Source: Flectonema sp. DT1601
Taxonomy: Eukaryota
Length of the DNA: 64,000 nt
Assembly (NCBI GenBank): GCA_964019425.1
Contig: OZ025793.1
Span: 1,240,001 to 1,304,000, forward strand
Reading direction: 5' to 3'
Shown: positions 1 to 64,000 of the stretch, piece by piece
Layout of the letters: each line of letters opens with the position of its first letter
How positions within the stretch are numbered: the first letter of the stretch is position 1
The notes under the pieces: model-generated
The model's database searches: none
What the model was told of the DNA's origin: nothing
The model's input: only the letters and a program-made list of their open reading frames with translations
Position numbers and translations under genes: made by a program

Positions 1-310
1 GAAATGGTTACGTCAGCATGCTGATATGAGAATCGTTTTGATTGGTAGAGAACATGACACGTCTCATGTTGGTGAGCCATCGAGATTCAAAATGCAAACT
101 ACATCACCGTATTCAGCGATACAACCGTTTGCAAGAGCTCGTATTGATCTTCCTGCAGGGGGATACACATATACAAATAGTAAGGGGAAGAGTGTCGTTG
201 CTAATTTTGGGTCTGTAATGTACATTTGTGGAAGACCACTCCAGCAGGGAGATGAAGTACTTCAGAAAATAGTCGATAACTTTATGACTAATGATGTTAG
301 TGTTGTTTGA
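1..310 (+). CDS. 3' part of a hypothetical protein (likely truncated by the window edge)
   Basis: Protein-like reading frame ending in TGA TAA, followed by A-rich non-coding sequence. Confidence 0.5.
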   Translation, partial: KWLRQHADMRIVLIGREHDTSHVGEPSRFKMQTTSPYSAIQPFARARIDLPAGGYTYTNSKGKSVVANFGSVMYICGRPLQQGDEVLQKIVDNFMTNDVSVV

Positions 311-617
311 TAAGACAAGTTAAGTGTACTAAAAAAAAAAAAAATAATAATCATAATAATCATATTAATAATTAATTGTCCCTCATCGTCATCTCTATGC
401 CTGTATGGTTTCTTTTGTAATTAGACTTTTAGCGGTGCGTTTTTTTCTCTTTTTTTCTTCTTTGATTTGTTCTGTTTTATAAAAACCCTTTCCGCAGTGA
501 AGTAGATTCCGTCAGATCATGCGGCCTGGACTGTCGTGTGGAGATATCTTTGTAAGGAAACCAGTTCAATCATCTCTTCAATTGTTTTCAGTTTTACACA
601 TTCTTCCCTTCACAAAA

Positions 618-956
618 ATGGATGTTTATTTTAATATGAAAGACAGCGTCAGACGTCATCGGTCAAACAATCGAAAAAAAAAATGGAATTTGATGGGAAA
701 GTGGACGTCAACTACAAAGACAACGGCTCTCATTAATGAATGGTCACTCGAGGCAATGACTAGTTGGAAAATATCAAACAGAATGCCAGCAAGTCAGGAA
801 AAGATGTACGACCACTGCTACAATCACCACATGACATATGACAATAGAGGTAATCGAGGAAAGGTAAAAGAAAGATACAGCGAATGTAACAAAAAGAAGC
901 TATTGCTGAAACTAAAACTTAGTCAGATTGCTGTAGACGATTTGAAACGTTTTTAA
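618..956 (+). CDS. small basic hypothetical protein
   Basis: ATG at 618 follows a pyrimidine-rich stretch with an upstream TTTTCAG; 112 aa, Lys/Arg-rich; same strand as neighbours. Confidence 0.45.
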   Translation: MDVYFNMKDSVRRHRSNNRKKKWNLMGKWTSTTKTTALINEWSLEAMTSWKISNRMPASQEKMYDHCYNHHMTYDNRGNRGKVKERYSECNKKKLLLKLKLSQIAVDDLKRF

Positions 957-1249
957 TTGACGTTGTTCACTTTTTTTTTAAACTCTGGAATCGGATAAGG
1001 GGAATCCATTATTCCCTCTTCTCCCGTTGTGATTAAAACCCTAACCCTTTAATCACAAAGATTCACCCTATTTCATCCTTTATGAACGGATCGTTAGTTT
1101 ATCACTCCGGGTGTTGTATTAAATAATATCACTTCACCCCCCCCCTCATGACTTACAGAGAGTGTTAGCATTTACTTTAGTCAGCTTTATCGTTCCAATG
1201 AATTCCTTTAATATTATTGTGGTTATTATTATTCTCAAGAAGAACACAC

Positions 1250-1969
1250 ATGGCTTCAGCTCTGATTTTCTCGGCCCTATGCGTTGGGATTCCCGACATG
1301 CCTGACTTGGCTACTATCGGAGTAGGAGGTCCTCAAATGCCTCATATCGATTCTCCGAGTGCCGTCTCTGACCCAATCCCAATGCATGAGAGCGGAGGAG
1401 AAAAACCAGTCTTTGAAAAGGTTGAAATGGAGAAGACGGAGAGTGGTGAGGCTGGTGAGTACTATAACCTGGCACAGTTTTTGAAAGACTCGGTTGGGTA
1501 TTTTCCGAAGAAGAAAATGGAAGCAGGTGAAGGGTTTCAGTTAAGCTGTCCGGATACAAGTAATGAGGATCATTGCACGTATTACATCACTGTACAGAAG
1601 AAGTGTGATTGTACTGGTGATGTTGACGGTGGGCTCACAGAAGTACTTTCGAAAGATAAGCAAGTGAAATTAATGGGGAGTTGTGGTGGCTTATTCGGTT
1701 CTGGAAGAGCTCCTACTGACACTTTTAGAATTGAGCTTCAGAATGGGGGGAAGTTTTTTACTTATCTCACTTCCCCTTCTGAAACTGTTGGTGTTTGGGA
1801 CGGATCCTACTTCAGATGTGATTCTCTCCTTTCACGGAGGTGTGCAAAGCGCTTCGACTGCAATCTACCAGAGGAATCGGGCTGCGAAAACAACGATGTC
1901 CTCTGCCCTCCTGTAAAGGAAAGCGCCTGCTCTGCATTCTGCCACAAACAATCAGAGGAAGAGCTTTAA
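1250..1969 (+). CDS. Cys-rich, probably secreted hypothetical protein
   Basis: Hydrophobic N-terminus MASALIFSALCVG; many Cys residues, clustered at the C-terminus. Confidence 0.7.
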   Translation: MASALIFSALCVGIPDMPDLATIGVGGPQMPHIDSPSAVSDPIPMHESGGEKPVFEKVEMEKTESGEAGEYYNLAQFLKDSVGYFPKKKMEAGEGFQLSCPDTSNEDHCTYYITVQKKCDCTGDVDGGLTEVLSKDKQVKLMGSCGGLFGSGRAPTDTFRIELQNGGKFFTYLTSPSETVGVWDGSYFRCDSLLSRRCAKRFDCNLPEESGCENNDVLCPPVKESACSAFCHKQSEEEL

Positions 1970-2385
1970 TCCGTTATGATAATAATTAACATCACAACTC
2001 CGTCTTGCGAAGATAATTTATGAAAAACAGAACATGGCGACACTTTGGAGATGTTCCTTCGAAGTTAAGTTGCCGTGGGATGGTTTCTCATTAATGTTTT
2101 ATTTCTTTTATTTTACTTCTTTTTTTTTTCTCTTCTTTTCTTTGTATGTGAATCTTTATTGGGGAGAATACCCTCCTTCAGAATCCTGCTGGTCTACCTC
2201 GTTTCCCAGTGGATTAGTGTTTAGCCATTTAGTCGTGCGAGTTACCAGCCCATTGCAAGTCTGGGCAGCGAAACGACACATCTTGTGGATCGTAAGCTGT
2301 ATTGTTTTGGTTTCGTACGATTGACCTCTGTAGACAATTCTTATCTTTCACAGAGTAGTGCAGCCACCACGAGAAATGCTGAAGA

Positions 2386-5300
2386 ATGAATAGGATGAGT
2401 AAGGTTGTGTGTAAGTGTAATATATTTATAATTCTTCAGCGGATGGCATTATGGAACGTTGGGTGTGGGACAAGCTCCAGCAGTGTCGGGAAGACACGAC
2501 ACTCGTATGGGAAAAGTACGCCGGGATGGCTGAGAAGATTGGTTGCGAAAAAGCATACATGCACTGCGCTATGGGAGATTGCAGGAAACTCTGGGATGAA
2601 CTAATGGAATGCGTACCTGAAAAGAAAGAAGTCATCATGGGAACCATTCCAGATGAAGAGTACGAAAACCTACAGCGACTGTGCGCAAGACTCCGACAGA
2701 CAGTTCGAAATCAGAACCAAACCGCCTACCAGGTATTAGAAGTTCTAAAAGGAAAGATTCACCGACAGACTACAACTATTGATTACATTCATAACACACT
2801 TAATAAAGAAATAGTTCTACTTAGAGAACAATTATTTAGAATGTATCATCCTGACAGTGATACTGAATTCAGTTCTGAGGAGTTTTCATTAATTGACTTC
2901 GTTAAGTACGCTGACAACAGTTTAAAGGAAGCAGCTGGTGCCATTGCGAGTTCATTGAAAGAGCACAGAGTAACGTCAACAGAAGTTGATGGAAGATCCA
3001 GTGCGCAGGTCAGTGCAGATCACAGAGCCAACAGTAGAAAACGTGATCTTGAATGGCAGGCTCGTCTCGACAAGGAACGTGAAGATGCTCAAGAAAGCAC
3101 TCGACAACACCTCTCACAAATTGAAATGCTTCGTGCGCAATTAGCGGTCAAATCACTCACTCTGAGTAACGTGAGGAACAACACCGATACTGAAGTTTCA
3201 AAATTAAAAGAAGCTCACGAACAGAAAATGAGTATGCTCGGACAAGTATGTCACACTGATGTTAATTATCCCTAATGACTTTAAACAATAAATCAAACAA
3301 AAACTAATCAGGAAACAGAAAGTAAGATATCAGCAATGGCAGAGGAAAGGGATCTGCAATCAACAGAAGTTCGTGAAAGACTTGAGAGCCAACTTCATAA
3401 TTTAGTGAGAAGACAAACTCTTCAACAGAAGGAAAGCGAAACCGAAGCGCGTCTTAGAGATCAGATGTATGAAGAAACAGCAAGTGAGCATCTCGCAGAT
3501 CAGGAACAGAGTTCGCAACATCACAAACGTCAGATTGACGCGGCTCGTAAAGAAATCGAAACAATAAAACAACGAAATGCTATCCAACAACAGAACATGA
3601 TACTTGAGTGGCAGACTGGTATGTTATCAATTCCGACCAAAGTCTTCCCTTCCAAGATCTCCCTGGCGATAACCCCACAGCCGAAGCATGCGTTAGCCTC
3701 CTAATTAAGGATTCTAATCCTCCAGAAGAAATCTTCGAAAGAATTTACTTCAGATATCTTCTGAAGCCTTTCAGCTATCGCTACTAATGGTTGGAATTTC
3801 CAGTTTAACATAATTTGTGTGAAACAATCCTCTTAGGATTGAGTTCAATCTATTTCCCCTTAATGGGGCGCTCAACCTGTAGTACGTGGTCCCCGAATCC
3901 CCATATTCGACAGCACATATGGGATTTTTTATCGCTACCAATTGTTGATTTTCTTATATTGCAACCAGGTTTGAAGGGGCCAGCTGTTTCCGCGGTATTC
4001 ATTCTGCCTGTCTGTAGGATCAAGAGAGGCCTTGCTTCATTGAGGAGGGTAGTTAACTTTTCCGGTGCTCCCCTGCAAGGTGAGTGCGATCACATGGCCC
4101 GGGGTTGTCCCGTTCCTTCCTGTCACCACTGGTGCTTCCCAACAAACAAAGCTCCATTTCAGGTCGTCTGCCATGGCTTGTAAGGCCAGTGCGTCTCCCC
4201 ACCTGTCTGTTCTGAGCGTATTGAGGTATGCTTCCGTAGTTTCTGTGTCTGAGAAAAAGCATTGGCTGAACACTTCTTGGTTTCTCGACAAACCGAACCC
4301 TATTCTCGTTTAGCCAGTTTCAAGTTGCTCTCCATTTAATATTAGAATCAAGTTATTCCTAAAAATCGTCTTTGATCCACCAAGCTATTAATCGGTGACT
4401 TTGTTGGAACCTCTCTCTAATTAATAATAACAACAGTACTCAAAGGGATGAAAGATGACCAAGCTGATGAGTTGGGCCACTTGGCAGCTGCAAATAAAGA
4501 TCTGTTTACCTTGTCGCAAAATTTAGCAAACGAACTTGCTACTTGTAAGGAAGCATTAAAAAATACTGAAAGAAATGCTGAGGTCAGGGCTCGAACTGAA
4601 GCAGCAAAGATGCTGACCGACGATCATCAAAAGGCGAAAGCTATTGCTGCGGATTATGCGTTGCTGTTAGAGAAGTATGAAATATTAAAAACTCATTGCA
4701 ATGAATTAGATTCTCGGTTACGAACTATACCAGAGAGCGTGTTACCATCTCCGAAGGGTAAGATGCAACCTGTTATGGAAACTGTTGATGCGGAATCGCA
4801 GACTAATGAAATAGATATAGAACTACTTCCAGCTTGCTTTCAGTCGAGAACAGATATGTCAGAACAGCAAGACAGTCCACAAGAAGAGAAGCAACAAAAT
4901 AGAAAACTCTCTGATGTCATTGCAGTATCAGAATCACTCCATTCAACTAGCTGTGTGATGCTACTCAGTAGTGGAGAAGTTGGTCGTATAGTTGACATGT
5001 CTGAAGATACTACTACTGTTCAATTCCTACAGAATGGGAAAACAACAATATTTCGTAACACTGCTGCAAGTCGACCCCTAAAACAGCTGACCATCGAAGA
5101 CTCTCTTCAAGAAGAACGATCAGTTTTAACAAAACTAACAAATCTGATAAAACAAAGATACGGAAGAACTGATGTTGGAGACGTCGTTAGACTTCTGTCA
5201 ATGAATGAAAACTATTATGAAGTAAAGAACCTTACTGGTGGACCTATGGAGCAACTTAAGTGCACTGATGTTGAAGTGTTGCCTTTATGTGAAGTTATTG

Positions 5301-8300
5301 AGATGGATAGAGATAGACTTCGAAAAATAGATGAGCACTACGCTGATAATCCTTTAGTATACGATGCAACAACATCTGAGACTGGATTTCTGATTAGGAC
5401 AGAAACCTCTGCGACCTTCCGAAATTTGCGAACTGGTGAATCAACAGACATATCCAACCGCATCCCCATTTTAAAGATCCTCGATCCTGGATCAGCCTGG
5501 TCAAGTATCAGAACATTTTGTACACAACTTCATAACTCTTTTCCTCAACAGTCTGACCCTGTTGCGTTTCCTAAACTACTCAACCTACTTCACACTCATA
5601 TATTTAATAATGGAATAGCGACTGTTAGTAATAGTGATGATAAGTATTCAATTATATCTCTGGATCCTGACACTGGAGATAGAGAATTAGAAAATATCAT
5701 AACAGGTAACGTTGATACCTATCCAGCTAGTGAGGTAACAGTTCTTGGGGTAGAGGCTTATTTTAATCATTTGGTGAATCCGAATGATAAAACAGAATCT
5801 GATGAAAGCATAGAACCGTTATCAGAACAACTCGATCAACTGATACGAGAATATGGTTTCTTAAGAACTCCTCAGGGAATTGGACTTGTCTACAGAACTA
5901 AAGTTTCTGAAAGACATGTGTCACAAGTACCATTGAAAAGCTCATTCAACGACAGAAGGAAATCAAAAGCCAGAACATCAACAATCTCTTTAGACGCTTC
6001 TCAAGGGGGAGTTAGTCGAAAAGGAGTCTTGTCATTTGAGTTTTTGAAAGCGATCATGGCTGAGCCAGGAACTGAAGTTAATCTCATAGACTCGAATATA
6101 TTAAAATACCAAGACCTTGTATCTGGTGACATCTATGAATTACCTGATGAAAGTACTCCCCTACTTGACATCTCTTCTACTCTCAGACTGTACCACAGAT
6201 TACTTAGTCATAATTTATCTATTTTATTTGGTTCTGGTTCTGAACAATCGAGCTGTAAGGATGTCATAGGCTGGCTTTCAGTTCTCAAAAAACCAACTAA
6301 GGGATATCGAACAACTCGTGCGCTGTCTGCGAATCGGAGTTGTCGAGTTGTAATATGTGAGCCAGGGACACCTCATGAGATTGTCACGTTGGATTCTTCG
6401 CAAATAACAAGAACTTCAGCATCCCATCCATACAGTGTTTTAACTAATGATTACAGAGAAGGTATGTTTTTATATATCTAAAGCGTTTTTTACGTTTTTG
6501 ACGTCAACATAACATCATGAAAACAGGTTATATCATTGAGTGCATTACATCTTCATACACATATGAAGGGAACGATGGAGATGTTGAAGTCGCCGACTCG
6601 TCAGATTCAAAACTGATCTACGGATCTGAGTCAATGCTGGCAGAAAATGAAAGTTTTCTATCAATTAAAAAACAGGTTAAGGATCTTGGTTATGTTCGAC
6701 ATACTTCTGGTGTGGTTGGAAGGATTATTCCATCATCAAATAACAACACTACGACACTTCACTCTATAGGTGGAGGTCTTGCAATGGATGAGTCCGTCAA
6801 GGAATCAGATTTACAATACTTGGCTCCAACTGACTGTTTGCTTAAACTTCATAAAACCATTCAATCGCTGATATATTGGGTTTCTTGTAGTGGGTTTGCG
6901 GTTATCAACTCCTCCTTTTACAAACAAGTATCTGCCAGGATTCTAACTAAGCAACTTGCTTCTTATACTTGTGCTGTTATCTCACAGAGACCTTCGGGTG
7001 AGAATGTTCAAAAAGAATACCCAAATGAAGAAGATATTCTCATGAATGAAGTCATAGTAGATGAAAAAGATTTATGCTTCATGGGAATACAACAAACATT
7101 AGAAATGTACAACAGAATCGTGCAAGACATACATAGCTTTGTAGTAAATGAAGGCATTTGTAGCATTAAAGACAAAGGATACGGACGTGCACAAGTCAGG
7201 TCCCCAACCGAACGTGCAGTCCGGTTATTGGTTAGTGGTGATTGTATTTCTGTAAGTAGGAATGAATTGGATTGGTTGTGGTTTCCTTCTTCTACTTATA
7301 TTGAGAGATTCTTTCAAAAACAACATATTAAAAGATTAGAAAATGATGTATCATCACTGACTGAAACTGCACTTCAATACATCGAATGCGGTCGACGAAG
7401 TACATTCGTCACTCAACAGAATCACACCACTGAGTCATTAGATCCCCTCGACAGTAGTAAACAAGATTCTGATCTACAAAACCTACGAGAGGCTATTCAG
7501 AATATCAGTAATGACCACAACCTACCAAAACAATTCGAATCTAAACAATCCCAAACTACTTTAGCACCAACTGATCACCCTTCACGTAAATCAATTCTAA
7601 GAAGACCACAAACAGCCAGCACCTCTACAAGAGTTCCAATATTACGTCATGAAAGTGAAGTATCATTTAGTTTAGACAGACCAAGGACTCGAGTCGCTCG
7701 AATTGAATCAGCGAATCCATCTCTTCGATCTGAGAGCAGTATTTACAGTGAATCACTTCCTGAAGGCCTATTCGAAGAAGATGAGGAACCATACGAAGAG
7801 CGAACAGATGAGGAGTCGCAGTCTGAAACACAATCGCGACGCGAGTCGCAGTCTGAAACACAATCGCGACGCGAGTCGCAGTCTGAAACACAATCCCGAC
7901 GCGAGTCGCAGTCTGAAACACAATCCCGATGCGAGTCGCAGTCTGAAACGCAATCGCGACGCGAGTCGCAGTCCGAAACGCAATCCCGATGCGAGTCGCA
8001 GTCCGAAACTCTGTCAGGACATGAGTCGCAGTGTGACACACGGTCCGAAGCTCTGTTCCGACACGAGTCACAGCGAATTTCACAACCCGAATCAGAGTAC
8101 GAAGTAGCAGATAAGAGTGCTCTTGTAAACGAGATGACCCCAACTAGGATTACCTGCAAAGATAGCTTAGCAATGCCCAGCATGCTAACACAAGATGAGA
8201 GGCAGCGGACTACTGCTGTCACTCGTGTTCAACAAAAGCAGTCGTTCAGAAATAATGTTCCAAACCTAGAAATCTATACCAACAGTGGATCATTTCCAGT

Positions 8301-9336
8301 TGATGAGTTGAAAAGAGAGAGTTCTGGTGTCGTGACAGACAGGACTGGGGAATCCGTCAAACCTCTGCGGGTAAAGCATAGTCTTCCTATGGGGATAACA
8401 AAAACAACAGCAACACCAACAGTTGTTCCTAGCCAGCAATCTGATTTCTGGAAATCTTCCTTCGTCACAAGAAAGAGAACTATTGAAGGTACTATTGGCG
8501 CTGCATCAGACGCTGTGAGTGTTGGTGATGAAATTATAAGACATCCGGAACCACCTGGTACTTCAATGGTTAATCGTAATAGTTATGCTAGTAGATCTTC
8601 AGCTTCAAGTGGCAGGTCGAGTAGAAATACTTTTGGTGACTTTGCGTCATTCGAAATTGACTGTCACAGCTCTCGCACGTCTGCGAAGTCTTCGCGCACT
8701 TCTTCGGGTATGCGCAGTCTTTGGGAGGAACCGATGCAGTCTTTAGGCGAAGAAGGGAAGAGACACGATTCTGACCTTCAAACAGCAGAAGAACTTACGG
8801 AAAATCACATCGATAACGAAGAGAAAGAATTACCGACTACTCCCCCACGTCGTAGACCCAGTTCTGGAGTTACTATCGGAGGCACTAAGAAGCCAACTGA
8901 ATTGGAAGTCGGTATTGCGGTAGTGATGACCAGCGTGAAGCTACTCAAGCGAGTAGGAAAAGGAAAAATAATAAATAAAACTCCAAAAGCTGCTGTCAAT
9001 TTGACTTCAATTGAAGATGTTCCTCATCAACAGCCTGATGAACTTCCATCAGCAACTAAACAACTCGATTTCGAAGCAATTCCACAACAGTCGAGTATCA
9101 AAGCAACAAAAACTCCACCTCCGAATCCGGCATTGCGATACCAACAACGCCTTCAAAGGAAAGCTCGTGAAAGTCGTTCAGAATCAGACCCAAACCAGCT
9201 TTGGGAAGAACAGATTGTGGAGGAAGTAGTCGCTGTGACTGAAAAGAAAAGCGACAGGAGGAAATCCCAACAAAAGATTACTGCGTTTCATCGGAAGAAG
9301 AGTCAAGTTATGGACCCTTCTTCCTTTGGATTATAA
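2386..9336 (+). CDS. large multi-exon protein (N-terminal coiled coil, disordered C-terminus); exons ~2386-2398, 2440-3245, 3312-3618, 4437-6461, 6527-9336
   Basis: Four ORF-track segments join in frame through GTATGT...CAG introns (phases checked); the first micro-exon is less certain. Confidence 0.75.
3864..4360. repeat. intronic copy of dispersed repeat C, split by a ~320-bp insert (3973-4292)
   Basis: Near-identical to ~53471-53645; the insert separates AACCAGGTTTG from CCGAACCC. Confidence 0.8.
7813..8070 (+). repeat. 30-bp coding minisatellite encoding (ESQSETQSRR/C)n, about 6 good units plus degenerate ones
   Basis: GAGTCGCAGTCTGAAACACAATCGCGACGC units seen directly. Confidence 0.9.
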
Positions 9337-9585
9337 ATGTTTATTGCAATTAGTAAACTTAATTAACATTAGTTGTATGATATCTTAAATCCATTCGGTT
9401 CGTTTCTAAGAAGTCACTTACACTGAATTCAGTTTTAATTTTCAAAAGTGTCGCATCTTACGTTCGAAGAATAATTATTTTAATTTTCTCACAGGAAACA
9501 TGTGAAGAGCCAGTTTCTAGTAATAGTCAATCTGGTTGTTGATGTTGTTGACGTCATTTTGAATAACAGTTATCAAAAAAGTAAA

Positions 9586-11004
9586 ATGTCTGACATCGAG
9601 GGAAAGAGATTTGTTTTTAAAGGAACACTTTTAAGTTCAAGAGATGATGCTGCTGCTGCCGTAAATGCTGCGGGTGGTCTGGTGCAAAAGAATATTTCAA
9701 AGGCGACAGATGTTGTTGTCGCCAGCACTGATGTAGACACCTCAAACTACACCACTACTGTGTGGACTCCGGAGAAGTTTGCTGAAGTGTTGGGAGTGTC
9801 ACCAGCATCTGCAAACTCGACACCAGGAAAGAAAAACAAGAAAATGTCAGAAGACGACCTTCTCTTGGAACGCCTCAAGCAGGTTACTGCATCAAACAGC
9901 GGTCTTAAGAAGTCCGATAAGAAGGACTCAAAGAAAGATAGGCAGGATAAGAAGAAGGCACTCATTCAACAAAAGCAAGACATGAGAGAGATGCAGGCTG
10001 AAGAAGCAAGAAAGAGAACAGCTCCATATGAACAATTGTTGGAGTTGTTGAGAAGCAGACAAATGACTTCCGACTACTTAGAAACCCCAAAAACTGACAA
10101 GGAAGTTGAGGAGGTAGAAGATGATAGATTTATGGGTTCTTCTGTTGCTATGCAGGCATGGAGAATCAGCATGGAGGATGCTCACATTATGAAACTTCAG
10201 AAATCTGATGATGACATTGCGATATTCTCTGTCTTTGATGGACACAGTGGTACTGATGTTGCTATCTACGCAGCTGAGAACTTGGAAGAGATCCTCAAGA
10301 AGCAACCAGAGTTTGATGCTAAGGACTACCCAGCAGCACTTACCAAAACTTTCATCCAACTGGATGACCAGATGAGAGCGGAATCAAAGACCGCGGGATC
10401 AACAGCAACTGTCTGTATTGTTACAAAGGATACAATCTACTGCGCTAACTCTGGTGACAGTAGAGCTGTTCTTTGTGAAGACGGTAAGACTGTTGAGTGC
10501 TCTGAAGACCACAAACCTGATCTACCTGGAGAGACTGCTCGTATTGAAGCAGCAGGAGGAACTGTTGTTGATGCTGGTGGTATCCCTCGTGTTAACGGAT
10601 CTCTTGCTGTCTCAAGAGGTCTTGGTGACTTCAGCTTTAAGGCTGGACAGGACCTTCCTCCACAAAACCAGCAGGTAACCTGCGTGCCTGATATCCGTTC
10701 CTTCCCAATCACTGATAAGACTGACTTCTTGGTCGTTGCCTGTGATGGTATTTGGGACTGTCTCTCTTCGGAAGAATGTGTTGAACGCGTCAAACCTGCT
10801 GTCGCCGAAGCAACCACCTCATCCGCACTTACTGCTGCAACTTCTAATGTCATGGATAGTATTTTGGTATGTTGTTTTATTATTTGATTAGTTTGATATT
10901 CACAATAAGAGAACACCAACACATAATAACCTTTACAGGCGCCTACCCGTAATAACATTGGTTCTGATAACATGTCGATGGTCGTCGTGAAGTTTAAGCA
11001 CTAA
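9586..11004 (+). CDS. protein phosphatase 2C (PPM family) with N-terminal BRCT-like domain; intron 10867-10938
   Basis: MQAWRISMEDAH, VFDGHSG, ANSGDSRAVL, DHKP, LAVSRGLGD, ACDGIWD, and GSDNMS after splicing; N-terminal GKRFVFKG...GG..QKNISKATDVVV. Confidence 0.92.
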
Positions 11005-12337
11005 GAAGTCAAGCAATTTCCCCTTCTCTCTGCCACATCACGAAAGTACCGGCCCCCTTCCCCATTTCCCCGTATAGCATTTTTGTAAAACGAAGGAAAT
11101 CCAGGAACCTTGCTTTAAAAAATGCATGTTTCACAAATTGTTTTTCTTTTTTTTCCTTCTTTTTTTTTTTTTTTTTTTTGCAGTCGGTTTACAGATACGA
11201 AAAAACACATCTCCCTGGAGACTTGTCGTACCTTTTGGTAAATTTGATGTGATTTCGTAGTGGATTATTCAAATTGAAGAACATTGTAACAGTCTGAGGA
11301 CCGGTAGCTTAGTTCATAAAAAGGGGAAGCGGTTTGGAACGGTGAGAAAAGCAGTGTACCTTATCAAGGAGAATGTGACAGAAAGGCCTTATTTTTATTA
11401 GAAGAACAAAAAAACTAAAGAAAAGAAAAAAAAAGAAATGGAACAACGGAAAGAAGTAGAAAACATCAGCTATTATCAAAAGTGTAGTAGTAGGCGGGGT
11501 ATTGTCCCTGTTGTTTACTTTGTGTCCTTTTTTTCATTTCTATAACTGTTCTATATCGAAGGCTCTCACAACTTGTATTGTTGGTTTATCGTGAACCATT
11601 ATTACATTTCTGGAGGGGAAAAAAAAAAAGAAAAAAAAAAAAAAATTATTAGTATTATTATTATTTTTTTGCTAAACGACGAAATCCATATGGCAATCCG
11701 TTCACTTTGAAAGTGATTAATAAAATAAGTTAATTGGGATATAAAAAAAAAAAGAGACCCATCTTTTAGTGTACTTTTAATCCCTTTTCTTTGATAGCGG
11801 TCAGCTAAACGAGTTTAGATATGTAGCTGTTTAGACCATTCGGTGATACCCGGCCTCTACGAGAGGCTCGATTCCCTCGATATCTTTGAGCAATGCATGG
11901 TCGTCGTACTCTATACGGAATTCTGTATAGTTTACGATTGATAAATAGTCCTATCACTATTAATGGTGTGAGACACAACAAATACGGTAATGAGGTAACT
12001 AAAATAGTACAAAAGATCAAAGAGATCATATTTTGGTTTTTTTTTTAAATAAAAAAAAAAACTTCACATTTGGAGGCTGATTGCAGCCGCAGTCAAAACC
12101 CCGAGAAGTTGACACCGTTATTAGTTTGTCATACCGGCTATTGGAGGTGTCTTAAAACATCTATCAATCTGTGGGTATCGACAATCCTTTATTTCCCTTC
12201 AGCAGACATCAATAAATTCTAATCGGTAGTCTGTACCATTGTCATCTTGTCAAGACTGGGGGCTGGTTAGAATTACGTTGTAGTATTCTTGTGGGTGTGT
12301 TTATCATTTATTATCAACAGACAATAAGTAACGAAAC

Positions 12338-13303
12338 ATGGCTCAGCTATACAAAAAGTGGACTCAGGTGTACAGTACCCTTGTATCGCCTATTACCTCT
12401 ACGAGGTTTATGGAAAAGGGTCAGCTAACTCCTGAAGAGTTCGTAGAAGCTGGTGATCAGCTGGTTTCCAAATGCCCAACATGGAAATGGACAGGATGTG
12501 AAGACGACAAGAAGGATGTTCACAAAACAATGCCAAGAGACAAACGGTATTTAGTTATGACCGGAGCCAGATGTGAAAAACGCGCTTCAGAAATGAACTG
12601 CGACGGAGAAGAAGAAGAAGTAGAAGGAGACTGGACAAATACATTTATAGGCATGCAGAGCTCCCAGCAAGAAACTGCAGAAATGACTGACGCACCAGCT
12701 GCATCAGCTTCTAAGAATGATGACAGTGACAGTGATAGCGCACCAGACATGGATATGGATAATGACGGTGGTGGTGTTTTGGAAGATGAAGAAGATCCTT
12801 CTGCTGTGACCTCAGCAGCTGTTGTACTCGCTAGAAACTACGACATCCATATATTGTATGATAACTACCATTACACTCCTAGGGTATACCTTCAGGGATA
12901 TAATGAAAAGGGTGATCGTCTTACTAACAGTGAAATGTTCGAAGATATTTACAAAGACTACATGGACAAGACTGCTACTATTGAAACCCATCCTTACACA
13001 GAAGCACCAATGGTGTCAATCCATCCTTGTCGTCATGCTGAGACAATGAAAAGTATGATTGAACGTCTTCGTGATGCCCACGAAACCAGACTTATCGAAG
13101 CAGGTGCTGATGAAAGCGAAATCGCAACGTTTGGCGTTAGCCCAGACAAGGCGTTATTTATTTTCCTCAAGGTATGTTTTGTAGTGTTACTTATATTAGA
13201 CTGCTGAACTTCTTTGTTTCAGTTGAGAACATACAAAAAACAGTTCATTTCGTCTGTCATCCCTACAATCAACTACGACTACACTACTACCGTTGAGCTT
13301 TAG
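12338..13303 (+). CDS. ATG3: autophagy E2-like enzyme ATG3; intron 13172-13243
   Basis: GQLTPEEFVEAGDQLVSKCPTWKW, acidic flexible region, catalytic HPCRHA, spliced C-terminus FLKFISSVIPTINYDYT. Confidence 0.95.
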
Positions 13304-14716
13304 GTTTCTCACTTTAGTAGAAGTGTGCAAAAGTAAAGGAAACAAAAGAAGAAAGAAACGAACTAAGTCGACAAACGAAAAGAAAAAGAAAACCAACTGA
13401 AGACGCATCCTGTCTTGCTGCAATGGTGGTCAGGAGCTTGCTACGCGTAGTTCTCTTTATTCCAAAATCAATTAAAGAAAACCGATTGTTGGTCATTTGA
13501 GAAAAAAGAAAAAAACAAAAAACAAAAAAATGCGCAAACTTATGTTCGTTTAAAAAAAAAAAAGGAGCTAATATTCTTTCTTTCTTTTGTTTCTTTTTTT
13601 TTTATTAAAAACGAGAAGCTATTCTCTGGTGTGGTTTGATTCTGTTTGAAAAAAGAATTGAAAAGTGGGATAAAGAAAAAAAGAATTTAAGAAATAAAAG
13701 TAAGAATGTTTCAGCTTTCTAGGAAGCTGCTGTGATCTGTGCTGTGCCTACCAAAAATGTGTGAATTAAAACTAGCCGACGTGATTAAAATACGTGAAAC
13801 ACCGTAACCATTTTCAGGATTCGCTGCTCCTACGAGATTCCAGCAAACAATTAAAATATGTTGTGTATTCTAAAATGAGGTCTCTTGTTTTTTGTTTCCC
13901 CTCCCACAAGTATTTTTGTTTCCTCCTTTTGGTTTGTTGAGCACCCTGAGAGTTTTTTTTTGTTTTTTCTCCTTTTGTTTTTTTTTTCTTTCCCGCGAAT
14001 ACTAGCCGCATTCGGAGCCCTCTTTTTTTTATTTTTTTCAACAAAAAAAAAAAAAAAAAAAAAAAATTGGGTGTAAAAACAGTTTGATTTTACTCGTGTT
14101 TTTATTTTTTTGCTTACTAGCCTCCCACTTGGTAATTAAGGACGTTAATGTTTTAGGTTCGTTATTTAAAAAAAAAAAAATTAAGTAGAGCCTTTGGTGT
14201 CTTTTTCCCCGAGTGGAGAATTCGTAACATGAAACTAAAAAAAAACATTATAAACGATTGGCAAAACGGTATTTCTTTGTGCTAAGTGTCGGAAAGAGGG
14301 ACAAGGAGAAAAGATCGTGTGACGGCGTGTGTGTGTTTTTTTCTGTTTTCGGGTCCTTAGCTACTCCGAAAAAACGTCGCATTGACCTCGTTTGGTACTC
14401 GGTTTATATACAGACTTTGACTAAGAAATCTGTTCCACTGCACTGACAAAACGTGTTGGCAGTTTGCAGATTACTTGGGTAGTCCAGTTGGGTATTCCTT
14501 GCTTCTCGTCTAAAATATTATTGTCTTTTTGCTTCGGGTCTATGCGTGAAGTCTGCAGAAGAAGAAATAGTTTTAATTTACACGATTTTCTTTCACAATC
14601 ATAAACAACCACATGAGACTTATTCTGGAAAGCCATTTGCCTGATTCAGAGCGTAAGATGAACTCTGTTTTGATACAACAGAATTATTTGAATCATCTCC
14701 AGCTACACATTTTAAT

Positions 14717-15421
14717 ATGACTCAGGTGACTTTGGAAAGCGTCAGACGCCGCATTGCAGAACCTGATGAGTCTCTCGATATGGCACTCCAGCGATATTAT
14801 GATGATCGTCAAACGTGTCGGAAGTGCGGAAGTGAGTACAACGCTTCAGCTAATAATATTGGAAGTTGTGTAGGACACACAGGAGAGTTAGTATTGGATA
14901 AAGTATCCACAGCGAGGAATGTCACAGTTGGTCTACTGTTAGGTGCTGGACTAGGTGCCAGTGTTGGAATCGCAGGGTATGGTGTCGCAAAATTAGCAGC
15001 AATCGCAACAAGCACAGGTACAGGTAGTTCAATGTCTGGATTGGGTACGGTAGCAACAGCAGCAAACGCTTCAGGAGCGACATCTGCTGGGGCCACTGCT
15101 GCTGCTACTGGTGCTGGTGTTGGATCGTTAGCAACAGCAGCAACAGCTTTTGGAACTACTTCTACAGCCACAGCTTCTCCAATTGCGATAGCAGCAGCCA
15201 GTCCTACTGCCCTAACCAGTACTGGTGCTGCTGTTGGAGGAGGTGTTGGTGGTGTTTTCAAAGGAGTTGAGTCGTCCATTCAAAAAGTTGGAGAGAAAGT
15301 TGGCTCTTACAAATGGACGTGTTGCGGATATCATCAGTATGAAGAAACTTGTGATGGACGACAATCAATGCACATCCCATTCCCACCTGCTGACTCCTCT
15401 TCAGTTGAAGTCACCTCGTAA
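14717..15421 (+). CDS. zinc-finger-like protein (CxxC...CxxHxG...WTCC...H) with a Gly/Ala/Thr-rich hydrophobic insert
   Basis: Motifs read from the translation. Confidence 0.7.
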   Translation: MTQVTLESVRRRIAEPDESLDMALQRYYDDRQTCRKCGSEYNASANNIGSCVGHTGELVLDKVSTARNVTVGLLLGAGLGASVGIAGYGVAKLAAIATSTGTGSSMSGLGTVATAANASGATSAGATAAATGAGVGSLATAATAFGTTSTATASPIAIAAASPTALTSTGAAVGGGVGGVFKGVESSIQKVGEKVGSYKWTCCGYHQYEETCDGRQSMHIPFPPADSSSVEVTS

Positions 15422-15495
15422 CTATTATTAATTACAGTTGATTGTTAGTTATATTATTTATTATCTTTAGTGCGGAAACCCTATCGTAGGGTATG

Positions 15496-15533
<38 letters not shown>

Positions 15534-15951
15534 GCATCAGTTTATGGTTTTTAAATACTTCGGAAGACATTGAAATTAATCGATATTTTCAATAAGAGGC
15601 TTCTTGTAGTTTTACCAACTGCTCTTTCTTGATTTCTGTTTCATTACACGTATTGCATTACACGATCATTTTCAATGACAGTATTTTGATTTGTTTCATT
15701 CATTCTTCTTTTTCTTTTTTTTTTTTTTTCCCGCCTCTTTTACTGGGAGGTTAGTGCTTCCGATTCCTCTCTTTTACAAACCAACAATTGTTATTCTTTT
15801 CGTGATATCTAATTGTTAAAAATACCTGTCGTGGAGTAGACGCTGTTCAACCCCACGCAGCAATTATAGAAATGATGACTATGAGTATAGACTTTGATCT
15901 TGTTTGAGTATTTTGTAATTTATATTTTTTCAGGTCACAAGTCAGTTTAGA

Positions 15952-17790
15952 ATGACTGCAATGTCGTCATCATCGGCCGATATTCATGAGTGGAGTCTTG
16001 ATGATGTTAGTAACTGGTTGGGAGCATGTGGTCTCTGCAGACTAATAGAAACCTTTAGAGACAACGGTGTTGGAGGACGAGCTCTTCTCAGTGTCACAAA
16101 ACAAGATTTAAAAGATGAATTAGAAATAACTAATTATCTTGATAGGAAGATGCTTTGGAAAGAGATAGAAGCAATTCAAGAACGAGGTGGTGCATTTAAT
16201 GGAAGCTTCTGTAGTTCTTCAGAAGTTGATATTGATGGGGAGAGTTTTGGTCATTCAGTATCATATTTACGAGCTCAGAGTTTCGATTCAACACTCACAC
16301 TAACTGAGGTATCTTCAGACGCGTCGGATTGGTCAACTGAACGACACACGAGACACAATCTACGAGTATCACCCCACCTTGTTATTGAAGCCTCAGAGCT
16401 CTCAATCGTCACCTCTCGTCTAAAAGTTTTAGCAAACGGTGCGACAGTTGAAAGATTTATAAAATTATCTTCCCAAGAAAACGGCATTCTGGAATTAATA
16501 ATGGGAACTCTACTCTACGGGTTAATTGGGAAGAAGATGCCAACAAAAGACATCGCAAGAAAGGAAATAAACCAATCAGCAATTACAATGCTCAGAGCAT
16601 ACTGTGTAATGCCTGAAGAAGGGATGACAATATTAAGTACATGTAATATACTAAGGAGACTGCCCCAGTCTCTTAGTAAGATCGTCCGTGATGCTATTCG
16701 TGTTTGTGAGGATGTATCACCTCCGAGGAATCGTCATACTGTGTTGAGTGACAAGGACTTAGGATCGCTAATTCAAATATTTAAACTTTCTGATACGATA
16801 AACAATTTGTACACAACAAATAAAAAATCAATTACCAACAATCATATTGATCCAAACAACAATAAGTCATCCGTAGTAGTACCACAACAACATAATAATT
16901 GTATGTCACAAACTGATGTTCAACAAATAACAGAACACATATCAACAAGTAAAGATGCTGCTTCGTGTATTATAATTACTTTGCTTAAGAGATTACTGCC
17001 GCAGGCCACTCCGTTGTCGTCGCTGTCTGATCATCTTCCTCGATCAGCGATATCATTACTGAGAGCTTATGGATTAAATAATTCTGCGACACCAGGTAAT
17101 CTACCAACACTCGACTCATGTGCAGAATCATTAATTATTTGTAAAGTACTTCCTCGTTTTGTTAGGGATGTTGCTAAAGCTCTTGGGATACACACAGCTG
17201 AAGCATTCCAAAGTCTACTTAACCCTGATAGTGAGAAGTATATCAGACAAACTAAACCAAAACCGCCGACGAAAGACTTTAAACCTGGTGACTTGATTGT
17301 TATCTCTTCCAATATTGATGAGGCAAAAGTTGCCTGCGAATCAAATAAGAAGATCGGTTGGTCACTTGAGATGGGCGCGTATATCGGAAAGACTGGTTAT
17401 GTTAAAAGATTCTTTAAGGATACTGACAAAGTCCGCATCCTCCACGAGGATGATGTTATATGGACATGGCCAGCATCGTGTTGTAAGGGTGTTGCTAGAC
17501 CGTTGGCGCTTCGTAAAATGACTTTAAATGCTCTCTCTACTTCTCCTGCTCAGATTCACACCACTCCATCACTGAAGTCACCAATTGTCTCGAAGGTATT
17601 TCCTGGTAGCGATATCACAGTCGCTGAAAGTAAGGAATCTTGGCTCCGACTTCACGGCGGCGGATGGACTCCAGACTCTCCTTACTGGGCAGAAGATATG
17701 CCGCAGCCAAAATCACCACCGATGCTCTCCCTTCCTTCTGATTCCTCTACCTCGGTGGAAGTATCACTCCCAAGTAGTCCTTTAATTTAA
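15952..17790 (+). CDS. SAM-domain protein with C-terminal SH3-like (Mind-bomb repeat-like) modules
   Basis: WSLDDVSNWL...FRDNGVGGRALLSVTKQDLKDELEI (SAM); WSLEMGAYIGKTGYV...WTWP. Confidence 0.8.
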   Translation: MTAMSSSSADIHEWSLDDVSNWLGACGLCRLIETFRDNGVGGRALLSVTKQDLKDELEITNYLDRKMLWKEIEAIQERGGAFNGSFCSSSEVDIDGESFGHSVSYLRAQSFDSTLTLTEVSSDASDWSTERHTRHNLRVSPHLVIEASELSIVTSRLKVLANGATVERFIKLSSQENGILELIMGTLLYGLIGKKMPTKDIARKEINQSAITMLRAYCVMPEEGMTILSTCNILRRLPQSLSKIVRDAIRVCEDVSPPRNRHTVLSDKDLGSLIQIFKLSDTINNLYTTNKKSITNNHIDPNNNKSSVVVPQQHNNCMSQTDVQQITEHISTSKDAASCIIITLLKRLLPQATPLSSLSDHLPRSAISLLRAYGLNNSATPGNLPTLDSCAESLIICKVLPRFVRDVAKALGIHTAEAFQSLLNPDSEKYIRQTKPKPPTKDFKPGDLIVISSNIDEAKVACESNKKIGWSLEMGAYIGKTGYVKRFFKDTDKVRILHEDDVIWTWPASCCKGVARPLALRKMTLNALSTSPAQIHTTPSLKSPIVSKVFPGSDITVAESKESWLRLHGGGWTPDSPYWAEDMPQPKSPPMLSLPSDSSTSVEVSLPSSPLI

Positions 17791-18519
17791 TATTTCTTAA
17801 CCTAACACCTAAACACTTCATTCATTTGGTGTTTTCAATTCTTTTTCCCCTTCCTTTCAACCTGCCTACAGTTGCGGATGTACCCTCGCAAATGTAAAAA
17901 CTGTTTTTTTCGTAAATTACTAATTCCCGTCAGCTGGTTTGTCGCAGCTTCCCAAATTATTATTTTAAACAAAAGAGTCGTGGATCGCAATGAAAGAGAG
18001 GGATTGGTGCATAAAGCCGAAAAAGTCCCCTTATTGGTATGGACGAGTCTACTCTTCTGCTTTCTATTACCCTTTAAAATGAAACTTGATGAGGGTTGGC
18101 AGATGTTGCGATCTTACATCGTACTGCGATAGTTCGAATCGCTTTGGAGTTTTATTTTGTTGTAATTCCTCCGATTTATTATCCATCGTGAGCTTAGCTG
18201 TTTAGTTGGATCTTTGGGAGCTTTGATGTATCAAGTTGCTCCGTTTTAAGAAAAAGAAAAAGAACCATTTACACTAGTGAACTCCTAGTGAACGATACAG
18301 CTGGCGGTTCCCCGCAAATGTTTTCGTTCTACTCAAACTTAATATTTCAGGCTGTCGCCTTTCTTATGTTTCTGAGTTTATTGATATTTATTTGTGAGCT
18401 CAAGTGAGCTGTCAAAGTGTTGATTCCTTTAGGAGAGTCTTATCATAAACTTTACGACTACTAATTATTAATATCAATTCCTCTTTTTAGATTTATTTTC
18501 AACTACTAGTGGAGGCTAA

Positions 18520-19041
18520 ATGGGGCTACTTCCGGTCCCTGACGGCGCCACGGCATGGGCAGCAGGCTTTGCATCTGCTGGAGTGGCACTCTACGCTGGA
18601 GGAACAGGTTGGATGCGAAAAGCATACGCTACGAGATTAAAGAGAAAGGTTGACAGACTTACAGTATACTATGAAGACTCATTTCGGGAAAGAGAGATAA
18701 ATTGGATCGATAGCATCATACGAACAACAGTCTCCCTTGAAGGAATGACAGTATTAGTATGCAGAGCTGATGAAATTACCAGCGACATCGTTCTCCATCC
18801 GATCGACGGAGCATTCGCATGTACACCAGAAGCAATATCTGACTATGTAAATAACAGAGAAGAAGCAGCCATAATATTTTCACCGATTGACAGTGCTTCA
18901 TTAGAACGTATATCCGGAGAGGGTTATCTAGACTCTCTTGCCTGTTCCCAACCAGAGTTACTGGCTTGCAATAATATATTTTATATAAATCAAAGAAGTC
19001 TTCGTCTTATACGACTCTCTCAAACTGTACCCTGCGACTAG
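18520..19041 (+). CDS. hypothetical protein with N-terminal membrane anchor
   Basis: Pyrimidine tract-AG at 18490; hydrophobic AWAAGFASAGVALYAGG. Confidence 0.65.
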   Translation: MGLLPVPDGATAWAAGFASAGVALYAGGTGWMRKAYATRLKRKVDRLTVYYEDSFREREINWIDSIIRTTVSLEGMTVLVCRADEITSDIVLHPIDGAFACTPEAISDYVNNREEAAIIFSPIDSASLERISGEGYLDSLACSQPELLACNNIFYINQRSLRLIRLSQTVPCD

Positions 19042-20063
19042 ATAAAGTTGTTTAGTTGGCGATCTATTTGTTGGGTACGTACTTGGATTACCGGAGGGCG
19101 TTCTTGTACCATAAAGCTTTGATTAATAGCCTGTCTATTGTTTTCGCCATGCCTTACGATTTCATTCATGCAGAAGATAACCTTAAATAGGTGTCTCACC
19201 TCTGATTATGTACCATTGTGACTGATTGTTCATCACATCGATAAAAAAAAAGAGGGGAAAAAGACATACGAGAGAGTGAGAGGGGAAAAAAGTTTTGTTA
19301 TGTAATTTACTCATTACACTTCTGTTTTGTTCAAATACCAATTAATATTGGATGCTTTTCATATTACCTTTTTTATTTTTTTCTCTCCCTTTCCCCCCCC
19401 TGTGGTTGTATTTTCTGTTTTCTATGTTGCGTCCGCAGCGTTCCTACAACTCCCGAAAAGAAGGTATCGAGCATTTGATGGAGTCAGTTTTGTGTAAAGC
19501 AAAATAAGTGTTGTGGTCATGATAAACGTTAGTTCAGTTGAATTAACGTATTGAACCAGCGAAGGTGTTCATCTCTGTTTGAGCTCTACTCTATCTCAGA
19601 ATAGTATTTTGAAGGATTGTTATGTGTTCGTATCGACTCTAGCCATTTGGATACAATTATATTGTGAACCTACTTGTCAGCGTGTCTAACCTGTACTGCT
19701 CTACATCAGTTACCTCTAATTTATCCTGTTGTTGATTAGCTTGACTTGTAGTCTAGACTGCACTACTTTGAGAGTGCTGTCTTTTTTATGTGCAACCTTC
19801 CCATTCCCAATTTCCTCCCTTCCTCTCAGATTAAGATTTAAGAAATACTTTTACTGAAGCACTTAGATGCTTCGATATGTTGTCCGTTTTATATTTCCAC
19901 TCAGCAACTATCTTGAGGCGGGGAATGTGATTTATTGTTTTTGATGTGTTTTGAAATTTCATTTTTTTTTTTTTCAACTTAGGACGACCTTCATAATCGC
20001 AGATCAAAAAGAATGACGCAAACTGTTGTATTTTTAATAAATTAATTCCACGACAGGTATTAC

Positions 20064-20741
20064 ATGTCATCTGTATTAGGCAACGGGATGGAATTGAAAT
20101 TACTCCCGCCACTGGGAGAAGCTACCTGTCGTGTGTATTTCTGTCGTCATGGAAGAACGACATTAAACGCGCAGAATATCGTTCAGGGAGGTGGAATGGA
20201 CGCTCCTTTAGATGATGTTGGTATAAAACAAGCAGCTCAGTTAGGTAAGGCATTTAATCATATTGAAGTTGATACGGTTCTGACTTCAGCAATGGCTCGT
20301 GCAATTGACACAGGAAAAGAGATAAAAACTAAAAACAACCGTCTGATCGACGCTCGACTAAATGAAATGCATTATGGAGAACTGGAAGGACATCCGATAT
20401 TTGTTGGAGAAACGAAGCGAAAGATTGCTGTGGCATATTCTCATTGGCTGAAGGATGATGCAGACTATTGTCTTCCTGGACCTTTAGGAGAATCTTTCAC
20501 GATGGTTGTTGATAGGAGTAAGGCTGCTGTTCATGATTGCATTGAAAAGTTCAACCCAAATCATCTGGTAGTAGTTTGTCACTCTCGTTTAATAAGAGTT
20601 TTACTCGCACACCTTAATAATAGTGGTCCTTCTGGAATGGATAAGGTACAATCTGATAATTGCAGTATCGCTGTATTCGATTTTTGTAAATCAGCTCTGA
20701 AATCTAAAATGGTAGCAACAAACCTTGTTTCACACTTGTGA
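20064..20741 (+). CDS. histidine phosphatase / phosphoglycerate mutase family protein
   Basis: RHG motif, TSAMARA, LNEMHYGELEG, GESF, VVCH, NCSI. Confidence 0.9.
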   Translation: MSSVLGNGMELKLLPPLGEATCRVYFCRHGRTTLNAQNIVQGGGMDAPLDDVGIKQAAQLGKAFNHIEVDTVLTSAMARAIDTGKEIKTKNNRLIDARLNEMHYGELEGHPIFVGETKRKIAVAYSHWLKDDADYCLPGPLGESFTMVVDRSKAAVHDCIEKFNPNHLVVVCHSRLIRVLLAHLNNSGPSGMDKVQSDNCSIAVFDFCKSALKSKMVATNLVSHL

Positions 20742-21051
20742 TAGCAGTCAGTTTTAAGAAAGTTTTTTTATCAAATTTATTGTTTCTCGATGATATGTTC
20801 CGATTTATATCATTGTTGTTGCAGTCAATGTTGTCTGTTCACATTAAATATGACAGCTTTAAACTAAACCACAACCATGATCTAGTTTGTATTCTGTTTT
20901 TTTTTTTTAATTTTTTTTTTTCACGTATTTTCACAGTCACAACTTTTTTGTTGCTGTTCGACTGATTAGCTGATTGTGTTTTTTTTGTTTGTTGACAACC
21001 ATTGAAAAGTTAAATATTTTATCAATCAGTTTTATTAACTAAAAAAAAAAA

Positions 21052-21495
21052 ATGATGACATGTCACCAATGCTCGAAAGCGATTACTGGTGAGCACCTGT
21101 TGATAGAGTTCCCTGGTAAAGGAGAGATACCAGTTCATGAAGAATGTTATGAACAGATGGTTCCAAATTGCTCATGGTGTCGTATTGACTTAACAGACTC
21201 ATACGTAATGTATAAAGGTGATTATGGTATTGTTAATCTTCACGAAGGTTGTAAAGATGCTTTTGTTGCTGCGAATGTTAATACGAAATCAGCAGACGCG
21301 ATCAAATCGATTTCAAAACCATCTGAACAGCGTGATGCAGGTGGCAGTAACGACCGTCTCTTTATTGATAAGTATTCAATTACAGAACTTAAAACAGAAC
21401 TATCTCGTAGATCAATTCAATACCCAACAGGAGCGAAACGATCTGAACTCCTAAAAGTTCTTAGGGATAATTGGGATGCTTCAATTACTTATTAA
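21052..21495 (+). CDS. LIM-like double zinc finger plus C-terminal SAP/HeH-like domain
   Basis: CxxC..HxxC twice; YSITELKTELSRRSIQYPTGAKRSELL. Confidence 0.7.
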   Translation: MMTCHQCSKAITGEHLLIEFPGKGEIPVHEECYEQMVPNCSWCRIDLTDSYVMYKGDYGIVNLHEGCKDAFVAANVNTKSADAIKSISKPSEQRDAGGSNDRLFIDKYSITELKTELSRRSIQYPTGAKRSELLKVLRDNWDASITY

Positions 21496-21689
21496 TTCCT
21501 TCACACGTTTGACCAAAGCTCCTTAATTGGAAAGCCTTCTAACTCACATTATGAAAGTCATGCGAAATATATTATTAGTGACATGGTTGACTATTCCTAT
21601 TGTTATTTTGAATTACTTATTAACCAACAATCAGAAAACAATATTTAAAATGAGGATATTCATAATCACAACTCCATAAGGTTTATAAG

Positions 21690-22355
21690 ATGGATATTGA
21701 TGGGGCATTCAGTGGGTGGGAAGGAACTGCAAACAGTGAGCAGATATTCGACGCGTGTCAGCAGCTAACCAATAAGCAATTAGACCCTATACCACCTCCT
21801 CCGAAGTTAAAAAAGAAACACAGCAGAGATTTTATAAAACGAAATAAAACACTTCACAGGGACAGGGAGGACAAGCATAAAAGCTCAGCTGTAATAATAA
21901 AAAATAAACTCGAATTCAATCTCAGTGGGTGGATACCTGAAGTACCTGCGGAAAGGATGAGGGAGCCGTTTTTGCCGAGAAAACTTCAGAAAGCTAAACT
22001 GCAGCCATTGCCCCCTCCGGTAGCTAATTCAGGTACTCGATCGCAGCAGTTTCGACAAAAGCTTCATGACGTTCATCCACCGAGAAAGCAACGCAGCTCA
22101 GTTTGTCATTTAATTCTCAGAATTGAAGAAGAACGCGAGCGTATTGAAAAGCAATCAACTCAACTAGCTGACATGCTCGTTAAGGAACGCCAACAAGAAC
22201 GACTTGCTAAACAGCAAGCCGCTGAATGGAAGAAGAGTGGCCGACTGCGTACACTTGGCCACGTGCTACCGCTACTACCACCTCGAAAACTCCACCTTCC
22301 CGTAGATATGTCTAAGGAAGATGATAGCGAAGTTCTCATTGGGAAAGGTTATTAA
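21690..22355 (+). CDS. basic, Pro-rich hypothetical protein with coiled coil
   Basis: 221-aa ORF on the cluster strand. Confidence 0.6.
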   Translation: MDIDGAFSGWEGTANSEQIFDACQQLTNKQLDPIPPPPKLKKKHSRDFIKRNKTLHRDREDKHKSSAVIIKNKLEFNLSGWIPEVPAERMREPFLPRKLQKAKLQPLPPPVANSGTRSQQFRQKLHDVHPPRKQRSSVCHLILRIEEERERIEKQSTQLADMLVKERQQERLAKQQAAEWKKSGRLRTLGHVLPLLPPRKLHLPVDMSKEDDSEVLIGKGY

Positions 22356-23688
22356 TAGGTCACGCAATCACACATAACAACACATGAAGTATTCGTGTGT
22401 TGGTATTGCGACTGTCGCTTGTCTTCCCAATTCAACTCGCAGATACCTAACACCTCTTCGAAGTATCGATTACGTGTAAATTAACTACAATAAGAAAGAA
22501 GACGATGATGAGTGTCGCTACGTTTATTCAATCAAATATATAAGATAATGTTCCCATCACGTTGTGTTTGTTATCCTTGTCTACCTGACTACTATATTTC
22601 TATAAACTCTGAAGAGAGCTTTAGTACTTTGTAATCACATCAAATTATTTCACTAGTATTCATCATAACAAAACTTGTTGAGAGAGTGCTGAGCGTCTGA
22701 TGACTGGATACCCACAACTGGGACTTTATATAAGAAAGAAAAGAAAAAGAAAAATCAGTGTGCGAGTACGCAGTAAATAATACGAGCAGACTTTATATTA
22801 TTACTTACTCGGCATTTTATTGTCTTGAGTTCTTAAGACCTGCTGTTCGACACGTTTTCAACTTAAACAATCAAATAAAAAAAAATATTTTAATAAAATA
22901 GTTTATTCTACAAACAAACTCTCATAAGTCTGATATTTCACTTTGCTGAGTATTCTTATGTTTAGATATGGTGAATTCTTTGTGTGGAGAGCCTTATTTC
23001 TTTTTTGTGAGTGTTGATCTTTGTGTCATCCAGGTGTTCTGACTGTAAAAGAGATGACTCTCTTTGTCGAATAACGAGTGTGTTTTTTTTTTTTTTTTTT
23101 TTAACCATTTCATGCAGCAAGACCGCGCAGCAAAACGAAGTATCAAGCAACATGAAAAATCCAGTTTTTTTTGGAACCAGTAATTTGTTGTTGTCGTTAT
23201 TGCTATCGTACAAGGCTGAAGTGCTTCCGTTAGTAGTACAGCAGTCGGCGTGGACTGACTTTTTATTTTTGTCTAATTAATTTCGCTATCAATGTTACTG
23301 CATTGAAACTCTTTTGATAGGTGACTAACTCTTGGCACGGGTCAGCTTTCACAAACTCGACTTCTTTTCTTTCAGTGAGTCATTCAGCTATTTTCTTGCT
23401 TTTTTTTGTAATTGTTTAACAGTGGCTTTTTATCTCATTCACTTAGTCGCTCACTCACACTTCACCGCGGCTTCAATACAGCTGTTAGCCAGCCAAGTGC
23501 TTTTTTTGCCTTCAGTTTCCTGCCGAGCTTTGGTTTATTTTTCTTAAGCAGTAACTTATTTTCTTTTTTCGCTTCTTTCCTTCGACAAACTAAGATTTTT
23601 CTTAAAAAAAAGAGTATTCTCGAAAATTACAAAATGTTAAAGGTTATTTCTTTTCTACAGGACGACGTTCCGTCATCTTTGACATAAG

Positions 23689-26600
23689 ATGCGCCGCATC
23701 GTTGGATCGGGGATAGCAATCTCATCATCTACTACTCGGACAGTCAGATGTTGTAAACTCCGAAGAGATCTTGAACAAATGCTTGGCGATGCAGCAAAAG
23801 AAGCCACAACGAACCCGCTCCCAATTGACATTAGGAAGGAAAAAGCTGAACATTTTCGGGAATTGAAAGCATCTGGAGCTACGGTGACAAAAAAAGGATC
23901 TAACCAAGCTTTAGATAAATTACTTAATATGGTCAGTGGCGGAGTTGCCTGGCCAGACCCAACTAAGAAAGTATCCGCTGATGACCTTCCTTCATTTATG
24001 AAACACGCAACCGATCCATCTCAGCCACTCGCTGACTCAATGGGGATGGAAGCTCCGTTGCCTGAGGAAGAGATGCCAGACTTTCTGAAGAAAGGTAAAA
24101 AGACAAAGTCGGTGAGTAGTAAAGATGATTCCCCATCACAAAAACAGCCGCAACAAAAACGCGACACGTCTAAACTCCACTCGCTTTCGGTACCTGGAGG
24201 AGAAGAAGAAGAGGAACCTGAACTCGAGCCCATCCCCGTCCGCCGAACAGAAACATCTGTTAGTCGCAATCGGGAAAATGTCAAAGCTGCTGATATTTTG
24301 AAAAATAAAAACACTGAACCCTTTATAAAGAATGATGATTCTGAGCTCCCAGACTTCTTAAAAGGAGATCACCCACCAAAGATTCCAAGCGGCAAATCGG
24401 AGAGCAAGCGGAGAGCACCTTCGAGCCCGCAAAAAAATGGCGAGCCGAAGCCAGAAGTGACAAGCGATAACAATAATAACGATGATGATTTGCCAGACTT
24501 TCTTAAAGCAAACGAAGGAAAGCGGCTATCAAACGAGCAGCCTGAAGACTCCGACGCTGATCTTCCTGAATTCCTAAAACCGAAAACATCAAAACAAAGT
24601 GAAGCTATTGAAGACGATGATGACCTCCCTGACTTTTTAAAACCTCAGAGTGCCTCACGGCAAACCCCAAAGAAGGCTGCACTGTCTGCAGGCGAACAAA
24701 TGCAAGACAGCGACGACCTTCCTGATTTCCTAAAACCTCAACAGACTTCATCAACGAGACAATCCGAACCTGCATCGACGGCGCAAGATAACGATAGCGA
24801 CCTTCCAGATTTTTTAAAGCCGCAGCAAAATGATTCGCAGTCTCCGGAAAGAATCGACAACTCTGACGACGATCTTCCCGACTTCCTGAAGCCCCAGAGC
24901 AATTCGACTCAGGTTGACTCTACGAAACAACCACATCAAAAAACTTCTGAAAGACCTGTGAGGCCATCTGCTGACATACCAAAGCAACAGTCGGAGGCGA
25001 ATAAAAGCATCGACAACTCTGATGACGATCTTCCTGATTTTCTGAAGCCTCAGCAACAAAGCACTTCACCACCAACCAAAAGCATCGACAACTCTGATGA
25101 CGATCTTCCTGACTTTCTGAAGCCTCAGCAGCAAAGCACTTCACCACCAAAGAAAAGCATCGACAACTCTGACGACGATCTTCCCGACTTCCTGAAGCCC
25201 CAGAGCTATTCGACTCAGGTTGACTCTACGAAACAACCACAGCAAAAAACTTCTGAAAGACCTGTGAGGCCATCTGCTGACATACCAAAGCAACAGTCGG
25301 AGGCGAAGGAAAACATCGACAACTCTGATGACGATCTTCCTGACTTCCTGAAGCCTCAGAGCAATTCAAGTCAGCAAAAAACTTCTGTAAGACCTGTGAG
25401 GCCATCTGCTGACATACCAAAGCGACAGTCGGAGGCGAAGAAAAGCATCGACAACTCTGATGACGATCTTCCCGACTTCCTGAAGCCCCAGAGCAATTCG
25501 AGTCAGGCAGACTCCACGAAACAACCACAGCAAAAAACTTCTGAAAGACCTGTGAGGCCATCTGTTGACATACCAAAGCAACAGTCGGAGGCGAAGGAAA
25601 ACATCGACAACTCTGATGACGATCTTCCTGATTTTCTGAAGCCTCAACAACAAAGCACTTCACCAACCAAAAGCATCGACAACTCTGATGACGATCTTCC
25701 TGACTTCCTGAAGCCTCAGAGCAATTCAAGTCAGCAAAAAACTTCTGAAAGGCCTGTGAGGCCATCTGCTGACATACCAAAGCAACAGTCGGAGGCGAAG
25801 GAAAACATCGACAACTCTGATGACGATCTTCCTGACTTCCTGAAGCCTCAGAGCAATTCAAGTCAGCAAAAAACTTCTGTAAGACCTGTGAGGCCATCTG
25901 TTGACATACCAAAGCAACAGTCGGGGGCGAAGGAAAACATCGACAACTCTGATGACGATCTTCCTGACTTCCTGAAGCCTCAACAACAAAGCACTTCACC
26001 AACCAAAAGCATCGACAACTCTGATGACGATCTTCCTGATTTCCTGAAACCTCAGAGCAATTCAAGTCAGCAAAAAACTTCTGAAAGACCTGTGAGGCCA
26101 TCTGCTGACATACCAAAGCAACAGTCAGAGGCGAAGGAAAACATCGACAACTCTGATGACGATCTTCCTGACTTTCTGAAGCCTCAGAGCAATTCAAGTC
26201 AGCAAAAAACTTCTGAAAGACCTGTGAGGCCATCTGCTGACATACCAAAGCAACAGTCAGAGGCGAAGGAAAACATCGACAACTCTGATGACGATCTTCC
26301 TGACTTTCTGAAGCCTCAGAGCAATAATAATTCGAGTCAGGCGGAGTCCGCAAAACAACCACAGCATCGATCAGAACAAGAGAATATTTCGGATGACCTT
26401 CCTGACTTTCTGAAACCCCAAACAGGAAATCATTCCAATAAAGATGATAACAATGATGATTTGCCTGACTTCTTGAAACCTTCAGCGGGTAAGTCAGTCC
26501 CCGCTGAATTGAATACAGAAGAACTACGAGAGGAAAGTAACCATAACTCAGATGATCTTGCTGACTTGCCTTTACCGAAATCGTCGTCCAGACCAGTTCG

Positions 26601-28603
26601 ATCTGCAACAGAACCAACTGAGCAAGATACACTAACCAGAGACGATGACGATCTGCCTGACTTCTTAAAACCTTCGCCATCAAAGGACGCAAAGCTGCCG
26701 GAGTTCTTGAAACCAAAACCGAAACCGAAGCCCGTCTCGGATATCGATTTGGGTGACGAGCTTCCGGATTTTCTAAAACCGCAATCACAACGACGCGATT
26801 CTCAAAGAGATGACCCACCAGAGTTTATTAAGAATGATCCGCATAAGCTTCCGGATTTCTTACAGCCACCGTCTGATGTGATAAAAACTGTTAAAGAACA
26901 GTCTGAAGAAAAGACAGAAGACAAAAACCTACCGGACTTCTTGAAGGGTGCAGGAGTACCTCCGAGGGAAGTTCCTGCGGCGGGTTCTTTATTTGAAGAG
27001 GAAACTGATTTACCGGAATTCTTGCAGCAGGGGAAAGCTCCCCCAACTGATTTCGGGAGCACCTCATCAAGGGATGATAAACCGTTTGGCGAGTTTGGTG
27101 TTCAAGCCAACCCCACTATTCCACCGGAATCAAAGAGCACCCCTCCGTACACTCAGAAGCAGGACGACAGCGATTCAGATTTGCCTGAATTTCTGCGTGG
27201 CTTTAGTAAGAATTTGGAACGCACCGAACAAAAGCTTCCTGAGTTTCTTCGTGAAATTGAGTACAAGGAACGCCGTCAACCAGTCCGCGACCAATACTCA
27301 CCACCAGAATATGTTAAAGACTATCGCTACCCACTGACTACTGGTCTTTCAACTGAAAAGACTTCTGGCATAGTTGTGTTGGACGCAATTACCTGTGAGC
27401 CTAAGGACGGAAAGTCTTGGGAAGGAGTGAAAGGAGCGATCTCGTGTCACAGGGGGAAAGTTGCTTTTGGAGTAGAAATTCTGTGGGGAAGACTCGCAAG
27501 AGTTGGATGGAGTGCTGAAGGCTCATCGCTTACATTGGGAAGTGACTCTAAATCATTCGGCTACGGTGGAACTGCTAAGAAATCTCACGATGACAAATAC
27601 GAAGACTATGGAATCACTTACAGTGCTGGTGATATTGTTCATTGTTTGATAGACTTCGATGCAAAAGAGATTTCTTTCACTGTTAACGGAGAAAATCAAG
27701 GAGTTGCATACACTATTCCACCAGGTATCAGGAATTCGTCTTTCACTCCTCATGTTTTGACGAAAAGTGCTCGTCTGAGACTCTTCTTTGGCGATCAAAA
27801 ACAATCACCTCCTGACGGTATGTCACTCGTTACTTTTATCTATTTTGATGTTTTGTATTTTTGTACGGCAACTTTAATTATATCACTGGACTTGTAGAAA
27901 ACATGAATCCCAACACAGGATACGAATGGATAAGCACTGCTGGTAGTAAAACAGTAACACAACGTGTTGTGGATATTGGTAAGCAGAAGACATGCGCACT
28001 ATGTGGGCAGAGTCGGACACAACGGGACATGGAAGAGATGGGAGGTGGAAGTGGATTTTTTAGGTGTCAAGATGGCATGCAGAATGACAAATGCTCTGCG
28101 GAACGTCTCGGAAGGAGGGAAATCTCTGAAACACACACCCCCGTCGAAAAGAAAGAGAGGCCAATCGTTGAGATTACTGAAGCAGGTAAATTTGCTGAAC
28201 GCGCAGCGAACTCAATGTCGAGATCTTGGCAACGTTCGAAACCCACAAAATCAGGCGGAAGTGGAACATCTTGGAGAGACCGCGCATCGAGTATGTAATA
28301 ACATAACATTTCCAAAGGTAGTTAGTACATTATTTATCCACTAAATCAGGTTCCTCATCTGCGGTAGCAAAGCAACGATGCCGAGAATGTTGGACACTGG
28401 TCCCTGAATCGGAACTACTAACTGAAGGCAATGGTATCTTTTACTGTGACAGTAACAAGCCAAAGCCGTGCAGGTATGTCTCAATAATGTACCCGTTGTG
28501 ACACCCGTTGTAACAATTTCAAGAAATAATAAACAGCGAAAAGAGTGGAGAAGAAATAGCGAAGGAAACGAAGGACTTCACGCGATCAATGGTAGGCTGG
28601 TAG
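23689..28603 (+). CDS. repeat-rich protein with SPRY domain (hnRNP-U/DDX1 type) and two C-terminal Cys4 fingers; introns 27818-27918, ~28291-28349, ~28474-28536
   Basis: RVGWS...LGSDSKSFGYGGTAKKSH...YGITYSAGDIVHCLIDF; in-frame splicing gives PPDGYEW; CALC..C..C and CREC..C..C. Confidence 0.8.
24850..26330 (+). repeat. complex coding tandem repeat (IDNSDDDLPDFLKPQ core with alternating spacers)
   Basis: ATCGACAACTCTGATGACGATCTTCCTGACTTCCTGAAGCCTCA recurs more than ten times. Confidence 0.95.
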
Positions 28604-28881
28604 TGATGATAAAGTGAAAGTTGGATTCAAAGGTAATATTATTACGAAAGTCATACGCCACATTTGCTGAGGCAAATGCGTTGATCTATCGTCGGCATCA
28701 AGGGAATATTTTTATAATGATTTCTTTTTATCAATCTGTTGTAAATGTTGTCAATTATTACTACGCTCGTCTAAGTTGCATAGCAAACTACGGAGCTACT
28801 TGATGTCTGTCGAATGTTGTGTAGTTAACAGTAAATTAGTTTGGTTTCCCTTCACAGCAATTGTAACTACACACTAATAAC

Positions 28882-29987
28882 ATGAAAACCGCAGCCGTTA
28901 TGTTGATGGGACTGACCGGTCTCGCCCATGGTCTCACTGAGGAGTACGTTCTGGCCAACGCTAAGAGCATGTGGGCATCTTTCAAGAGAGACTACAACAA
29001 GGTATACACCCCAACTGAAGAGGTGAGAAGATTTCAAGTCTTTCAGGACAACATGATTAAGGCAATCAGTCTCGAGAAGGAGACCGGAGCCAGCCACGGA
29101 GTCAACGGCTTCTCGGACATGACCGCCGAAGAATTCAAGACTTACCACAACCTCGACGTTCCTGAGAAGGAGAGTCCACCTAGCACCTACACAGCTGAGG
29201 AGTTGAAGAAGGCCCAAGCCACTACCGTTGACTGGAGAAGTAAGGGTGTGTAGTTTTATTTATTAATGAGATCGTCTTATTGAATTAATTTTTTACATCG
29301 TCCTGAAGATCTATTGAACATATCGATCAAATAGTAATGTGAGTTATAATAGAAATGAAAACAAAAACAGGAGCTGTCACTCACGTAAAGAACCAGAGAC
29401 AGTGCGGATCTTGCTGGGCATTCTCCACCACTGGAGGAATTGAAGGACAATGGTTCCTTGCTGGTAACTCGTTAGTTGCACTTTCGGAACAGGAATTCGT
29501 ATCCTGTGATAAAACGGACAGCGGATGTAAAGGAGGGTTAATGGACAATGCTTTCAAATGGGTCATCAAAGAAAACAAGGGAGAGATTGTCACCGAAGAG
29601 TCCTACCCATACACTTCGGGAGACGGATTTTCCGGAACCTGCAAGGGATTCGTCGACAAGAAGATCGGAGCCAAGATCAACAGCCACAAAGACATCGCTC
29701 ACAATGAGGCTGACATGCAAGCATTCGTCTCCACTAGCGGTCCACTTTCGATCGCTGTTGATGCTGCTAAGTGGCAGTCATACACTGGTGGAATCCTCAC
29801 CCACTGCTGCGAGGTGTGCACCCTTGACCACGGTGTCCTTATTGTTGGATACGGTGAGGACTACTGGATCATCAAGAACTCTTGGGGAGCAAGCTGGGGA
29901 GAGTCTGGATACATTAGAGTTGCCAAGGGAAAGAACGAGTGCGGACTTAACAAGTCCCCATGCACTTCCATCGTGAACAAGAAGTAA
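28882..29987 (+). CDS. papain-family (C1A) cathepsin L/F-like cysteine peptidase; intron 29246-29370
   Basis: Signal peptide, I29 propeptide (HGVNGFSDMT), DWR..GAVT, QCGSCWAFS, LDHGV, YWIIKNSWG. Confidence 0.95.
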
Positions 29988-30336
29988 AGAGTGAATATAA
30001 GAATGAACATCCCAACCTGATTAATATACTACAATAACTTCCCTCTCTTATGTCTTTTTTCTTTTAAGTATGAGACCAATTTTTTTTGAAATATTCCATT
30101 CTCGTTCCTTCGTGAATATTTTTAATATCGAGTGAACATGTCGTGTTTTGGATCTCGTACGTCGTCCGACCGAGTTTAACACTTGGTTGTTGTCAGTTGC
30201 TAAGTGTTTCCTGAGTTTCAACATCGTTCCCTCACAGATTACCGTTGTCCATGATTACAAAGACACGAGGCTGAGTTCATGTGTTTCTGAAGGACTGTTT
30301 TTTTTTACCTTCTTCCACAGGCATCATTGACAGCGA

Positions 30337-31353
30337 ATGAACTCAGAAGAATGTAAGTGCCCACTGTGCCATGACTTGTTACTGAATCCTGTAGTCTTGC
30401 CGTGCGGGCATGTATTTTGTAGAAGATGTGCGATGGATGTTGATTGCCACTCGAAACAAGAGATGCCTAAATGTCCTGTGTGTAGACGAGTTATGATGTC
30501 AACGGTAATGCCTGAATGTACATTACTTACTGCTTTAATAAAAAGAGCTTACCCGGAGCTGCATCAGCAGCGACTCGAAGAATTAGCTGCGGATGGTCCC
30601 AATGAGCAACTGGAGCGAGCAACAATACCAATTTTTGTACTGGACGCGACACTCCCAAAGGAAGAGAGATATCTGCATATATTTGAAGAGCGATATCAAA
30701 TTATGATGAGACGGGTTCTAGAAGGAGGCAGATGTGCGAAATTCGGAATGAAAGCACAAAGCGAGCGAACTGGCACCGAAGTAGAAATAATTGAATGCCG
30801 ACCCCAACCCGGAGGACGCATGAACATGAAGATAATTGGAAGACGTATATTCACCATCCTCGAGGAAAGCATGACAGATGGGTACATAACTGGGACTATT
30901 GAATACAGGAAAGATTTTACGGATAATACTTCGTCTGCGGCCCCTGGGCTTTCTGATAAAATCGATACTTGGACTCAATTAATGACTTCAGGACACTGGA
31001 TATCACCAGTACAGCTCAGTACCATAAAACAATCCCTGGGTCCAATCCCACATTCGCAGTATGAAGTAGCAACCTGGATTGGTGTCTTACTCAGCCACCG
31101 CGGACCAATGGGAGATCCATCCCTTAAAGCCCGCTTGATATCTGCAACTCCTTCGGAGTGGTACCAAATTTCAACTTCTGCATTAGATAGATCGATTACT
31201 ACGCTGCAATCGGGTAATCACACTTCGTGGGCCCAAATCAGCCGCTTTTATTACCGCTACCCAGCTTTGTCTCAATACCTTCCTATACTATTAGTTCTGT
31301 TTCTGCTGCACTTCTTTGTTCACGGGGACAGTGATATCACTGATCCAGAGTAG
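30337..31353 (+). CDS. RING finger plus LON substrate-binding domain protein (LONRF-like) with C-terminal TM segment
   Basis: CPLC..PCGHVFCRRC..CPVCR; LHIFEERYQIMMRR; GRRIF. Confidence 0.88.
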   Translation: MNSEECKCPLCHDLLLNPVVLPCGHVFCRRCAMDVDCHSKQEMPKCPVCRRVMMSTVMPECTLLTALIKRAYPELHQQRLEELAADGPNEQLERATIPIFVLDATLPKEERYLHIFEERYQIMMRRVLEGGRCAKFGMKAQSERTGTEVEIIECRPQPGGRMNMKIIGRRIFTILEESMTDGYITGTIEYRKDFTDNTSSAAPGLSDKIDTWTQLMTSGHWISPVQLSTIKQSLGPIPHSQYEVATWIGVLLSHRGPMGDPSLKARLISATPSEWYQISTSALDRSITTLQSGNHTSWAQISRFYYRYPALSQYLPILLVLFLLHFFVHGDSDITDPE

Positions 31354-31691
31354 TTCTGCAGGTCATTCACGTTGTTGTTCCACCTGATTGAAGGCCACTG
31401 TTGCCTTGAATGACCAAACAACCTGACCAAAAGATTTTGGTTAAAAGTTTACTTCAGTCACATCTGAAGTAACAAGTTTGAACCTTTCCGCGTGTTTGTT
31501 GTGTACCACCTGTTCCAAAATCCAGAGAGAAGAAGAAGAAAAAAGTAACTCGCATGGCGGATGAAATCGGAGACCGTCACCTGGTTCCATTTCAGAGGGC
31601 AGAGGTTATTGTGTTCTTATCGTCATAGTCAGGTGTACGGTTTCTTTGTTCTCTAAACTTCACTTCCACAGGGCTGGGAGGGGGGAGGGGA

Positions 31692-32682
31692 ATGCGTCGA
31701 TTGTTCCGCGCTGCAGTGCCACGGGCGTTTGAGAGAACATTGATAGCTTCCGATGGCGTGACCGACGACGATAGAAGATGGTGGGAGTGGCATATTCCAG
31801 CAAAGCTGCACAAGGGCAGAGACACGACGGTGTTGTACTGCGACGGTGTTGGGAAGTACACGTGGAAAATGTTAATAGAAAGAGAAGTGTTTACAATTGA
31901 ACAGTTATCAAAAATAACAGATGATCAGGTAGCCGAGTTGGAGCGTGATGGATGCACTCAAGTATTAACTGCCCGCGAGCACGCAAAGGTTTTCATTGAA
32001 ACCATGGATGAAAGAGAACGAGAGCTTACTCTTCAACAGTCATCTTGGGACAAAGAAGTTGAGCGCCTCATTGAACAGCGTGAGCAGACAGCGTCATCGT
32101 TCCGCAGGGGTCTTGAAGCAAGCAGCGACAAGTTAAAGGCGGTTTGTGACATTTCCCTTTTTTACAATGAAACGTCCGAGTGTCGAATCATACAAATAAA
32201 ACAGATACAAATAAAACAGGAACGAGCAGCGGTCGGCATGGAACAGCAAAATGAAGTGCAAGCGGTTGTGGACGCCTATGACTTCGGAAAAATGAAATCA
32301 AGGCGTCATACACAAGAAAGATATGATCAGGAGCTCGGAAGGGTATGTTCATTTATTTTCACAAGAAAAAATTAAAGTATTAAGTGATTCAGTTTCAGGC
32401 TTTACCATGCATGCCGGAAAGCTGACAGCTGATGCGTTGTGAAGACTGAGGATGTTAGGTGGCAAGCTTGTTTCGGAACGGCGTCGTTTTATTGTCTCTG
32501 GCTAACTGATACTGTTTTTATAACTTTTCTTTTTTATATTTTATTGCGTTTTATTTAGTTTTATAATAAACTCATATTCAAACTGATACGAATCAACCCT
32601 TCCTGTACTGGAAACAATCAATAACAACCAATAGGAAGTCAACATTGAAGACGATGAACCCGTTGATGACCCATTCAAGTGA
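31692..32682 (+). CDS. hypothetical, possibly mitochondrial protein; introns 32142-32219 and 32343-32634
   Basis: Presequence-like MRRLFRAAVPR; GT..AG introns restore the frame to TGA at 32680-32682. Confidence 0.65.
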
Positions 32683-32812
32683 AGGGAGAATAAGGCCTTT
32701 CGACATCAGTTTCTTGAAACTTAATTTTCGGTATTCAGTGTTTGTGCTTGTGCTTGTTGCTTGTCAGCAGGTTAAATTTCATTCTTTAACAGTTCAAAAA
32801 AATAGAAAAAAG

Positions 32813-32885
32813 TGGTCACAATGGGGCTCGAACCCATGGCCAATGGCTTATTAGACCAACGCTCTACCGACTGAGCTATGCGACC
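32813..32885 (-). tRNA. tRNA-Ile (anticodon AAT)
   Basis: Minus strand reads GGTCGCATAGCTCAGTCGGTAGAGCGTTGGTCT-AAT-AAGCCATTGGCCATGGGTTCGAGCCCCATTGTGACCA; cloverleaf with one anticodon-stem mismatch, followed by a T6 terminator. Confidence 0.9.
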
Positions 32886-33389
32886 TGTATTCAAGAAAAC
32901 TGTTTTTTTTTTTCTGGTTACACTCGTCTGTGCTACCAAACTCTTTGTTTTTGTTCTTTTCACTTCTATGTTTTGTCTTTCTTTAATACTTTCTTTTTAA
33001 CTTAAGTCTGACAAATTGGAAAACACGGGAAACATAGGTAGGCTCCGCCTGAGGACGTAAGAAGAGCGGCAACGGAAAAAATAAATGGTCACGCGTCCTT
33101 GAAATTGGATACATGAAGCTAATTCGGTTGCCATTCCTACCATCGATAAGGAAAACAAAGAGTCGAGCATATAACTAGAGCGGTGGTCAAAGACCACTTG
33201 AACAGCCCGAAGGCCTGCCCTCAAGAGAAATTTATAAGGAGAATAGGAGAAGAAGGAGACAGGAGTGTTGGATGAGACACTGCTACAACACCGAAGGTGA
33301 TGTGCAGTTACCCAACCAGGAGATGATTGATAATGATGAAAATACTAAAATAATAACAAATTGATATTGGCGACTACATGTCACCTACT

Positions 33390-36300
33390 TTACTTCCAAA
33401 GTCTAAGGTTAGATGTTTGTTCCATCCACCTTATGATCAACGCGAGTGATGGAAGCCACGCCAAAGTGAAGAGAGCTTCAAGGTTAGGAATTTCGTTGGC
33501 AATAATAAGTTCTCGATCGCGATCCCACTTGCCGGTCAGTGTTGAGAAGCCCAGGATTTTGAACCTGGCAGAGTCGAGTTTGGGAGATTGACATCCCTGC
33601 AGCAGGTGAACCTGTGAGGACGGTTCGCCACAAAATGGGCAGTCGATCGTCTTGCGCCAGTTCTGAATTAGCGGGTGACATCCTGTCCGGAAGTTCGCTA
33701 TCCGTATCTCGTCGGCTCTTTCCATCCCAGGAGGGTATTTAACGGAACGGCCTCTGATGAGGTGTTTGTAGCAGGTGTAACCACTCACGTTAAGCAGATC
33801 CTTTTTGATGCAGCGCTTCACATGTGATGATCGCGAGAAGTACGTGCCTTTGACTAGCACAGGTCGGATGTTCTTGTTGTGCGCTGCTTCCTTTGCAAGC
33901 GCGTCAACTTCATCGTGAAACTCGATTCCAATGTGCGAGGGGATGAATTGCAAATGCACTTTCATCTCACACATGCGCAGGTATTCCAGTATCTTGAGGG
34001 ACTCGGTATTCCTCTGTCTGCACCTTCCACCCAGCAGTTCATCCAGAAGGGATTTTGAGTCCGTGAATATCCTCACAGATTTCATTGAACGATCTTTGCT
34101 AAACACTGTTCTCAGATGTCTAGCCGCGTTCTTCAGAGCATGTTGTTCAGCCCTGTAGCTGCAGTCAGCTTGATAAAGCCTAGACGCGTAAGCAGATCGA
34201 AGGCCGCTACGTGACTTGGCAATATGAGCCGCACCGGCCGCGCCGGAAGCAGAGTAGGAGCCATCGCAGTTGATTACCATGTCGACAGGAGGCAACGTTC
34301 CAATGTACGACATGAACTTTTCTTTGTCCACCGCAGGGTTCGCGGACTTCGGAAATCCGCAGCTGTTGCTAATCCTAAGGTTCGTCGGAGATACCCAGGG
34401 TTCCATCGAGTCAGGCTGCACAAGGCACTGGCTTTCACGCTGACTATCAGTGCCAGGGATTAGGCCAGCCCAGTAGCTTTGTGTTGAGGCGAGTCTGTTT
34501 GTATTAGGTATCCAAGTCATGGCTTTATACCGGTAGTACGCAATTTTTGTCTGCTTTTCAATCTGACGTTTAAAAGGATACATGTCAGACTCCCACAACA
34601 GTAACTCTCTTGGCGTACACTTGCTGCATCCAGTAACCAGTCTGGCGACCTTCCTCAGTTCGAAGTCGATGCTGTCAACGCTGCTGCTTATCAGCCAACC
34701 AAAACTGTCAAGCGCATACGAGATTCTCGCGGTTACATAAAGGTTCTTAACCATGTTAAGAGTCTTGTAGTCCAGTTCGTACGGCTGGAGGCACTGCAGA
34801 AGTGATATCCCCCTCTTTAATTCTTCGTGAATCTTGCCTACTTGTTTGTGGAAGGTGAGCCTGTCGTCGATGTGAACCCCGAGGTATTTTACTGAGTCGA
34901 CTATCGGTAACAGAAAGGCAGTTTTGAATATTGTTCTCACAACCATAATGCTGTCCTCACGAACGACGTATTGCAGCATCAAGTTGTCGAGTTCTTCTTG
35001 TGTCTTGATTGGGATTCCTCCAATTTCAAGAATAGTTTCGCCACTTTGAAGCATGGGTCTGGGTGATTTGAGATTGATATGCTTCTCGATGTCACCATAG
35101 TCAAGTTTAAGCATGCGTTCCTCAACAGATCTAGAGAAAAGCAGTTCGCGATTACACGTATCGTTTAGTACTATGCCCTTCGAGCGAACATTCATCTTAA
35201 GCGCACAGGTTTTGGAGACTGATAAGGCCATGTCGTTTTCAAAACACCATTGATCCACTTTGTCGAGTACTAACTGAGCATTCGAAAGAGCTTCTTCCAT
35301 GTTTGATCCTGACACCACACATGCTGTGTCATCCGCATACAGAGCAGACGTCGTTGTTTCCTTCTCTAGTTCCAAAATCTTGCAGAGGTCATCAACGTAG
35401 ATAAGATAGAGAAGAGGACCCAGGATCGATCCCTGGGGAACCCCCTTAGCCAGAGTACGGAATTCGCTAAAGTAACCATTCGCTTCAACTCTAACCTTCC
35501 TGTTTGTAAGAAAGTCTGTGATCCATCTGATAATAACATTCGGAACACCCATCTTTACTAATTTTAATAAAAGTATCTTATGGTTGATCCTGTCAAACGC
35601 AGCAGTAAAGTCGAATGACAAGAACACTGATCTCTTTTCTTCCATGTGGCTCCTTACGATAGCATCTACTAGAACGGTGATCTGCTCGCAGGTATTTCTC
35701 CCCTTTCTGAATCCAGCCTGTAGTGGGCTGAGCGACGAATGTTTTGTGAGCCAGTGCATGAGTCGGTCATACACGAGCCTCTCCGCAAGTTTCCCAACAA
35801 CCGAGGTGAGCGTTATTGGTCTGAAACTCTTTAGTTCATTACGAGGTTTCCCTGCCTTGAACATGGGCTTGATTAGTCCCTGTTTCCATTGGTACGGTAC
35901 TTTTGAAGTCTTCCAGGAAGTGTTAATAATTCTCAAGAGGTATTCCACTGTTGCCGGAGTGAAGTTTTTGATCATCTCATTGTGAACTCCATCAGGTCCT
36001 GCAGCCTTGCGGGTCTTTAGGTTCTTAATCGCAGCTTTAATTTCAGCCATTGTGAAATCACAGCAAATATCTATTTCATTATCACCTTCTGAGAGTGCGG
36101 GGGCCTCTAGCGATAATATTTCCGATTTCGAGACAAACAGGTCCAAGAATGCTGATGGTAGATCGCAGTCAGAGATGTTGTTGACACTGATATCTTTACC
36201 GGCATCTTGCTGCAGTTCTTTGATCTTCTTAAACGCAAAGGCAAAGTTGTTACCCTTGTCAAGTTGATCACGTAGGTGGACACCCTTCGATTTGGTAGAA

Positions 36301-37301
36301 TCAGGGGTTGACGTCTTCCACTTTCGTCTCCGTTTCCCTTTGAAAAGGAGACGTCGACGAATGAATTTAGCCGCCACTTCATGCAGTATGTTGTTAAAGA
36401 GCTTGGCATTCGCAGTTGCATCAACGGAGAGTCTTGATTTTCTAATTCTCTTTTCGAGCATGGTCCCAAAGCAGTTCCAGTCCGTAGACTTGAAGTCCCA
36501 TACAACGCGTTTCTTCGAACCTATCGTGGCCCGTGCAAGTTGGCACATGGGATCCAGTACGGTGTAGAGAGGTCGATGATCTGACCCATGTTTATTATCT
36601 TCTTCAATTGCACTAAATTCTTCAAGAACCATCGAGTTTGAAAAGAATACTACATCTGGCGAGGTACCACCCCCCGGGACGTCAGGAAAAGGCCTTGTGA
36701 TTGACCCCATCTTGTTAGCAACCAGTAGATCATTTTGAGCTGCCCATGCATGTAGAGTTGAACCTGCTCTCGTCGATTTAAGTGACCACACCGGATGATG
36801 GGCATTAAAGTCACCCGCGACGATTGCTTTCGTTGAGACTGGAAGATCTGACTCTCTGATCATGCATCCCGGGGGAGCATAAACATTGATGATGTCAATC
36901 TTTCCACCTATGTTGACCTTCACGACCTCGACATCATTTAAGTGTGGCGGAAGCTCCATGTTCAAACGCTGCTGAGTGTGGCATTTTTTCACCATAGAAA
37001 TAACCCCTCCACCTCGTGTTGCCCTATCATTCCGATAGGTGAAATAGTCCGTGTGCGAAATTACATCATTCGTCCAAGTCTCCTGTAGGCACAGTACGTC
37101 AGGCGCATAGGCATTAAGCAGCTTGTGAATATAAGCGCCTTTGTTCCCCATCGATCGACAGTTCCAGCTCAGTAGAGATATGAGAGAGTTGTCAGGGCCA
37201 GGGTTGCGTTCGACGTCGCCTGCCTTTAGCAGCAGTTCACGAGCCGTATCCTTTTCCACAAGTGAGTTGGTCGGACTGAGTTCATCCTCATCGTCATCTA
37301 G
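33390..37301 (-). CDS. A1 ORF2: acidic linker, 2A peptide, AP endonuclease, RT, RNase H, C-terminal CCHC
   Basis: GDVERNPGP; SWNCRS, LQETW, GDFNAH, SDH; GVPQGSILGP, YADD; DGS, FTDS, HIGIEFHDEVD; CPFC..H...C. Confidence 0.95.
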   Translation of the reverse strand, partial: LDDDEDELSPTNSLVEKDTARELLLKAGDVERNPGPDNSLISLLSWNCRSMGNKGAYIHKLLNAYAPDVLCLQETWTNDVISHTDYFTYRNDRATRGGGVISMVKKCHTQQRLNMELPPHLNDVEVVKVNIGGKIDIINVYAPPGCMIRESDLPVSTKAIVAGDFNAHHPVWSLKSTRAGSTLHAWAAQNDLLVANKMGSITRPFPDVPGGGTSPDVVFFSNSMVLEEFSAIEEDNKHGSDHRPLYTVLDPMCQLARATIGSKKRVVWDFKSTDWNCFGTMLEKRIRKSRLSVDATANAKLFNNILHEVAAKFIRRRLLFKGKRRRKWKTSTPDSTKSKGVHLRDQLDKGNNFAFAFKKIKELQQDAGKDISVNNISDCDLPSAFLDLFVSKSEILSLEAPALSEGDNEIDICCDFTMAEIKAAIKNLKTRKAAGPDGVHNEMIKNFTPATVEYLLRIINTSWKTSKVPYQWKQGLIKPMFKAGKPRNELKSFRPITLTSVVGKLAERLVYDRLMHWLTKHSSLSPLQAGFRKGRNTCEQITVLVDAIVRSHMEEKRSVFLSFDFTAAFDRINHKILLLKLVKMGVPNVIIRWITDFLTNRKVRVEANGYFSEFRTLAKGVPQGSILGPLLYLIYVDDLCKILELEKETTTSALYADDTACVVSGSNMEEALSNAQLVLDKVDQWCFENDMALSVSKTCALKMNVRSKGIVLNDTCNRELLFSRSVEERMLKLDYGDIEKHINLKSPRPMLQSGETILEIGGIPIKTQEELDNLMLQYVVREDSIMVVRTIFKTAFLLPIVDSVKYLGVHIDDRLTFHKQVGKIHEELKRGISLLQCLQPYELDYKTLNMVKNLYVTARISYALDSFGWLISSSVDSIDFELRKVARLVTGCSKCTPRELLLWESDMYPFKRQIEKQTKIAYYRYKAMTWIPNTNRLASTQSYWAGLIPGTDSQRESQCLVQPDSMEPWVSPTNLRISNSCGFPKSANPAVDKEKFMSYIGTLPPVDMVINCDGSYSASGAAGAAHIAKSRSGLRSAYASRLYQADCSYRAEQHALKNAARHLRTVFSKDRSMKSVRIFTDSKSLLDELLGGRCRQRNTESLKILEYLRMCEMKVHLQFIPSHIGIEFHDEVDALAKEAAHNKNIRPVLVKGTYFSRSSHVKRCIKKDLLNVSGYTCYKHLIRGRSVKYPPGMERADEIRIANFRTGCHPLIQNWRKTIDCPFCGEPSSQVHLLQGCQSPKLDSARFKILGFSTLTGKWDRDRELIIANEIPNLEALFTLAWLPSLALIIRWMEQTSNLRLWK

Positions 37302-38960
37302 TCAGTTGAGATCAAAGTCCGAATCGTTACTTTCCATTTCTACGTCACGGTTTTTATCACTATCCTGCTTAGCAGCAGATTCGGTGGGCGGTGTTGTTGT
37401 TTGTGCTGTTGCTGGTGCTGGCGTTGGTGTTGGTGCTGATGGTGCTGGCGCTGGTGTTGGTGCTGATGTCGGCTGCTGAGTTGGCTGTTGTGGTTGAGGA
37501 GTTGTTTTTTGTCTCTTCAGGGTTCCCGTTAGTTTTTGAGCCGCGTCGCCTGGGTTGTAGGTTGGGCCTAGCGGTTTTCTGTCAGTTCGTTTAACTTCTT
37601 TGTTTATCACAAGGTATTCATTAGTACCTATGCTTATGAAGTTGGGCGGTTGAGATTTCGCAATTGCAACAATTGTAGTACTCCCTCCTTTATGGAAAGA
37701 AGCAACAACTGTGTGTTCCCAGTTGTGTGAGGACTTCAAGAAGTCGCTGATCTGCGCTGTCGAGTACTTACGAATCGCCATCGAATTTATAACAAACCTG
37801 TCGCCCGAGGGCAGTGCAGGCTTGATTGCCGCGTTGAGCTTAATGCTGACCCTGATATTACAGTCAGGGTGGACTCGGAGTCCAAAACAGCTTTTAAACC
37901 TGCACATGTAGAATTTTCCTTTGAATTCATCAAGTGCAGAAGTCTTGGACTTCGCTGCCAGGAAGCCAAGGTCGTTTTTGAATTGCAACGTTGGCCAAAC
38001 GTCACTTCCGTTCGACCAACTCGGGTTTCTGAAAAAGACATTCTTGGGTTTGTCAGTTTCGGGTTCGCTGTTGTTGTATTCCAGAACCTCGTGTACTTGG
38101 TTTCTGGGGACTCTGAAAGCCATCGAGGTGTGGGACTCGTTCTTTCTGTAGCTAAAGGGGTCCGCCTTTATCTTCAATTTCTTTAGAATATCGGTCGTTT
38201 TGACGGTCAATTCTTTCTCAGCTGATTTACCCCAGTCTTGGATGAATAGAACTGGGTTGGGAGTTGGAATCTGGTGGCTAGTTGCTGCTTTAGAAAAGTC
38301 GTCACCAAATACGTGCGTGTAAAATACGCGCCTGATCTCGCAGACGCCACCCTTTTTTATCACCGGTAATGCTACTGGAACGGTGCTCTTTGTGAGCGGG
38401 ATTTTGCTGATAGCAGCCCAACGGCCGCTCTTCTTTGTTTGGCGGAGTGCTTCTAAGTCTAGCTTCGAACGAACTAAAACAAGACCAGAGGTAAGGTTGT
38501 TTGTAGCATTAGCTGCTACGTCGTAACTGATGGTGGCCACAGCGCCTGCCCACGCACCGTGAATGTGCCACTCCGGGTAGCTTGCTTTTGCCTTTCCCTT
38601 CGTGGTTTGATTGTCCTTCATTGCTGTCGGTATCGGCAATGAGAACGGCTTCGTACTCGTTTGTTGATTAGAAGCTGTAGATGCTCCTGTAGTTGGTTGG
38701 TTGACACCTGTAGTTGAGGGTGTCGTCGCTTCTGCTGCCGTCGTCGCGGTCGCTTCCGTCCCACCACTCCCATCGAGTGTGTCCGGTGTCCTCCTCTTCA
38801 TCTCCGGGTTCCCACCTTCTGACCCAGCTACGAATTGAACGATCTCCATTAGGAGATTTGCCACCCTTCTTTCCTTCTCTTGCTCCGGGATCCCGTCTTC
38901 TCCCACTATCTTCAGGAGGTTTATTGCCTCCGATACCAACCTCTTCAGGTTGTCTCTCAT
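37302..38960 (-). CDS. A1 ORF1 (552 aa from first ATG), ending in TGA-CTAG
   Basis: Open frame; its C-terminal half is conserved in copy A2. Confidence 0.85.
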   Translation of the reverse strand: MRDNLKRLVSEAINLLKIVGEDGIPEQEKERRVANLLMEIVQFVAGSEGGNPEMKRRTPDTLDGSGGTEATATTAAEATTPSTTGVNQPTTGASTASNQQTSTKPFSLPIPTAMKDNQTTKGKAKASYPEWHIHGAWAGAVATISYDVAANATNNLTSGLVLVRSKLDLEALRQTKKSGRWAAISKIPLTKSTVPVALPVIKKGGVCEIRRVFYTHVFGDDFSKAATSHQIPTPNPVLFIQDWGKSAEKELTVKTTDILKKLKIKADPFSYRKNESHTSMAFRVPRNQVHEVLEYNNSEPETDKPKNVFFRNPSWSNGSDVWPTLQFKNDLGFLAAKSKTSALDEFKGKFYMCRFKSCFGLRVHPDCNIRVSIKLNAAIKPALPSGDRFVINSMAIRKYSTAQISDFLKSSHNWEHTVVASFHKGGSTTIVAIAKSQPPNFISIGTNEYLVINKEVKRTDRKPLGPTYNPGDAAQKLTGTLKRQKTTPQPQQPTQQPTSAPTPAPAPSAPTPTPAPATAQTTTPPTESAAKQDSDKNRDVEMESNDSDFDLN

Positions 38961-39018
38961 AATTGCTTTTTCCTGTGAAACGTACCCACTGATTCTTACC
39001 AATATTAGGTTGCGAAAT

Positions 39019-39034
39019 CAATAAAGTACAGAAA
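39019..39034 (-). other. spliced-leader remnant at the 5' end of A1
   Basis: Reverse complement is TTTCTGTACTTTATTG, the 3' 16 nt of the Leishmania/Diplonema-type SL exon. Confidence 0.85.
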
Positions 39035-41755
39035 ACTGACGGTATTGGTTTCAACCAAACTTCTTATCGGAAAACGCGTTCTTGCCGGGAAAACATCCTA
39101 TATGTTACGGACAGACTTAGATTTCTTAAACACCAAAAAAAGTCAGCGGCCCTTGTTCTTCTTGATATCGAAAAAGCTTTTGATAGTGTGAACCATGATC
39201 TTCTCCTTCAAAGGATGGTAGATCTTGGAATACCAAAACATTTTATAGCCTGGATTCAGGCCTTTCTTAAAAAACGAAGAGCAGCGGTTGTTGTTAATAA
39301 TGAAAAAGGTTCTTACCACAATGTTTATTCTGGCGTTCCACAAGGAACAGTTTTGTCGGCTCTACTTTTTACTCTGTATATTGAAAAAGTCGCAGAAAGA
39401 CTAGATATTACGGTTGCTAAGTATGCGGATGATATTGCTTTTGTAGTTGATGATGAAGGGAAAGGTTTTACTTATCATTTGGCAAAAACGAAATATTTCT
39501 TTAATGAGATTGAAAAGGATCTAAACGAATTAAAATTAAAAGTAAGTTATGAGCCTGACAAAACAAAACTTGTGTATTATCCCTACTCCCCAAATTCCCC
39601 ACTACAAACACCTTTCACTTTTACTTCAAATTTAACAAAAAATATTGTTCCATGTGTTGATAGCGCCAAGCTTCTTGGGGTGATCCTTGATAACAAGCTC
39701 GATTGGAAACAGCATATCTCGTATATTTGTAGAAGAGTTAATCTTCGCTTAAGGTATCTGAAGCTTGTCGCATCAAAAGCATGGGGACAGTGTACTGCAA
39801 CTTTGCGTGAGGTGTATGATTTGTATATTCGACCTGTCATAACAAACTCGTGTGAAGCTTTTTATCCTGAAGTTAGGTATAAAAAGATTCACATGGACAG
39901 GCTTCTCTCTTTACACCTTAGGGGTGCGTGCTATGTCTTAGGTGCCTTACCACCAACAAGGGAAACAAGAGATAAGATCTTTTTTGAGGCACAACAACAA
40001 AGTATCAACACCCATTTGAGACTTGAAACTGGTAGATGGTTCGCCAAAATGGCGCGAATCACGTCCCCTTTATTAAATGTCTTTATTCCACCTGAAAGAA
40101 TATCCTCAACACCCATTGATTCTTTTACTCGTTTAGGAATGAATGTTCTGAAAGAACACAACCTTCTATCACTCAGTTTTGAGAAATATCCCATTTACGT
40201 TCATCCTCCATGGAGTTTTTCAAATGATTTCAATGTTTTTAAACCAGAAATGCATGTTAGAAAAAAAAAAGACAAAAAGAAAAATAAAAAAGCCTGTGAA
40301 GCTGTTCTTAATGAAATAAGGAAAGATTATGAACCAGTCTTAGAGGTATATACCGATGGTGCCGTTGTTGAAGAACGCGGTGCTGCGGGTGTGTACATCA
40401 TAGACAGCGAAGGAAATGAATTTCTCACAAACAAAAGTGAAGCAGGAATAATCTGCACCTCTTTTAGGGCTGAAATGATGGCGATCAAAAACGCTTTTGT
40501 TTTACTTTTTAAGGAATTTGAACCGCCGGAAAATGCGTCAGTTTTATTTGTGTCAGACTCCTCCAGTGCCTTGATGGAACTGGAAAAAGGGGGAACAAAA
40601 CAGAAAACGAGACTAGGAAGCCGCATCTGGCAGTTTATTGAATTTTTCAACAATAAATTCAAAACAAAGTTTATTTTCCAGCATGTCTTTTCTCACTGTG
40701 GTATTGTCGGAAACGAAGAAGCAGACAAACTAGCCCAAAACATTTCATTAAAAAAAGATGAAGAAACCCTTTTAAAACAAAAAAAAGTTCCCATAGACTA
40801 CAGCACCCATGTAGCTAAACTAAAACACAGAATAAAAGAAAAATTTGACCCCCGTCCTTTCCCATCTGAAACTGAAAGAGCGGAAGAAATTCTGATTTCA
40901 CAACTCAGAATTGGCGACTGTAAACAAACACAAGGGAAATGTCCTAGGTGCAGAGAAAAAGACTCTGTAGAGCACCTGTTAGCAAAATGCTCAAAGTACA
41001 GAAAAGAGAGGAGGATGTATCTCCAGAAAGACTCTCTAACACAAGAAGAGTTAAAGGATTGTCTTTCCACTGTACAAGGACTAGAGAATGTTTTTCTTTT
41101 TATGTCATCTGCAAGAAGATATGTTTTTCCAGAAAAAGAAAAGAAAAAAGAAAATTTGAGTCAGGAAACAAAGAAAGAAAATGAAGAAAACGTTATCCTT
41201 CAACCCACACTTTTCAATACTGTGATTCAAAACTCACAACTGACTTGATTTCTCAAGCTTCCAAATTAACCAAAGTAGCACCTACACCATGGGGATGGTC
41301 TGATTGTTGATTGACTGATGGGCCGATATAGATTGGACACAGATCGAGAGTTTTTGAGAGATCTTAGATGAAAGTCCGCACCTTTCAGGCCATCCCCAAA
41401 AAGCACATAGCAGCTACAGCTATGTCAATTCAAATTGCGACGAGCTGCAACTTCGACATGAAGTTTTTCGTTATTGTTCTTACCTTCTCCACATATTTAC
41501 ATATGTGATAAGTATAAGTCATATCTTACGATTGACAATTCCTCCCCATAAATAAATTTCTTTTTATTATTTTATTTTACACCTGCCTTACTAACTTGGG
41601 GAGAAAGAAAGGAAGAACAATGGGCCTCTTATGAGGTGGGCAATTGCCCTGGACCCACATTAAATGTACGCGTGTTTTGCGTCAGCCCGTTGCTGTAGAA
41701 AAAGAAGAGACAGTTTCAGGTAGTAATGAAAAAAAAAAAAAAAAAAAAAAAAAAA
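39030..41755 (+). mobile_element. non-LTR retrotransposon family B, copy B1 (5'-truncated inside RT; RT-RNase H-CCHC open to 41248; 3' UTR; poly(A))
   Basis: GVPQGTVLS, YADD, YTDGA, HCGIVGNEEAD, CPRC..H...C; poly(A) run of about 27 nt; near-identical to B2. Confidence 0.93.
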
Positions 41756-41780
41756 TTCAAAAAAAGGTTTTATTTATTAC

Positions 41781-41940
41781 TGATCCTTCGCTTTATATTA
41801 ACTGTGTCTTGAGATTCCTATCCGGGGAAGTCCTCCAACGGACTCAGGACAGTTGCGCTTGTTTTTACTTATTTACTTTATCAAAAAATAAGAAGGGCAA
41901 GAATGCTCAGAATGAAGAAAAATAAAGTGGAAAGACAGGG
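41781..41940. repeat. structured dispersed repeat D, copy 1
   Basis: Shares TTCCTATCCGGGGAAGTCCTCCAACGGACTCA and flanking hairpins with 54189-54332. Confidence 0.75.
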
Positions 41941-42053
41941 GGGATGTGACTAAATAAATAAATAAAAAAAAAGGTTTTTTTTCTTTCTTTTTTTTTCTTT
42001 TTTCGGGAAGATAAAATGGAAACTACTTTCTTTGTCCTTTCTCATTATACATA

Positions 42054-45000
42054 TTTTTTTTGGTTACACTCGTCTGTGCTACCAAACTCTTTGTTTTTGT
42101 TCTTTTCACTTCTATGTTTTGTCTTTCTTTTATACTTTCTTTTGGCTTAAGTCTGACAAATTGGAAAACACGGGAAACATAGGTAGGCTCCGCCTGAGGA
42201 CGTAAGAAGAGCGGCAACGGAAAAATAAGTGGTCACGCGTCCTTGAAATTGGACACATGAAGCTAATTCGGTTACCATTCCTACCATCGATAAGGAAAAA
42301 ACAAAGAATCGAGCATATAACTAGAGCGGTGGTCAAAGACCACTTGAACAGCCCGAAGGCCTGCCCTCAAGAGAAATTTATAAGGAGAATAGGAGAAGAA
42401 GGAGACAGGAGTGTTGGAAGAGACACTGCGACAACACCGAAGGTGGTGTGCAGTTACCCAACCAGGAGATGATTGATAATGATGAAAATACTAAAAAAAT
42501 AATAACAAATTGATATTGGCGACTACATGTCACCTACTTTACTTCCAAAGTCTAAGGTTAGATGTCTGTTCCATCCACCTTATGATCAACGCGAGTGATG
42601 GAAGCCACGCCAAAGTGAAGAGAGCTTCAAGGTTAGGAATTTCGTTGGCAATAATAAGTTCTCGATCGCGATCCCACTTGCCGGTCAGTGTTGAGAAGCC
42701 CAGGATTTTGAACCTGGCAGAGTCGAGTTTGGGAGATTGACATCCCTGCAGCAGGTGAACCTGTGAGGACGGTTCGCCACAAAATGGGCAGTCGATTTTC
42801 TTGCGCCAGTTCTGAATTAGCGGGTGACATCCTGTCCGGAAGTTCGCTATCCGTATCTCGTCGGCTCTTTCCATCCCAGGAGGGTATTTAACGGAACGGC
42901 CTCCGATGAGGTGTTTGTAGCAGGTGTAACCACTCACGTTAAGCAGATCCTTTTTGATGCAGCGCTTAACATGTGATGATCGCGAGAAGTAAGTGCCTTT
43001 GACTAGCACAGGTCGGATGTTCTTGTTGTGCGCTGCTTCCTTTGCAAGCGCGTCAACTTCATCGTGAAACTCGATTCCAATGTGTGAGGGGATGAATTGC
43101 AAATGCACTTTCATTTCACACATGCGCAGGTATTCTAGTATCTTGAGGGACTCAGTATTCCTCTGTCTGCACCTTCCACCCAGCAGTTCATCCAGAAGGG
43201 ATTTTGAGTCCGTGAATATCCTCACAGATTTCATTGAACGATCTTTGCTAAACACTGTTCTCAGATGTCTAGCCGCGTTCTTCAGAGCATGTTGTTCAGC
43301 CCTGTAGCTGCAGTCAGCTTGATAAAGCCTAGACGCGTAAGCAGATCGAAGGCCGCTACGTGACTTGGCAATATGAGCCGCTCCGGCCGCGCCGGAAGCA
43401 GAGTAGGAGCCATCGCAGTTGATTACCATGTCGACAGGAGGTAACGTTCCAATGTACGACATGAATTTTTCTTTGTCCACCGCAGGGTTCGCGGACTTCG
43501 GAAATCCGCAGCCGTTGCTAATCCTAAGGTTTGTCGGAGATACCCAGGGTTCCATCGAGTCAGGCTGTACAAGGCACTGGCTTTCACGCTGGCTGTCAAT
43601 GCCAGGAAGGAGGCCAGCCCAGTAGCTTTGGGTTGAGGCGAGTCTGTTGGTACTAGGTATCCAAGTCATGGCTTTATACCTGTAGTACGCTATCTTGGTT
43701 TGCTTTTCAATCTGACGTTTAAAAGGAAGCATGTCCGCTTCCCACAGTAGAAGTTCTCTCGGTGTGCACCTGCTGCATCCAGTAACCAGCCTGGCAACCT
43801 TCCTCAGTTCGAAATCAATACTATCAACGCTGTTGCTTATCAACCAACCAAAGCTATCGAGCGCATAAGAGATTCTCGCAGTTACGTAAAGGTTCTTGAC
43901 CATATTTAGCGTTTTGTAGTCAAGATCATACGGTTGAAGGCATTGAAGCAGAGATATTCCCTTTTTCAGTTCTTCATGAATCTTAGCCACCTGTTTGTGG
44001 AAAGTGAGTCTGTCGTCGATGTGAACTCCGAGGTATTTCACTGAGTCCACGATTGGCAACAGAAATGCGGTTTTAAAACTGGCTTTCACCACCATCACGT
44101 TGTCTTCGAGAACAATATTCCGCAACATCACGTTGTCAAGTTCGTCTTGCGTTTTGATCGGAGTTCCATCAACCTCGAGAATAGTTTCGCCGCTTTGAAG
44201 CATGGGTCTAGAAGAAGTTAAGTTGATACTCTTTTCAATGTCACTATAGTCCATTTTGATAACGTTTTCCACAACAGATCTGGAAAATAGTAATTCGCGA
44301 TTGCAGGTGTCGTTGAGAATCGTATCCTTCGTACGGACTTTCATCTTAAGAGCACAGGTCTTTGAGACCGACAGGGCCATGTCGTTGTCAGAACACCATT
44401 GATCCACTTTATCAAGTATTATTTGAGCATTTGAAAGAGCTTCTTCCATGTTATGTCCAGATACTACACATGCTGTATCATCCGCATACAGAGCAGACGT
44501 CGTTGTTTCCTTCTCCAGTTCCAAAATCTTGCAGAGGTCATCAACGTAGATAAGATAGAGAAGAGGACCCAGGATCGATCCCTGTGGAACCCCCTTAGCC
44601 AGAGTACGGAATTCGCTAAGATAACCATTCGCTTCAACTCTAACCTTCCTGTTTGTAAGAAAGTCTGTGATCCATCTGATAATAACATTCGGAACACCCA
44701 TCTTTACCAATTTTAATAAAAGTATCTTATGGTTGATCCTGTCAAACGCAGCAGTAAAATCAAACGATAAGAACACCGATCTCTTTCTCTTCATGTGCAT
44801 CCTTACGACGGCATCTACCAAAACGGTGATCTGTTCGCAGGTATTTCTCCCCCTTCTGAATCCAGCCTGTAGTGGGCTGAGTGACGAATGTTTAGTGAGC
44901 CAGTGCATGAGTCGGTCATACACGAGCCTCTCCGCAAGTTTCCCAACAACCGAGGTGAGCGTAATGGGTCTGAAACTCTTCAGCTCATTTCGAGGTTTTC

Positions 45001-47290
45001 CAGCCTTGAACATAGGCTTGATTAAACCTTGTTTCCACTGGTACGGTACTTTTGAAGTCTTCCAAGAAGTGTTAATAATTCTCAAGAGGTATTCCACTGT
45101 TGCCGGAGTGAAGTTTTTGATCATCTCATTGTGAACTCCATCAGGTCCTGCAGCCTTGCGGGTCTTCAGGTTCTTAATCGCTGCTTCAATTTCAGCCATT
45201 GTGAAATCACAGCAAATATCCATTTCATTATCACCTTCTGAGAGTGCGGGGGCCTCTAGCGATAATATTTCCGATTTCGAGACAAACAGGTCCAAGAATG
45301 CTGATGGGAGATCGCAGTCAGAGATGTTGTTGACACTGATATCTTTACCAGCATCTTGCTGCAGTTCTTTGATCTTCTTAAACGCAAAGGCAAAGTTGTT
45401 ACCCTTGTCAAGTTGATCACGTAGGTGGATACCCTTCGATTTGGTGGAATCTGGAGTTGACGTCTTCCACTTTCGTCTCCGTTTCCCTTTGAAAAGGACA
45501 CGTCGTCGAATGAATTTAGCCGCTACTTCATGCAGTATGTTGTTAAAGAGCTTAGCATTCGCAGTTGCATCGTTGGAGAGTTTCGATTTTCTAATTCTCT
45601 TATCGAGCATATTTCCAAAGCAGTTCCAGTCCGTAGACTTGAAGTCCCACACTACGCGTTTCTTAGAACCTATCGTGGCCCGTGTAAGTTGACACATGGG
45701 ATCCAGTACGGTGTAGAGAGGTCGGTGATCAGATCCATGTTTATTATCTTCTCTAATTACAGAGAATTCTTCCAGAATCATCGAGTTTTGAAAAAATACT
45801 ACGTCCGGCGAGGTACCGCCCCCCGGGATATTAGGAAAAGGCCTTGTGATTGACCCCATCTTGTTGGCTACCAGTAGATCATTGTGTGCTGCCCATTCAT
45901 GTAGAGTAGAACCTGCTGGCGTCGATTTTGATGACCACACCGGATGATGGGCATTAAAGTCACCCGCGACGATTGCTTTCGTTGAGACTGGAAGATCTGA
46001 CTTTCTGATCTTGCATCCCGGGGGAGCATAAATATTTAAGATGTCAATCTTTCCACCTATGTTGACCTTTACAACTTCAACATCATTTAAGTGAGGCGGA
46101 AGTACGATATCAGAACGCTGCTGAGTGTGGCATTTCTTCACCATAGTAATAACCCCACCACCCCGTGTTGCCCTATCATTCCGATAGGTAAAATAATCCG
46201 TGTGTGAGACTACATCTTTTGTCCAAGTTTCTTGCAGGCACAGTACGTCAGGCGCATAGGCATTGAGCAGCTTGTGTATGTAGGCACCTTTGTTCCCCAT
46301 TGATCGACAGTTCCAGCTTAGTAGTGATATGAGGGAGTCGTCAGGGCCAGGGTTGCGTTCGACATCGCCTGCCTGAAGCAGCAGTTCACGAGCCGTATTC
46401 TTTTCTGTGAGTGAGTTGGTCGGATTTAAATCATCGTCATCTTCATCTAGTCAGTTGAGGTCAAAATCCGAGTCATCGTCTTCCATTTCAACATCGCCGT
46501 TCTTATCACCTTCTTGTTTAACAGCAGATTTAGTGGGTGGTGGAGCTGATGCTGGTGTGGGTGCTGGCGCTGGTGTCGGTGCTGCTGCCGTCTGATGTGG
46601 TAGCTGAGTTGGTTGTTGTGGTTGAGGAGCTGTCTTCTGTCTCTTCAGGGTTCCTGTCAGTTTTTGAGCCGCGTCGCCTGGGTTGTAGGTTGGGCCTAGC
46701 GGTTTTCTGTCACTTTTCTTAACTTCCTTGTTTATCACAAGGTACTCATTGGTGCCTATGCTCACGAAGTTGGGAGGCTGCGTGTTTGAAATCGCCACAA
46801 TCGTAGTGCTTCCACCTTTGTTAAACGATGCGACCACTGTGTGCTCCCAGTTGTGAGAGGACTTCATAAAGTCGCTGATCTGCGCTGTTGAGAATTTCCG
46901 TATCGCCATTGATTTTATAATGTACCTGTCACCGGAAGGCAGTGCAGGTTTGAGTGACGCGCTTAACTTAATACGCACTTCAGTGTTGCAGTCGGGATGA
47001 ACTCGGAGTCCATAACAGGTTTTGAACTTACACAGGTAGAATTTACCTTCGAAACCTTCCAGTATTGATGTCTTGGACTTTGCTGCCAAGAATCCAAGAT
47101 CGTTATTGAATTGAAGAGTTGGCCAGACATCGCTTCCATTTGACCAGCTCGGGTTTCTGACAAATACATTCTTAGGTTTGTCGGTCTCCGGGTCGTTATT
47201 GTTAAACTCCAGAATCTTGTGTACTTGGTTTCTGGGAATTCTAATAGCCATTGAGGAATGTGAATCATTTCGTTTGTAACTGAAAGGGGC
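42054..47290 (-). mobile_element. family A copy A2 (5'-truncated in ORF1; ORF2 intact)
   Basis: Same 3' UTR and terminus as A1; ORF1 C-terminal half, TGA-CTAG, 2A and ORF2 all present. Confidence 0.95.
42539..46450 (-). CDS. A2 ORF2 (linker, 2A, APE, RT, RNase H)
   Basis: In frame with the ORF1 stop; RELLLQAGDVERNPGP. Confidence 0.93.
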   Translation of the reverse strand, partial: LDEDDDDLNPTNSLTEKNTARELLLQAGDVERNPGPDDSLISLLSWNCRSMGNKGAYIHKLLNAYAPDVLCLQETWTKDVVSHTDYFTYRNDRATRGGGVITMVKKCHTQQRSDIVLPPHLNDVEVVKVNIGGKIDILNIYAPPGCKIRKSDLPVSTKAIVAGDFNAHHPVWSSKSTPAGSTLHEWAAHNDLLVANKMGSITRPFPNIPGGGTSPDVVFFQNSMILEEFSVIREDNKHGSDHRPLYTVLDPMCQLTRATIGSKKRVVWDFKSTDWNCFGNMLDKRIRKSKLSNDATANAKLFNNILHEVAAKFIRRRVLFKGKRRRKWKTSTPDSTKSKGIHLRDQLDKGNNFAFAFKKIKELQQDAGKDISVNNISDCDLPSAFLDLFVSKSEILSLEAPALSEGDNEMDICCDFTMAEIEAAIKNLKTRKAAGPDGVHNEMIKNFTPATVEYLLRIINTSWKTSKVPYQWKQGLIKPMFKAGKPRNELKSFRPITLTSVVGKLAERLVYDRLMHWLTKHSSLSPLQAGFRRGRNTCEQITVLVDAVVRMHMKRKRSVFLSFDFTAAFDRINHKILLLKLVKMGVPNVIIRWITDFLTNRKVRVEANGYLSEFRTLAKGVPQGSILGPLLYLIYVDDLCKILELEKETTTSALYADDTACVVSGHNMEEALSNAQIILDKVDQWCSDNDMALSVSKTCALKMKVRTKDTILNDTCNRELLFSRSVVENVIKMDYSDIEKSINLTSSRPMLQSGETILEVDGTPIKTQDELDNVMLRNIVLEDNVMVVKASFKTAFLLPIVDSVKYLGVHIDDRLTFHKQVAKIHEELKKGISLLQCLQPYDLDYKTLNMVKNLYVTARISYALDSFGWLISNSVDSIDFELRKVARLVTGCSRCTPRELLLWEADMLPFKRQIEKQTKIAYYRYKAMTWIPSTNRLASTQSYWAGLLPGIDSQRESQCLVQPDSMEPWVSPTNLRISNGCGFPKSANPAVDKEKFMSYIGTLPPVDMVINCDGSYSASGAAGAAHIAKSRSGLRSAYASRLYQADCSYRAEQHALKNAARHLRTVFSKDRSMKSVRIFTDSKSLLDELLGGRCRQRNTESLKILEYLRMCEMKVHLQFIPSHIGIEFHDEVDALAKEAAHNKNIRPVLVKGTYFSRSSHVKRCIKKDLLNVSGYTCYKHLIGGRSVKYPPGMERADEIRIANFRTGCHPLIQNWRKKIDCPFCGEPSSQVHLLQGCQSPKLDSARFKILGFSTLTGKWDRDRELIIANEIPNLEALFTLAWLPSLALIIRWMEQTSNLRLWK

Positions 47291-47357
47291 TGCAAAAGGT
47301 TTATTTATTTATATTGTTTTATTTACTTTATTCAAAAAAGAACTTAAAAGGAAATTC

Positions 47358-48313
47358 TTTTTTTCTTTTTTTTGGTTACACTCGGGGGCGTCATAGTGCA
47401 GTGGATGGGGTGGTGCCCCCGCACCCAATCGGCCTCGGTTCGAACCCCGCTGTACGCACCGCGCCTCACAGCGCAATCAGTTTCCGTGTCGCATCCCCCA
47501 TTGTCTCGAAAAAGTGAACGGCCACCCAGTAAGGGCAGCGCCTAAGCAATTATAGTAGTAACAAAAAGAAGGAGAAACACAGTAGTGAAACACTCAAAAA
47601 AAAAAAAAAAAAAGGTTACACTCGTCTGTGCTTCCAGACTCTTTGTTTTTGTTCTTTTCACTTCTTTGTTTTGTCTTTCTTTTATACTTTCTTTTGATTT
47701 AAGTCTGACAAATTGGAAAACACGGGAAACATAGGTAGGCTCCGCCTGAGGACGTAAGAAGAGCGGCAACGGAAAAATACATGGTCACGCGTCCTTGAAA
47801 TTGGACACACGAAGCTAATTCGGTTACCATTCCTATCATCGATAAGGAAAAACAAAGAATCGAGCATATAACTAGAGCGGTGGTCAAAGACCACTTGAAC
47901 AGCCCGAAGGCCTGCCCTCAAGAGAAATTTATAAGGAGAATAGGAGAAGAAGGAGACAGGAGTGTTGGAAGAGACACTGCGACAACTCCGAAGGTGATGT
48001 GCAGTTACCCAACCAGGAGATGATTGATAATGATGAAAATACTAAAAATTATAACAAATTGATATTGGCGACTACATGTCACCTACTTTATTTCCAGAGT
48101 CTAAGGTTAGATGTCTGTTCCATCCACCTTATGATCAACGCGAGTGATGGAAGCCACGCCAAAGTGAAGAGAGCTTCAAGGTTAGGAATTTCGTTGGCAA
48201 TAATAAGTTCTCGATCGCGATCCCACTTGCCGGTCAGTGTTGAGAAGCCCAGGATTTTGAACCTGGCCGAGTCGAGTTTGGGAGATTGACATCCCTGCAG
48301 CAGGTGAACCTGT
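47358..48313 (-). mobile_element. family A copy A3 (short 3' fragment) interrupted by a SINE
   Basis: 3' UTR and last ~75 codons match A1/A2. Confidence 0.9.
47385..47613 (+). mobile_element. tRNA-derived SINE with poly(A) and 11-bp TSD
   Basis: A box TAGTGCAGTGG, B box GGTTCGAACCC, A18 tail; GGTTACACTCG at 47374-47384 and 47614-47624. Confidence 0.85.
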
Positions 48314-51300
48314 CCTGGAAAATGGAAAGGGAAAAAAGGAAAGAAAGGAACCAAGGGAGAGAGCGGTAAAGGAAAAAAAACTGTTTTGTCACCACCGTCA
48401 ACCTCAGTAACCCCGTCAATAGAACAAAACGGACATTTTAAACCAGCTAAAATTATTATTAGATGCACAAACAAAGCATCTAACAACAAAGATCATTGGC
48501 ACTTTTCTAGCCGATGATCCGAAAAAGCAAGCAGAAGCTTGGGATGCGGAATTAAACCCGCAAGAAAAAGAAGGTTTTCAACAAGGATCGATGGACGAAG
48601 ACATCGATCTTGTGAAGCTGAAGCTGGACAAAGAAAACAGTGATAGTGATGACAACACAAAAAGAAAAAAAGAAGAACCTCCGAATTGACTGTTTCCTTA
48701 TAATTTTTATCTTTTTTATTTCTCGAACCTTCTTTTGTGTGGAGACATCCACCCGAACCCGGTCCACAAAAAAAGCGGGAGGAGATTGTTAAAGTGGAAG
48801 GAGGAGAACGGTAAGGAAGTCTCACAGGCGGTAACAAGCACACACGAGAAAAATATTGTGCCTGAAACCACCACGGAGCCTACCATGGACCATGACTCAG
48901 ACAAGATGACGTCAGACTCGAGCTCGATCTGCTCCCCACCGACACAAGAAGACCGCCCCCCCAGTAGGGATGTGTGGGTGCGGAAAGGAGATACCGCAAG
49001 CAGCGATCAAGAATCCGGTGAAACACCCGACGAAGGGATGGTGTGATAGGTGTGGAGAGCGGATCGCGAAGGGAACACGGGTAGTCATGTGCGTGAAGTG
49101 TGACCACGCTGAATGCTGCGGATTGTTGGAGAGATCGCGGCGTGGGAAAGAGAAGAGGAAAAGGAAATCACGGGGATCGCGATCGAAAAACGATGCCATG
49201 TGAGAAGCATGAAACGGAAAGTGAATGAACGGAAAAAATTAAATGTAAAGAAGTGAACTTGTAAAAAATGTAAAGAAGCAAACATGTGAAAAGAAAAATG
49301 AAAAAAAAAAGAAGAGTGAAAAGGAAGACAGAGTTGTATGTAAACTGTATGTAAATGTAAGAAGAAAGAAAAAACACGCTGGAAGTGGGAGTGCAACCAT
49401 CAGCGCAAACACAACCACAAATATTGTTTTTTTTCCTTTTTCTTTTCTTCGCTTCGGCGACAGATATGGTAGGACCTAGAAAACCGGCCCAAAACTTGTG
49501 TTGCAGTTTATCTTTTTAGCGCACACTCATGTAACATAAGGATCGCTGGTTCCGAGGGTTTGCTCTCCTGCCATACTTGCCTCTCACCTGCCTCAAAAAA
49601 AAAAAAAAGCAAAAAAACAGTGAGTTGAGAATTGTATCTTTTAATGTTTGTGGTCTCAAGTCGAAATCCGACGAAATAACTTTTTTTTACAAAATATAAA
49701 ACCTGACCTATTCATGGTTCAGGAAACTTTGTTAAAGGATAACGACGAAACCATTAATTTTAATGGGTACAAGTGTCTCAGAAGAGACCGGAGAATTCCG
49801 GTAAAAAAAAACGCACCCGTCAGAGGTGGTGGATTGGCAATTTTTTACAAGAACAGCCTAAGCGTGACGTCACAGCTGTTGCACAACACAGCCAAGACTG
49901 CACTGAAGTCCAGGGCATTTTGTGTCAAATTCAAAACAAACTGTAAGGGTATACAACGTGTACAGACCACCGGTAAGCCAATCAACCTCTGATAGGTCCC
50001 CCTCTTTTGATATGAATAGTATTTTTCTTTTTAATAAAAATGATAAAGTAGTTATCGCGGGGGATCTTAACGCAAGGCATCCACTCTGGGACCCGAGAGA
50101 CGAGTCAAACACAAATGGCCATGAAGTCTCGACTTTTCTAAACAATAACCAGTTTGAATGCTGCAACGTTAAGGAAATCCCCACAAGACCAAAATCAAAC
50201 ACTTCTCCTGATGTTGTTCTCCAAAAAAACTGTGATATTGGCAACTGGACGACGCTCGAATCTCTATCAAGCGATCATGTACCAATGTATTTTTCTCATT
50301 CTTTTTTTTCGGATTCGATAAACAGAGCGAACGGTGCAACGGTTTTTTCTTATAATTGGAACAGGGCACTGTGGCCAAACTACAGCTCCCACCTCGAAAG
50401 GGTGGCGAAGCGACTTGAAAAGATTCAAGATAACCAGAAATTATCAATGGAATTCATAAGAGAATTAAAAAATGCGCTACGGATCTTTGTACCAAGGATT
50501 TATTTGAAAGGAAAGTCACCAAAGAAGTGGTGGAACACGACGGTTGCATCTAAGTTTCATGAGTTCAACGAGTCACATTGTGACAAACGGGATGATCTTA
50601 CAGATCTGTCGCAACAGGGAAAGTCAATTTTTACATCTTTAAAAAAAGAACTCAAAAAAACAGTCGTTGATGCCAAGAATCAACAGTTTAAAAAAAGCCT
50701 TAAAAAAGACAAGTCTATTATTGAAGCTTTTGAAGACATAAGAGGCCTTGATGGAAGATCAAGGCTTAAAGAAATTCGAGAAATCACCTGTGGTGATAAA
50801 CTTGTTACAGATGATGTGAAAAAAGCATCAATTTTCAATAATCAATTTTTACAACGTGTTGGTAACATCGAAGAAAAAACAAAGACAAAGAAAATAGAAA
50901 CAGACCCTTCTGATTTTACACCATTTACACAACATGAACTTAGAATCCAATTGAGAGGAATGGCTCTGGAAAAGAACTCACCAGATGGCGTTCAAGGTAT
51001 TCTTCTTAACCATTTGGGACCTAGAATGCTAAACATTTTACTTAAGATTTTTAACAATTCGTGGAAACATTCTGTTGTCCCGAGTGATTGGAAAGACACA
51101 CACTGGATCCCTGTTTTAAAAAAAGGAAAACCCCCAAACCTCCCCTCTTCATATAGAATGATCTCTCTCACCCCTTTTATTGCGAAATTGATGGAAAGAA
51201 TGGTGAAGGAACGTCTTACGTATTTTATGCAATCACCGAATGAAAAGAAAACTGACGGTATTGGTTTCAACCAAACTTCTTATCGGAAAACGCGTTCTTG

Positions 51301-53234
51301 CCGGGAAAACATCCTATATGTTACGGACAGACTTAGATTTCTTAAACACCAAAAAAAGTCAGCGGCCCTTGTTCTTCTTGATATAGAAAAAGCTTTTGAT
51401 AGTGTGAACCATGATCTTCTCCTTCAAAGGATGGTAGATCTTGGAATACCAAAACATTTTATAGCCTGGATTCAGGCCTTTCTTAAAAAACGAAGAGCAG
51501 CGGTTGTTGTTAATAATGAAAAAAGTTCTTACCACAATGTTTATTCTGGCGTTCCACAAGGAACAGTTTTGTCGGCTCTACTTTTTACTCTGTATATTGA
51601 AAAAGTAGCAGAGAGACTAGATATTACGGTTGCTAAGTATGCGGATGATATTGCTTTTGTAGTTGATGATGAAGGGAAAGGTTTTACTTATCATTTGGCA
51701 AAAACGAAATATTTCTTTAATGAGATTGAAAAGGATCTAAACGAATTAAAATTAAAAGTAAGTTATGAGCCTGACAAAACAAAACTTGTGTATTATCCCT
51801 ACTCCCCAAATTCCCCACTACAAACACCTTTCACTTTTACTTCAAATTTAACAAAAAATATTGTTCCATGTGTTGATAGCGCCAAGCTTCTTGGGGTGAT
51901 CCTTGATAACAAGCTCGATTGGAAACAGCATATCTCGTATATTTGTAGAAGAGTTAATCTTCGCTTAAGGTATCTGAAGCTTGTCGCATCAAAAGCATGG
52001 GGACAGTGTACTGCTACTTTGCGTGAGGTGTATGATTTATATATTCGACCTGTCATACCAAACTCGTGTGAAGCTTTTTATCCTGAAGTTAGGTATAAAA
52101 AGATTCACATGGACAGGCTTCTCTCTTTACACCTTAGGGGTGCGTGCTATGTTTTAGGTGCCTTACCACCAACAAGGGAAACAAGAGATAAGATCTTTTT
52201 TGAGGCACAGCAACAAAGTATCAACACCCATTTGAGACTTGAAACTGGTAGATGGTTCGCCAAAATGGCGCGAATCACATCCCCTTTATTAAATGTCTTT
52301 ATTCCACCTGAAAGAATATCCTCAACACCCATTGATTCTTTTACTCGTTTAGGAATGAATGTTCTGAAAGAACACAACCTTCTATCACTCAGTTTTGAGA
52401 AATATCCCATTTACGTTCATCCTCCATGGAGTTTTTCAAATGATTTCAATGTTTTTAAACCAGAAATGCATGTTAGAAAAAAAAAAGACAAAAAGAAAAA
52501 TAAAAAAGCCTGTGAAGCTGTTCTTAATGAAATAAGGAAAGATTATGAACCAGTCTTAGAGGTATATACCGATGGTGCCGTTGTTGAAGAACGCGGTGCT
52601 GCGGGTGTGTGCATCATAGACAGCGAAGGAAACGAATTTCTCACAAACAAAAGTGAAGCAGGAATAATCTGCACCTCTTTTAGGGCTGAAATGATGGCGA
52701 TCAAAAACGCTTTTGTTTTACTTTTTAAGGAATTTGAACCGCCGGAAAATGCGTCAGTTTTATTTGTGTCAGACTCCTCCAGTGCCTTGATGGAACTGGA
52801 AAAAGGGGGAACAAAACAGAAAACGAGACTAGGAAGCCGCATCTGGCAGTTTATTGAATTTTTCAACAATAAATTCAAAACAAAGTTTATTTTCCAGCAT
52901 GTCTTTTCTCACTGTGGTATTGTCGGAAACGAAGAAGCAGACAAACTAGCCCAAAACATTTCATTAAAAAAAGATGAAGAAACCCTTTTAAAACAAAAAA
53001 AAGTTCCCATAGACTACAGCACCCGTGTAGCTAAACTAAAACACAGAATAAAAGAAAAAATTGACCCGTCCTTTCCCATCTGAAACTGAAAGAGCGGAAG
53101 AAATTCTGATTTCACAACTCAGAATTGGCGACTGTAAACAAACACAAGGGAAATGTCCTAGGTGCAGAGAAAAGGACTCTGTAGAGCATCTTTTAGCAAA
53201 ATGCTCAAAGTACAGAAAAGAGAGGAGGATGTAT
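48314..53234 (+). mobile_element. family B copy B2 (ORF1 end, TGA, 2A-like motif, Cys-rich region, APE, RT, RNase H; frameshifted; 3' end interrupted)
   Basis: LLLCGDIHPNP, SFNVCG, VQET, GDLNARH, SSDH, YADD; frameshifts near 48760, 49650, 49900 and 53065. Confidence 0.9.
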
Positions 53235-53910
53235 AGGCGAAAGCCGCCGGTACCGAACTGGTCATTGGCCAGGCCCCTCTTCACGGACTGGAAGTCCCTC
53301 CAGGGTATGTTGAAAATCTAAAGACCACACCTATATGGCGTCTGGTTTTTTTGGGGGGGGTCTGGTTGCAGGTTGTGTGTCCTGCTTCGCGGGGGCTTTG
53401 GTCACGTTTCCAACCTCGCTCCCGCCGTTTTTTTTGAATACTATTTTAAGCTGTAACGGGCTACAGGGCATGGGGCGCTCAACCTGTAGTACGTGTCCCC
53501 CGAATCCCCATATTCGACAGCACATATGGGATTTTTTATCGATACCAACTGTTGATTTCTTATATTGCAACCAGGTTTGGCCGAACCCTATTCTCGTTTT
53601 TGCCAGTTTCAAGTTGCTTTCATAATATTAGTATCAAGTTACCTCCCTAGAAATATTTTTTTTCTTTCTAAAAATTTCCTAAATATTTATTTGATTTTGA
53701 AGTGTAAAGAAATAGTTTTTATGCTGTAACGGGCTACAGGGCATGGGGCGCTCAACTGGCCCCCGAATCCCCATATTCGACAGCGCATATTGGATTTTAT
53801 CGATACCAACTGTTGGTCTCTTTTCATTGCAACCAGGTTTGGCCGAACCCTATATTCGTTTTAGCCAGTTTCAAGTTACTTATATTTAATCGTGTCAAGT
53901 TACCTCCTGC
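53235..53910 (-). mobile_element. repeat C element: two tandem ~200-bp units plus a GC-richer coding-like remnant
   Basis: Units at ~53450-53647 and ~53723-53907; a third copy lies in the intron at 3864-4360; strand is tentative. Confidence 0.6.
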
Positions 53911-54188
53911 AGGTAATATCCCAGACTTGCCCCCTAATTTAATTGGACACCAACCTGCACTAAAGTGATTTCTGTTTTTTTCTTCAAAATCATAAGTTGG
54001 TAAGGCATCTGAACTGCAGCACAGCTTATGCCCAATGTACTTACACTAACATTTGGAACAATGGACGGCACCAAGTTGTTATCGGAGGTTACAATCTTTT
54101 TAGTATATCACATCACTCCTAATTCGTCTCCTAATAACTCTCTGAGGACATTCGTAGAGCTTTATGGCTCGTAGGTAACCGTCCGAAT

Positions 54189-54332
54189 TGATCATTAGCT
54201 TTGTATTTACAGGGTCGTGAGCTTCCTATCCGGGGAAGTCCTCCAACGGACTCACATAATTGCACTCGTTGTTGCTTATTTACTTAGTTATAAAATAAGA
54301 GGAGCGAGTATGCTCAGAAAGTAGAAAGACAG
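54189..54332. repeat. structured dispersed repeat D, copy 2
   Basis: Homologous to 41781-41940. Confidence 0.75.
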
Positions 54333-54386
54333 GAGATTAATAAATGTTTATTTGTTCAACCCCCGTAGCAGACCTCCCACTCCTTT

Positions 54387-54398
54387 TGTACTTTATTG
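54387..54398 (+). other. spliced-leader remnant upstream of the 1177-aa ORF
   Basis: TGTACTTTATTG ends 16 nt before the ATG at 54415. Confidence 0.7.
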
Positions 54399-54414
54399 AA
54401 ACCAACACATTCCA

Positions 54415-57400
54415 ATGAGCGAAATGGAGGCTATGACCCCCCTGAAAGACATTATGAACTTCAATATTAAAATGGTGAAGAAGGGTTTTGGAAGTGATCG
54501 TGTATTCGATAAATACAAGGATGTTAAGGAGGTAATTGAGAAATTTGCAGGAGTAGGGGATAAAGCCGCAGAGATGATATTGGAAAAAAAACCAATATCA
54601 ATAGCATCTGACTTTCCTGACAGAGTAGCTGAGATCACCATCGAAGGGAAAGAGCTGAAGCTGTTAGCACCTCATTCCTTTGTTGAGGGATGGGTTACTG
54701 CTTGCTCAGAAAGCAATTGCCCTCCTGTTTTCTATTCTCTGTATACGAGGAAAGTAAAAGATGAGTTAGACTTCATGCTCTTCGACAGCAATATTCCTGT
54801 TCTCACACTGATTCAAAAGGACCGTGAGAACGACAACATCCACTACTTCGATGGAATTAAAGATCACTTCAAGGATGCCATGAGGGATGCCGTACATGAC
54901 AAAACGTTCTTTGTTGTACTCCCGAGGAAGTCTCCCGGGTGCACTGCCGCACATGAGTTCCTACGACTACTGTATCTGACTCTGAGGAAGGAATGTAGGA
55001 ACGACAGCATGGATCTCTTTATACTCGCTGATGATGACATCAAGGGTTCACGTTGTCACGTTCGGAATGAAGTGGGAGAAAAGTTCACTAAAAAGACTGC
55101 GGATGGTAAGATCTCCGATTTGGTGCGCAACCTTACAGAGTTTGTGGATCAACTTGATGAGAAACCCCTCGTGTTGAGTCTGAATCGTGCCCACACTGCA
55201 CTACTGCTTCCTACTATTTACAATGAACATGGTGATCCTAATCCCCCAAGGAGAGGGACAAAGTCTGATTCGTTTCTTCTGATCCACGCACGCGACAATA
55301 ACATAATTAGCAATCTTCCGTTCTGTTCCTCCAGTCAGCTCTTGTTGGATGATGACACGAGACAGGTATTCAAGTGGTTAGTGGGAAATACGAAGAGCGG
55401 AATGGAAGTATTAGAGATTGAGATAGAAGGAAAGAAGATCGATGTGAAGGCGACCAGGATATTCTCGCAGTTCGAAGACTACTTCTTCCACATGTTGCTC
55501 GCACACACGAACAAAATTAAGCCGGGTTTGCCACGATCATGGATGATTGCGGGGGCGAAACTCTTAAAGTCTGATTCAAAAGGAAACACGACTAACATAG
55601 AAAATGATGGCTTAAAGGTAGCACAAAATAAACTAATACCCTATTGCCGCCTGGCATCTATGCTGCAGATCGATCCGTTTATTGAAAAAGCCAACAAACT
55701 AAAAGTACAATTAAGGATCCTTGATGGCAACGAAGACGCATTTTCCATCCGACAGTTTTTTCTTCGAAGAATAAAAATTGAACGAGTTTCTGCGAAATTA
55801 TTTCGGCCGGCTTTTAAGTTACCACTGATACCGTTGACTATGGTGTTGTGTTTTGCGGTGTCTGTGAATGTATTTCACTTTACTACTGAACAGATGTCTG
55901 ATTACGTTGGCGCAACAATACTTGCACACTTAGGAGCAAGGTTTATGACTCTTATTTTCGCAACGATGCCAATCCTTTACGTCTTGGGTGTGATCCACAA
56001 AGTTATTAGAGATTTTATACGTGGGTTTGATTGGCGCAGCCCAATAAAAAACAAATCTCCTACGGGGAATAATCTTTCATGGAAACCGAGCGCAACAGAT
56101 TCGTATAAGTTTAATTTTGAAATCGCAGACGGGTATACTAAGAATTCCATAGTCATAACACGGGAAGGTTGTACTCTAAAGCTGAAGGAATCTGCTCTAA
56201 AGAAATGGAACAAAGGGATTCAGGAAAAAAACCCTCTCTTCTTCGACTTGGGGTTTGATAAAAACAGAAATTCGTGGCAACTAACGGACCGCCCGATACT
56301 TGTGCTCACGAACTTCAAAATACCGATGGACAAACATGCCCTTTACGTATTCAGCAATAAGTGTGTCAGTTGCGGGAGGTGTAATGAGCTGAAAGCGTGT
56401 GAAGAATGCAATCAGAAAGAATGCGAGTGCACGAGTTGCGAGAAATGCAAAAAGCAACTATGCAAGGAGTGCCGGTGGTGTGATTGTGAGTCGGTGTCAA
56501 TAACTAATGCACAGATTCTACGCTTGATATTCTTTATTATGGCTGCACACCAACGAGGCAGAAGTTCATCTGAAAACAATCTTTTTAATCCGATCAGTCA
56601 ATTCGTTATCGCGGAGGAATGTAGTTTTGAGATACCTGTTTTTAATGACGACGAGTTAGATTTCACGTTGCGGGGTGCACCTGAGCACGTGGTGGTGGAA
56701 CTATTTAAACAGAAGCAAAGTGACCTTGTGCTGTCATTCTCGGACGTTTCCGGCAAGCGACTTCCTGTTTCCCGCATTCAACACCACGAATTGGTACTGA
56801 AAACTATCAGAGAGGAGATTGAAGGAACTCTTAAAGAAAACACGAGCAGTTTATTTCAGCAAAAACTTAAAGATTACACTTCGTCGTTGTCCATGAAAAA
56901 TAAACAAGATAGAGAAGTGGAGCGTCGAGAAAGAAAAGAATCAGAAAGACGGGCAGTTGAGGAATGCAAACGTCAGGCGAGAGAAGAGGAGGAGCGCCAA
57001 AGGCAAGAAGCCAATTGTCGAGAAGTGGAACGTCGAAAGAGAGAAGAATCAGAAAGACGGACAGCTGAGGAATGCAAACGTCAGGCGAGAGAAGAGGAGG
57101 AGCGCCAAAGGCAAGAAGCCAATTGTCGGGAATTGGAACGTCGAATGAGAGTAGAGGAGGAGCGTCGAGAAAGAGAAGAATCAGAAAGACGGGCAGTTGA
57201 GGAATACAAACGTCAGGCGAGAGAAGAGGAGGAGCGCCGAAGGCAAGAAGCCAATTGTCGAGAAGTGGAACGCCGAAGGAGAGAAGAGGAGGAGCGTCGA
57301 AAGAGAGAAGAATCAGAAAGACGGGCAGTTGAGGAATACAAACGTCAGGCAGAAGAGGAGGAGCGCCGAAGGCAAGAAGCCAATTGTCGAGAAGTGGAAC

Positions 57401-57948
57401 GTCGAAAGAGAGAAGAATCAGAAAGACGGGCAGTTGAGGAATACAAACGTCAGGCAGAAGAGGAGGAGCGCCGAAGGCAAGAAGCCAATTGTCGAGAAGT
57501 GGAACGTCGAAAGAGAGAAGAATCAGAAAGACGGGCAGCTGAGGAATGCAAACGTCAGGCGAGAGTAGAGGAGGAGCGCCGAAGGCAAGAAGCCATTTGT
57601 CGAGAAGTGGAACGTCGAAAGAGAGAAGAGGAGCACCAACTGCAACTGCAACAACAGTGGATTCTACTACGGCAGCAAGGACAGTTAAGGCAGCCTCGGT
57701 GTTCATATGAGAATGAATCTAGCTCTGATGACGGATACGGAAATAGCTGCTCTAATAATTACTCATCCCCACCTTCGAGAACATCACATCCGGGATCATC
57801 ATGTTCGAGAGGTCAATTGCAAGGAATGTCAATCTCAGAGTTGCGTACGTTTGTCGGACAGAACGGACTCGATGTTCGCACGAATACTGGTGGGTATGAA
57901 TGTCGGACAAAGAACGATATCGTTAATGACATTTTGCGTGAGATCTGA
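54415..57948 (+). CDS. intronless multidomain protein: putative GT-A (TAGT/GREB1/JGT-like) glycosyltransferase, two TM-like segments, Cys cluster, charged repeats, SAP/HeH-like C-terminus
   Basis: VVLPRKSPG, FILADDDI, FEDYFF; CxxC series; MSISELRTFVGQNGL. The ORF is clear; the domain call is by eye. Confidence 0.65.
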   Translation: MSEMEAMTPLKDIMNFNIKMVKKGFGSDRVFDKYKDVKEVIEKFAGVGDKAAEMILEKKPISIASDFPDRVAEITIEGKELKLLAPHSFVEGWVTACSESNCPPVFYSLYTRKVKDELDFMLFDSNIPVLTLIQKDRENDNIHYFDGIKDHFKDAMRDAVHDKTFFVVLPRKSPGCTAAHEFLRLLYLTLRKECRNDSMDLFILADDDIKGSRCHVRNEVGEKFTKKTADGKISDLVRNLTEFVDQLDEKPLVLSLNRAHTALLLPTIYNEHGDPNPPRRGTKSDSFLLIHARDNNIISNLPFCSSSQLLLDDDTRQVFKWLVGNTKSGMEVLEIEIEGKKIDVKATRIFSQFEDYFFHMLLAHTNKIKPGLPRSWMIAGAKLLKSDSKGNTTNIENDGLKVAQNKLIPYCRLASMLQIDPFIEKANKLKVQLRILDGNEDAFSIRQFFLRRIKIERVSAKLFRPAFKLPLIPLTMVLCFAVSVNVFHFTTEQMSDYVGATILAHLGARFMTLIFATMPILYVLGVIHKVIRDFIRGFDWRSPIKNKSPTGNNLSWKPSATDSYKFNFEIADGYTKNSIVITREGCTLKLKESALKKWNKGIQEKNPLFFDLGFDKNRNSWQLTDRPILVLTNFKIPMDKHALYVFSNKCVSCGRCNELKACEECNQKECECTSCEKCKKQLCKECRWCDCESVSITNAQILRLIFFIMAAHQRGRSSSENNLFNPISQFVIAEECSFEIPVFNDDELDFTLRGAPEHVVVELFKQKQSDLVLSFSDVSGKRLPVSRIQHHELVLKTIREEIEGTLKENTSSLFQQKLKDYTSSLSMKNKQDREVERRERKESERRAVEECKRQAREEEERQRQEANCREVERRKREESERRTAEECKRQAREEEERQRQEANCRELERRMRVEEERREREESERRAVEEYKRQAREEEERRRQEANCREVERRRREEEERRKREESERRAVEEYKRQAEEEERRRQEANCREVERRKREESERRAVEEYKRQAEEEERRRQEANCREVERRKREESERRAAEECKRQARVEEERRRQEAICREVERRKREEEHQLQLQQQWILLRQQGQLRQPRCSYENESSSDDGYGNSCSNNYSSPPSRTSHPGSSCSRGQLQGMSISELRTFVGQNGLDVRTNTGGYECRTKNDIVNDILREI
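56915..57632 (+). repeat. coding tandem repeat, ~38-aa unit (ESERRAVEEYKRQAREEEERRRQEANCREVERRKRE)
   Basis: About six near-identical units seen directly. Confidence 0.9.
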
Positions 57949-58818
57949 TAATAAATAAAAAAAGCGAACGCATTCAAAAAAAGAATCGGCAAACTTCACT
58001 TTTTTACTTACTCACTCACACTTTTATTTGTGAGCAACCTGTAGAAAATCCTAATAAAGGAATAGGTTAGTTACACTGCTACAATTCTCTTTCTACCGAA
58101 CAATAGGTTTCTAAGTACAATTTTTTTTTTCTTTTTTCAAAAGTATTTCTCTGTGAAGAAGCAATGGAACAACCCACACTCGTCGTCGTTTTCTCTTTTC
58201 TTTTGTGAAGTGTGTTCCCTTGCTTCCAGACTTTCGAATTTCGTTCTCTGATTCTTCTGATCACCTACCCTCTGGAATTACCTGGTAACTAACGAAGAAA
58301 AGCCTAAACCCAATCATCCCCTGACAACTCGTTTTTATTCTTGACCTTCATTTTATTTTGCTTTCAATTTTCTTTCCGGCTGGAACCGTTCGTGTACTTA
58401 TCTCTCGTTAGAACAGGTCTGCGCCAAATTCTTTGGTTCTCACACTTTTGTATTTAACGTGGTTGTGCCTACAAGTGTCGTGTTTCTTCTTAATTATTGA
58501 TGGAAAATAAGATTATCTCCCCATCAAGTAATCCCCTTTGCAATGGATAGCTTTTATTTTTGGATACCAGCACGTACTGCTAAGGATTTGGTTTATTCTT
58601 GGTTGTCATTGTTGTTATTGTTTCTATTTATTTTTTGATATAGCACACTGCTACATCATGTTGTTATGTTTCGCATCTAATTCTCACCAATTTGTGTGGA
58701 ATTGATAGATGTCATTCTCACTCCCCGTTTTTATTTTTCCACTCCACTACCAACAAGTAGTCCCCGAATTACCAGAGTCGACAACGTCTTCTGGACAATA
58801 AGACAAAGAAATATATAT

Positions 58819-60932
58819 CAGTCATTCTTTTTTTTTGCGACCAAATTCTAGACAATGAAAAAAAATTTCAAAAAGAAATGGTAAAAATTTCGATCGAAGC
58901 GGCATTTTAATGCTCTGCATCGTTCGGTTCATTTCCGTCCGAAATCTGGAGGTTGGCATCACACCCGAATTGAGAAAGAAATTTTGTGGTTTTCTAGATC
59001 AGCTCAGCCGTGGACAAGTACCAAAACTAAAAATTAATCGAAGGGTCTAATTTTACACTGTGGCCAAGCGGGATCCAGAGAAAAAATAATCGAGCAAAAA
59101 TGTATTAAAGAGTACTAAGCATGTGCCGGTGAAGCAGATTGTTACTACTAGTCTTTTTGGACCTACTTTGATACTTAATGAAAACCGTTGTACAACACTT
59201 TCTTAAGATGAAGTCACAACTTATGATGAATTATGAGCTATCTGAGCCACATGAAGTGATATCATCATCATCATCATAGCTAGTGCTGATGGAAGAACTC
59301 TCATACTCGGAAAGTGCTGTCTGACTCCTCAGTAGTGCTATCTGACCCCTCGGAGGTACTACTTGGCGGGTGAGATTTGACTATTTTATCCAACAGATCC
59401 CTGTATTTGCTCACAAAGATCGTAGTCACCTCTGATGCAGAGGGTGCAAAAGCATGAAACGGCGTGATATCCCATTGTAAAGTCTTGTACTTCATTTTGA
59501 TAACCCCTCACTAGCAGCGGAAGAAGAAGTTACTACGGATACCGGTCAAGATTATCTCCCCGTGTCAAGGGGATATGTCGGTAATGTCAGGTAGTAAATT
59601 AAATACTTGGGTTTGGAGGAATCAGCGATAGCCATCTCTAGTGCGGGCAACTTCAAAAAGAGATTTCGCATCACTTATTTCACCTGTCAAGTTGTAGCGA
59701 TGTGCAGAGCGCTCAATGTCAAGAGCAACCTCTTCAATTGGTAGCCCTCAGAATCTCATGGTCCCTTACCATGTCCTGTAGGAAAGCAGTCCCATGTTAC
59801 ATCTATATCTATTGCTGCCATCCAGTCAAGCATGTATTTAACTTTGAAGCGATTACCTCCATCGCTAAATGTGAAAGTGAGCAAAATCATCCTGCAGCGT
59901 ATCCAGCAAGTGTGACAGAGCCTTGCAGACAGCTGGAAAAGTCTGACTGAGATTGTTTGATATATAATAGTGAGTAGTGTATTGAATTATCCGTGTGATG
60001 AAAAGTCTGAGTGATTGCAGGTTTGCTGCTTAAGCCTTTTTATTACTGGTGTTGATGGAGGGTCCCTCTTGCACTTTGCGGCATTTCGCAAGTGCGAATA
60101 ACACGTAGTGCAAATACAGTTTTCAGGGAACCTGAAGCTTCCTGTAGCATGCGAGATGCCACCTGCAGTGGCAACGGGTTAAGCTTGGTATCCTACATAT
60201 ATTCCGTGGTCTCAATGAAATGAAATATGAGTAGGATACCTCACTGCGATATTTGCAGTACTCGCTCCAAGCATGTTGATACGGGTGTCTGCACCACCTC
60301 CTAAAGACTTTAATTCTTTCCCCGTCTCTTATTATCCAGCGTTCTTTGCGTGACTCGTCTGGTTCTGATGCCTCGGACATCCACCATTCGGTGATATCCT
60401 GAGTGGGGCTCCGGTTTCCTGATTTACACGAGGGCGTAGTTGGTGATGGTGACACGTGACTCAGAAGTAACATTCTCAGCACGTCGAACCAATGTTTTGA
60501 CAACTACTTCAGGGAAGCTTCCAACAAGTGGGCCATTATCACCACCACAGACGCAACATTTTCCTGCATAATTGCTACTAGGGTTGATTAGTTAGTAAAA
60601 AAGTGCATATTTCTTGAGTGCGGGAGGGGGGGAAAAAATAGTAAAAAAAAAAATTAGGGGTGTTTTTTACTCAGATTTTCTCGATCTTTCCATTCCAGGT
60701 CTGGGATTAATATTTATCATATAGTAGTACCAAGGAAATCTTGCAAAGAGACGTTTATCTCTTTTTAGCAGCACTTATCATGTTTAAAAGTATATCCCTA
60801 TGTCTAATTTTACAGATCGCACCCTCCCCGATTCCAAAAAATAAAAAAATCGAGCAAAAGTAACATATCGTGTAACCTTGCTCAGGCGGTGGGAAAATGG
60901 TGTTTTTTGGTCGCAAAAAAAAAGAATGACTG
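58819..60932 (-). mobile_element. decayed DNA transposon with perfect 27-bp TIRs and ATAT flanks (Sola-like, tentative)
   Basis: CAGTCATTC-T9-GCGACCAAA at 58819-58845 and its reverse complement at 60906-60932; broken minus-strand coding remnant YF.SLRP...CHCRWH. Confidence 0.8.
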
Positions 60933-61371
60933 ATATTTCCCTTTTGTTTCCTGTTTTTGTAAACGTAACTTTTCTTTGATGAGCAGCTACAAATATTTTT
61001 TTCAGTTACTGTTTTTATGTTGTCAAAGTTTCCTATACCTAACTTTAGTCAACTGATTATAAATTACTAATGTTAATTTACTCTGCATTAGAAATCTTCT
61101 CAAACTGTTATTCACGCGCGTGAAATGCGACTACGCGGAATGCTGGAGAGATCGCGTCGTGGAAGGTTGAAGGAGAAGAGAAAAACAGAAACTCTTTTTT
61201 CTATAACAGTTCAACGTTATTATCAAAAACCTTTTTCCATTTATAAAAGAGATCTAATATTCTCCATTTATTTATCTTGCTTTTTCATATCGGGTGAATC
61301 CTTAGAGATGGATATTCGCAATGTTCATTTGGTTCCTGTTAAACTTTAATTCCAGTTATGTATTTTAACAT

Positions 61372-62373
61372 ATGGCGATACTGACATTGTTAGTGGCTGT
61401 TTGTGGGACTGTAATCATTCCTTTAGGAGATTCAATAACTCAGGGGATTTCACCTTACAATTCTTATCGCAAGTACTTGTGGGAAATGTTGCAGGACAAC
61501 AGTAAGGAAGCCAGGTTTGGGGGCAGTAAGTGGGGTGCCTGCGCGCTGGGGAAGCCGTGGAAGCAAGAAGTTACACCTGATTTCGATCAGAACCATGAAG
61601 GTCACTGTTCTATTGATACGAGTAGTTTACTGCGGCACGTGAAACGTACACCCAAGGAAGAGATGGTTAAAATTAATTCTACATTCGGTCATGAAACTGT
61701 AACCATCAATGACGTAGGTATTATATTACTGCACACTGGTAGTAACGACATTTTCGATGTTGTCAGGAAGAAGAAAAAGTTGCAGTCACTGAATCGTGTG
61801 GTGGATCAAATTAACTTGCTGGTTGACCACTTGCTGTCAACTTTCCCGAATTCAACAATCTTCGTGGCGCAGATACTCAAAACAACTTACCCTGATCAGA
61901 CTGAGTATTTAAATAATCGAATTAAGACTCATGTGAATGAAACTAGTAGAGTGCGTCAGGTGACTTTCCCTGACTTCACCACTGAGAGGCACACGTTTGA
62001 CACTACGCATCCCAATAATCTCGGAGCTCGTTATATTGCTGAACGCTGGTACGACGTTATTTACCCTTTAGTTCCAACACGAGTCTCGCAGGGCAGCACA
62101 CCGATGAAATCAAGTCAAAAACAAACTGTTGTGACTCCATCCGAGCAGAATGGTCGTGTCAACGTTGTGCCCGATACAGTGGCATTTGCGGATATCAATG
62201 TCTCGTTCTCTTTTGTAATTCCGTTGGCCATATATATTCTTCAACTTCTTGGTTGTATAAAAAAGGGATGGGTTTTAACTATGGCTTACGGATTTATCTT
62301 GTCGCTGTTATATATTACGTGGGGATTAAGCAACACCGCATCGTCTCAAGTGAAGCTGCAGCAAGCTGGTTAA
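61372..62373 (+). CDS. secreted or membrane-anchored SGNH/GDSL hydrolase
   Basis: Signal peptide, PLGDSITQG, HEGH, HTGSND, DTTHPN, two C-terminal TM segments. Confidence 0.88.
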   Translation: MAILTLLVAVCGTVIIPLGDSITQGISPYNSYRKYLWEMLQDNSKEARFGGSKWGACALGKPWKQEVTPDFDQNHEGHCSIDTSSLLRHVKRTPKEEMVKINSTFGHETVTINDVGIILLHTGSNDIFDVVRKKKKLQSLNRVVDQINLLVDHLLSTFPNSTIFVAQILKTTYPDQTEYLNNRIKTHVNETSRVRQVTFPDFTTERHTFDTTHPNNLGARYIAERWYDVIYPLVPTRVSQGSTPMKSSQKQTVVTPSEQNGRVNVVPDTVAFADINVSFSFVIPLAIYILQLLGCIKKGWVLTMAYGFILSLLYITWGLSNTASSQVKLQQAG

Positions 62374-63299
62374 CAAAGCAACGCAGGTTTCTTATGGTTA
62401 ACAGTGCTGCAGCTTCTGTAATTTATTGACTCATGGGTTTGTGGTGCACTCAAAAAAAAAAAAAACTATGAAGGAAGTTGATAAGACAGAATGAAGTGTA
62501 GAAACATAACTAAGCCCCGCTGAGCTGAGTAATTCCGTGTTCATAACGGGTTTCCCTCTGATTTGAGTGGGAGATGAAAGGGGAATCAGTTTCTGGTTAT
62601 TATGGAACTGATTTGAACCTTAATAATATGCTACACTAGAACCGGTTAGTTAATTCCTTATTTCATAACCGCCTCTACTGCGTACATACACTGTTGAAAT
62701 AATTTCTGTTTCCATTGAAGTTGCATCCATAAAAATTACTGTTATTGATAAACAGAGGACCAAGCCTTGGATACAGATGGCAGATTAGTATTGGAGCTTC
62801 CCGTCTGGAGGTCTTCAGCGTAGTGAGAAGCTGATCCATCCGAAACAACGGGAAGACCTTGTCCCTCCAAGAGTATGTTGTACATTATTCGGTAGGCTGC
62901 CTTCGCATCACTTGTTTCTCCGGTTATCTAACATGATGATCACAGAAGGCTCAGAAAAAAGAGAACGCGCTACGCACCCAAACGGGGACAAGCCTGAAAA
63001 CAGCTGTAGTGGAAACTGGCTGGTCCAGTTTTCTGCCGAATGTCGTCTTTCCCGACATTTCATCAACTTATTGTCATCAATTTTTAGTTTTTCTGCGGTA
63101 GAAACTCTTCTTCCGTCTTGCTCCTTGAAATGTCTTAGCCAACACTAATAATCTAATCATTGGCGCGAATATCCAGTACTCCCAGTATACGCCAAATTCT
63201 AGATTTGCTTCAGTCAAACGATTCTATAACGTGAAGGTGAAAAAAACGATTTTTCTTTTTCTTAGCTTAAACACCGTGCCACCAGATTTAACTCAGAAT

Positions 63300-64000
63300 T
63301 GTGTTCTTTTTTGGTTTTTTGCTAGTAGACTCAGAAATGAGTCTGTGTCCTTGGGCCTGATGTCCGTCTTTCCTGCGACAAGAGTGATCAACGTCTGATA
63401 CCCTTTGATTGTACGAATGTGATGAACGCAAAGAAGTTCGAGATCCCGAAACCGACAAGCAAGCATCCACTGACACGCTAATGCAACGTTTGATCCATTT
63501 TAATAATAAACAATCCGATCATATTATACCTCGCCAACGGCAACTGGTCAATAGAGAAGACGGAGTTTCTAGCCATTGGCACACGGTTTAACCCTGGCAG
63601 GGGGCTCTGTAGATTCCCTAGACTGTATCTTCCATCAATTATAAATCTGGAGTCCATTTCAATCCCAATGGACCTTTTAGATGATTTAGACATAGGACCT
63701 GGAGCACAACTGAATCGCGATGGAAGAACACTGTGAACGGAAAGAAGATGTCAACTCGTTCAGAATTTCGAAGCAGAGTGAGTAAGAAGGCTCTCACGAT
63801 GACTACAGCCAAGCCTCTCAGGCGCGTGGGACAAGCGAGATCTGGGTGTGTTGTCGACGACCGTCTCTCCTTTATTCTACAATTGAACAAAATGGAAAGC
63901 AACTGAAGCGTGGAATTGGTCTTCTAAAGATGATCTCATCCTTCAGGATCAAGACGGAAACTCTGAGACAACTGGTGAATGGTTTGGTCATCCAATTCAC
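63300..64000 (+). pseudogene. decayed RT fragment related to family A (left boundary uncertain; runs off the window)
   Basis: Across frameshifts it reads LGV.VDDRLSF...QLKRGIGLLKMI, compared with YLGVHIDDRLTF...ELKRGISLLQCL in family A. Confidence 0.55.

Follow-up and report, generated by a model that had tools for sequence, protein, structure and literature searches.

The question raised by this locus is what fills the unusually long stretch between reverse transcriptase (RT) motifs 6 and 7 of a LINE, here called A1, for which a diplonemid protist supplies the closest named relatives. The window analysed is 64,000 nucleotides of Flectonema sp. DT1601 (contig OZ025793.1), and all positions given are positions within it. 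A first-pass annotation had proposed that a PDZ-like domain of the HtrA/RseP type is inserted there, and we consider below the element that carries the insert, the constraint acting on it, its likeness to PDZ domains and what it may do.

The A1 element and its motif 6-7 insert

A1 is a full-length copy on the minus strand, delimited by blastn to 32908-39029 and made up of a 5' UTR, ORF1, an in-frame ORF2, a 3' UTR and poly(A). Its 3' end, which is common to three copies and carries a run of 11 A, was set at 32908-32916 by comparing it in blastn with copy A2 and with a 3' fragment of a third copy, and at the other side the element is bounded by homology to a family B element, which begins at 39030 in blastn; the copy sits 22 nt upstream of a tRNA-Ile gene. 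ORF1 (37305-38960, minus strand) encodes 552 aa from the first ATG, with a P/T/A-rich tail and an acidic end, ...DSDFDLN, and it matched no Pfam family at E<=1 and nothing among PDB sequences better than E=0.81. An in-frame TGA at 37302-37304 (minus strand), followed by CTAG, separates ORF1 from ORF2, and the same TGA-CTAG is present in A2.

ORF2 runs open for 1303 codons (33390-37301; it and all of its features given here are on the minus strand). Residues 29-36 of its frame read DVERNPGP (37194-37217), a putative 2A-like motif found too in A2 and in relative P0003. An apurinic-type endonuclease domain occupies residues 44-245 (36567-37172; Pfam Exo_endo_phos E=1.3e-12, Exo_endo_phos_2 E=1.8e-13), and the RT fingers and palm through motif 6 occupy residues 487-706 (35184-35843; Pfam RVT_1 E=1e-32, covering profile positions 5-199 of 205), with the YADD at 35328-35339. 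RT motif 7, VDSVKYLGV, lies at residues 801-809 (34875-34901), at the start of the thumb side, and tblastn similarity to the RNase H region of family B marks an RNase H-like region at residues ~1008-1140 (33882-34280); Pfam RNase_H is matched by relatives P0015, P0017 and P0004 at E=6.6e-6 to 0.003, and A1 itself has no match to it at E<=1. A C-terminal Cys/His motif read from the sequence, CPFCGEPSSQVHLLQGC (33591-33641), is a putative zinc knuckle. With an endonuclease and RT in ORF2, an upstream ORF1 and a 3' poly(A), A1 is an APE-type non-LTR (LINE) element. The APE, RT, RNase H-like region, C-terminal Cys/His motif, poly(A) and 2A-like DxExNPGP starting ORF2 are as in ingi/L1Tc of trypanosomatids, and it is to these and to the I-like clades, APE LINEs that carry RNase H and 2A, that we liken A1.

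Motif 6, KTCALKM, covers ORF2 residues 697-703, and between it and motif 7 lies an insert of 97 residues (704-800; 34902-35192). The interval that the first-pass annotation had marked, 34915-35135, falls within the insert, and LQSGETILEIGGIPIKTQEEL is found in A1. Its estimate of about 75 extra residues was sound too, because YADD and YLG are 151 residues apart in A1, where the mode is 76. The comparison drew on 121 proteins, A1 and its 120 best RT relatives, 117 of them measurable, and in 103 of the 117 the distance is 69-83 residues. It is 135-151 residues in eight clade members in which the regular expression was correctly placed, and in P0014 and P0016, where it was misplaced, the true spacing is long too when read from the alignment. 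A1 departs from the canonical short hairpin between the two motifs, and its insert is without counterpart in ~100 other LINE RTs; P0035, a distant LINE, is longer here by ~160 residues, with no Pfam match at E<=10. The canonical pre-YLG strand still follows the insert, FKTAFLLPIVDSVKYLG aligning to NIVPCVDSAKLLG of family B, and the D..YLG of motif 7 is invariant in our ten-sequence alignment, A3.

Distribution and constraint

The 5'-truncated copy A2 (42054-47289 by blastn, ORF2 at 42539-46450, both on the minus strand) carries the insert at 44051-44341, minus strand, where LQSGETILEVDGTPIKTQDEL is read as had been noted, and shares 75% of its residues with A1 across the insert and its flanks. 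In the family B element (38993-41248, plus strand) the spacer is as short as had been said, only ~40 residues from KT to LLG. A decayed copy placed near 63745 was also located, with VNGKKMSTRSEF of the insert at 63733-63768 on the plus strand, followed by GCVVDDRLSF, then a frameshift, then LKRGIGLLK, which correspond to YLGVHIDDRLTF...LKRGISLL of the family; this relative is otherwise weakly supported (tblastn with P0015, E=0.034). Overall the insert is present in A1, A2 and nine relatives, and it is not spliced out, since four of the relatives that have it are assembled transcripts of the diplonemid Flectonema neradi. A metagenome scan with the insert alignment gave 74 pattern matches, none of which was upheld by tblastn.

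Ten insert sequences align end to end, at 16-74% identity to A1, with F7 and G39 invariant and L5, E40, I42 and L56 almost so. The reading frame is open and stop-free in both A1 and A2, and between these two the insert has a dS of 2.29 and a dN of 0.17, for a dN/dS of 0.074 at which synonymous sites are saturated; the value for the whole of ORF2 is 0.119. The insert is under purifying selection, with constraint at the protein level. It is also the part of ORF2 that differs most between the two copies, with 28 of their 90 amino-acid differences, and it changes faster than the neighbouring thumb (28 changes per 100 residues, compared with 9 per 150). Because the insert lies within a block of saturated synonymous divergence at about residues 651-950, its amino-acid divergence points to a mosaic history, and a relaxed-constraint linker was ruled out on the same ground.

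Likeness to PDZ domains

Searches with the A1 insert as a single query bring out no PDZ protein: Pfam gives nothing at E<=10, phmmer against PDB sequences has VP1 as its sole match (E=1.5), and phmmer against 1.84 billion representatives has no PDZ protein among its matches, the five at E<=0.001 being four of the insert's own family and one repetitive protein, P0010. When the ten-sequence profile of A3 was searched against 177,635 PDB sequences, it matched the PDZ tandem of the A. aeolicus site-2 protease aq_1964, an RseP homologue (E=1.7e-7, in two stretches with i-E 0.05-0.16), the PDZ domain of LIMK2 (E=2.9e-4, profile 7-82 with chain 19-99), DegP (E=3.9e-4) and a DegP-like protein (E=1.2e-3). 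The profile has 59 matches at E<=10, of which 49 are named for PDZ-bearing families, seven have uninformative names and three are unrelated, and a six-sequence profile searched against PDB sequences likewise had PDZ in 16 of 21 matches. Taken member by member, four of the ten match Pfam PDZ_6 (best E=0.0016), two match PDZ_2 (0.018) and one matches PDZ_Tricorn, all below the gathering score (27 bits for PDZ_6), which no Pfam PDZ model attains among the ten. With seven PDZ domains from E. coli DegP, DegQ, DegS and RseP, hhalign aligns the central 41 columns only, at a probability of 68% and E=4.7e-5. The closest named clusters to the insert in the ESM Atlas are all PDZ, with scores of 0.92-0.89, and PDZ is nearest also to its N-terminal 38 residues (0.82-0.75), a lead only with a method uncalibrated for protein parts.

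The HtrA/RseP flavour that had been suggested for the insert agrees with the top profile matches, aq_1964 and DegP. Indeed, the PDZ domains of HtrA/DegP/DegQ and of site-2 proteases (RseP, aq_1964) are the best sequence-profile matches, and they share with the insert the pattern h-x-x-G-[DE]-x-I-h-x-h-[ND]-G-x-x-h-x-[ST]-x-x-[DE]-h; SGETILEIGG of the A1 insert lies at 35016-35045. The differences from these domains are that only ~40 central residues align, that the insert is mostly without the carboxylate-loop Gly, that it sits within another domain and is not a terminal module, and that its host is a reverse transcriptase rather than a protease. Canonical metazoan-type PDZ domains (Shank1/3, rhophilin-2, CNK, Scribble) are also among the closest known systems.

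Insert models were built from 6-10 sequences only, and AlphaFold2 on A4 gave a mean pLDDT of 87.4 (at least 90 for 64 of 89 residues) and a pTM of 0.73, with a confidently modelled PDZ-like core at residues ~726-795 (34917-35126). The predicted order is strands, a short helix, a G-E-x-I-L...G strand pair, a long helix and closing strands, and the predicted fold is the compact beta-sandwich of a PDZ domain, with five to six strands and one short and one long helix. In an unbiased structural scan of 48,161 chains only PDZ domains are among those listed, with 62-80 of 89 residues aligned, and the structural neighbours of the model have Z below 8. The first-pass annotation had pointed to AlphaFold with Foldseek as a check, and in this a PDZ-like fold was predicted and every entry that Foldseek listed for two models was PDZ (TM 0.25-0.51), but the best E-values were 0.13 and 0.17, and neither model had a match at E<=0.001. 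Evidence from profiles, sub-threshold Pfam matches, AlphaFold neighbours and the language model agrees, and the insert is best described as PDZ-like but divergent, well short of the textbook domain.

In PDZ domains, the carboxylate-binding motif G-L-G-F (x-Phi-G-Phi) opens the ligand-pairing strand. At its first strand the insert has L-x-F-x-[RK]-[ST] (L-x-F-x-R-S/T at 35127-35147 in A1), with L or I at the first position, F and S/T each in 10/10 and the basic residue in 8/10. The form R-L-G-F, seen in three of the ten, resembles G-L-G-F as a string of residues, the Gly being absent in the other seven. Neither HMMER nor hhalign aligned the L-x-F strand to the PDZ loop, and since hhalign leaves it unaligned, the putative carboxylate loop is assigned by sequence reading. 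The C-termini of ORF1 (..FDLN) and ORF2 (..RLWK) are unlike classical PDZ ligands, and those of ORF2 vary among relatives without conservation. The insert is acidic to neutral in eight of the ten sequences (pI 4.5-6.5), a charge that does not suggest general nucleic-acid binding.

Possible roles and significance

The reading that we prefer, with a probability of roughly 0.6, is that the insert is a conserved domain under purifying selection, predicted to be PDZ-like and likely a peptide-docking module that would tether the RT to a partner protein. The PDZ-like module may have been captured (no donor gene was found), and capture from a PDZ-bearing gene would predate the divergence of the subfamilies and genera. 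The insert would jut from the palm hairpin beside the primer grip, at the position of motif 6a in R2, and would hold ORF1p or a DNA-bound host protein by its free C-terminal tail or by one of its beta-strands; binding of the partner would aid RNP assembly or target choice. A more specific version is speculative and rather improbable, namely that the polymerase carries in it a PDZ-like target-site tether which, by holding a chromatin-bound or Pol III-associated host protein at its C-terminal tail, steers target-primed reverse transcription.

Motif 6a is the natural comparison for the position of the insert. We take motif 6a to lie between RT motifs 6 and 7, and the insert is like it in being an RT expansion at that place, one that would project from the palm as motif 6a does. 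Motif 6a is a loop, whereas the insert is a predicted folded domain of ~90 residues, and R2 has a restriction-like endonuclease and N-terminal zinc-finger/Myb where A1 has an APE endonuclease. With RT residues 480-900 of A1, phmmer against the PDB finds L1 ORF2p and R2 chains, 12 at E<=0.001, in alignments that stop before the insert. PMC11601368 and PMC11204384 describe the R2 motif 6a as wedging into upstream target DNA. The place of the insert, the canonical carboxylate-loop Gly missing in 7/10 and the lack of a plausible C-terminal ligand in the element's own proteins would all suit a PDZ-like fold that binds no peptide and instead serves as an enlarged motif 6a, which in target-primed reverse transcription would brace or contact the target DNA, the template RNA or some other part of ORF2. 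We think this doubtful, since the low pI of most inserts is a poor match to a surface that contacts DNA or RNA, and the most conserved surface-candidate residues would map to the PDZ ligand-pairing strand.

It is somewhat less likely still that the insert is unrelated to PDZ and grew out of the motif 6-7 hairpin in this lineage alone, coming by convergence to resemble the common G-D-x-I-x-V-N-G strand-turn-strand-helix pattern. The LIMK2 match spans most of the insert profile and several independent PDZ families were matched, the structural scan lists PDZ only, and the pre-YLG strand is retained after the insert, all of which argue against convergence. The divergence between A1 and A2 could be turned in favour of a nonfunctional stretch, whether a retained intron, a decaying insertion or an assembly artefact, but this has hardly any probability when the insert is in frame and stop-free in both copies, has its low dN/dS at saturated synonymous sites, is kept in transcript-derived ORFs of F. 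neradi and is conserved in ten sequences with identity down to 16%. The open frame, the dN/dS and the transcripts rule out an intron or junk.

A peptide-docking module at this site would be without precedent in what has been published, as far as our literature search goes: no PDZ domain was found reported in a LINE or other RT, and no PDZ-like insert was found reported in ingi/L1Tc or I-like elements. Diplonemid transposable elements still lack a detailed catalogue, according to PMC10161547, the supplements of which may list repeat families.

The accessory domains that LINE ORF2 proteins are known to acquire are terminal or lie between the major domains, and a folded peptide-recognition module inside the RT palm near the primer grip would be architecturally new. 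If a target-site tether proved true, it would be the first case of integration targeted through a PDZ domain, and no RT palm would have been seen before with a peptide-recognition domain embedded in it. RT scaffolds that accept a docking domain here may interest engineers of retroelement-based insertion tools. For the element itself, the insert is a testable handle on how a retrotransposon links its polymerase to partners, be they ORF1p or host chromatin factors, and it extends the known reach of PDZ-like domains to the mobile-element enzymes of a little-studied protist group.

The insert between reverse transcriptase motifs 6 and 7

In the ORF2 protein of element A1, reverse transcriptase (RT) motif 6 (KTCALKM, residues 697-703) and motif 7 (VDSVKYLGV, residues 801-809) are separated by 97 residues, corresponding to 34902-35192 in the window, and this interval encloses the 34915-35135 at which the first-pass annotation had placed a PDZ-like domain. 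Its estimate of about 75 extra residues agrees with the spacing between the catalytic YADD and the YLG within motif 7, which is 151 residues in A1. The most frequent spacing is 76 (46 proteins), and 103 of the 117 proteins measurable among A1 and its 120 best RT relatives (121 in all) fall at 69-83; the regular expression used for this measure misplaces P0014 and P0016, two relatives whose long insert is evident from their sequences. The short spacer it had described for family B, another LINE family in the window, covers about 40 residues between KT and LLG, and the peptide it had read in a decayed copy was recovered at 63733-63768 (plus strand) with a weak tblastn match (E=0.034); after it, motif 7 and the thumb are still recognisable as remnants.

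The insert is found in all the close relatives found (the LINE proteins P0002, P0003, P0004-P0006 and P0014-P0017), whose trimmed inserts are 16-74% identical to that of A1. Four of these, P0014-P0017, are transcript assemblies from the diplonemid Flectonema neradi, and the retention of the stretch in these transcripts rules out the reading of the insert as an intron; taken with its presence in the other relatives, it argues for a capture that would be older than the split of these lineages.

The A1 and A2 ORF2 proteins, A2 being a second, 5'-truncated copy, agree at 1214 of 1304 positions, with 28 of the 90 differences sitting in residues 704-791. For the insert dS is 2.29 and dN 0.17, giving a dN/dS of 0.074 that rules out relaxed constraint, and for the whole ORF2 dN/dS is 0.119; the insert is genuine protein sequence under constraint. 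Between the two copies (33390-37301 and 42539-46450), dS is 0.18-0.36 in the 5' half of ORF2, 1.1-2.3 in residues 701-960 and about 0.06 in residues 961-1303, and overall synonymous divergence is high over residues 651-950 and very low past 960. This unevenness argues that A1 and A2 are mosaics with histories that differ along their length. The pattern, which has its peak over the insert, points to subfamilies having recombined or to template switching between them. Inside the old block, the insert still evolves faster than the thumb at the protein level, with 28 changes in 100 residues compared with 9 in 150.

Likeness to PDZ domains

Single sequences carry little of the PDZ signal. Pfam finds no PDZ on the whole A1 ORF2 and nothing at E<=10 with the A1 insert alone, the A2 insert gives weak matches to PDZ_Tricorn (0.042), PDZ_2 (0.047) and PDZ (0.13), and phmmer with the insert against 1.84 billion representatives returns just its own family and one repetitive protein. 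Among the ten members searched singly, PDZ_6 appears in four (best E=0.0016), PDZ_2 in two and PDZ_Tricorn in one, none of the Pfam PDZ models reaching its gathering score. Profiles were built from shallow alignments of 6-10 sequences. The best match of the six-sequence profile among PDB sequences is the PDZ tandem of the Aquifex aeolicus RseP homologue (E=5e-4), and 16 of its 21 matches at E<=10 are PDZ proteins. With ten sequences the same tandem reaches E=1.7e-7, as two stretches each with an i-E of 0.05-0.16, and it is followed by the LIMK2 PDZ domain (2.9e-4, one stretch, profile 7-82 against chain 19-99), a DegP chain (3.9e-4) and DegP-like proteases (1.2e-3); family names at E<=10 are PDZ-bearing in 49 of 59 cases, uninformative in seven and unrelated in three. 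The hhalign comparison with seven aligned E. coli PDZ domains (two each from DegP, DegQ and RseP, and one from DegS) gives 68% probability and E=4.7e-5 over the central 41 columns alone.

AlphaFold2 gave a pLDDT of 66 for the whole model and about 80 for its core from the six-sequence alignment with flanks, and a mean pLDDT of 87.4 with a pTM of 0.73 from the trimmed ten-sequence alignment, in which 64 of 89 residues are at 90 or above. When both models were compared with the PDB by Foldseek, the fold check that the first-pass annotation had called for, PDZ entries alone were listed, with E no better than 0.13 and TM of 0.25-0.51. The conserved positions of the insert, G-E-x-I-L, then [ND]-G or a variant, then a leucine in the long helix, fit the pattern of a PDZ core. 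We consider that the insert is probably a genuine, divergent PDZ-like domain (probability about 0.8).

Element A1 and its neighbourhood

Element A1 spans 32908-39029 (minus strand), with limits from a blastn comparison with the remainder of the window, and its 3' end closes with a run of 11 A. ORF2 (33390-37301, minus) is an open non-LTR retrotransposon frame of 1303 codons, with an apurinic-type endonuclease at residues 44-245 (Pfam, E=1.3e-12) and RVT_1 at residues 487-706 (Pfam, E=1e-32), and ORF1 (37305-38960, minus, ATG at 38960) encodes 552 amino acids; with defined ends and both frames open, A1 is therefore a full-length copy. ORF1 has no match in Pfam and none among PDB sequences. In its protein, a low-complexity stretch rich in T/A/P lies near the N-terminus and is followed by a central region some 300 residues long and a P/T/Q-rich tail; the acidic C-terminus (..DVEMESNDSDFDLN) is kept in A2. 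The two ORFs share one frame in A1 (37194-37304, minus) and A2 (46343-46453, minus), divided in both by a lone TGA followed by CTAG, which we take to be a readthrough context, and a 2A-like DVERNPGP, which we presume fits the 2A consensus, lies 28 codons past the TGA. This arrangement suggests that ORF2 may be made by stop-codon readthrough and then 2A 'skipping'; P0003 differs in having its own ATG ahead of the 2A motif.

Copy A2 (42054-47289, minus) shares its 3' end with A1 at 89.7% identity (blastn), as does a third, 700-bp family A 3' fragment just upstream of A2 (47614-48313, minus) at 96.6%. Beyond A1, upstream of 39030, lies family B (39030-39600 is 99.3% identical to 51246-51816 by blastn), a 5'-truncated element of which adjoins A1, and the LINE nest includes 38993-41248 (plus), 49907-53083 (plus) and 47614-48313 (minus). 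The sole tRNA gene in the window, tRNA-Ile(AAT) at 32812-32885 (minus), is 22 nt past the poly(A) end of A1 and in the same orientation, placing A1 just upstream of it; the other two family A copies are not beside a tRNA gene, so this is a single case. Over 1-31353 the long ORFs are all on the plus strand, uninterrupted as far as the listed stop-to-stop frames show, and include a PP2C with BRCT (9484-10887), an Atg3-like protein (12332-13207), a SAM-domain protein (15919-17790), a SPRY protein (23683-27897) and a RING plus LON-N protein (30331-31353), an arrangement resembling a unidirectional gene cluster such as those of Euglenozoa.

Proposed role and novelty of the domain

Motif 6 bears a conserved lysine, and the primer-grip region of LINE RTs corresponds to motif 7 (YLG). 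We take motif 6a of R2 proteins to be an expansion of the hairpin between these motifs. In passages of two R2 papers, motif 6a wedges into upstream target DNA (PMC11601368, PMC11204384). The insert would therefore stand out from the palm on the face by which primer and target DNA arrive. Our preferred reading is a peptide-docking module through which ORF2p would be tethered to ORF1p or a DNA-bound host protein, and the main rival is a PDZ-like brace that would touch nucleic acid or some other region of ORF2p. The first confident strand reads L-x-F-x-[RK]-[ST], with F and S/T in ten of ten sequences and the basic residue in eight, and is a candidate counterpart of the carboxylate-binding G-L-G-F strand of PDZ domains; it is R-L-G-F in P0004-P0006, the glycine is absent in seven of ten, and no tool aligned it to a PDZ loop. 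Eight of the ten inserts are acidic or neutral.

Full-text literature searches found no PDZ or PDZ-like domain reported in a LINE or other RT. In passages of the diplonemid genome paper, transposable elements are described as not rigorously characterised and PDZ appears just once, for an unrelated gene (PMC10161547). Among the 120 listed relatives, the sole long insert at the motif 6-7 site outside the A1 clade is in P0035 (spacing 238), a distant LINE ORF2 from Logan with about 160 extra residues within residues of about 690-890; this insert holds LDGAKLAAVDDSLVDSKEKI-like stretches and has no match in Pfam. As far as the literature searches show, A1 is an APE-type LINE in which the accessory domain and its position are both new, and extra domains may have landed repeatedly between motifs 6 and 7.

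Follow-up and report, generated by a model that had tools for sequence, protein, structure and literature searches.

A candidate leaky-stop and StopGo junction between the two open reading frames of a spliced-leader-bearing LINE in Flectonema sp. DT1601

The window analysed here (64,000 nt, positions 1,240,001 to 1,304,000 of contig OZ025793.1 of Flectonema sp. DT1601) contains a full-length LINE copy, named A1, as well as a second copy of the same family (A2) and a distant family, B. The features of A1, whose junction elements all lie on the minus strand, are as follows.

32903..39029, minus: full-length LINE copy A1, from spliced-leader remnant to poly(A), with a 9-bp direct repeat on either side
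39030..39038, no strand: 5' copy of the target-site duplication, whose bases also open a 5'-truncated family-B fragment
39019..39034, minus: 3' end of a euglenozoan spliced-leader exon, 11 nt within A1 and 5 nt common to the target duplication
38961..39018, minus: 5' UTR, 58 nt, without ATG
37302..38960, minus: ORF1, 552 aa, last residue Asn, with ferredoxin/RRM-like domains predicted in tandem and an acidic tail that is disordered
37298..37307, minus: leaky-stop context AAC TGA CTA G, read in the sequence and the same in copy A2
37251..37301, minus: acidic linker of 17 codons, open in frame, without in-frame ATG
37194..37250, minus: class A 2A/StopGo peptide DTARELLLKAGDVERNPG/P
33390..37196, minus: ORF2p of 1268 aa, counted from the proline of the 2A, with APE, RT, RNase H-type acidic motifs and a C-terminal Cys/His knuckle; stop TAA
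32903..33389, minus: 3' UTR with an 11-nt poly(A) (32903-32913)
32894..32902, no strand: target-site duplication, 3' side

The same 9-mer is found at 32894, at 39030 and, within family B, at 51246. The spliced-leader remnant of A1 matches exactly the 3' 16 nt of the spliced-leader (SL) consensus rows of PMC3795323, and this 16-nt match occurs once in the window, against 0.01 expected. A1 is full length and opens with the SL 3' end, so the RNA that was copied into it was trans-spliced once and carried both ORFs. The first-pass annotation had guessed that internal trans-splicing bears on keeping one intact RNA, and this gains direct support from the remnant, 58 nt before ORF1, together with the presence of both ORFs in A1. 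No Rfam family was matched at the junction or at the 5' end of A1 (36800-39400). A promoter upstream of the A1 splice site would be lost from the RNA by splicing.

ORF1 (stop-to-stop frame 37302-39017) has homologs, and no Pfam family was found for it. Its structure model has a mean pLDDT of 63.5 and gave no Foldseek match at E 0.001; the best fold match of the model in VIA had Z 7.6, rmsd 12.3 and 144 aligned positions, and single RRM and ACT domains did equally well at about Z 7, which makes the predicted likeness one of a common arrangement only. The Atlas matches of ORF1 (0.93-0.94) are unnamed clusters, and none of 37 candidates in viral contigs was confirmed. The C-terminal residue is Asn in six of seven related families, two of them from Flectonema neradi, a comparison made on proteins that displays a stop after Asn and neither the identity of the stop nor the bases 3' of it. 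The exception, P0212, ends in Gln. The tails are not alignable: over the last 15 positions no residue apart from the terminal Asn is common to more than four of the seven families, and Asn makes up 4.3% of the residues in the tails. Among the ORF1 cluster members listed, 36 of 43 end in Asn and the remaining seven stop early, before the tail; the ENA clusters, whose source is probably the assembly of the window itself, are not independent.

ORF2 matches the Pfam families PF03372, PF14529 and PF00078. PF00075 is listed for the close homologs P0003, P0004 and P0007 and was not reported for the A1 ORF2 at E 0.001; the RNase H motifs were located in its sequence. No protease domain was detected in the A1 LINE. 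In a quick tree of 122 RTs without named Ingi references, family A and Flectonema elements together make up a clade of 11 rows (100), placed among LINEs that bear an RNase H. The relatives differ in where ORF2 could start. Two Flectonema ORF2s have an in-frame Met, P0004 26 residues before NPGP and P0003 just before motif I, either of which would give a whole APE; P0181 and P0002 have called starts before motif I that are possibly non-ATG; and P0007, also of Flectonema, starts after motif I, as in A1. The 2A-like motif of P0004, GNVEVNPGP, resembles a tick peptide with a skipping score of 0 (supplement of PMC12338488, in part).

At the junction, the last ORF1 codon AAC (37307-37305), TGA (37304-37302) and CTAG (37301-37298) are exactly as first reported, on the minus strand, which the first-pass annotation had left out. 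The frame 33390-37301 comprises 1303 codons from stop to stop and keeps the phase of ORF1 (frame 37302-39017). It had also been claimed that this frame continues into the APE with neither stop nor ATG, and indeed the first in-frame ATG after the stop is codon 51, beyond APE motif I (SWN, Asn47), and relatives do not conserve it. In both A1 and A2 the linker has ATGs at +7, +13 and +19, all three in the +1 frame, which from their position would capture scanning ribosomes; with the first in-frame ATG lying past motif I, they disfavour scanning reinitiation. An open, conserved frame without an alternative start is found in A1 and A2 (1303 codons each), not in every relative.

UGACUA is the hexamer of type II readthrough and UGACUG a natural alphavirus variant, and in human genes UGACUAG gives readthrough of about 1.3% or more (excerpts of PMC13517186). 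The UGACUA(G) context of type II readthrough is present in A1 and A2. A 3' stimulatory structure, a conditional criterion for UGACUA readthrough, was not found in either copy by local folding, with no stable hairpin 3' of the stop (60-200 nt folded, z -0.65 to +2.1). On both window strands TGACTAG accounts for 5 of 6139 stop triplets (0.08%), two LINE junctions counted in, and AAY-TGA-CTR for 7 of 6139, three being LINE junctions. No TGA-CTR ending was seen in the 18 other long plus-strand ORFs checked, and the joint pattern of TGACT followed by a 2A has two matches in the window and none in 100 shuffles.

The 2A peptide before the APE is also exactly as first quoted, with the Gly and Pro codons at 37199-37194 (minus). 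Its core, GDVERNPGP in A1 and A2, fits class A GD(V/I)ExNPGP, and upstream of it both copies have a leucine run, ELLL(K/Q)A, a class A trait according to PMC12338488. A peptide one residue away, LLLLAGDVERNPGP, is the 2A of the sister family P0002 and has a skipping score of 0.54 in HEK293T, and a different peptide with GDVERNPGP scores merely 0.08 (both in the supplement of PMC12338488, in part). More generally, LINE 2A-like peptides range from inactive to highly active (excerpts of PMC3708506), and 59% of tested ORF2p-linked ones lowered protein abundance (bioRxiv 10.64898/2026.06.17.732966, in part).

Two further junctions were found in the window.

46343..46456, minus: copy A2 junction, AAC TGA CTA G, linker and NTARELLLQAGDVERNPG/P
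48684..48761, plus: family B junction, AAT TGA CTG, 17 codons and GDIHPNP in the same frame

Copy A2 has an intact ORF2 (42539-46450) and an ORF1 that is 5'-truncated near 47290, and no target duplication was found for it. A1 and A2 share 89.7% nucleotide identity across 5262 bp and their ORF1 proteins differ by 26%, with the 2A core unchanged at the protein level (codons 27-36). Five codons round the stop are invariant between them, which is weak evidence alone because 129 of 214 identical ORF1 residues keep their codon anyway. The stop codon with its 3' context was readable in the window copies and in one 151-base contig of run X1, which has the same junction and matches A2 at 16 of 16 listed differences; contigs of this run cover the A1 LINE in patches. 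Family B, whose RT is 32% identical to that of A1 and whose ORF1 tail is unrelated to any protein fetched, is represented by a single frameshifted copy, in which the final G-P of the 2A-like motif is out of frame. Loss of the TGA or a frameshifted linker in most copies had been named at the outset as the outcome that would speak against the proposal; A1 and A2 keep both TGA and frame, and the family-B copy is frameshifted.

Wider searches for TGACT(R), a gap and a 2A core, a pattern that demands the core 45-105 nt from the stop and misses other spacings, gave 43 loci in viral contigs, where none of 44 placements was in frame, 101 loci in metagenome contigs, where 14 of 102 were in frame and no long ORF preceded any of them, and five in prokaryote genome contigs, with no such element among the latter. 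In the metagenome in-frame placements the TGA is the nearest stop in nine, with upstream frames of 3-81 codons, and no intact ORF1-ORF2 element was present among the six of these nine that were read in detail. Fused ORF1-ORF2 proteins (967-2760 aa) were likewise absent from 2795 candidates, which is weak evidence.

Here it is proposed that ORF2p is made by UGA readthrough followed by StopGo release, a reading drawn from sequence comparison to which we give a probability of roughly two in three. ORF1 would be translated by cap-dependent initiation from a single SL-bearing RNA, most ribosomes would halt at the UGA to give ORF1p, and a minority, presumably a few percent, would pass UGA-CUAG to give an extended ORF1p of 588 aa. 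StopGo at NPG/P, 35 codons past the stop, would then release a separate 1268-aa ORF2p with an N-terminal proline, the 2A standing in for the protease that acts after readthrough in alphaviruses and gammaretroviruses. Rare readthrough followed by StopGo would thus keep the ORF1p:ORF2p ratio high while drawing on one RNA left uncut, which would be both message and template. The sequence itself shows an SL remnant, a 58-nt leader without AUG, a leaky stop in frame, a linker that stays open and a canonical 2A, and A1 and A2 lack any AUG able to yield a whole endonuclease. Minority readthrough with 2A release, as the first-pass annotation had it, thus stands in part: the leaky context in both copies, the open linker, the lack of a usable ATG, the Asn of the relatives and the parallel in family B speak for it, and support remains partial because no stimulatory RNA structure was found, the context was read in few copies, and two Flectonema ORF2 families have a usable Met.

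Ribosomes could instead terminate at the UGA and reinitiate in the linker, independently of AUG or at a near-cognate codon as proposed for mammalian L1, the 2A then trimming a short ORF2p leader. Such reinitiation is a documented route in SART1 and a proposed one in L1 (excerpts of PMC5972666), and candidate starts exist: in-frame ACG (codon 19) and CTG (codons 23 and 24) are common to A1 and A2, family B has a CTG immediately after its TGA, and the Met of P0004 lies upstream of its 2A-like motif. It leaves the leaky context, the conserved Asn codon and the open frame unexplained, however, and rat L1 spacers contain two in-frame stops (PMC2241872, in part). A1 and A2 are without an overlapping or adjacent stop-start, their near-stop ATGs are all out of frame and three of these are closer to the stop than any conserved near-cognate codon, a GTG at codon 15 is missing from A2, and a start at codons 19-24 would place at most 17 residues ahead of the skip site. 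This route is considered unlikely, though it keeps real weight. A separate ORF2 mRNA, made by a second trans-splicing in the linker or early ORF2 and leaving the uncut RNA as template and ORF1 message only, would suit a host lineage in which, in Diplonema, essentially all mRNAs are SL-spliced from polycistronic precursors (excerpts of PMC10161547). Both A1 and A2 have AG dinucleotides at +5 and +135, of which the one at +135 follows a stretch that is 67% pyrimidine and precedes the Met51 ATG by 18 nt, and in family B a pyrimidine-rich linker comes before an AG at +56. Splicing at +5 would nevertheless bring an out-of-frame ATG first, and at +135 it would give a protein without APE motif I from a Met51 that is not conserved; the pyrimidine tract of family B is also coding, for a Phe/Leu run resembling the one that precedes the CR1-36_BF 2A. 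Since such an mRNA would make the 2A pointless, and the inserted A1 copy derives from RNA spliced before ORF1 only, we regard it as improbable.

It is quite improbable, too, that readthrough is real and the 2A mostly fails to skip or dampens output, with ORF2 acting as an ORF1-ORF2 fusion or throttled at the 2A. The variable activity of LINE 2A-like peptides and the lowered abundance cited above would allow it, whereas the A1/A2 core is fully canonical, is unchanged in protein sequence, and has a neighbour that skips at 0.54. Least credence goes to UGA as selenocysteine, or to the context as an inherited accident without a role. An in-frame UGA and the common history of related copies fit these views, against which no SECIS family was matched by Rfam in the 3' UTR (32700-33500, E 1, a weak test), the context is rare by chance, the distant family B has a parallel junction, and the terminal Asn is kept where the ORF1 tail is otherwise unalignable.

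As in L1Tc/Ingi and further APE-type LINEs that have a 2A (Odon 2013, PMC3708506, in part; Luke 2013, PMC3894237), the 2A of A1 lies directly before the APE of a protein with APE, RT and RNase H, and the Tvingi and Tcoingi 2As also end in GDVERNPGP (supplement of PMC12338488, in part). The Ingi-clade elements, however, lack an ORF1 and any stop ahead of the 2A, whereas A1 carries an ORF1 of 552 aa, a leaky stop in frame and, at its 5' end, SL sequence. L1Tc uses an internal promoter that gives unspliced RNA (PMC1874656), while A1 begins with the SL remnant and its leader; the Ingi hallmark of a 77-nt 5' promoter with HDV-like ribozyme had no Rfam match in 36800-39400, the copy starting after the splice site. 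CR1-26_BF, CR1-53_BF and CR1-1_LG are LINEs with an ORF1 and a 2A in ORF2, with the ORF1 function upstream of the 2A as in A1, and two Cordylochernes proteins have a 2A between ORF1p and ORF2p domains as single predicted proteins without a stop, unlike A1; the source excerpts describe no readthrough for any of these. In alphavirus nsP3-nsP4 (UGACUA/UGACUG) and gammaretroviral gag-pol, as proposed for A1, a leaky stop rations a polymerase that is freed a few residues downstream (excerpts of PMC13517186), with the difference that these viruses have an encoded protease and often a 3' RNA structure, and A1 a 2A, with neither protease domain nor structure detected. SART1 (UAAUG coupling) and mammalian L1 (unconventional reinitiation) make less ORF2p than ORF1p from a bicistronic RNA, as is proposed for A1, which unlike them has an open in-frame spacer, no overlapping stop-start and no ORF2 AUG. 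Cardioviruses also set a protein ratio by two serial recoding events (excerpts of PMC5009743), with StopGo first and -1 frameshifting second, whereas in A1 readthrough would come first and StopGo second.

The way in which a LINE's second ORF is translated is a long-open question (PMC3894237; excerpts of PMC5009743). A 2A in LINEs is already known, and its coupling to readthrough is apparently undescribed: in line with the first-pass annotation, which knew of no such combination, no LINE with readthrough before a 2A turned up in the literature searched, and Repbase entries, bioRxiv supplements and most subscription papers, outside that scope, could list such elements. The broader statement, which we hold at about even odds from these comparisons, is that diplonemid LINEs of at least two deeply diverged families use Asn-UGA-CUR readthrough followed by StopGo on one spliced-leader-capped RNA. 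This would amount to programmed readthrough both in a LINE and in a euglenozoan, to the rationing of a polymerase without a protease, and to a living intermediate that links LINEs with two ORFs to 2A elements with one, for example L1Tc, and the layout of A1 fits such a proposed intermediate between ORF1 plus ORF2 elements and single-ORF 2A elements. The role of the 2A in LINEs has been argued and is unsettled, and A1 gives a compact, directly testable answer, in which about 110 bases would set both the ORF1p:ORF2p ratio and the N-terminus of ORF2p, with no AUG or protease needed. The finding suggests a second look at other LINEs with an ORF2 that 'lacks a start codon', and if true it would show leaky UGA-CUA decoding and an effect of a P-site Asn codon far from animals and fungi. 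For the host, which normally cuts polycistronic RNA into single genes, the SL remnant shows how a LINE persists.

A1, a full-length LINE copy on the minus strand, carries a junction of a leaky stop context and a 2A between its two ORFs (2A, or StopGo, is a ribosome-skipping peptide), which is confirmed as a sequence feature. ORF1 starts at an ATG at 38960, encodes 552 aa with no family matched in the Pfam search, and ends in AAC TGA CTA G, as the first-pass annotation had read it. Past the TGA, the ORF1 frame is open for 1303 codons, down to 33390. The first 36 of these comprise an acidic linker (17 codons) and, directly after it, DTARELLLKAGDVERNPG/P, so that the 2A claimed to precede the APE domain is present. 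ORF2 has Pfam matches to APE and RT; downstream of RT come the acidic motifs of RNase H and, at the terminus, a Cys/His knuckle. TGACTAG accounts for 5 of the 6139 stop triplets in the window and AAY-TGA-CTR for 7, including three LINE junctions (A1, the second family A copy A2, and the distant LINE family B); the joint stop and 2A pattern has two matches in the window versus none in 100 shuffles. The features are as follows.

9484-10887 (+): PP2C phosphatase; N-terminal BRCT match weak
23683-27897 (+): ORF of 1404 codons in which DDDLPDFLKP-type repeats recur dozens of times; its C-terminus has a SPRY domain
32812-32885 (-): tRNA-Ile(AAT) gene, starting 8 bases past the 3' target duplication of A1
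39029-32903 (-): A1, ending in poly(A), with a 9-bp duplication on both flanks
37307-37298 (-): AAC TGA CTA G at the end of A1 ORF1
47365-47560, approximately (-): short element whose last 10 bases and poly(A) are those of family A, the rest being different; it contains a palindrome resembling a B box and may be a SINE or the 3' end of a sister family
47614-48313 (-): 700-bp 3' fragment of family A, head to head with the next feature
48314-53234 (+): long family B copy, with numerous frameshifts within homopolymer runs
54388-54398 (+): second SL-like (spliced-leader-like) 11-mer, 16 nt upstream of the ATG of the next ORF
54400-57948 (+): intronless ORF of 1182 codons, C-terminal part repeat-rich, with no Pfam match and no target duplication found; possibly a retroposed SL-bearing mRNA

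A2 is 89.7% identical to A1 over 5262 bp, with ORF2 intact and the same junction: the TGA is kept, the linker has substitutions and neither indels nor stops, and the 2A core is identical in protein sequence. Between the two copies, pN is 0.049 for codons 18-36, 0.177 for codons 1-17 and 0.058 for APE. At the protein level, ORF1 is far more diverged (74% identity) than the RT region (94%). One 151-base contig of sequencing run X1 also covers the junction; because its 16 listed differences all match A2, it represents no independent lineage. In family B (RT 32% identical to family A, on a long branch in a quick tree including 122 of 123 RT sequences), 88 open codons ending in EEPPN are followed by AAT TGA CTG, 17 codons and an in-frame GDIHPNP. 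The only long copy in the window is frameshift-broken, and the last G-P of its 2A-like motif is out of frame. A Cys/His-rich domain lies between this motif and APE.

The first 11 bases of A1, plus 5 common to the duplication, are the exact 3' end of euglenozoan spliced-leader exons (tabulated in PMC3795323), a 16-mer occurring once in the window versus 0.01 expected, and an ATG-free leader of 58 nt follows. A1 retains this remnant only before ORF1; therefore the copied RNA was trans-spliced there with both ORFs uncut, in line with the earlier proposal of one intact RNA. Going by spliced-leader biology (PMC10161547), this template would be capped and ORF1 translated first. Both the spliced leader and those relatives that carry names suggest that the host is a diplonemid. 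At one spot upstream of the tRNA-Ile(AAT) gene, A1 adjoins the 5' end (39030) of a family B fragment, a single case of a possible insertion preference for tRNA-gene flanks.

The ORF2 search gave ENA clusters of 101, 37, 42, 74 and 26 members, which probably derive from the window's own assembly, plus four transcript families from Flectonema neradi; with A1 and A2 these form an 11-row clade (support 100). With ORF1 as the query, seven families came up, at ~24-63% identity; two are fragments. Their tails are unequal in length and unalignable despite the common terminal Asn, found in six of seven families, including two of three from Flectonema, and in 36 of the 43 members listed (of 51 in three clusters), the other 7 ending early. 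These relatives are proteins, in which a conserved codon before the stop is visible and the identity of the stop is not. The seventh family, the Flectonema ORF1 P0212, finishes Gln-Gln, and a CAR codon before its stop would fit a type I (TMV-like) readthrough context. A fused ORF1-ORF2 protein was sought, a weak test, and none was found. One Trinity gene holds both the Flectonema ORF1 P0229 and the ORF2 P0003. ORF1p is predicted to have tandem ferredoxin-like domains, a modelled fold compatible with, though not proof of, an RNA-binding role.

UGA readthrough, then StopGo, is the most heavily weighted and likely expression route (probability about 0.65). The hexamer of type II readthrough is UGACUA, which agrees with the leaky-stop context claimed earlier; 3' structure is needed only conditionally, the codon preceding the stop affects readthrough, UGACUG is found in an alphavirus, and UGACUAG readthrough in human genes is at least about 1.3% (PMC13517186). 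No 3' hairpin stands out downstream of the family A stop. Selenocysteine or accident is given almost no weight. The A1 2A is canonical by sequence; in human cells, skipping scores are 0.54 for LLLLAGDVERNPGP, 0.08 for LLLVSGDVERNPGP and 0 for MLLLSGNVEVNPGP, which is similar to the motif of the Flectonema ORF2 P0004 (PMC12338488). Readthrough with a weak 2A is very improbable.

Reinitiation, with the 2A merely trimming, has precedents in LINEs (UAAUG coupling, unconventional reinitiation; PMC5972666, PMC5009743, PMC2241872) and is considered unlikely here. The ATGs near the stop in A1 and A2 (+7, +13, +19) are all out of frame and the earliest in-frame one is codon 51, past motif I Asn47, so that the claimed continuation into APE holds for stops, and for ATGs up to that codon. 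The motif I Asn is required for APE catalysis. Met51 is not kept among relatives, and Flectonema P0007 ORF2 also starts after motif I. Against an AUG-less ORF2 count a Met 26 residues upstream of the 2A-like motif in P0004, a Met immediately upstream of motif I in Flectonema P0003, and the called starts of the related P0002 and P0181, which precede motif I. The P0002 start lies one codon after the position of A1's first linker codon, where TGA CTA G would give a gene caller a GTG start. A separate ORF2 mRNA is improbable.

Beyond these elements, the intact layout did not turn up: of 44 placements in viral contigs, 0 were in frame; of 102 in metagenome contigs, 14 were, but no long ORF preceded any of them; and none of the five loci in prokaryote genome contigs had it. 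One broken LINE on a metagenome contig (L057, minus strand, near 3001-3098) carries AAT TGA CTA and, in the same frame ahead of APE, GDIHPNPGP; its upstream frame is only 54 codons long, and its look-alike L138 suggests a frameshift artefact. In PMC3894237 and PMC3708506, 2A precedes APE in L1Tc/Ingi, for which the first-pass annotation also named the motif, and in several LINE clades of animals; most such elements lack ORF1, and three CR1 elements combining ORF1 and 2A are proposed as intermediates in ORF1 loss. Two pseudoscorpion proteins have 2A between ORF1p and ORF2p domains (bioRxiv 10.64898/2026.06.17.732966). ORF2 of A1 works like that of Ingi-type LINEs; however, A1 does not share their single-ORF layout and is therefore not classed as Ingi. 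No LINE with readthrough ahead of 2A was found in a search of mainly open-access papers, which within this scope agrees with the suspected novelty. To date, the layout seems restricted to these protist elements, and its closest working parallel is viral, with readthrough and then a polymerase freed by proteolysis (PMC13517186).

What the first reader, a model, noticed from the sequence alone, without database searches (positions are those of the whole stretch)
39000..39038. Retrotransposon whose 5' end is a reverse-transcribed spliced leader
Seen: on the minus strand A1 begins TTTCTGTACTTTATTG|ATTTCGCAACC..., 58 nt upstream of the ORF1 ATG, with no SL intron after it. Known: this is the 3' end of the euglenozoan SL exon; L1Tc/ingi instead start with an internal promoter and HDV-like ribozyme. 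Inference: family A RNA gets its 5' end by host trans-splicing. That raises the question of how daughter copies regain an acceptor. The downstream AATATTG-GTAAG may be an older SL relic or a splice donor (weak).
Basis: partly seen in the sequence, partly recalled or inferred. Interest (0 to 1): 0.85.

Follow-up and report, generated by a model that had tools for sequence, protein, structure and literature searches.

The report
LINE copy headed by spliced-leader remnant
An intact jumping gene (LINE) in what is probably a euglenozoan protist begins with the last 11 letters of the kinetoplastid/diplonemid mRNA spliced leader, so it was likely copied from a trans-spliced messenger RNA, but only this one full-length copy could be examined.

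Summary
Only part of it belongs to the element. A second family B copy and a perfect 9-bp target-site duplication (AGAAAACTG at 32894-32902 and 39030-39038) show that CAGTTTTCT is target DNA. A1's own first bases are GTACTTTATTG, which equal the last 11 nt of the published euglenozoan spliced-leader (SL) exon.

An 11-nt match starting at the first base after the duplication has a chance probability of about 5e-7. The last 5 target bases (TTTCT) continue the SL, which fits 5' joining by microhomology. Two more SL-like tails lie in the window, one 16 nt before a 1177-aa ORF.

The most likely reading is that A1, or an ancestor, was reverse-transcribed from an SL-trans-spliced family A mRNA. This resembles the relic leaders of dinoflagellate retrogenes.

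Three things remain unproven:
- the host SL was not seen;
- no other full-length 5' junction could be fetched;
- there are no RNA data.

A1 has no AG acceptor at this site. The "AATATTG-GTAAG older relic" is weak. Verdict: partly supported, a new variant of a known kind, moderate interest.

The parts
39019..39029 (-). A1's own first 11 nt, GTACTTTATTG, identical to the last 11 nt of the euglenozoan SL exon (SL relic)
   Evidence: SL sequence from the table in PMC3795323
39030..39038 (.). Right copy of the 9-bp target-site duplication (+ strand AGAAAACTG, minus strand CAGTTTTCT). It is family B DNA. Its last 5 nt on the minus strand (TTTCT) continue the SL, a possible microhomology.
32894..32902 (.). 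Left copy of the 9-bp target-site duplication, directly after A1's poly(A)
32903..32913 (-). A1 poly(A) tail (11 T on the + strand)
32914..33389 (-). A1 3' untranslated region, shared with A2 and A3
33390..37259 (-). A1 ORF2, 1289 aa, with an apurinic-type endonuclease and a reverse transcriptase
   Evidence: Pfam Exo_endo_phos 1.2e-12 and RVT_1 1e-32; best solved relative is human LINE-1 ORF2p, 3.8e-20
37302..38960 (-). A1 ORF1, 552 aa, no Pfam family. The start M(R/K)D(N/D)L(R/K) is shared by all 3 relatives whose sequences were read.
38961..39018 (-). 58-nt leader between the SL relic and the ORF1 ATG. It has no upstream ATG. It contains TATTG|GTAAG and three AG dinucleotides (AAG, CAG, CAG).
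42054..47289 (-). A2, a 5'-truncated family A copy (89.7% identical to A1 32908-38160). It lacks the 5' end.
47614..48313 (-). A3, a 3' fragment of family A. Its last 11 nt and poly(A) lie at about 47358-47386, split off by the S1 insertion.
39030..41020 (+). B1, a 5'-truncated family B LINE (RT plus RNase H) that served as target. Its first 10 nt also stand at 32893-32902. Its 3' limit is probably the A27 run at about 41728-41754.
32812..32885 (-). tRNA-Ile(AAT) gene. B1's 5' end lies 8 nt upstream of it and A1's duplication 9-17 nt upstream.
54384..54398 (+). Second SL-like tail, TTTTGTACTTTATTG (14 of 15; the last 12 nt are exact), 16 nt before the ATG of a 1177-aa ORF (54415-57948). No target-site duplication found.
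62410..62428 (+). Third SL-like tail, CAGCTTCTGTAATTTATTG (17 of 19), followed by 23 nt and then A14 (62452-62465). No target-site duplication found.

Best explanation
A1 is an intact endonuclease-type LINE copy whose first 11 nt are most likely a reverse-transcribed remnant of the host's spliced leader: the family A RNA that gave rise to A1 (or to an ancestor of it) would have been SL-trans-spliced 58 nt upstream of the ORF1 AUG.

Shown directly:
- A1 (32903-39029, minus strand) has ORF1, then ORF2 with endonuclease and reverse transcriptase, an 11-nt poly(A) and a perfect 9-bp target-site duplication.
- It was inserted into the first bases of a 5'-truncated family B element, 9-17 nt upstream of a tRNA-Ile gene.
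- Its own sequence starts GTACTTTATTG|ATTTCGC.

Inferred:
- The template RNA carried more of the SL. The cDNA end was probably joined to the target's ...CAGTTTTCT-3' end through the 5-nt microhomology TTTCT, which trimmed the leader to 11 nt.
- With only a 58-nt leader, the family probably has no promoter of its own. It would then depend on read-through transcription and host trans-splicing for its cap.
- A1 has TG, not AG, before ATTTCGC. It cannot be spliced again at the same site. It would need another AG, either in the flank or at AAG/CAG 23-29 nt further down behind the pyrimidine-rich relic.
For: 1. Element boundaries. B2 aligns at 99% to 39030-41020, and the alignment breaks at the junction. 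The 9-nt AGAAAACTG is repeated at 32894-32902 and 39030-39038 next to T11.
2. SL identity. CAGTTTCTGTACTTTATTG ends 7 of the 14 euglenozoan SL types listed in PMC3795323 (passages read). A1's first 11 nt equal its last 11.
3. Chance. p = 4.7e-7 at a fixed place. The exact 11-mer occurs 2 times against 0.09 expected, and 0 of 100 simulations reached 2.
4. Exon boundary. The base after TTATTG is A, not the GT of an SL intron, so the source was a spliced RNA, not an SL RNA gene.
5. Microhomology. The target bases next to the junction (TTTCT) are the next 5 nt of the SL, with p about 1.5e-3 at a fixed place.
6. Other SL-like tails. Two more stand in the same 64 kb, both in the sense of what follows. 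The 15-mer gives 3 sites against 0.29 expected. The 19-mer gives 2 sites against 0.05 expected.
7. Active retroposition. S1 is a tRNA-like insert with A18 and an 11-bp duplication. A2 and A3 are 5'-truncated copies.
8. Messenger-like leader. The leader has no upstream ATG. The ORF1 start is conserved in the 3 relatives read. One Trinity gene of a EukProt transcriptome holds both an ORF1-like and an ORF2-like product, so a relative is transcribed.
9. No other 5' device found. No Rfam family, ribozymes included, matches the 5' region at E up to 10 or the window at gathering score apart from the tRNA.
Against: - Only one full-length copy could be examined. A2 and A3 lack the 5' end.
- The host's own SL was never seen: there is no SL RNA gene in the window, no genome is held, and there are no RNA data.
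- That the host is a euglenozoan rests on the SL-like tails and on an all-plus-strand ORF array. The ATG3 search gave only unnamed transcriptome relatives (81% and 60% identity), then a heterolobosean at 38%.
- Only 11 nt are A1's own. The longer apparent match is target DNA.
- The other two SL-like sites have no recognisable target-site duplication, so they are not proven retrocopies.
- A1 has no AG before ATTTCGC, so the cycle cannot repeat at that site.
- Short SL suffixes (8-9 nt) are not enriched in the window.
Confidence: 0.65

Rival explanations
1. Inherited relic. An ancestor of family A once captured an SL tail, and it is now a fixed part of the family's 5' UTR. It would be copied along with the element and not renewed by trans-splicing in each generation. 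A1 may also be slightly 5'-truncated inside a longer UTR.
For: One copy cannot separate renewal from inheritance. A1 lacks an AG at the junction, so splicing at that very site cannot be repeated by daughters. Leader nt 2-19 may be a second, decayed SL tail: 12 of 16 positions match with one 2-nt gap, and 0.22% of 5000 random 18-mers reach that score. That would mean relics are carried along.
Against: The 11 nt are a perfect match, while A1 and A2 differ by 10% overall, which suggests a recent origin. The relic starts at the first base after the duplication and continues into SL-like microhomology. That is what a 5' end inside a longer SL would give.
Confidence: 0.2
2. Chance resemblance. A T-rich 5' end happens to look like the SL tail, helped by the neighbouring target sequence.
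For: The 11-mer with up to 1 mismatch is not clearly enriched (4 against 1.29; 3 of 100 shuffles reach 4). Suffixes of 8-9 nt are at chance level.
Against: p = 4.7e-7 for the exact 11-mer at the first base of the element. There are 2 exact copies in the window against 0.09 expected, and 0 of 100 simulations reached 2. Both lie just upstream of long ORFs in the sense direction.
Confidence: 0.05
3. Chimeric retrocopy. The reverse transcriptase reached the uncapped 5' end of an unspliced family A RNA at ATTTCGC. It then switched template onto another RNA ending in the SL exon, such as the free SL exon splicing intermediate. This would be analogous to U6-L1 chimeras (recalled).
For: Template switching at RNA 5' ends is known for LINE reverse transcriptases (recalled, not from a call). 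The result would look the same in a single copy.
Against: The switch would have to land exactly at the 3' end of the SL exon. The intact SL RNA carries an intron after TTG, which is absent here. The free exon intermediate is short-lived (established knowledge of trans-splicing).
Confidence: 0.05
4. SL-gene-associated element. Family A would be like SLACS/CZAR/CRE, which live inside SL RNA genes, and the SL letters would come from such a target.
For: SL letters stand at an element boundary. TATTG|GTAAG in the leader looks like an exon-intron boundary.
Against: The target is family B DNA next to a tRNA gene, with a duplication that is not SL sequence. The endonuclease is the apurinic type, not the restriction-like type of SLACS/CZAR/CRE (recalled). 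The SL letters are on the element's side of the duplication.
Confidence: 0.03

Closest known systems
Relic spliced leaders (DinoRL) of dinoflagellate retrogenes ('recycled' processed cDNAs)
   Same: A DNA-encoded remnant of the host SL stands at the 5' end of a sequence that entered the genome by reverse transcription of a trans-spliced mRNA (PMC12014239, passages read; abstracts of PMC5585692 and PMC6050394 in the listing).
   Different: Here the tagged sequence is the retrotransposon itself, not a host gene. The SL is of the kinetoplastid/diplonemid type. In dinoflagellates the relic is trimmed by a new splice at an AG inside the SL, and relics stack. In A1 the trimming is explained by the insertion junction, and stacking is only a weak hint.
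L1Tc / ingi LINEs of trypanosomatids
   Same: These are endonuclease-type non-LTR retrotransposons of SL-trans-splicing hosts, and they accumulate in transposon-rich, tRNA-bearing regions.
   Different: L1Tc starts with the 77-nt Pr77 internal promoter and an HDV-like ribozyme, and gives unspliced transcripts (abstracts of PMC1874656, PMC3185411 and PMC3383444 in the listing). A1 has a 58-nt leader behind an SL tail, no Rfam ribozyme match and no RNase H hit in ORF2.
SLACS / CZAR / CRE elements, specific for SL RNA genes
   Same: Their copies are also physically joined to SL letters.
   Different: In those elements the SL letters are the insertion target, an SL RNA gene, and the endonuclease is restriction-like (recalled, not from a call). 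A1 sits in family B DNA with a non-SL duplication and has an apurinic-type endonuclease.
Human LINE-1
   Same: Shared features are ORF1 plus ORF2 with an apurinic-type endonuclease and reverse transcriptase, a poly(A) tail, short target-site duplications, frequent 5' truncation and microhomology at 5' junctions. The best solved relative of ORF2 is L1 ORF2p (3.8e-20).
   Different: L1 has a long 5' UTR with an internal promoter (established knowledge). A1's ORF1 has no Pfam family and no solved relative. Its model was too poor to place.

Membership tests
SL-relic retrocopy (reverse-transcribed trans-spliced RNA, as in dinoflagellate DinoRL retrogenes) | The 3' end of the SL exon is written in the DNA and joined directly to the mRNA body, without the SL intron | tested here: met
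   GTACTTTATTG|ATTTCGC at 39029-39019, and the next bases are not GT. The SL tail comes from the PMC3795323 table.
SL-relic retrocopy (reverse-transcribed trans-spliced RNA, as in dinoflagellate DinoRL retrogenes) | Hallmarks of retroposition: a poly(A) tail and a target-site duplication that place the relic at the 5' boundary | tested here: met
   An 11-nt poly(A) and a perfect 9-bp duplication; the relic starts at the first base after it.
SL-relic retrocopy (reverse-transcribed trans-spliced RNA, as in dinoflagellate DinoRL retrogenes) | The relic equals the host's own SL | not testable with these tools
   No genome is held, there is no SL RNA gene in the window and no RNA run is listed. The only indirect support is two more SL-like tails in the window.
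SL-relic retrocopy (reverse-transcribed trans-spliced RNA, as in dinoflagellate DinoRL retrogenes) | Independent copies or transcripts show the same SL-to-body junction, or a new SL in front of the relic | not testable with these tools
   No other 5' junction could be fetched.
SL-relic retrocopy (reverse-transcribed trans-spliced RNA, as in dinoflagellate DinoRL retrogenes) | Stacked relics from repeated rounds | tested here: inconclusive
   Leader nt 2-19 against the 16-nt SL tail: 12 of 16 positions match with one 2-nt gap, and 0.22% of 5000 random 18-mers reach the score. The interval was chosen after the fact. The unanchored local score is at chance (79.5% of 5000 random 58-mers).
Endonuclease-type non-LTR retrotransposon (LINE) | Apurinic-type endonuclease and reverse transcriptase in one ORF, preceded by an ORF1 | tested here: met
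   Pfam Exo_endo_phos 1.2e-12, Exo_endo_phos_2 1.7e-13 and RVT_1 1e-32. ORF1 is 37302-38960.
Endonuclease-type non-LTR retrotransposon (LINE) | Poly(A) 3' end, target-site duplication and 5'-truncated sister copies | tested here: met
L1Tc/ingi clade | Pr77 hallmark with an HDV-like ribozyme at the 5' end | tested here: inconclusive
   There is no Rfam match in 38700-39300 at E up to 10 or in the window at gathering score. Whether Rfam holds a model of the L1Tc ribozyme was not checked, and no Pr77 sequence was available to compare.
L1Tc/ingi clade | RNase H domain after the reverse transcriptase | tested here: not met
   A1 ORF2 has no RNase H hit, whereas family B ORFs have one. That ingi/L1Tc carry RNase H is recalled. 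The EukProt relatives of ORF2 listed (P0129, P0131, P0134) do carry PF00075.
SLACS/CZAR/CRE (SL-gene-specific elements) | Insertion inside an SL RNA gene, flanked by SL gene sequence | tested here: not met
   The target is family B DNA 9-17 nt upstream of tRNA-Ile, and the duplication is AGAAAACTG.

The most novel reading that the evidence does not exclude
Family A is a promoter-less LINE that lives entirely on the host's mRNA processing. It is transcribed by read-through of polycistronic units and capped by SL trans-splicing, and it copies itself from that spliced mRNA. The SL copy written into each full-length daughter carries the SL's own internal CAG and pyrimidine-rich tail. That copy would then serve as the heritable acceptor for the next round, as in dinoflagellate mRNA recycling. 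The decayed SL-like stretch at leader nt 2-19 behind the fresh 11-nt relic would be the trace of an earlier round. The SL-like TTTCT at the target would show that the leader also guides 5' end joining.
Probability: 0.15. Interest if true: 0.8.

Novelty: new variant of a known kind. Interest (0 to 1): 0.55.

Why it matters
LINEs normally carry an internal promoter, because everything upstream of the transcription start is lost on copying. Trypanosomatid L1Tc/ingi solve this with Pr77 and a ribozyme.

A LINE copy that starts with an SL tail is physical evidence that, in a host with kinetoplastid/diplonemid-type trans-splicing, the spliced and capped mRNA can be the retrotransposition template. 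This mirrors dinoflagellate retrogenes, but here the mobile element itself is tagged.

Three things would follow:
- an SL tail would become a simple marker for dating and counting retroposition events in such genomes;
- it would suggest a promoter-free life style for mobile elements inside polycistronic units;
- it would pose a concrete, testable question: where do daughters get a splice acceptor?

My four literature searches found no description of this for kinetoplastid- or diplonemid-type hosts. They cover open-access papers only. Earlier unchecked notes of this scan list similar cases in dinoflagellates, Perkinsus and euglenids, so the habit may be general among SL-using lineages.

Tried and rejected
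- **Own genome.** None is held, so no SL RNA gene and no other family A copies could be read.
- **Sequencing runs.** 4 runs with small shares (0.07-0.17) were listed, and no RNA holder was listed.
- **Laying the 4 runs on 32800-39200.** This gave low-depth contigs. Some in X3 were identical to the window, and one showed another insertion site at the poly(A) end. Nothing covered 38893-39029.
- **A second lay on 38650-39060 at 80% likeness.** This gave 2 X3 contigs, ending at 38858 and 38892 with unlike loose ends. No junction was covered.
- **Metagenome scan with the first 250 aa of ORF1.** This gave 1 locus (L001). It is a GC-rich bacterial contig and a false positive.
- **Genome-contig scan with a 20-mer of the leader.** This gave 2 hits, both inside coding sequence of Bacteroidales MAG contigs. 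They are chance matches of a 20-mer in 596 billion bases.
- **Viral contigs with ORF1.** Nothing was found.
- **Protein atlas with the PP2C host protein.** It gave no useful taxonomy.
- **ATG3 search for the host's placement.** It returned unnamed transcriptome relatives only.
- **D. papillatum genome paper and 7 supplement files.** There was no mention of SL-headed repeats. The terms 'spliced leader' and the SL 13-mer had 0 occurrences in the supplements held.
- **Rfam on the 170-nt repeated unit and on the S1 insert.** Only chance-level rows came back.
- **ORF1 structure.** Mean pLDDT was 46 from a 4-sequence alignment. Foldseek against the PDB gave no match at E <= 0.001, and no fold is claimed.
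- **Target-site duplications for the two other SL-like sites and for A2.** None was found.
- **Rejected: the SL match extends over CAGTTTTCT as part of A1.** That stretch is the target duplication.
- **Rejected: the 170-nt units at 41781 and 54189 are SL RNA genes.** They do not contain the SL tail.
Full report
**What is at the coordinates.** On the minus strand the window reads ...aaaccaataccgtCAGTTTTCTGTACTTTATTGatttcgcaacctaatattggtaagaatcag...ATG. The G that ends the SL-like string is at 39019. The ATG of a 552-aa ORF is at 38960, so the leader is 58 nt. The bases after TTATTG are ATTT, so no SL intron (GT...) follows. The literal observation holds.

**The SL sequence in print.** A table in PMC3795323 lists 14 euglenozoan SL exon types (I read the passages). 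Seven of them end in CAGTTTCTGTACTTTATTG. My recollection that the type starting AACCAACG is the diplonemid one is recall only.

**The elements in the window.**
- A self-comparison and Pfam define family A on the minus strand. It has ORF1 with no Pfam family, then ORF2 with an apurinic-type endonuclease and reverse transcriptase.
- A1 (32908-39029) is the only copy with a 5' end.
- A2 (42054-47289) matches A1 32908-38160 at 89.7% and is 5'-truncated.
- A3 (47614-48313) is a 3' fragment.
- Family B on the plus strand carries endonuclease, RT and RNase H. It has two copies: B1 at 39030-41020 and B2 up to 53234, 99% alike over 1991 nt.

**Where A1 really starts.**
- The alignment of the A1 junction with B2 shows that the + strand sequence AGAAAACTGACGGTATTGG... 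from 39030 onward is family B sequence.
- At A1's other end, the + strand reads ...TGTATTCA AGAAAACTG TTTTTTTTTTT CTGGTTACACTCG.
- AGAAAACTG is therefore a perfect 9-bp target-site duplication (32894-32902 and 39030-39038) flanking an element with an 11-nt poly(A).
- On the minus strand the duplication reads CAGTTTTCT.
A1's own sequence begins GTACTTTATTG|ATTTCGC. The SL-identical part of A1 is 11 nt, not 16.

**Is 11 nt more than chance?**
- At the window's base frequencies, this 11-mer at one fixed place has p = 4.7e-7. The place is fixed by the duplication.
- The exact 11-mer occurs twice in the window against 0.09 expected; 0 of 100 simulations reached 2.
- The 15-mer with up to 2 mismatches occurs 3 times against 0.29 expected; 0 of 100 shuffles reached 3.
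- The 19-mer with up to 3 mismatches occurs 2 times against 0.05 expected; 0 of 100 shuffles reached 2.
- Against this, the 11-mer with up to 1 mismatch is only weakly enriched (4 against 1.29; 3 of 100 shuffles reach 4).
- Suffixes of 8 and 9 nt are at chance level.

**The other two SL-like sites.**
- 54384-54398 (+) reads TTTTGTACTTTATTG. It lies 16 nt before the ATG of an intact 1177-aa ORF with no Pfam family.
- 62410-62428 (+) reads CAGCTTCTGTAATTTATTG. It is followed by 23 nt and then A14.
- Both point in the sense of what follows, and neither is followed by GT.
- Neither has a recognisable target-site duplication. They show that this word is special in this genome, but they are not proven retrocopies.

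**How the junction likely formed.**
- The 3' end of the duplication on the minus strand (...TTTCT) is the SL sequence that precedes GTAC. The CAG before it also fits, with one extra T.
- TTTCT at a fixed place has p about 1.5e-3.
- LINE 5' ends are often joined where the target's free 3' end can pair with the cDNA (established for L1; recalled).
- This fits a template RNA that carried at least CAGTTTCTGTAC... and was joined by microhomology, which trimmed the leader to 11 nt. This step is inferred from one junction.

**What it means.**
- The simplest reading is that A1, or an ancestor, was reverse-transcribed from a family A mRNA that had received the host SL by trans-splicing at a site 58 nt upstream of the ORF1 AUG.
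- The leader has no upstream ATG.
- ORF1's start M(R/K)D(N/D)L(R/K) is shared by the 3 relatives I read.
- One Trinity gene of a EukProt transcriptome holds both an ORF1-like and an ORF2-like product, so a relative is transcribed.
- The family is large in public assemblies. ORF1 clusters have 20 and 13 members, and ORF2 clusters have 101 and 37 members.
- No ribozyme or other Rfam family matches the 5' region.
- A 58-nt leader leaves little room for an internal promoter. This contrasts with L1Tc's Pr77 and ribozyme, which I know only from abstracts in the listing.

**The acceptor problem.**
- A1 has TG, not AG, before ATTTCGC, so it cannot be spliced again at the same site.
- One option is that source copies carry a pyrimidine tract and AG there, which is lost in every spliced daughter.
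- A second option is that daughters are spliced at other AGs. The relic and the start of the leader form a pyrimidine-rich stretch, followed by AAG and CAG 23-29 nt further down.
- A third option applies to daughters that keep a long SL copy. The SL's internal CAG could be re-used, as in dinoflagellates, where a new leader is spliced onto an AG inside the old one and leaves a relic (PMC12014239, passages).
- A hint for the third option: leader nt 2-19 (TTTCGCAACCTAATATTG) align to the 16-nt SL tail at 12 of 16 positions with one 2-nt gap. Only 0.22% of 5000 random 18-mers of the window reach that score.
- I chose that interval after seeing the sequence. The unanchored local score is at chance (79.5% of 5000 random 58-mers), so this stays a weak lead.
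A GTAAG...CAG intron would be 27 nt, too short to credit.

**What could not be done.**
- No genome is held.
- The four listed runs hold only low-depth contigs, and none crosses the junction.
- The metagenome, genome and viral collections gave only false or chance hits.
- The host's SL and the other full-length junctions therefore remain unseen.
- The host's placement is indirect. It rests on the SL-like tails, on the 15 ORFs of 200 aa or more listed in the first 32.4 kb, 14 of them on the plus strand, the exception lying inside a longer plus-strand ORF, and on ATG3 relatives that are unnamed transcriptomes.

**Comparison with known systems.**
- The closest known phenomenon is the relic SL of dinoflagellate retrogenes (listing). 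Here the tag sits on the LINE itself and is of the kinetoplastid/diplonemid type.
- A1 is not an SL-gene-specific element of the SLACS/CZAR/CRE kind. The target is family B DNA next to a tRNA gene, and the endonuclease is the apurinic type.
- A1 does not show the L1Tc/ingi 5' hallmark in the tests I could run.
- Four literature searches and the D. papillatum genome paper with its held supplements gave no description of SL-headed LINEs in kinetoplastid- or diplonemid-type hosts. Subscription papers were not searched.
- Earlier unchecked notes of this scan report SL-headed LINEs in a dinoflagellate, Perkinsus and euglenids. I did not test them.

**Verdict.**
An SL-derived 5' end is likely (0.65). 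Per-generation trans-splicing of the whole family is open.
- It is a new variant of a known kind, of moderate interest.

Noticed in passing
window 32812-32902 with 39030-41761: Two different LINEs entered within 20 bp upstream of one tRNA-Ile(AAT) gene. B1's 5' end lies 8 nt upstream of it, with a possible 5-6 bp duplication ATTCA(A) at 32889-32893 and after the A27 run near 41755. A1's 9-bp duplication lies 9-17 nt upstream. This may be a tRNA-upstream insertion hot spot.
   Followed up: partly
window 47387-47613 (+): A 227-nt plus-strand insert starts GGGGCGTCATAGTGCAGTGG, contains GGTTCGAACC (tRNA-like boxes) and ends in A18. It is flanked by an 11-bp duplication GGTTACACTCG inside the 3' end of A3. 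It is probably a retroposed small RNA or SINE. ARAGORN and Rfam do not call it.
   Followed up: partly
window 62410-62465 (+): An SL-like tail (17 of 19) is followed by only 23 nt (ACTCATGGGTTTGTGGTGCACTC) and then A14, just after the stop of a GDSL-lipase ORF. It could be a tiny retrocopy of a trans-spliced, polyadenylated RNA. No duplication was found.
   Followed up: partly
window 54384-57948 (+): An SL-like tail stands 16 nt before the ATG of an intact 1177-aa ORF with no Pfam family. The ORF has a C-terminal array of about 36-aa E/R-rich repeats. It may be a retrogene, but there is no clear poly(A) or duplication.
   Followed up: partly
window 41781-41960 and 54189-54350 (+): A unit of about 170 nt is present twice. 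Its first 66 nt are 88% alike, with a 32-nt identical core (CCTATCCGGGGAAGTCCTCCAACGGACTCA region). In the state before the B1 and A1 insertions, one copy would lie roughly 30-210 nt upstream of the tRNA-Ile gene in divergent orientation. It may be a small RNA gene or a promoter element. There is no Rfam match.
   Followed up: partly
window 3863-3951, 53444-53646, 53717-53907 (+): A dispersed or tandem repeat of about 90-200 nt (ATGGGGCGCTCAACCTGTAGTACG...) of unknown nature. One copy lies in the gene array and two lie downstream of B2.
   Followed up: no
window 1-32400: 14 of the 15 ORFs of 200 aa or more in the first 32.4 kb lie on the plus strand; the one minus-strand ORF (25226-26818) sits inside the 1402-aa SPRY ORF. 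They include PP2C with BRCT, ATG3, a histidine phosphatase, a papain-type protease, a RING/LON protein and a 1402-aa SPRY protein with 78-nt repeats. This looks like a polycistronic array that ends at the tRNA gene and the transposon cluster.
   Followed up: partly
window 49593-49625 (+): An A-rich run (A14 GC A7) stands directly before the first endonuclease motif of B2. B2's 5' end and any ORF1 of family B could not be defined, so whether family B also starts with an SL tail is open.
   Followed up: no

What the first reader, a model, noticed from the sequence alone, without database searches (positions are those of the whole stretch)
46343..46453. The readthrough linker is conserved as protein in a diverged copy
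Seen: A2 keeps AAC TGA CTA G and the exact linker length. Its changes are mostly synonymous or conservative (LDEDDDDLNPTNSLTEKNTARELLLQAGDVERNPGP). The GTG that the ORF track uses as the A1 start is ACA here, and the first in-frame ATG lies after the APE SWNCRS motif. Inference: the linker is translated and the stop is not a decay mutation.
Basis: partly seen in the sequence, partly recalled or inferred. Interest (0 to 1): 0.8.

Follow-up and report, generated by a model that had tools for sequence, protein, structure and literature searches.

The report
Leaky stop plus 2A in retrotransposon
Two copies of a protist jumping gene keep the same stop codon, in a context known to be leaky elsewhere, followed in frame by a conserved 2A "ribosome-skipping" peptide, so the second protein is likely made by reading through the stop and then skipping one peptide bond, a pairing the papers searched here do not describe.

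Summary
It lies on the minus strand.

**What is there.** A2 (42052..47308) and A1 (32903..~39025) are copies of an APE–RT–RNase H non-LTR retrotransposon in a euglenozoan-type genome. In both, ORF1 ends at AAC TGA CTA G. Exactly 36 in-frame codons follow, ending in the 2A motif DVERNPGP and running straight into ORF2. The first in-frame ATG lies 7 residues inside the endonuclease domain.

**The stop is a fixed family feature.** All 36 ORF1 proteins that reach the C-terminus, of 43 listed from three subfamilies, stop after the same Asn. No long fused ORF1–ORF2 protein was found.

**The linker looks translated.**
- It has 14 nucleotide differences: 4 silent codons, 7 replacements (all BLOSUM62 ≥0), no indel and no stop.
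- Under neutral simulation this pattern has P≈0.002 for the whole linker and ≈0.007 for the first 18 codons.
- Plain dN/dS is 0.58 and not significant (p=0.32).

**Best reading (about 0.6).** UGA readthrough followed by 2A StopGo would release ORF2p.

**What weakens it.**
- Sibling families have a called start codon at the head of the 2A leader.
- No 3' RNA structure is predicted.
- Only two DNA copies could be read.

2A in non-LTR elements is known. Coupling it to an in-frame leaky ORF1 stop was not found in the literature searched.

The parts
46454..47308 (-). A2 ORF1, 5'-truncated (stop-to-stop frame; homology to full-length ORF1 starts at 47293)
   Evidence: tblastn: P0153 residues 270-549 match 47293..46454 at 99.6% identity. 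Translation. No Pfam family.
46447..46456 (-). AAC TGA CTA G: last ORF1 codon (Asn), the ORF1 stop (TGA, 46451-46453) and the CUAG 3' context
   Evidence: Identical 10-mer in A1 at 37298..37307. UGA-CUA and UGA CUAG are described as readthrough-prone contexts in passages read.
46343..46450 (-). 36-codon linker/leader in the ORF1 frame: an acidic head (LDEDDDDL) followed by the 2A peptide
   Evidence: Neutral-simulation P=0.0019 and 0.007 for codons 1-18. No ATG, GTG or TTG in A2.
46343..46366 (-). 2A core motif D-V-E-R-N-P-G-P; the predicted skip is between Gly (46346-46348) and Pro (46343-46345)
   Evidence: Motif definition D(V/I)ExNPG|P from papers. The same AGDVERNPGP ending is listed for a picornavirus 2A.
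42539..46342 (-). A2 ORF2 after the 2A (includes the TAA stop at 42539-42541); the first in-frame ATG is at 46298-46300
   Evidence: dN/dS against A1 is 0.11 over 1267 codons.
45725..46321 (-). APE-type endonuclease domain (Exo_endo_phos); it begins 7 residues before the first ATG
   Evidence: Pfam PF03372, residues 44-242 of linker+ORF2, profile positions 1-225 of 225, E=2e-12. PF14529 E=1.5e-13.
44330..44992 (-). Reverse transcriptase domain
   Evidence: Pfam RVT_1, E=4.6e-34, residues 487-707.
43031..43432 (-). RNase H domain
   Evidence: Pfam PF00075, 28.7 bits (cut-off 25.8), E=1.6e-6.
42052..42538 (-). A2 3' UTR ending in an A-rich tail
   Evidence: 98% identical to the A1 3' end; homology stops at the A-run.
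37305..38960 (-). A1 ORF1, full length (552 aa from the ATG at 38958-38960)
   Evidence: 99.6% identical to database protein P0152 over 552 aa. Translation.
37194..37304 (-). A1 TGA (37302-37304) plus its 36-codon linker ending in DVERNPGP
33390..37193 (-). A1 ORF2 (APE, RT, RNase H)
32903..33389 (-). A1 3' UTR and A-tail

Best explanation
Family A is an APE-RT-RNase H non-LTR retrotransposon whose ORF1 ends at a fixed UGA in the context AAC UGA CUA G, followed in the same frame by 36 codons that encode a 2A peptide and run straight into ORF2; ORF2 protein is likely made when a minority of ribosomes read through that UGA and then skip the Gly-Pro bond at the 2A. Shown directly: the anatomy, the fixed stop, the in-frame linker without an ATG, the intact 2A motif, and the conservative, frame-specific substitution pattern. 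Inferred: most ribosomes would terminate and give ORF1p. Readthrough ribosomes would give ORF1p extended by 35 residues ending in ...NPG, plus a separate ORF2p starting with Pro. On this reading the leak rate of the stop would set a low ORF2p:ORF1p ratio, and the 2A would do the job that a protease does for a retroviral Gag-Pol readthrough product.
For: 1. ORF1, the single TGA, the linker and ORF2 are one continuous frame in both copies.
2. The stop is fixed. All 36 listed ORF1 proteins that reach the C-terminus, from three subfamilies, end after the same Asn. No fused protein of 526 aa or more was found.
3. The context is UGA-CUA-G in both copies. UGA followed by CUA is the 'type II' viral readthrough motif (passage), and UGA CUAG is described as preferable for readthrough in mammalian genes (passage). 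The 4 host TGA stops in the window are followed by T, A, T, T and not C.
4. A2 has no ATG, GTG or TTG in its linker. The first in-frame ATG removes the first 7 positions of the endonuclease profile, including the SWN Asn.
5. Three (A1) or four (A2) out-of-frame ATGs lie between the stop and that ATG, which makes scanning or reinitiation to it unproductive.
6. There is protein-level constraint from the first codons after the stop. All 7 replacements have BLOSUM>=0, with no stop and no indel: P=0.0019 for the whole linker, 0.007 for codons 1-18 and 0.03 for codons 1-14. The other two frames carry stops and non-conservative changes.
7. ORF1 and ORF2 evolved under purifying selection between the two subfamilies (dN/dS 0.09 and 0.11), so the ATG-less, in-frame arrangement was kept in working lineages.
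8. TGA is not a sense codon here.
Against: 1. Only two DNA copies could be read. They share ancestry, so 'in frame' is one event with a 1-in-3 chance.
2. dN/dS of the linker is 0.58, not significantly below 1 (p=0.32).
3. Sibling elements have a start codon at the head of the leader. C-type ORF2 proteins are called from a start 35 residues before the 2A Pro (6 of 6 N-terminally complete members among the 15 listed). A Flectonema ORF2 has an ATG 32 residues before it. Independent initiation or reinitiation may therefore be the family's usual route.
4. No stable RNA structure is predicted 3' of the stop (z = +1.6 and +0.4).
5. The leakiness of UGA-CUAG is documented in the passages read for mammals and viruses, not for Euglenozoa.
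6. A2 itself is 5'-truncated and cannot be an active copy.
Confidence: 0.6

Rival explanations
1. There is no readthrough. Ribosomes terminate at the UGA and then reinitiate, or 40S subunits initiate, at a non-AUG codon inside the linker. The 2A then trims the short leader from ORF2p, as proposed for ORF1-less 2A elements.
For: - Sibling families have a called start at the head of the leader: C-type at -35, Flectonema ATG at -32.
- Termination-reinitiation is the documented route for the SART1 element (passage in Odon 2013).
- A1 has a GTG at linker codon 15, and both copies have ACG and CTG codons later in the linker.
Against: - The A1 GTG is ACA in A2.
- The remaining near-cognate codons leave 17 residues or fewer before the skip site, while 2A elements are described as 18-30 aa with a needed upstream context.
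- Codons 1-14, upstream of any such start, still show a conservative pattern (P=0.03).
- Three or four out-of-frame ATGs directly follow the stop.
Confidence: 0.2
2. ORF2 is translated from its own processed mRNA, for example one made by spliced-leader trans-splicing between the ORFs as is usual in Euglenozoa. On this reading the frame relation to ORF1 is irrelevant.
For: - The genome has the one-direction, intron-poor gene layout of Euglenozoa.
- Essentially all mRNAs of Diplonema carry a spliced leader (passage).
- An AG lies right after the stop (CTAG).
Against: - There is no in-frame ATG for such an mRNA before the endonuclease domain.
- The first ATGs after the AG are out of frame.
- There is no pyrimidine tract directly upstream; the sequence there is purine-rich.
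- It does not explain the protein-level pattern in the first linker codons.
Confidence: 0.08
3. Both window copies are dead relics. The in-frame stop and the missing ATG are accidents with no role in expression.
For: - A2 is 5'-truncated.
- The in-frame relation has a 1-in-3 prior.
- dN/dS of the linker alone is not significant.
Against: - The same stop is found in 36 of 36 C-terminally complete ORF1 proteins across three subfamilies.
- dN/dS is 0.09-0.11 in both ORFs between A1 and A2.
- The clusters hold 101 (ORF2) and 20+13 (ORF1) members with many full-length forms.
- The replacement pattern has P=0.0019.
Confidence: 0.07
4. UGA is decoded as an amino acid (a reassigned codon or selenocysteine), so ORF1-2A-ORF2 is simply one ORF.
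For: Stop-codon reassignment exists in some Euglenozoa (recalled, not from a call).
Against: - 4 of 11 host ORFs in the window end in TGA.
- All 57 Trp codons in 6,727 host codons are TGG, and no host ORF is interrupted by TGA.
- ORF1 proteins in the database all end there under a standard-stop caller.
Confidence: 0.02

Closest known systems
2A-like StopGo sequences at the N-terminus of ORF2 in APE-type non-LTR retrotransposons (L1Tc/Ingi of trypanosomes; CR1, Crack, L2, Rex1-type elements of animals; Heras 2006, Odon 2013, Luke 2013)
   Same: - The D(V/I)ExNPGP motif with a Leu-rich stretch before it.
[quoted passage not shown]
- The domain order APE-RT-RNase H and the euglenozoan host are as for Ingi/L1Tc.
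   Different: - The described elements mostly lack ORF1, and the Ingi clade is stated to have none (passages; abstract and text).
- Family A keeps a 549-552-aa ORF1.
- Its 2A leader has no ATG and is joined in frame to ORF1 through a single UGA.
- None of the passages read mentions a stop codon upstream of the 2A.
Programmed stop-codon readthrough of the type II / UGA-CUAG kind (alphavirus replicase UGA-CUA; mammalian UGA CUAG genes) and gammaretroviral gag-pol readthrough
   Same: - A UGA followed by CUA(G).
- A downstream in-frame enzyme ORF made at a low ratio to an upstream structural protein.
- A stop conserved among relatives.
   Different: - No 3' stem-loop or pseudoknot is predicted.
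- The fusion would be split co-translationally by a 2A rather than by a protease.
- The host is a euglenozoan, where this context has not been tested in anything read here.
SART1-type termination-reinitiation (UAAUG) and the unconventional ORF2 translation of LINE-1
   Same: Bicistronic non-LTR RNA with ORF2 made at a low level from the same RNA (passage).
   Different: - There is no AUG at or near the stop in frame.
- The ORFs are in the same frame, with an open and conserved linker.

Membership tests
2A / StopGo peptide | C-terminal motif D(V/I)ExNPG|P | tested here: met
   DVERNPGP is present in both copies. The motif is as defined.
2A / StopGo peptide | A suitable upstream tract, 18-30 aa in all, translated in frame with the downstream protein | tested here: met
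   35 in-frame residues precede the Pro. The stretch TEK.TARELLL.AG is conserved in A1 and A2 and recognisable in C-type and Flectonema leaders. Length criterion.
2A / StopGo peptide | Measured skipping activity (two products from one ORF) | not testable with these tools
   Needs in vitro translation or a reporter assay.
APE-type non-LTR retrotransposon | APE endonuclease and reverse transcriptase in one ORF, here with RNase H as well | tested here: met
   PF03372 and PF14529, PF00078; PF00075 above its cut-off.
APE-type non-LTR retrotransposon | No LTRs, an A-rich 3' tail, 5'-truncated copies | tested here: met
   The 3' UTRs are 98% identical and end in A-runs. A2 lacks the first 269 ORF1 codons.
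Ingi clade (Ingi/L1Tc) | RT phylogeny places the element with Ingi/L1Tc | not tested
Only the domain order and host group are alike.
Ingi clade (Ingi/L1Tc) | Single long ORF, no ORF1 (as stated by Odon 2013) | tested here: not met
   A 552-aa ORF1 is present and conserved (dN/dS 0.09).
Programmed stop-codon readthrough | Leaky stop context (UGA followed by CUA/CUAG) | tested here: met
   AAC TGA CTA G in both copies. Contexts.
Programmed stop-codon readthrough | Stop conserved in relatives, and the downstream in-frame sequence under protein-level constraint | tested here: met
   36 of 36 complete ORF1 proteins end at the same place. Linker pattern P=0.0019 and 0.007. dN/dS alone is inconclusive (0.58, p=0.32).
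Programmed stop-codon readthrough | Stimulatory 3' RNA structure (frequent in type II and III viral cases) | tested here: not met
   Folds of 129 nt around the stop are no more stable than shuffles (z=+1.6 and +0.4). With two sequences no covariation test was possible.
Programmed stop-codon readthrough | Detected readthrough product | not testable with these tools
   No RNA run, ribosome profiling or proteome was available.
L1-type ORF1p (coiled coil, RRM, CTD) | RRM-like nucleic-acid-binding fold | tested here: inconclusive
   The AF2 model has mean pLDDT 45.9. Foldseek gives no match at E<=1e-3. VIA-align gives tied RRM, KH and ACT matches at Z<=7.3 for residues 233-317, 319-387 and 386-456. 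No Pfam family.

The most novel reading that the evidence does not exclude
A euglenozoan LINE-like family expresses its enzyme by two recoding events in a row on one RNA: leaky UGA-CUAG readthrough at the end of ORF1, then 2A StopGo release. It is thus a protease-free analogue of retroviral Gag-Pol. The invariant Asn-stop across diplonemid relatives, and a second unrelated element in the window (family B) with the same stop-then-2A layout, suggest this is the ancestral way 2A-bearing elements coupled ORF1 to ORF2. The 'ORF1-less' 2A elements such as Ingi/L1Tc would then be its derivatives.
Probability: 0.35. Interest if true: 0.78.

Novelty: new variant of a known kind. Interest (0 to 1): 0.62.

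Why it matters
How ORF2 is translated from the bicistronic RNA of LINE-like elements is a long-standing open question. The 2013 papers read here proposed that 2A replaced ORF1 as the device that keeps ORF2p scarce. This family has both a large ORF1 and a 2A, joined in frame by one stop in a leaky context. That gives a concrete, testable model in which the leak rate of a stop sets the ORF1p:ORF2p ratio and the 2A separates the two proteins.

It would be a natural case of two recoding signals working in tandem. It would also extend UGA-CUAG readthrough to Euglenozoa. The 2A and the junction are short, portable sequences that can be tested directly in reporters.

Tried and rejected
- **Whole genome:** none is held, so the 'all family A copies' DNA test was not possible.
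- **Sequencing runs:** two holders with small shares and no RNA holder listed. Laying them gave only 151-nt near-identical contigs. One spans 46370..46520 with the same TGA-CTAG and one difference at 46478. These may come from the source organism and are not independent.
- **JGI metagenome scan with an ORF2 alignment:** 80 loci, all distant (20-36% identity). Only 3 of 80 carry a 2A-type NPGP site and none is informative about an ORF1 stop.
- **Fused ORF1-ORF2 proteins:**
  - None of 526 aa or more was found.
  - The only junction-spanning protein is P0174 (363 aa), a decayed C-like copy that reads from the ORF1 tail through a Trp into a degenerate 2A (..DIEQNSGP) and the APE.
  - Without DNA, its tail frame cannot be verified, so it is left as ambiguous.
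- **RNA structure 3' of the stop:** none beyond shuffles.
- **Bacterial promoter/terminator scan:** 0 sites; not relevant to a eukaryote.
- **ORF1 identity:** no Pfam family. Atlas hits are unnamed clusters only. Fold searches were inconclusive.
- **Family B upstream frame:** not homologous to family A ORF1 by tblastn.
- **Selenocysteine or reassigned UGA:** rejected from host gene stops and Trp codons.
- **Earlier findings of this scan:** nothing on record.
- **Heras 2006 (L1Tc 2A):** could not be read.
- **bioRxiv supplements:** these list tested 2A peptides and are closed, so whether this exact peptide was assayed is unknown.
Full report
**Observation**

The finding lies on the minus strand. 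Reading 46480→46280 gives ...GAC CTC AAC TGA CTA GAT GAA.... Translating 47251→42539 gives a 266-aa ORF1 remnant ending ...DSDFDLN, one TGA, then LDEDDDDLNPTNSLTEKNTARELLLQAGDVERNPGP, then DDSLISLLSWNCRSMGNKG... and a further 1253 residues with no other stop. The stated coordinates 46343..46453 are exactly the TGA plus 36 codons.

A second copy, A1, has the same layout at 37194..37304.
- The 10-mer AACTGACTAG occurs only at these two places. Shuffles give a mean of 0.13, and 3 of 100 shuffles reach two matches.
- A back-translated DVERNPGP pattern also hits only these two places, with 0 of 100 shuffles giving any hit.
- A six-frame scan finds three NPGP sites, and only these two have D-V-E-x before them.

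**What the elements are**

The sequence after the TGA (linker+ORF2) carries three domains:
- Exo_endo_phos/Exo_endo_phos_2 at residues 44-242, covering profile positions 1-225 of 225;
- RVT_1;
- RNase H at 28.7-28.8 bits against a cut-off of 25.8.

About 490 nt of 3' UTR follows, 98% identical between the copies and ending in an A-run. ORF1 has no Pfam family.

A1 has a full ORF1 of 552 aa from the ATG at 38960. A2 lacks the first 269 codons, the 5' truncation typical of this element class. These are therefore two copies of an APE-type non-LTR retrotransposon: A1 at about 32903..39025 and A2 at 42052..47308.

The surrounding host ORFs include PP2C, an Atg3/10-type domain, SAM, histidine phosphatase, SPRY, papain-type protease, RING/LON and GDSL lipase. 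All are long, uninterrupted and on the plus strand. This is the one-direction gene-cluster layout described for Euglenozoa (passage). The only named relatives of both ORFs come from the diplonemid Flectonema neradi transcriptome.

**Comparison of A1 and A2**

The two copies belong to diverged subfamilies.

| Region | Codons | pS | dN/dS | Note |
|---|---|---|---|---|
| ORF1 | 290 aligned | 0.58 | 0.09 | |
| ORF2 | 1267 | mosaic, 0.02-0.72 per 100-codon block | 0.11 | |
| Linker | 36 | 0.18 | 0.58 | about 4.8 synonymous and 9.2 non-synonymous differences |
| Linker, first half | 18 | | 0.68 | |
| Linker, 2A half | 18 | | 0.19 | |

Since both ORFs are under strong purifying selection, most of the divergence arose in working lineages. 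Features shared by A1 and A2 were therefore kept while the elements were active.

The kind of change is more informative.
- The 14 differences fall in 11 codons: 4 silent and 7 replacements (D/E, E/D, E/D, S/N, V/T, D/N, K/Q), all with BLOSUM62 >= 0.
- Placing 14 random substitutions on the A1 linker, with the ts:tv ratio taken from ORF2 third positions, gives 'no stop and only BLOSUM>=0 replacements' in 0.19% of 200,000 trials. An intact DVERNPGP occurs in 7.8%, and the joint outcome (also 7 or fewer replacements) in 0.03%.
- For codons 1-18 alone the figure is 0.7%, for codons 1-14 it is 3%, and for codons 1-9 it is 6% (40,000 trials each).
- In the other two frames the linker has stops in both copies, and the changes are mostly non-conservative.
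- The linker has no indel. The 69 alignment columns of ORF1 tail just before it have three, of 3, 3 and 7 codons.

**Is the stop a decay mutation?**

No. The protein collection holds three ORF1 clusters, by their shared contig lengths presumably from one assembly:
- A1-type: P0152, 20 members;
- A2-type: P0153, 13 members;
- C-type: P0159, 18 members, a sister subfamily. Its ORF2 is P0002, with 67% identity to A1 and 37 members.

Of the 43 members listed, 36 reach the C-terminus, and all 36 end after the same Asn (..DFDLN or ..VEMD(N)SN). The other 7 break off earlier.

Two Flectonema ORF1 homologues (48-49% identity) have tails that cannot be aligned to these, yet they also end in Asn.

Three searches that could have shown a fused ORF1-ORF2 protein found none of 526 aa or more:
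- ORF2 query, candidate lengths 716-2281 aa;
- a 1200-aa read-through query against 1.84 billion representatives, best 150 inspected;
- a 300-aa junction query against longer proteins, with 4 hits, all ORF1-only or ORF2-only.

TGA is an ordinary stop in this genome. Four of 11 host ORFs end in it, and all 57 Trp codons in 6,727 host codons are TGG.

**How does translation get into the linker?**

The 2A motif only makes sense if translated, and 2A elements need 18-30 residues including an upstream context.
- A2 has no ATG, GTG or TTG in the linker.
- The GTG that an ORF finder picks in A1 (codon 15) is ACA in A2.
- The first in-frame ATG (codon 51) lies after SWNCRS, seven positions into the endonuclease profile. 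A protein started there would lack the start of the domain.
- Between the stop and that ATG there are three (A1) or four (A2) out-of-frame ATGs, the first only 4 nt after the stop. These would capture scanning or reinitiating subunits.
- The stop context is UGA-CUA-G. UGA followed by CUA is the classical 'type II' readthrough motif, and alphaviruses use UGA-CUA (Firth & Brierley 2012, passages). UGA CUAG is cited as the consensus favouring readthrough in mammalian genes (passage citing Loughran 2014).
- The four host TGA stops in the window are followed by T, A, T, T.

Taken together, the best reading is that most ribosomes stop and release ORF1p. A minority would read through the UGA, translate the acidic head and the 2A, skip the Gly-Pro bond, and continue into ORF2. 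This reading is inferred; no expression data exist for it.

**Evidence against, and rivals**

- The sibling C-type ORF2 proteins are called from a start codon 35 residues before the 2A Pro. This holds for 6 of 6 N-terminally complete members among the 15 listed. The caller also uses GTG/TTG, as shown by A1-type proteins starting 'MEKDTAREL' at the GTG.
- A Flectonema ORF2 has an ATG 32 residues before the 2A Pro.
- The family may therefore generally start ORF2 independently or by reinitiation just after the ORF1 stop, with family A using a non-AUG variant of that route.
- No stable structure is predicted after the stop (z=+1.6 and +0.4).
- Only two DNA copies could be read, and the in-frame relation is a single evolutionary event.
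- I put readthrough plus StopGo at about 0.6, reinitiation or non-AUG initiation at 0.2, a separate processed mRNA at 0.08, an accident in dead copies at 0.07, and reassigned UGA at 0.02.

**Comparison with what is known**

2A-like sequences at the N-terminus of ORF2 of APE-type non-LTR elements are established for L1Tc/Ingi and several animal clades. That work stresses that most such elements lack ORF1, that the Ingi clade has none, and that 2A may have replaced ORF1 as the down-regulator of ORF2 (Odon 2013, passages; Luke 2013, abstract and first third of the text). Two 2026 preprints that survey eukaryotic and virome 2A peptides mention non-LTR elements but no upstream stop codon in the passages read.

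Three full-text searches returned no paper describing readthrough coupled to 2A in a retrotransposon:
- '2A-like' / 'non-LTR retrotransposon' / 'readthrough';
- 'stop codon readthrough' / ORF1 / ORF2 / retrotransposon;
- 'UGA CUAG' / readthrough.

This is a statement about those searches only. Heras 2006 could not be read.

Family A therefore works like a 2A-bearing Ingi-type element and like a Gag-Pol readthrough unit at once. It fails the 'no ORF1' feature given for the Ingi clade, and its RT phylogeny was not tested.

**ORF1**

It is an orphan: no Pfam family and only unnamed Atlas clusters. The AF2 model from a four-sequence alignment is poor (mean pLDDT 45.9). It shows an N-terminal helical hairpin and three beta-alpha-beta-beta-alpha-beta units between residues 233 and 456.
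- Foldseek finds nothing at E<=1e-3.
- VIA-align gives tied RRM, KH and ACT matches at Z<=7.3, which the tool itself rates as common.

A nucleic-acid-binding ORF1p is a lead, not a result.

**Verdict**

The anatomy is a new variant of known kinds, and the readthrough step is the untested part.

Noticed in passing
window 48420..48770 (+), within a decayed element spanning about 47400..53083: A second, unrelated element (family B: 2A-like, Cys/His-rich segment, APE, RT, RNase H) shows the same layout. An open acidic/basic frame ends ...KEEPPN at AAT TGA CTG (TGA at 48687-48689). It is followed in frame by 24 codons without an ATG, ending in LLLCGDIHPNP-V (48729..48764), a 2A-like motif that appears broken by a 1-nt loss. 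The upstream frame is not homologous to family A ORF1.
   Followed up: partly
ORF1 C-termini: window 46454-46456 and 37305-37307; proteins P0152, P0153, P0159, P0154, P0155: The last ORF1 residue is Asn in every lineage seen (A1, A2, C-type, two Flectonema homologues, and family B), although the tails differ in length and cannot be aligned. This may be a 5' context requirement of the stop or recoding event, or a need of ORF1p itself. It is unexplained.
   Followed up: partly
A1 33390..38960 vs A2 42539..47293: Synonymous divergence between the copies is mosaic: pS is 0.58 in ORF1, 0.06 around ORF2 codons 300-400, 0.72 around codons 700-800, and 0.02-0.06 in the last 350 codons, with 98% identity in the 3' UTR. 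This suggests recombination or template switching between subfamilies.
   Followed up: no
protein P0174 (ENA, 363 aa; not in the window): A decayed C-like copy whose predicted protein runs without a stop from the ORF1 tail (...LNKSNSRW) through a degenerate 2A (..LLAGDIEQNSGP) into the APE, then goes out of frame. It could be a copy whose stop mutated to a sense codon, which would show the same frame relation. Without DNA this cannot be checked.
   Followed up: partly
window 38993..41248 (+): A 5'-truncated family-B-like RT+RNase H fragment lies head to head against the 5' end of A1 (A1 5' UTR to about 39025). This implies nested or adjacent insertions forming a retroelement cluster between host genes.
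   Followed up: no
window 1202..32375, 54400..57948, 61369..62373 (+): All host ORFs are long, uninterrupted and on one strand, and GC is 41.9%. This layout is consistent with a euglenozoan polycistronic gene cluster. The retroelements A1 and A2 sit antisense to it.
   Followed up: partly
window 47300..47336 and 37392..37470: Short stretches here attract very deep, unrelated contigs of run X2 (word depth up to about 10,000), that is, simple or common repeats: the low-complexity flank of A2 and the Pro/Thr/Ala-coding tail of ORF1. This is not evidence about the element.
   Followed up: no

Follow-up and report, generated by a model that had tools for sequence, protein, structure and literature searches.

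The family B retrotransposon in the window (the whole 64 kb stretch of DNA that was analysed) raises the question of how its second gene is translated, since its first gene ends in a TGA beyond which the same reading frame continues into a 2A-like peptide. [quoted passage not shown] The family B copy studied here is composed as follows:

48314 to about 53243, plus strand: family B element, an APE/RT/RNase H non-LTR retrotransposon with two genes.
48317..48421, plus strand: ORF1 fragment, approximately residues 333-367 of the 454-aa protein P0159 (tblastn of P0159).
48423..48686, plus strand: ORF1 C-terminal tail, 88 codons, ending ...KRKKEEPPN, 93% identical to P0159 residues 369-454 (its C-terminal end).
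48687-48689, plus strand: ORF1 stop TGA in the context AAT TGA CTG, with the 2A peptide in the same frame.
48690..48761, plus strand: short linker and 2A-like peptide LFPYNFYLFYFSNLLLCGDIHPNP, 24 codons without AUG, in a frame continuous from the ORF1 tail.
48761..48776, plus strand: remainder of the 2A (GP) followed by QKK, in the next frame; the intact protein P0128 reads NPGPQKKQKNSE.
48777..49610, plus strand: retroposed insert of 834 nt with an A-run at its end, splitting the 2A from the endonuclease.
49611..53243, plus strand: ORF2, with APE endonuclease, reverse transcriptase, RNase H and a Cys/His motif, 92.6% identical to P0128 (Pfam; tblastn).

From 48423 the open frame gives ...KENSDSDDNTKRKKEEPPN, followed by AAT TGA CTG, exactly as a preliminary description of this DNA had reported; the ORF1 tail, the TGA, the 24 AUG-free codons and LLLCGDIHPNP share a single frame in the window copy. 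The damage to this copy, also reported there, was found in several forms. The bases after 48761 are GTCCAC, which leaves NPGP one base short in that frame, as had been recognized at GTCCA; GP and QKK are read in the next frame because the window copy lacks one base of the G run. A target duplication of 9 bp, the direct repeat AAAAAAAGC, borders the insert at 48768-48776 and 49602-49610; the insert has a length that is a multiple of three and is absent from P0128. Beyond it the frame resumes, reading GPQKK and then QKNSELRIVSFNVC..., and matches intact P0128, which reads CGDIHPNPGPQKKQKNSELRIVSF. The ORF1 fragment and the ORF1 tail are in different frames because of an indel near 48422, and the ORF2 frame shifts near 49690, 49866, 49920 and 53067, with homology ending after 53243.

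The start of the element at 48314 adjoins a 5'-truncated family A copy (47614-48313, minus strand; self-BLAST). Pfam matches on 49907-53083 were obtained for Exo_endo_phos_2 (1.4e-14), RVT_1 (8.1e-35) and RNase_H (4.4e-11), placing APE and RT in one ORF. A 97-aa Cys-rich frame at 48910-49200 was considered as a PHD-type ORF1 domain of family B and rejected: it sits within the 834-nt insert and hence outside the element.

Other family B copies were compared as protein records from the same assembly. All four distinct family B ORF1 proteins, found on six contigs, end in ...KRKKEEPPN, so that a stop, rather than a sense codon, follows EEPPN in the other copies. The intact ORF2 protein P0128 starts (M)CGDIHPNPGPQKKQKNSELRIVSF... 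with NPGP complete, and reads NPGPQKKQKNSELRIVSF, so that the 2A sits near the N-terminus of ORF2p and upstream of its endonuclease. The two points for which the preliminary description had looked to other copies, a possible sense codon at the stop position and an intact NPGP in the predicted frame, both came out in favour of its reading. The recorded start of P0128 is a TTG, and in the window no ATG, GTG or TTG comes between it and the TGA; this is the result expected of a gene caller, since the stop lies just upstream. Because the four ORF1 ends agree and P0128 is intact, the stop position, the intact NPGP and the 2A-endonuclease junction are, judging from these records, features of family B and not decay of the window copy.

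P0159 is recorded on contigs equal in size to those of the ORF2 records, and in the window its tail directly adjoins the 2A. Contigs of 825223, 410523, 430786 and 227357 bases carry both ORF1 and ORF2 proteins of family B. No fused ORF1-2A-ORF2 protein was on record in an exhaustive representative search or in a search among longer proteins, both performed with a read-through query; both matched only the four ORF1 proteins, at their C-terminal end. The 208-aa read-through product gave no match in a homologue search among proteins of near length. The window holds one further copy of the family:

39029..41756, plus strand: second family B copy, 5'-truncated (ORF2 residues 561-1299), 99.6% identical to P0128.

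Its ORF2 ends in TGA at 41246, and a poly(A) tail is present at 41729-41756.

The preliminary description had also claimed that an Asn codon, TGA-CT and a 2A-like motif follow one another in both families of the window, and this proved correct: family B has AAT TGA CTG, and family A has AAC TGA CTAG in both full copies, each with exactly one internal in-frame stop:

46343..46453, minus strand: family A copy 1 junction, with TGA (46451-46453), CTAG, 27 linker codons, GDVERNPGP and then the endonuclease.
37194..37304, minus strand: family A copy 2 junction, arranged as in copy 1, with TGA (37302-37304) and CTAG.

The ORF1 of family A is about 550 aa long; among its 28 records, 21 terminate at DSDFDLN and 7 break off before it, and in no record does the sequence run past it. 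Family A numbers roughly 100 copies. Behind the stop ORF2 follows in frame, and selection on this coding sequence was measured in family A. Over 275 codons of ORF1 the dN/dS ratio was 0.10, and over 1267 codons of ORF2 it was 0.11; the 9-codon 2A core showed no nonsynonymous change, and the 27-codon linker was weakly constrained (dN/dS 0.72, 13 differences). Family A has the same layout as family B and is under purifying selection. The probability that two related families are both in frame by chance is 1 in 9 if they are independent and 1 in 3 if the arrangement was inherited together, so that frame agreement is in itself weak statistics.

A six-frame scan of the window for 2A-like cores yielded four matches, three of them at these retrotransposon junctions and the fourth a bare NPGP at 4106-4095. 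Since three of the four matches fall on such junctions, the stop-then-2A arrangement is more than chance. The C-terminal NPGP is present in intact family B P0128, in the distant relative P0004 and in family A; the window copy of family B ends in NP, one base having been lost. The canonical motif is G-D-(V/I)-E-x-N-P-G-P (PMC3708506). Family A, with GDVERNPGP, keeps the Glu, and the family B core GDIHPNPGP has His in its place. This Glu was described as an important determinant, E-to-S variants being inactive (Odon et al. 2013, PMC3708506). The family B core is preceded by YLFYFSNLLLC; 14 of 17 residues agree with the N-terminal sequence of P0004, and LLLCGDIHPNP is identical in the two. In class A 2A peptides, the upstream context of about 10-20 residues is Leu-rich (PMC12338488).

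An intron across the TGA, suggested by the pyrimidine-rich stretch after the stop, was rejected: the stretch is coding, because the peptide that it encodes is conserved with P0004.

The 9-residue core GDIHPNPGP was found in at least 119 diverged metagenomic loci, none closer than about 22-35% to the ORF2 of family A, family B or P0004. These 119 loci gave no match to either ORF1 and serve as a comparison set only. The 97 loci that combine the identical core with a stop upstream of it all lack a long in-frame ORF behind the stop, and 67 of them have a Met in the 2A leader. Locus L043, with AAT TGA CTA 23 codons before the motif, was uninformative: upstream it has only 53 open codons and its ORF2 is decayed.

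The ORF2s of families A and B are 25% identical over 640 residues (E 1e-50), and the 2A-to-endonuclease junction could be aligned across A, B and two further families (P0004 and P0136). The ORF1s of A and B were not alignable (best E 3.3). With the ORF2s homologous, the 2A at the head of ORF2 looks most simply inherited, not convergent. Of the "shared or convergent strategy" put forward in the preliminary description, the shared origin gains support from this homology and from the aligned junction; the strategy itself, readthrough plus skipping, is what we infer. The ORF2 of P0004 is 34% identical to that of family B, and LLLCGDIHPNPGP is identical in both. In P0004 a Met lies 16 codons ahead of LLLCGD, which means that an ordinary start can also serve the 2A in this lineage. 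Two 36%-identical families are represented by the P0003 and P0006 clusters.

For ORF1, Pfam gave no domain in either family, the ESM Atlas gave no usable match, and a metagenome scan with P0159 returned 395 pattern matches and no relative. An AlphaFold2 model of the ORF1 protein P0160, computed with no alignment, had a mean pLDDT of 36.9 and was unusable.

In the ORF2 frame of both families the first AUG lies inside the endonuclease, past its [SW]-x-N motif, the Asn of which we take to be catalytic. In family A, residue 44 corresponds to position 1 of the Pfam profile and residue 51 is the first Met; in family B the first Met is that of MVQET. An AUG-initiated ORF2p would lack the N-terminal [SW]-x-N motif, because the first AUG lies after it.

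The context after the stop is UGA CUG U in family B, not the tested CUAG, and UGA CUA G in both family A copies. UGA-CUAG has been defined by experiment as a readthrough motif, and a C after UGA makes the stop weak; readthrough at UGA-CUAG or UGA-CUA was described for OPRL1, OPRK1, MAPK10, AQP4 and alphaviruses (Loughran et al. 2014, PMC4132726). Family A has UGA-CUAG exactly, and family B shares UGA-CU, with G at the third position after the stop; these contexts were measured in mammalian cells, not in the host of families A and B (PMC4132726). By analogy with them, the stop context favours readthrough. No stable RNA structure beyond that of shuffled sequences was found after the stops (z-scores of -0.46 for B, and +1.38 and +0.06 for A).

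These observations lead us to think it rather likely that family B ORF2 is made through UGA readthrough, followed by 2A separation from ORF1p. The second gene, which appears to lack its own AUG upstream of the endonuclease and to lie in frame behind the single TGA of the first gene, opens with the 2A-like peptide about ten residues before the endonuclease. A minority of ribosomes would read through the UGA into ORF2; the 2A peptide, if its GDIHPNPGP variant supports skipping, would free ORF1p carrying a short extension at its C-terminus, and ORF2p would continue as a separate chain. Retroviruses produce Gag and Gag-Pol at a low ratio of the enzyme product, and by analogy the expected outcome is a low ORF2p:ORF1p ratio. 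Whether UGA readthrough followed by 2A StopGo within 20-35 codons is the regular expression system of this RNase H-bearing LINE-like lineage seems to us an evenly balanced matter.

Ribosomes might instead terminate and reinitiate, or initiate at a non-AUG codon near the UGA, in which case the 2A would trim a short leader only, as it does in elements that have a single ORF and an N-terminal 2A, and the shared frame would be coincidental. CUG, the best near-cognate start codon, directly follows the UGA in family B, but in family A the corresponding codon is CUA, which is not a near-cognate start. An N-terminal 2A behind a short leader is moreover the common form, both in the metagenomic loci with a leader Met and in P0004. 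Reinitiation is the mechanism discussed for the ORF2 of non-LTR elements (PMC3708506; PMC3894237; PMC5972666), although after a long ORF1 it has been judged highly improbable (PMC3894237). It demands neither a shared frame nor UGA nor C at +4, yet both families have all three. We regard this explanation as unlikely, though one to be taken seriously.

Readthrough could also take place while the His-bearing 2A of family B fails to skip, giving an ORF1-ORF2 fusion or mainly a lowered downstream yield. Changes at the Glu reduced or abolished activity in tested cases (PMC3708506), and in a 2026 preprint most of the retrotransposon 2A-like peptides tested cut protein abundance rather than simply skipping (PMC13405545). 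However, the exact core GDIHPNPGP is kept across the diverged metagenomic loci and between elements as distant in ORF2 as family B and P0004, a GDVHPNPGP motif is conserved in yadokariviruses (PMC10817634), and family A carries the canonical DVERNPGP. A loss of skipping is on this evidence improbable.

The heavy damage to the window copy might suggest that the TGA is itself a decay mutation and that the true element has one continuous ORF1-2A-ORF2. Fused forms do occur elsewhere: in four metagenomic loci the motif is preceded by 200 or more open codons, though one of those inspected resembled a viral polyprotein, and two fused cases were described in Cordylochernes scorpioides (preprint PMC13405545). 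This reading is contradicted by the terminal Asn common to all four family B ORF1 records, by the outcome of both read-through-query searches and by the family A records, which end at Asn in 21 of 28 cases and never read on; we give it hardly any credence. It is just as implausible that TGA specifies an amino acid in the host (through a variant genetic code or as selenocysteine) and there is no stop, a view for which the open frame itself speaks and nothing further, and against which stand the TGA that terminates family B ORF2 (41246), the absence of internal TGA from the 1303-codon family A ORF2 and other long ORFs, and an Rfam scan without SECIS, its sole match being one tRNA.

The readthrough-and-2A reading can be set beside several known systems. 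It resembles the gag-UGA/UAG-pol arrangement in that a structural or RNA-binding gene and an enzyme gene lie in one frame with a single stop between them, which would set a low enzyme ratio. Murine leukaemia virus makes its Gag-Pol by stop-codon readthrough. A gag-UGA-pol junction is found in Tca2 (PMC3956500). In gag-pol systems the fusion is later cut by a protease, whereas families A and B have no protease and the co-translational 2A would make the cut; also unlike gag-pol readthrough, no downstream RNA structure was found in them.

2A-bearing APE-type non-LTR elements include L1Tc/Ingi of trypanosomes and Rex1, CR1, L2, Crack and Ingi of animals (Odon et al. 2013, PMC3708506; Heras et al. 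2006, cited there). As in those elements, some of which have their 2A directly upstream of the endonuclease, the APE/RT protein of families A and B carries the 2A at its N-terminus, and a Leu-rich stretch precedes G-D-(V/I)-x-x-N-P-G-P (PMC3708506). Those elements, however, mostly have no ORF1, 2A gain having been linked with ORF1 loss as a correlation and not a strict criterion, and their 2A stands behind an ordinary start (PMC3708506); families A and B have a long ORF1 (454 aa in B), no AUG before the 2A, and the ORF1 UGA in frame 17-27 codons before the 2A core.

The two fused proteins of Cordylochernes scorpioides likewise have their 2A between an ORF1p and an ORF2p part, but they are described as single proteins in an account that mentions no stop codon (PMC13405545), whereas families A and B have the stop in every recorded copy. 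ORF2 translation by reinitiation was shown for SART1 (UAAUG overlap) and proposed for human L1 (63-nt spacer) (PMC3708506, PMC5972666). In families A and B, as in these two, no conventional scanning start leads to the second ORF of a bicistronic non-LTR RNA; unlike SART1 and L1, A and B have neither a stop-start overlap nor a spacer, the frame being continuous and the 2A following the stop at once. The term "read-through" is absent from the text of PMC3708506 and PMC3894237, and the order ORF1-stop-2A-ORF2 was not found in the main texts of the openly accessible 2A and non-LTR papers searched.

For one lineage, a start-less ORF2, in frame behind a UGA in a leaky context and opening with a separating 2A peptide, would be a simple, testable answer. 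If true, it would show two recoding signals operating one after the other in nature and would run counter to the published correlation between 2A presence and ORF1 absence. Such a compact "leaky stop plus 2A" cassette would set a fixed low ratio of two separate proteins; non-LTR retrotransposons would thus have gag-pol-style dosage control without a protease, and the question of how ORF2 is translated would be answered.

The reverse transcriptase is followed by RNase H in both families, identified by the Pfam RNase_H match in family B and, in family A, by a tail that aligns at 30% identity over 130 residues. An RNase H domain is a feature of the Ingi / I-group clade.

Re-reading of the window matched, letter for letter, the stop-then-2A sequence given for family B in the preliminary description: the ORF1 frame, open from 48423, ends ...KENSDSDDNTKRKKEEPPN and is closed by AAT TGA CTG (TGA at 48687-48689). 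Beyond the TGA the frame runs on unchanged as LFPYNFYLFYFSNLLLCGDIHPNP, up to 48761; GTCCAC comes next, so that this copy falls short of NPGP by one base, and GP QKK is read in the shifted frame. When the window was scanned in six frames, four 2A-like cores were found, three of which are the junctions of families A and B, both two-gene non-LTR retrotransposons. The window is eukaryotic and rich in non-LTR retrotransposons, and its long host ORFs include PP2C, SAM, SPRY, RING and Atg3-like domains. The copies of the two families are:

42054-47289, minus strand: family A copy 1
32908 to about 39028, minus strand: family A copy 2, 89.7% identical to copy 1 over the shared part
47614-48313, minus strand: family A copy 3, 5'-truncated
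48314 to about 53243, plus strand: the family B copy studied
39029-41756: second family B copy, 5'-truncated and nearly intact, 99.6% identical to P0128 (an intact family B ORF2 protein)

The second family B copy, adjoining family A copy 2 at the latter's 5' end, carries a poly(A) tail of 28 nt; family B looks recently active.

In the studied copy the 2A is separated from the endonuclease by an 834-nt insert (48777-49610), which is a retroposed sequence: it has an A-run at its end and a 9-bp direct repeat, AAAAAAAGC, on both flanks, and its size is divisible by three. Read across the insert, the frame passes from GPQKK directly into QKNSELRIVSFNVC..., followed by endonuclease, reverse transcriptase and RNase H domains (Pfam); the family B 2A is thus part of the endonuclease gene, which in this copy lies about 850 bases further downstream. 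Frameshifts are found in this ORF2 near 49690, 49866, 49920 and 53067. A Cys-rich frame at 48910-49200, with no Pfam match, was rejected as part of family B because it sits within the insert. The insert itself has a weak 70% match to 61109-61185.

Protein records were used to examine other copies of family B. The large family B ORF2 matched 18 near-identical proteins that form one cluster and come from a single ENA assembly (15 members listed, 5 examined). P0128 (1299 aa), which starts (M)CGDIHPNPGPQKKQKNSELRIVSFIVCGLK..., has an intact NPGP and its endonuclease joined straight to the 2A; the absence of the insert confirms the reading across it by excision. Its first residue is the TTG that is the first ATG/GTG/TTG past the TGA in the window, a start of the kind that a gene caller picks where there is a stop just upstream. 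The remaining four examined proteins start further downstream (MVQETLL twice, MYRPPVS and MKGKSPKKWW).

A read-through query, searched among longer proteins and exhaustively against 1.84 billion representatives, retrieved one cluster only, that of ORF1 protein P0159 (454 aa), matched at residues 369-454, its C-terminal end; no fused ORF1-2A-ORF2 protein is recorded in either set. All four distinct family B ORF1 proteins end ...KRKKEEPPN. P0159 is present on three contigs, the others (P0160, P0161 and P0162) each on a single one, and these contigs are equal in size to those of the ORF2 records (825223, 410523, 430786 and 227357 bases). At the protein level, then, ORF1 stops after ...EEPPN with no sense codon in place of the stop (4/4), and the intact NPGP of P0128 gives no sign of a 2A in another frame. 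These results confirm and strengthen the earlier observation, identifying the junction as a property of family B and not as decay of the studied copy. The family B ORF1 has a Gln-rich start and a Gly/Lys-rich stretch.

Both full copies of family A read ...DSDFDLN, AAC TGA CTA G, 27 codons, GDVERNPGP and endonuclease, and family A proteins from the window are present among the protein records. Two clusters (of 20 and 13 members) supplied 28 listed ORF1 records: 21 of them have ...DSDFDLN as their last residues, the other seven break off sooner, and NPGP occurs in none. The 15 ORF2 records listed (cluster of 101 members, 40 read) begin at the first ATG (MGNKGAY, within the endonuclease; seven records) or at a linker GTG, (M)EKDTARELLLKAGDVERNPGP (three records), or are fragments (five records).

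Divergence between the two family A window copies:
ORF1, 275 codons: dN/dS 0.10
Linker, 27 codons: dN/dS 0.72
2A core, 9 codons: 0 nonsynonymous changes
ORF2, 1267 codons: dN/dS 0.11

A single internal in-frame stop is present in each copy; taken with these values, this indicates that the stop belongs to working elements. The family A ORF1 (37305-38960, minus strand; P0164-P0191) is about 550 aa long, with a Pro/Thr/Ala-rich region followed by an acidic tail. ORF1 of A and of B showed no Pfam match, nor does either look, by sequence, like any known type of ORF1p.

No AUG of the ORF2 frame precedes the endonuclease: in A and B alike, the earliest one comes after the [SW]-x-N motif that stands at the beginning of the Pfam profile for the endonuclease. 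The single stop between ORF1 and ORF2 is that of ORF1, in frame, and a 2A or 2A-like peptide lies close behind it. From these features we infer readthrough followed by StopGo, a well-motivated reading which we hold to be moderately probable. A minority of ribosomes would decode UGA and go on; at the NPG/P site they would let go of the nascent ORF1p, by then carrying 24-36 additional residues, and ORF2p would be made as a separate chain in an amount set by the readthrough rate. Loughran 2014 (PMC4132726) terms UGA-C a weak stop and reports 3-31% readthrough for UGA-CUAG in mammalian reporters; the stop context supports readthrough in family A (UGA-CUAG) and only partially in family B (UGA-CUG). 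Several observations count against it. No RNA structure was found downstream of the stops, and the family A linker is weakly constrained. The family B 2A has His at the canonical Glu position; according to Odon et al. 2013 (PMC3708506), the replacements tested at this position reduced activity or removed it altogether. In the transcript-derived relative P0004 a Met of its own lies 16 codons ahead of LLLCGDIHPNPGP, so the lineage can use an ordinary start too.

The main rival of readthrough is reinitiation or non-AUG initiation just past the stop, for which family B offers a CUG directly after the UGA; this, however, needs no shared frame, UGA or C, and A and B have all three. That the TGA is a decay artefact is contradicted by the common ends of all four family B and most listed family A ORF1 proteins (21/28), by the intact 2A-endonuclease junction of P0128 and by the one stop in each full family A copy of the window. 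A variant genetic code, with TGA read as an amino acid, is contradicted since family B ORF2 itself terminates at TGA, internal TGAs are absent and no SECIS was found (Rfam).

The layout had been proposed as a shared or convergent strategy. The ORF2s of A and B are homologous (25% identity over 640 residues, E 1e-50, the RNase H part aligning too), and the 2A-to-endonuclease junction is alignable in A, B, P0004 and P0136, the last representing a third family with a decayed motif, NVHPNPEP. P0004 shows 34% identity to the family B ORF2, with LLLCGDIHPNPGP identical in both. Judged from these alignments, the simplest reading is that the 2A at the ORF2 head was inherited by both families, and common descent of the 2A-endonuclease head is most likely how family A came to share the junction with B; inheritance is thus favoured over convergence for this part. 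The ORF1s are not alignable (best E 3.3). In both families an Asn codon stands before the UGA and CU comes after it, but the UGA lies 17 codons ahead of the G-D core in B and 27 codons ahead of it in A.

As far as the consulted sections go, Odon et al. place 2As at the ORF2p N-terminus in the Rex1, CR1, L2, Crack and Ingi clades, mostly in elements without ORF1; for three ORF1-bearing exceptions the manner of ORF joining is not described there, and "read-through" is absent from the text. Sections of the companion review (PMC3894237) have the 2A take the place of ORF1 as down-regulator and treat reinitiation and IRES entry, not readthrough. A 2026 preprint (PMC13405545) reports, in the part consulted, two pseudoscorpion proteins in which a 2A separates an ORF1p-like from an ORF2p-like part, and mentions no stop, in contrast to the A/B junction. 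No description of an ORF1-stop-2A-ORF2 junction was found in the main texts of the freely available full-text papers searched. The junction is a variant on 2A-bearing non-LTR elements and gag-pol-type readthrough, both known.

When metagenome contigs were scanned by pattern for GDIHPNPGP, this exact core proved to be present at no fewer than 119 loci in eukaryotic contigs, indicating that the His/Pro 2A variant is widespread; in the literature searched, ...HPNPGP appears in only one paper, as yadokarivirus GDVHPNPGP. Many of the 119 listed loci are short or decayed contigs, so they form a rough background and not a census. Among them, 97 have an upstream in-frame stop, and in the other 22 the frame stays open upstream as far as the edge of the locus. 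A Met lies between stop and motif in 67 of these 97, an ordinary N-terminal 2A as in Odon et al.; none of the 30 Met-free listed loci has at least 100 open same-frame codons upstream of the stop. In four listed loci, 200 or more open codons lead without a break into the motif; these are fused forms, and one of them carries two 2As and resembles a viral polyprotein. There is no close relative of A or B among the 119. The core mostly precedes an endonuclease start or a Cys-rich (PHD-like) segment. At locus L009 a long ORF (100-2877) with two 2A-type cores (DVELNPGP and GDIHPNPGP), and membrane-like and RING-like segments between them, has more the look of a viral polyprotein than of a retrotransposon. 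Loci L017 and L030 carry ORF1 (a stretch of which looks coiled-coil-like by eye), TAA, 169 codons including Mets, GDIHPNPGP, a Cys-rich segment and endonuclease; here a long spacer separates ORF1 from an ORF2 headed by a 2A, in contrast to the tight junction of A and B.

The 324 nt between family A copies 1 and 3 (47290-47613) have no match elsewhere in the window, and no tRNA was found beside either copy. A tRNA-Ile gene (32885-32812, minus strand) follows family A copy 2 on the same strand, 22 bases beyond its 3' end (32908), which may hint at insertion of family A next to tRNA genes; some amoebozoan LINE-like elements insert beside tRNA genes.
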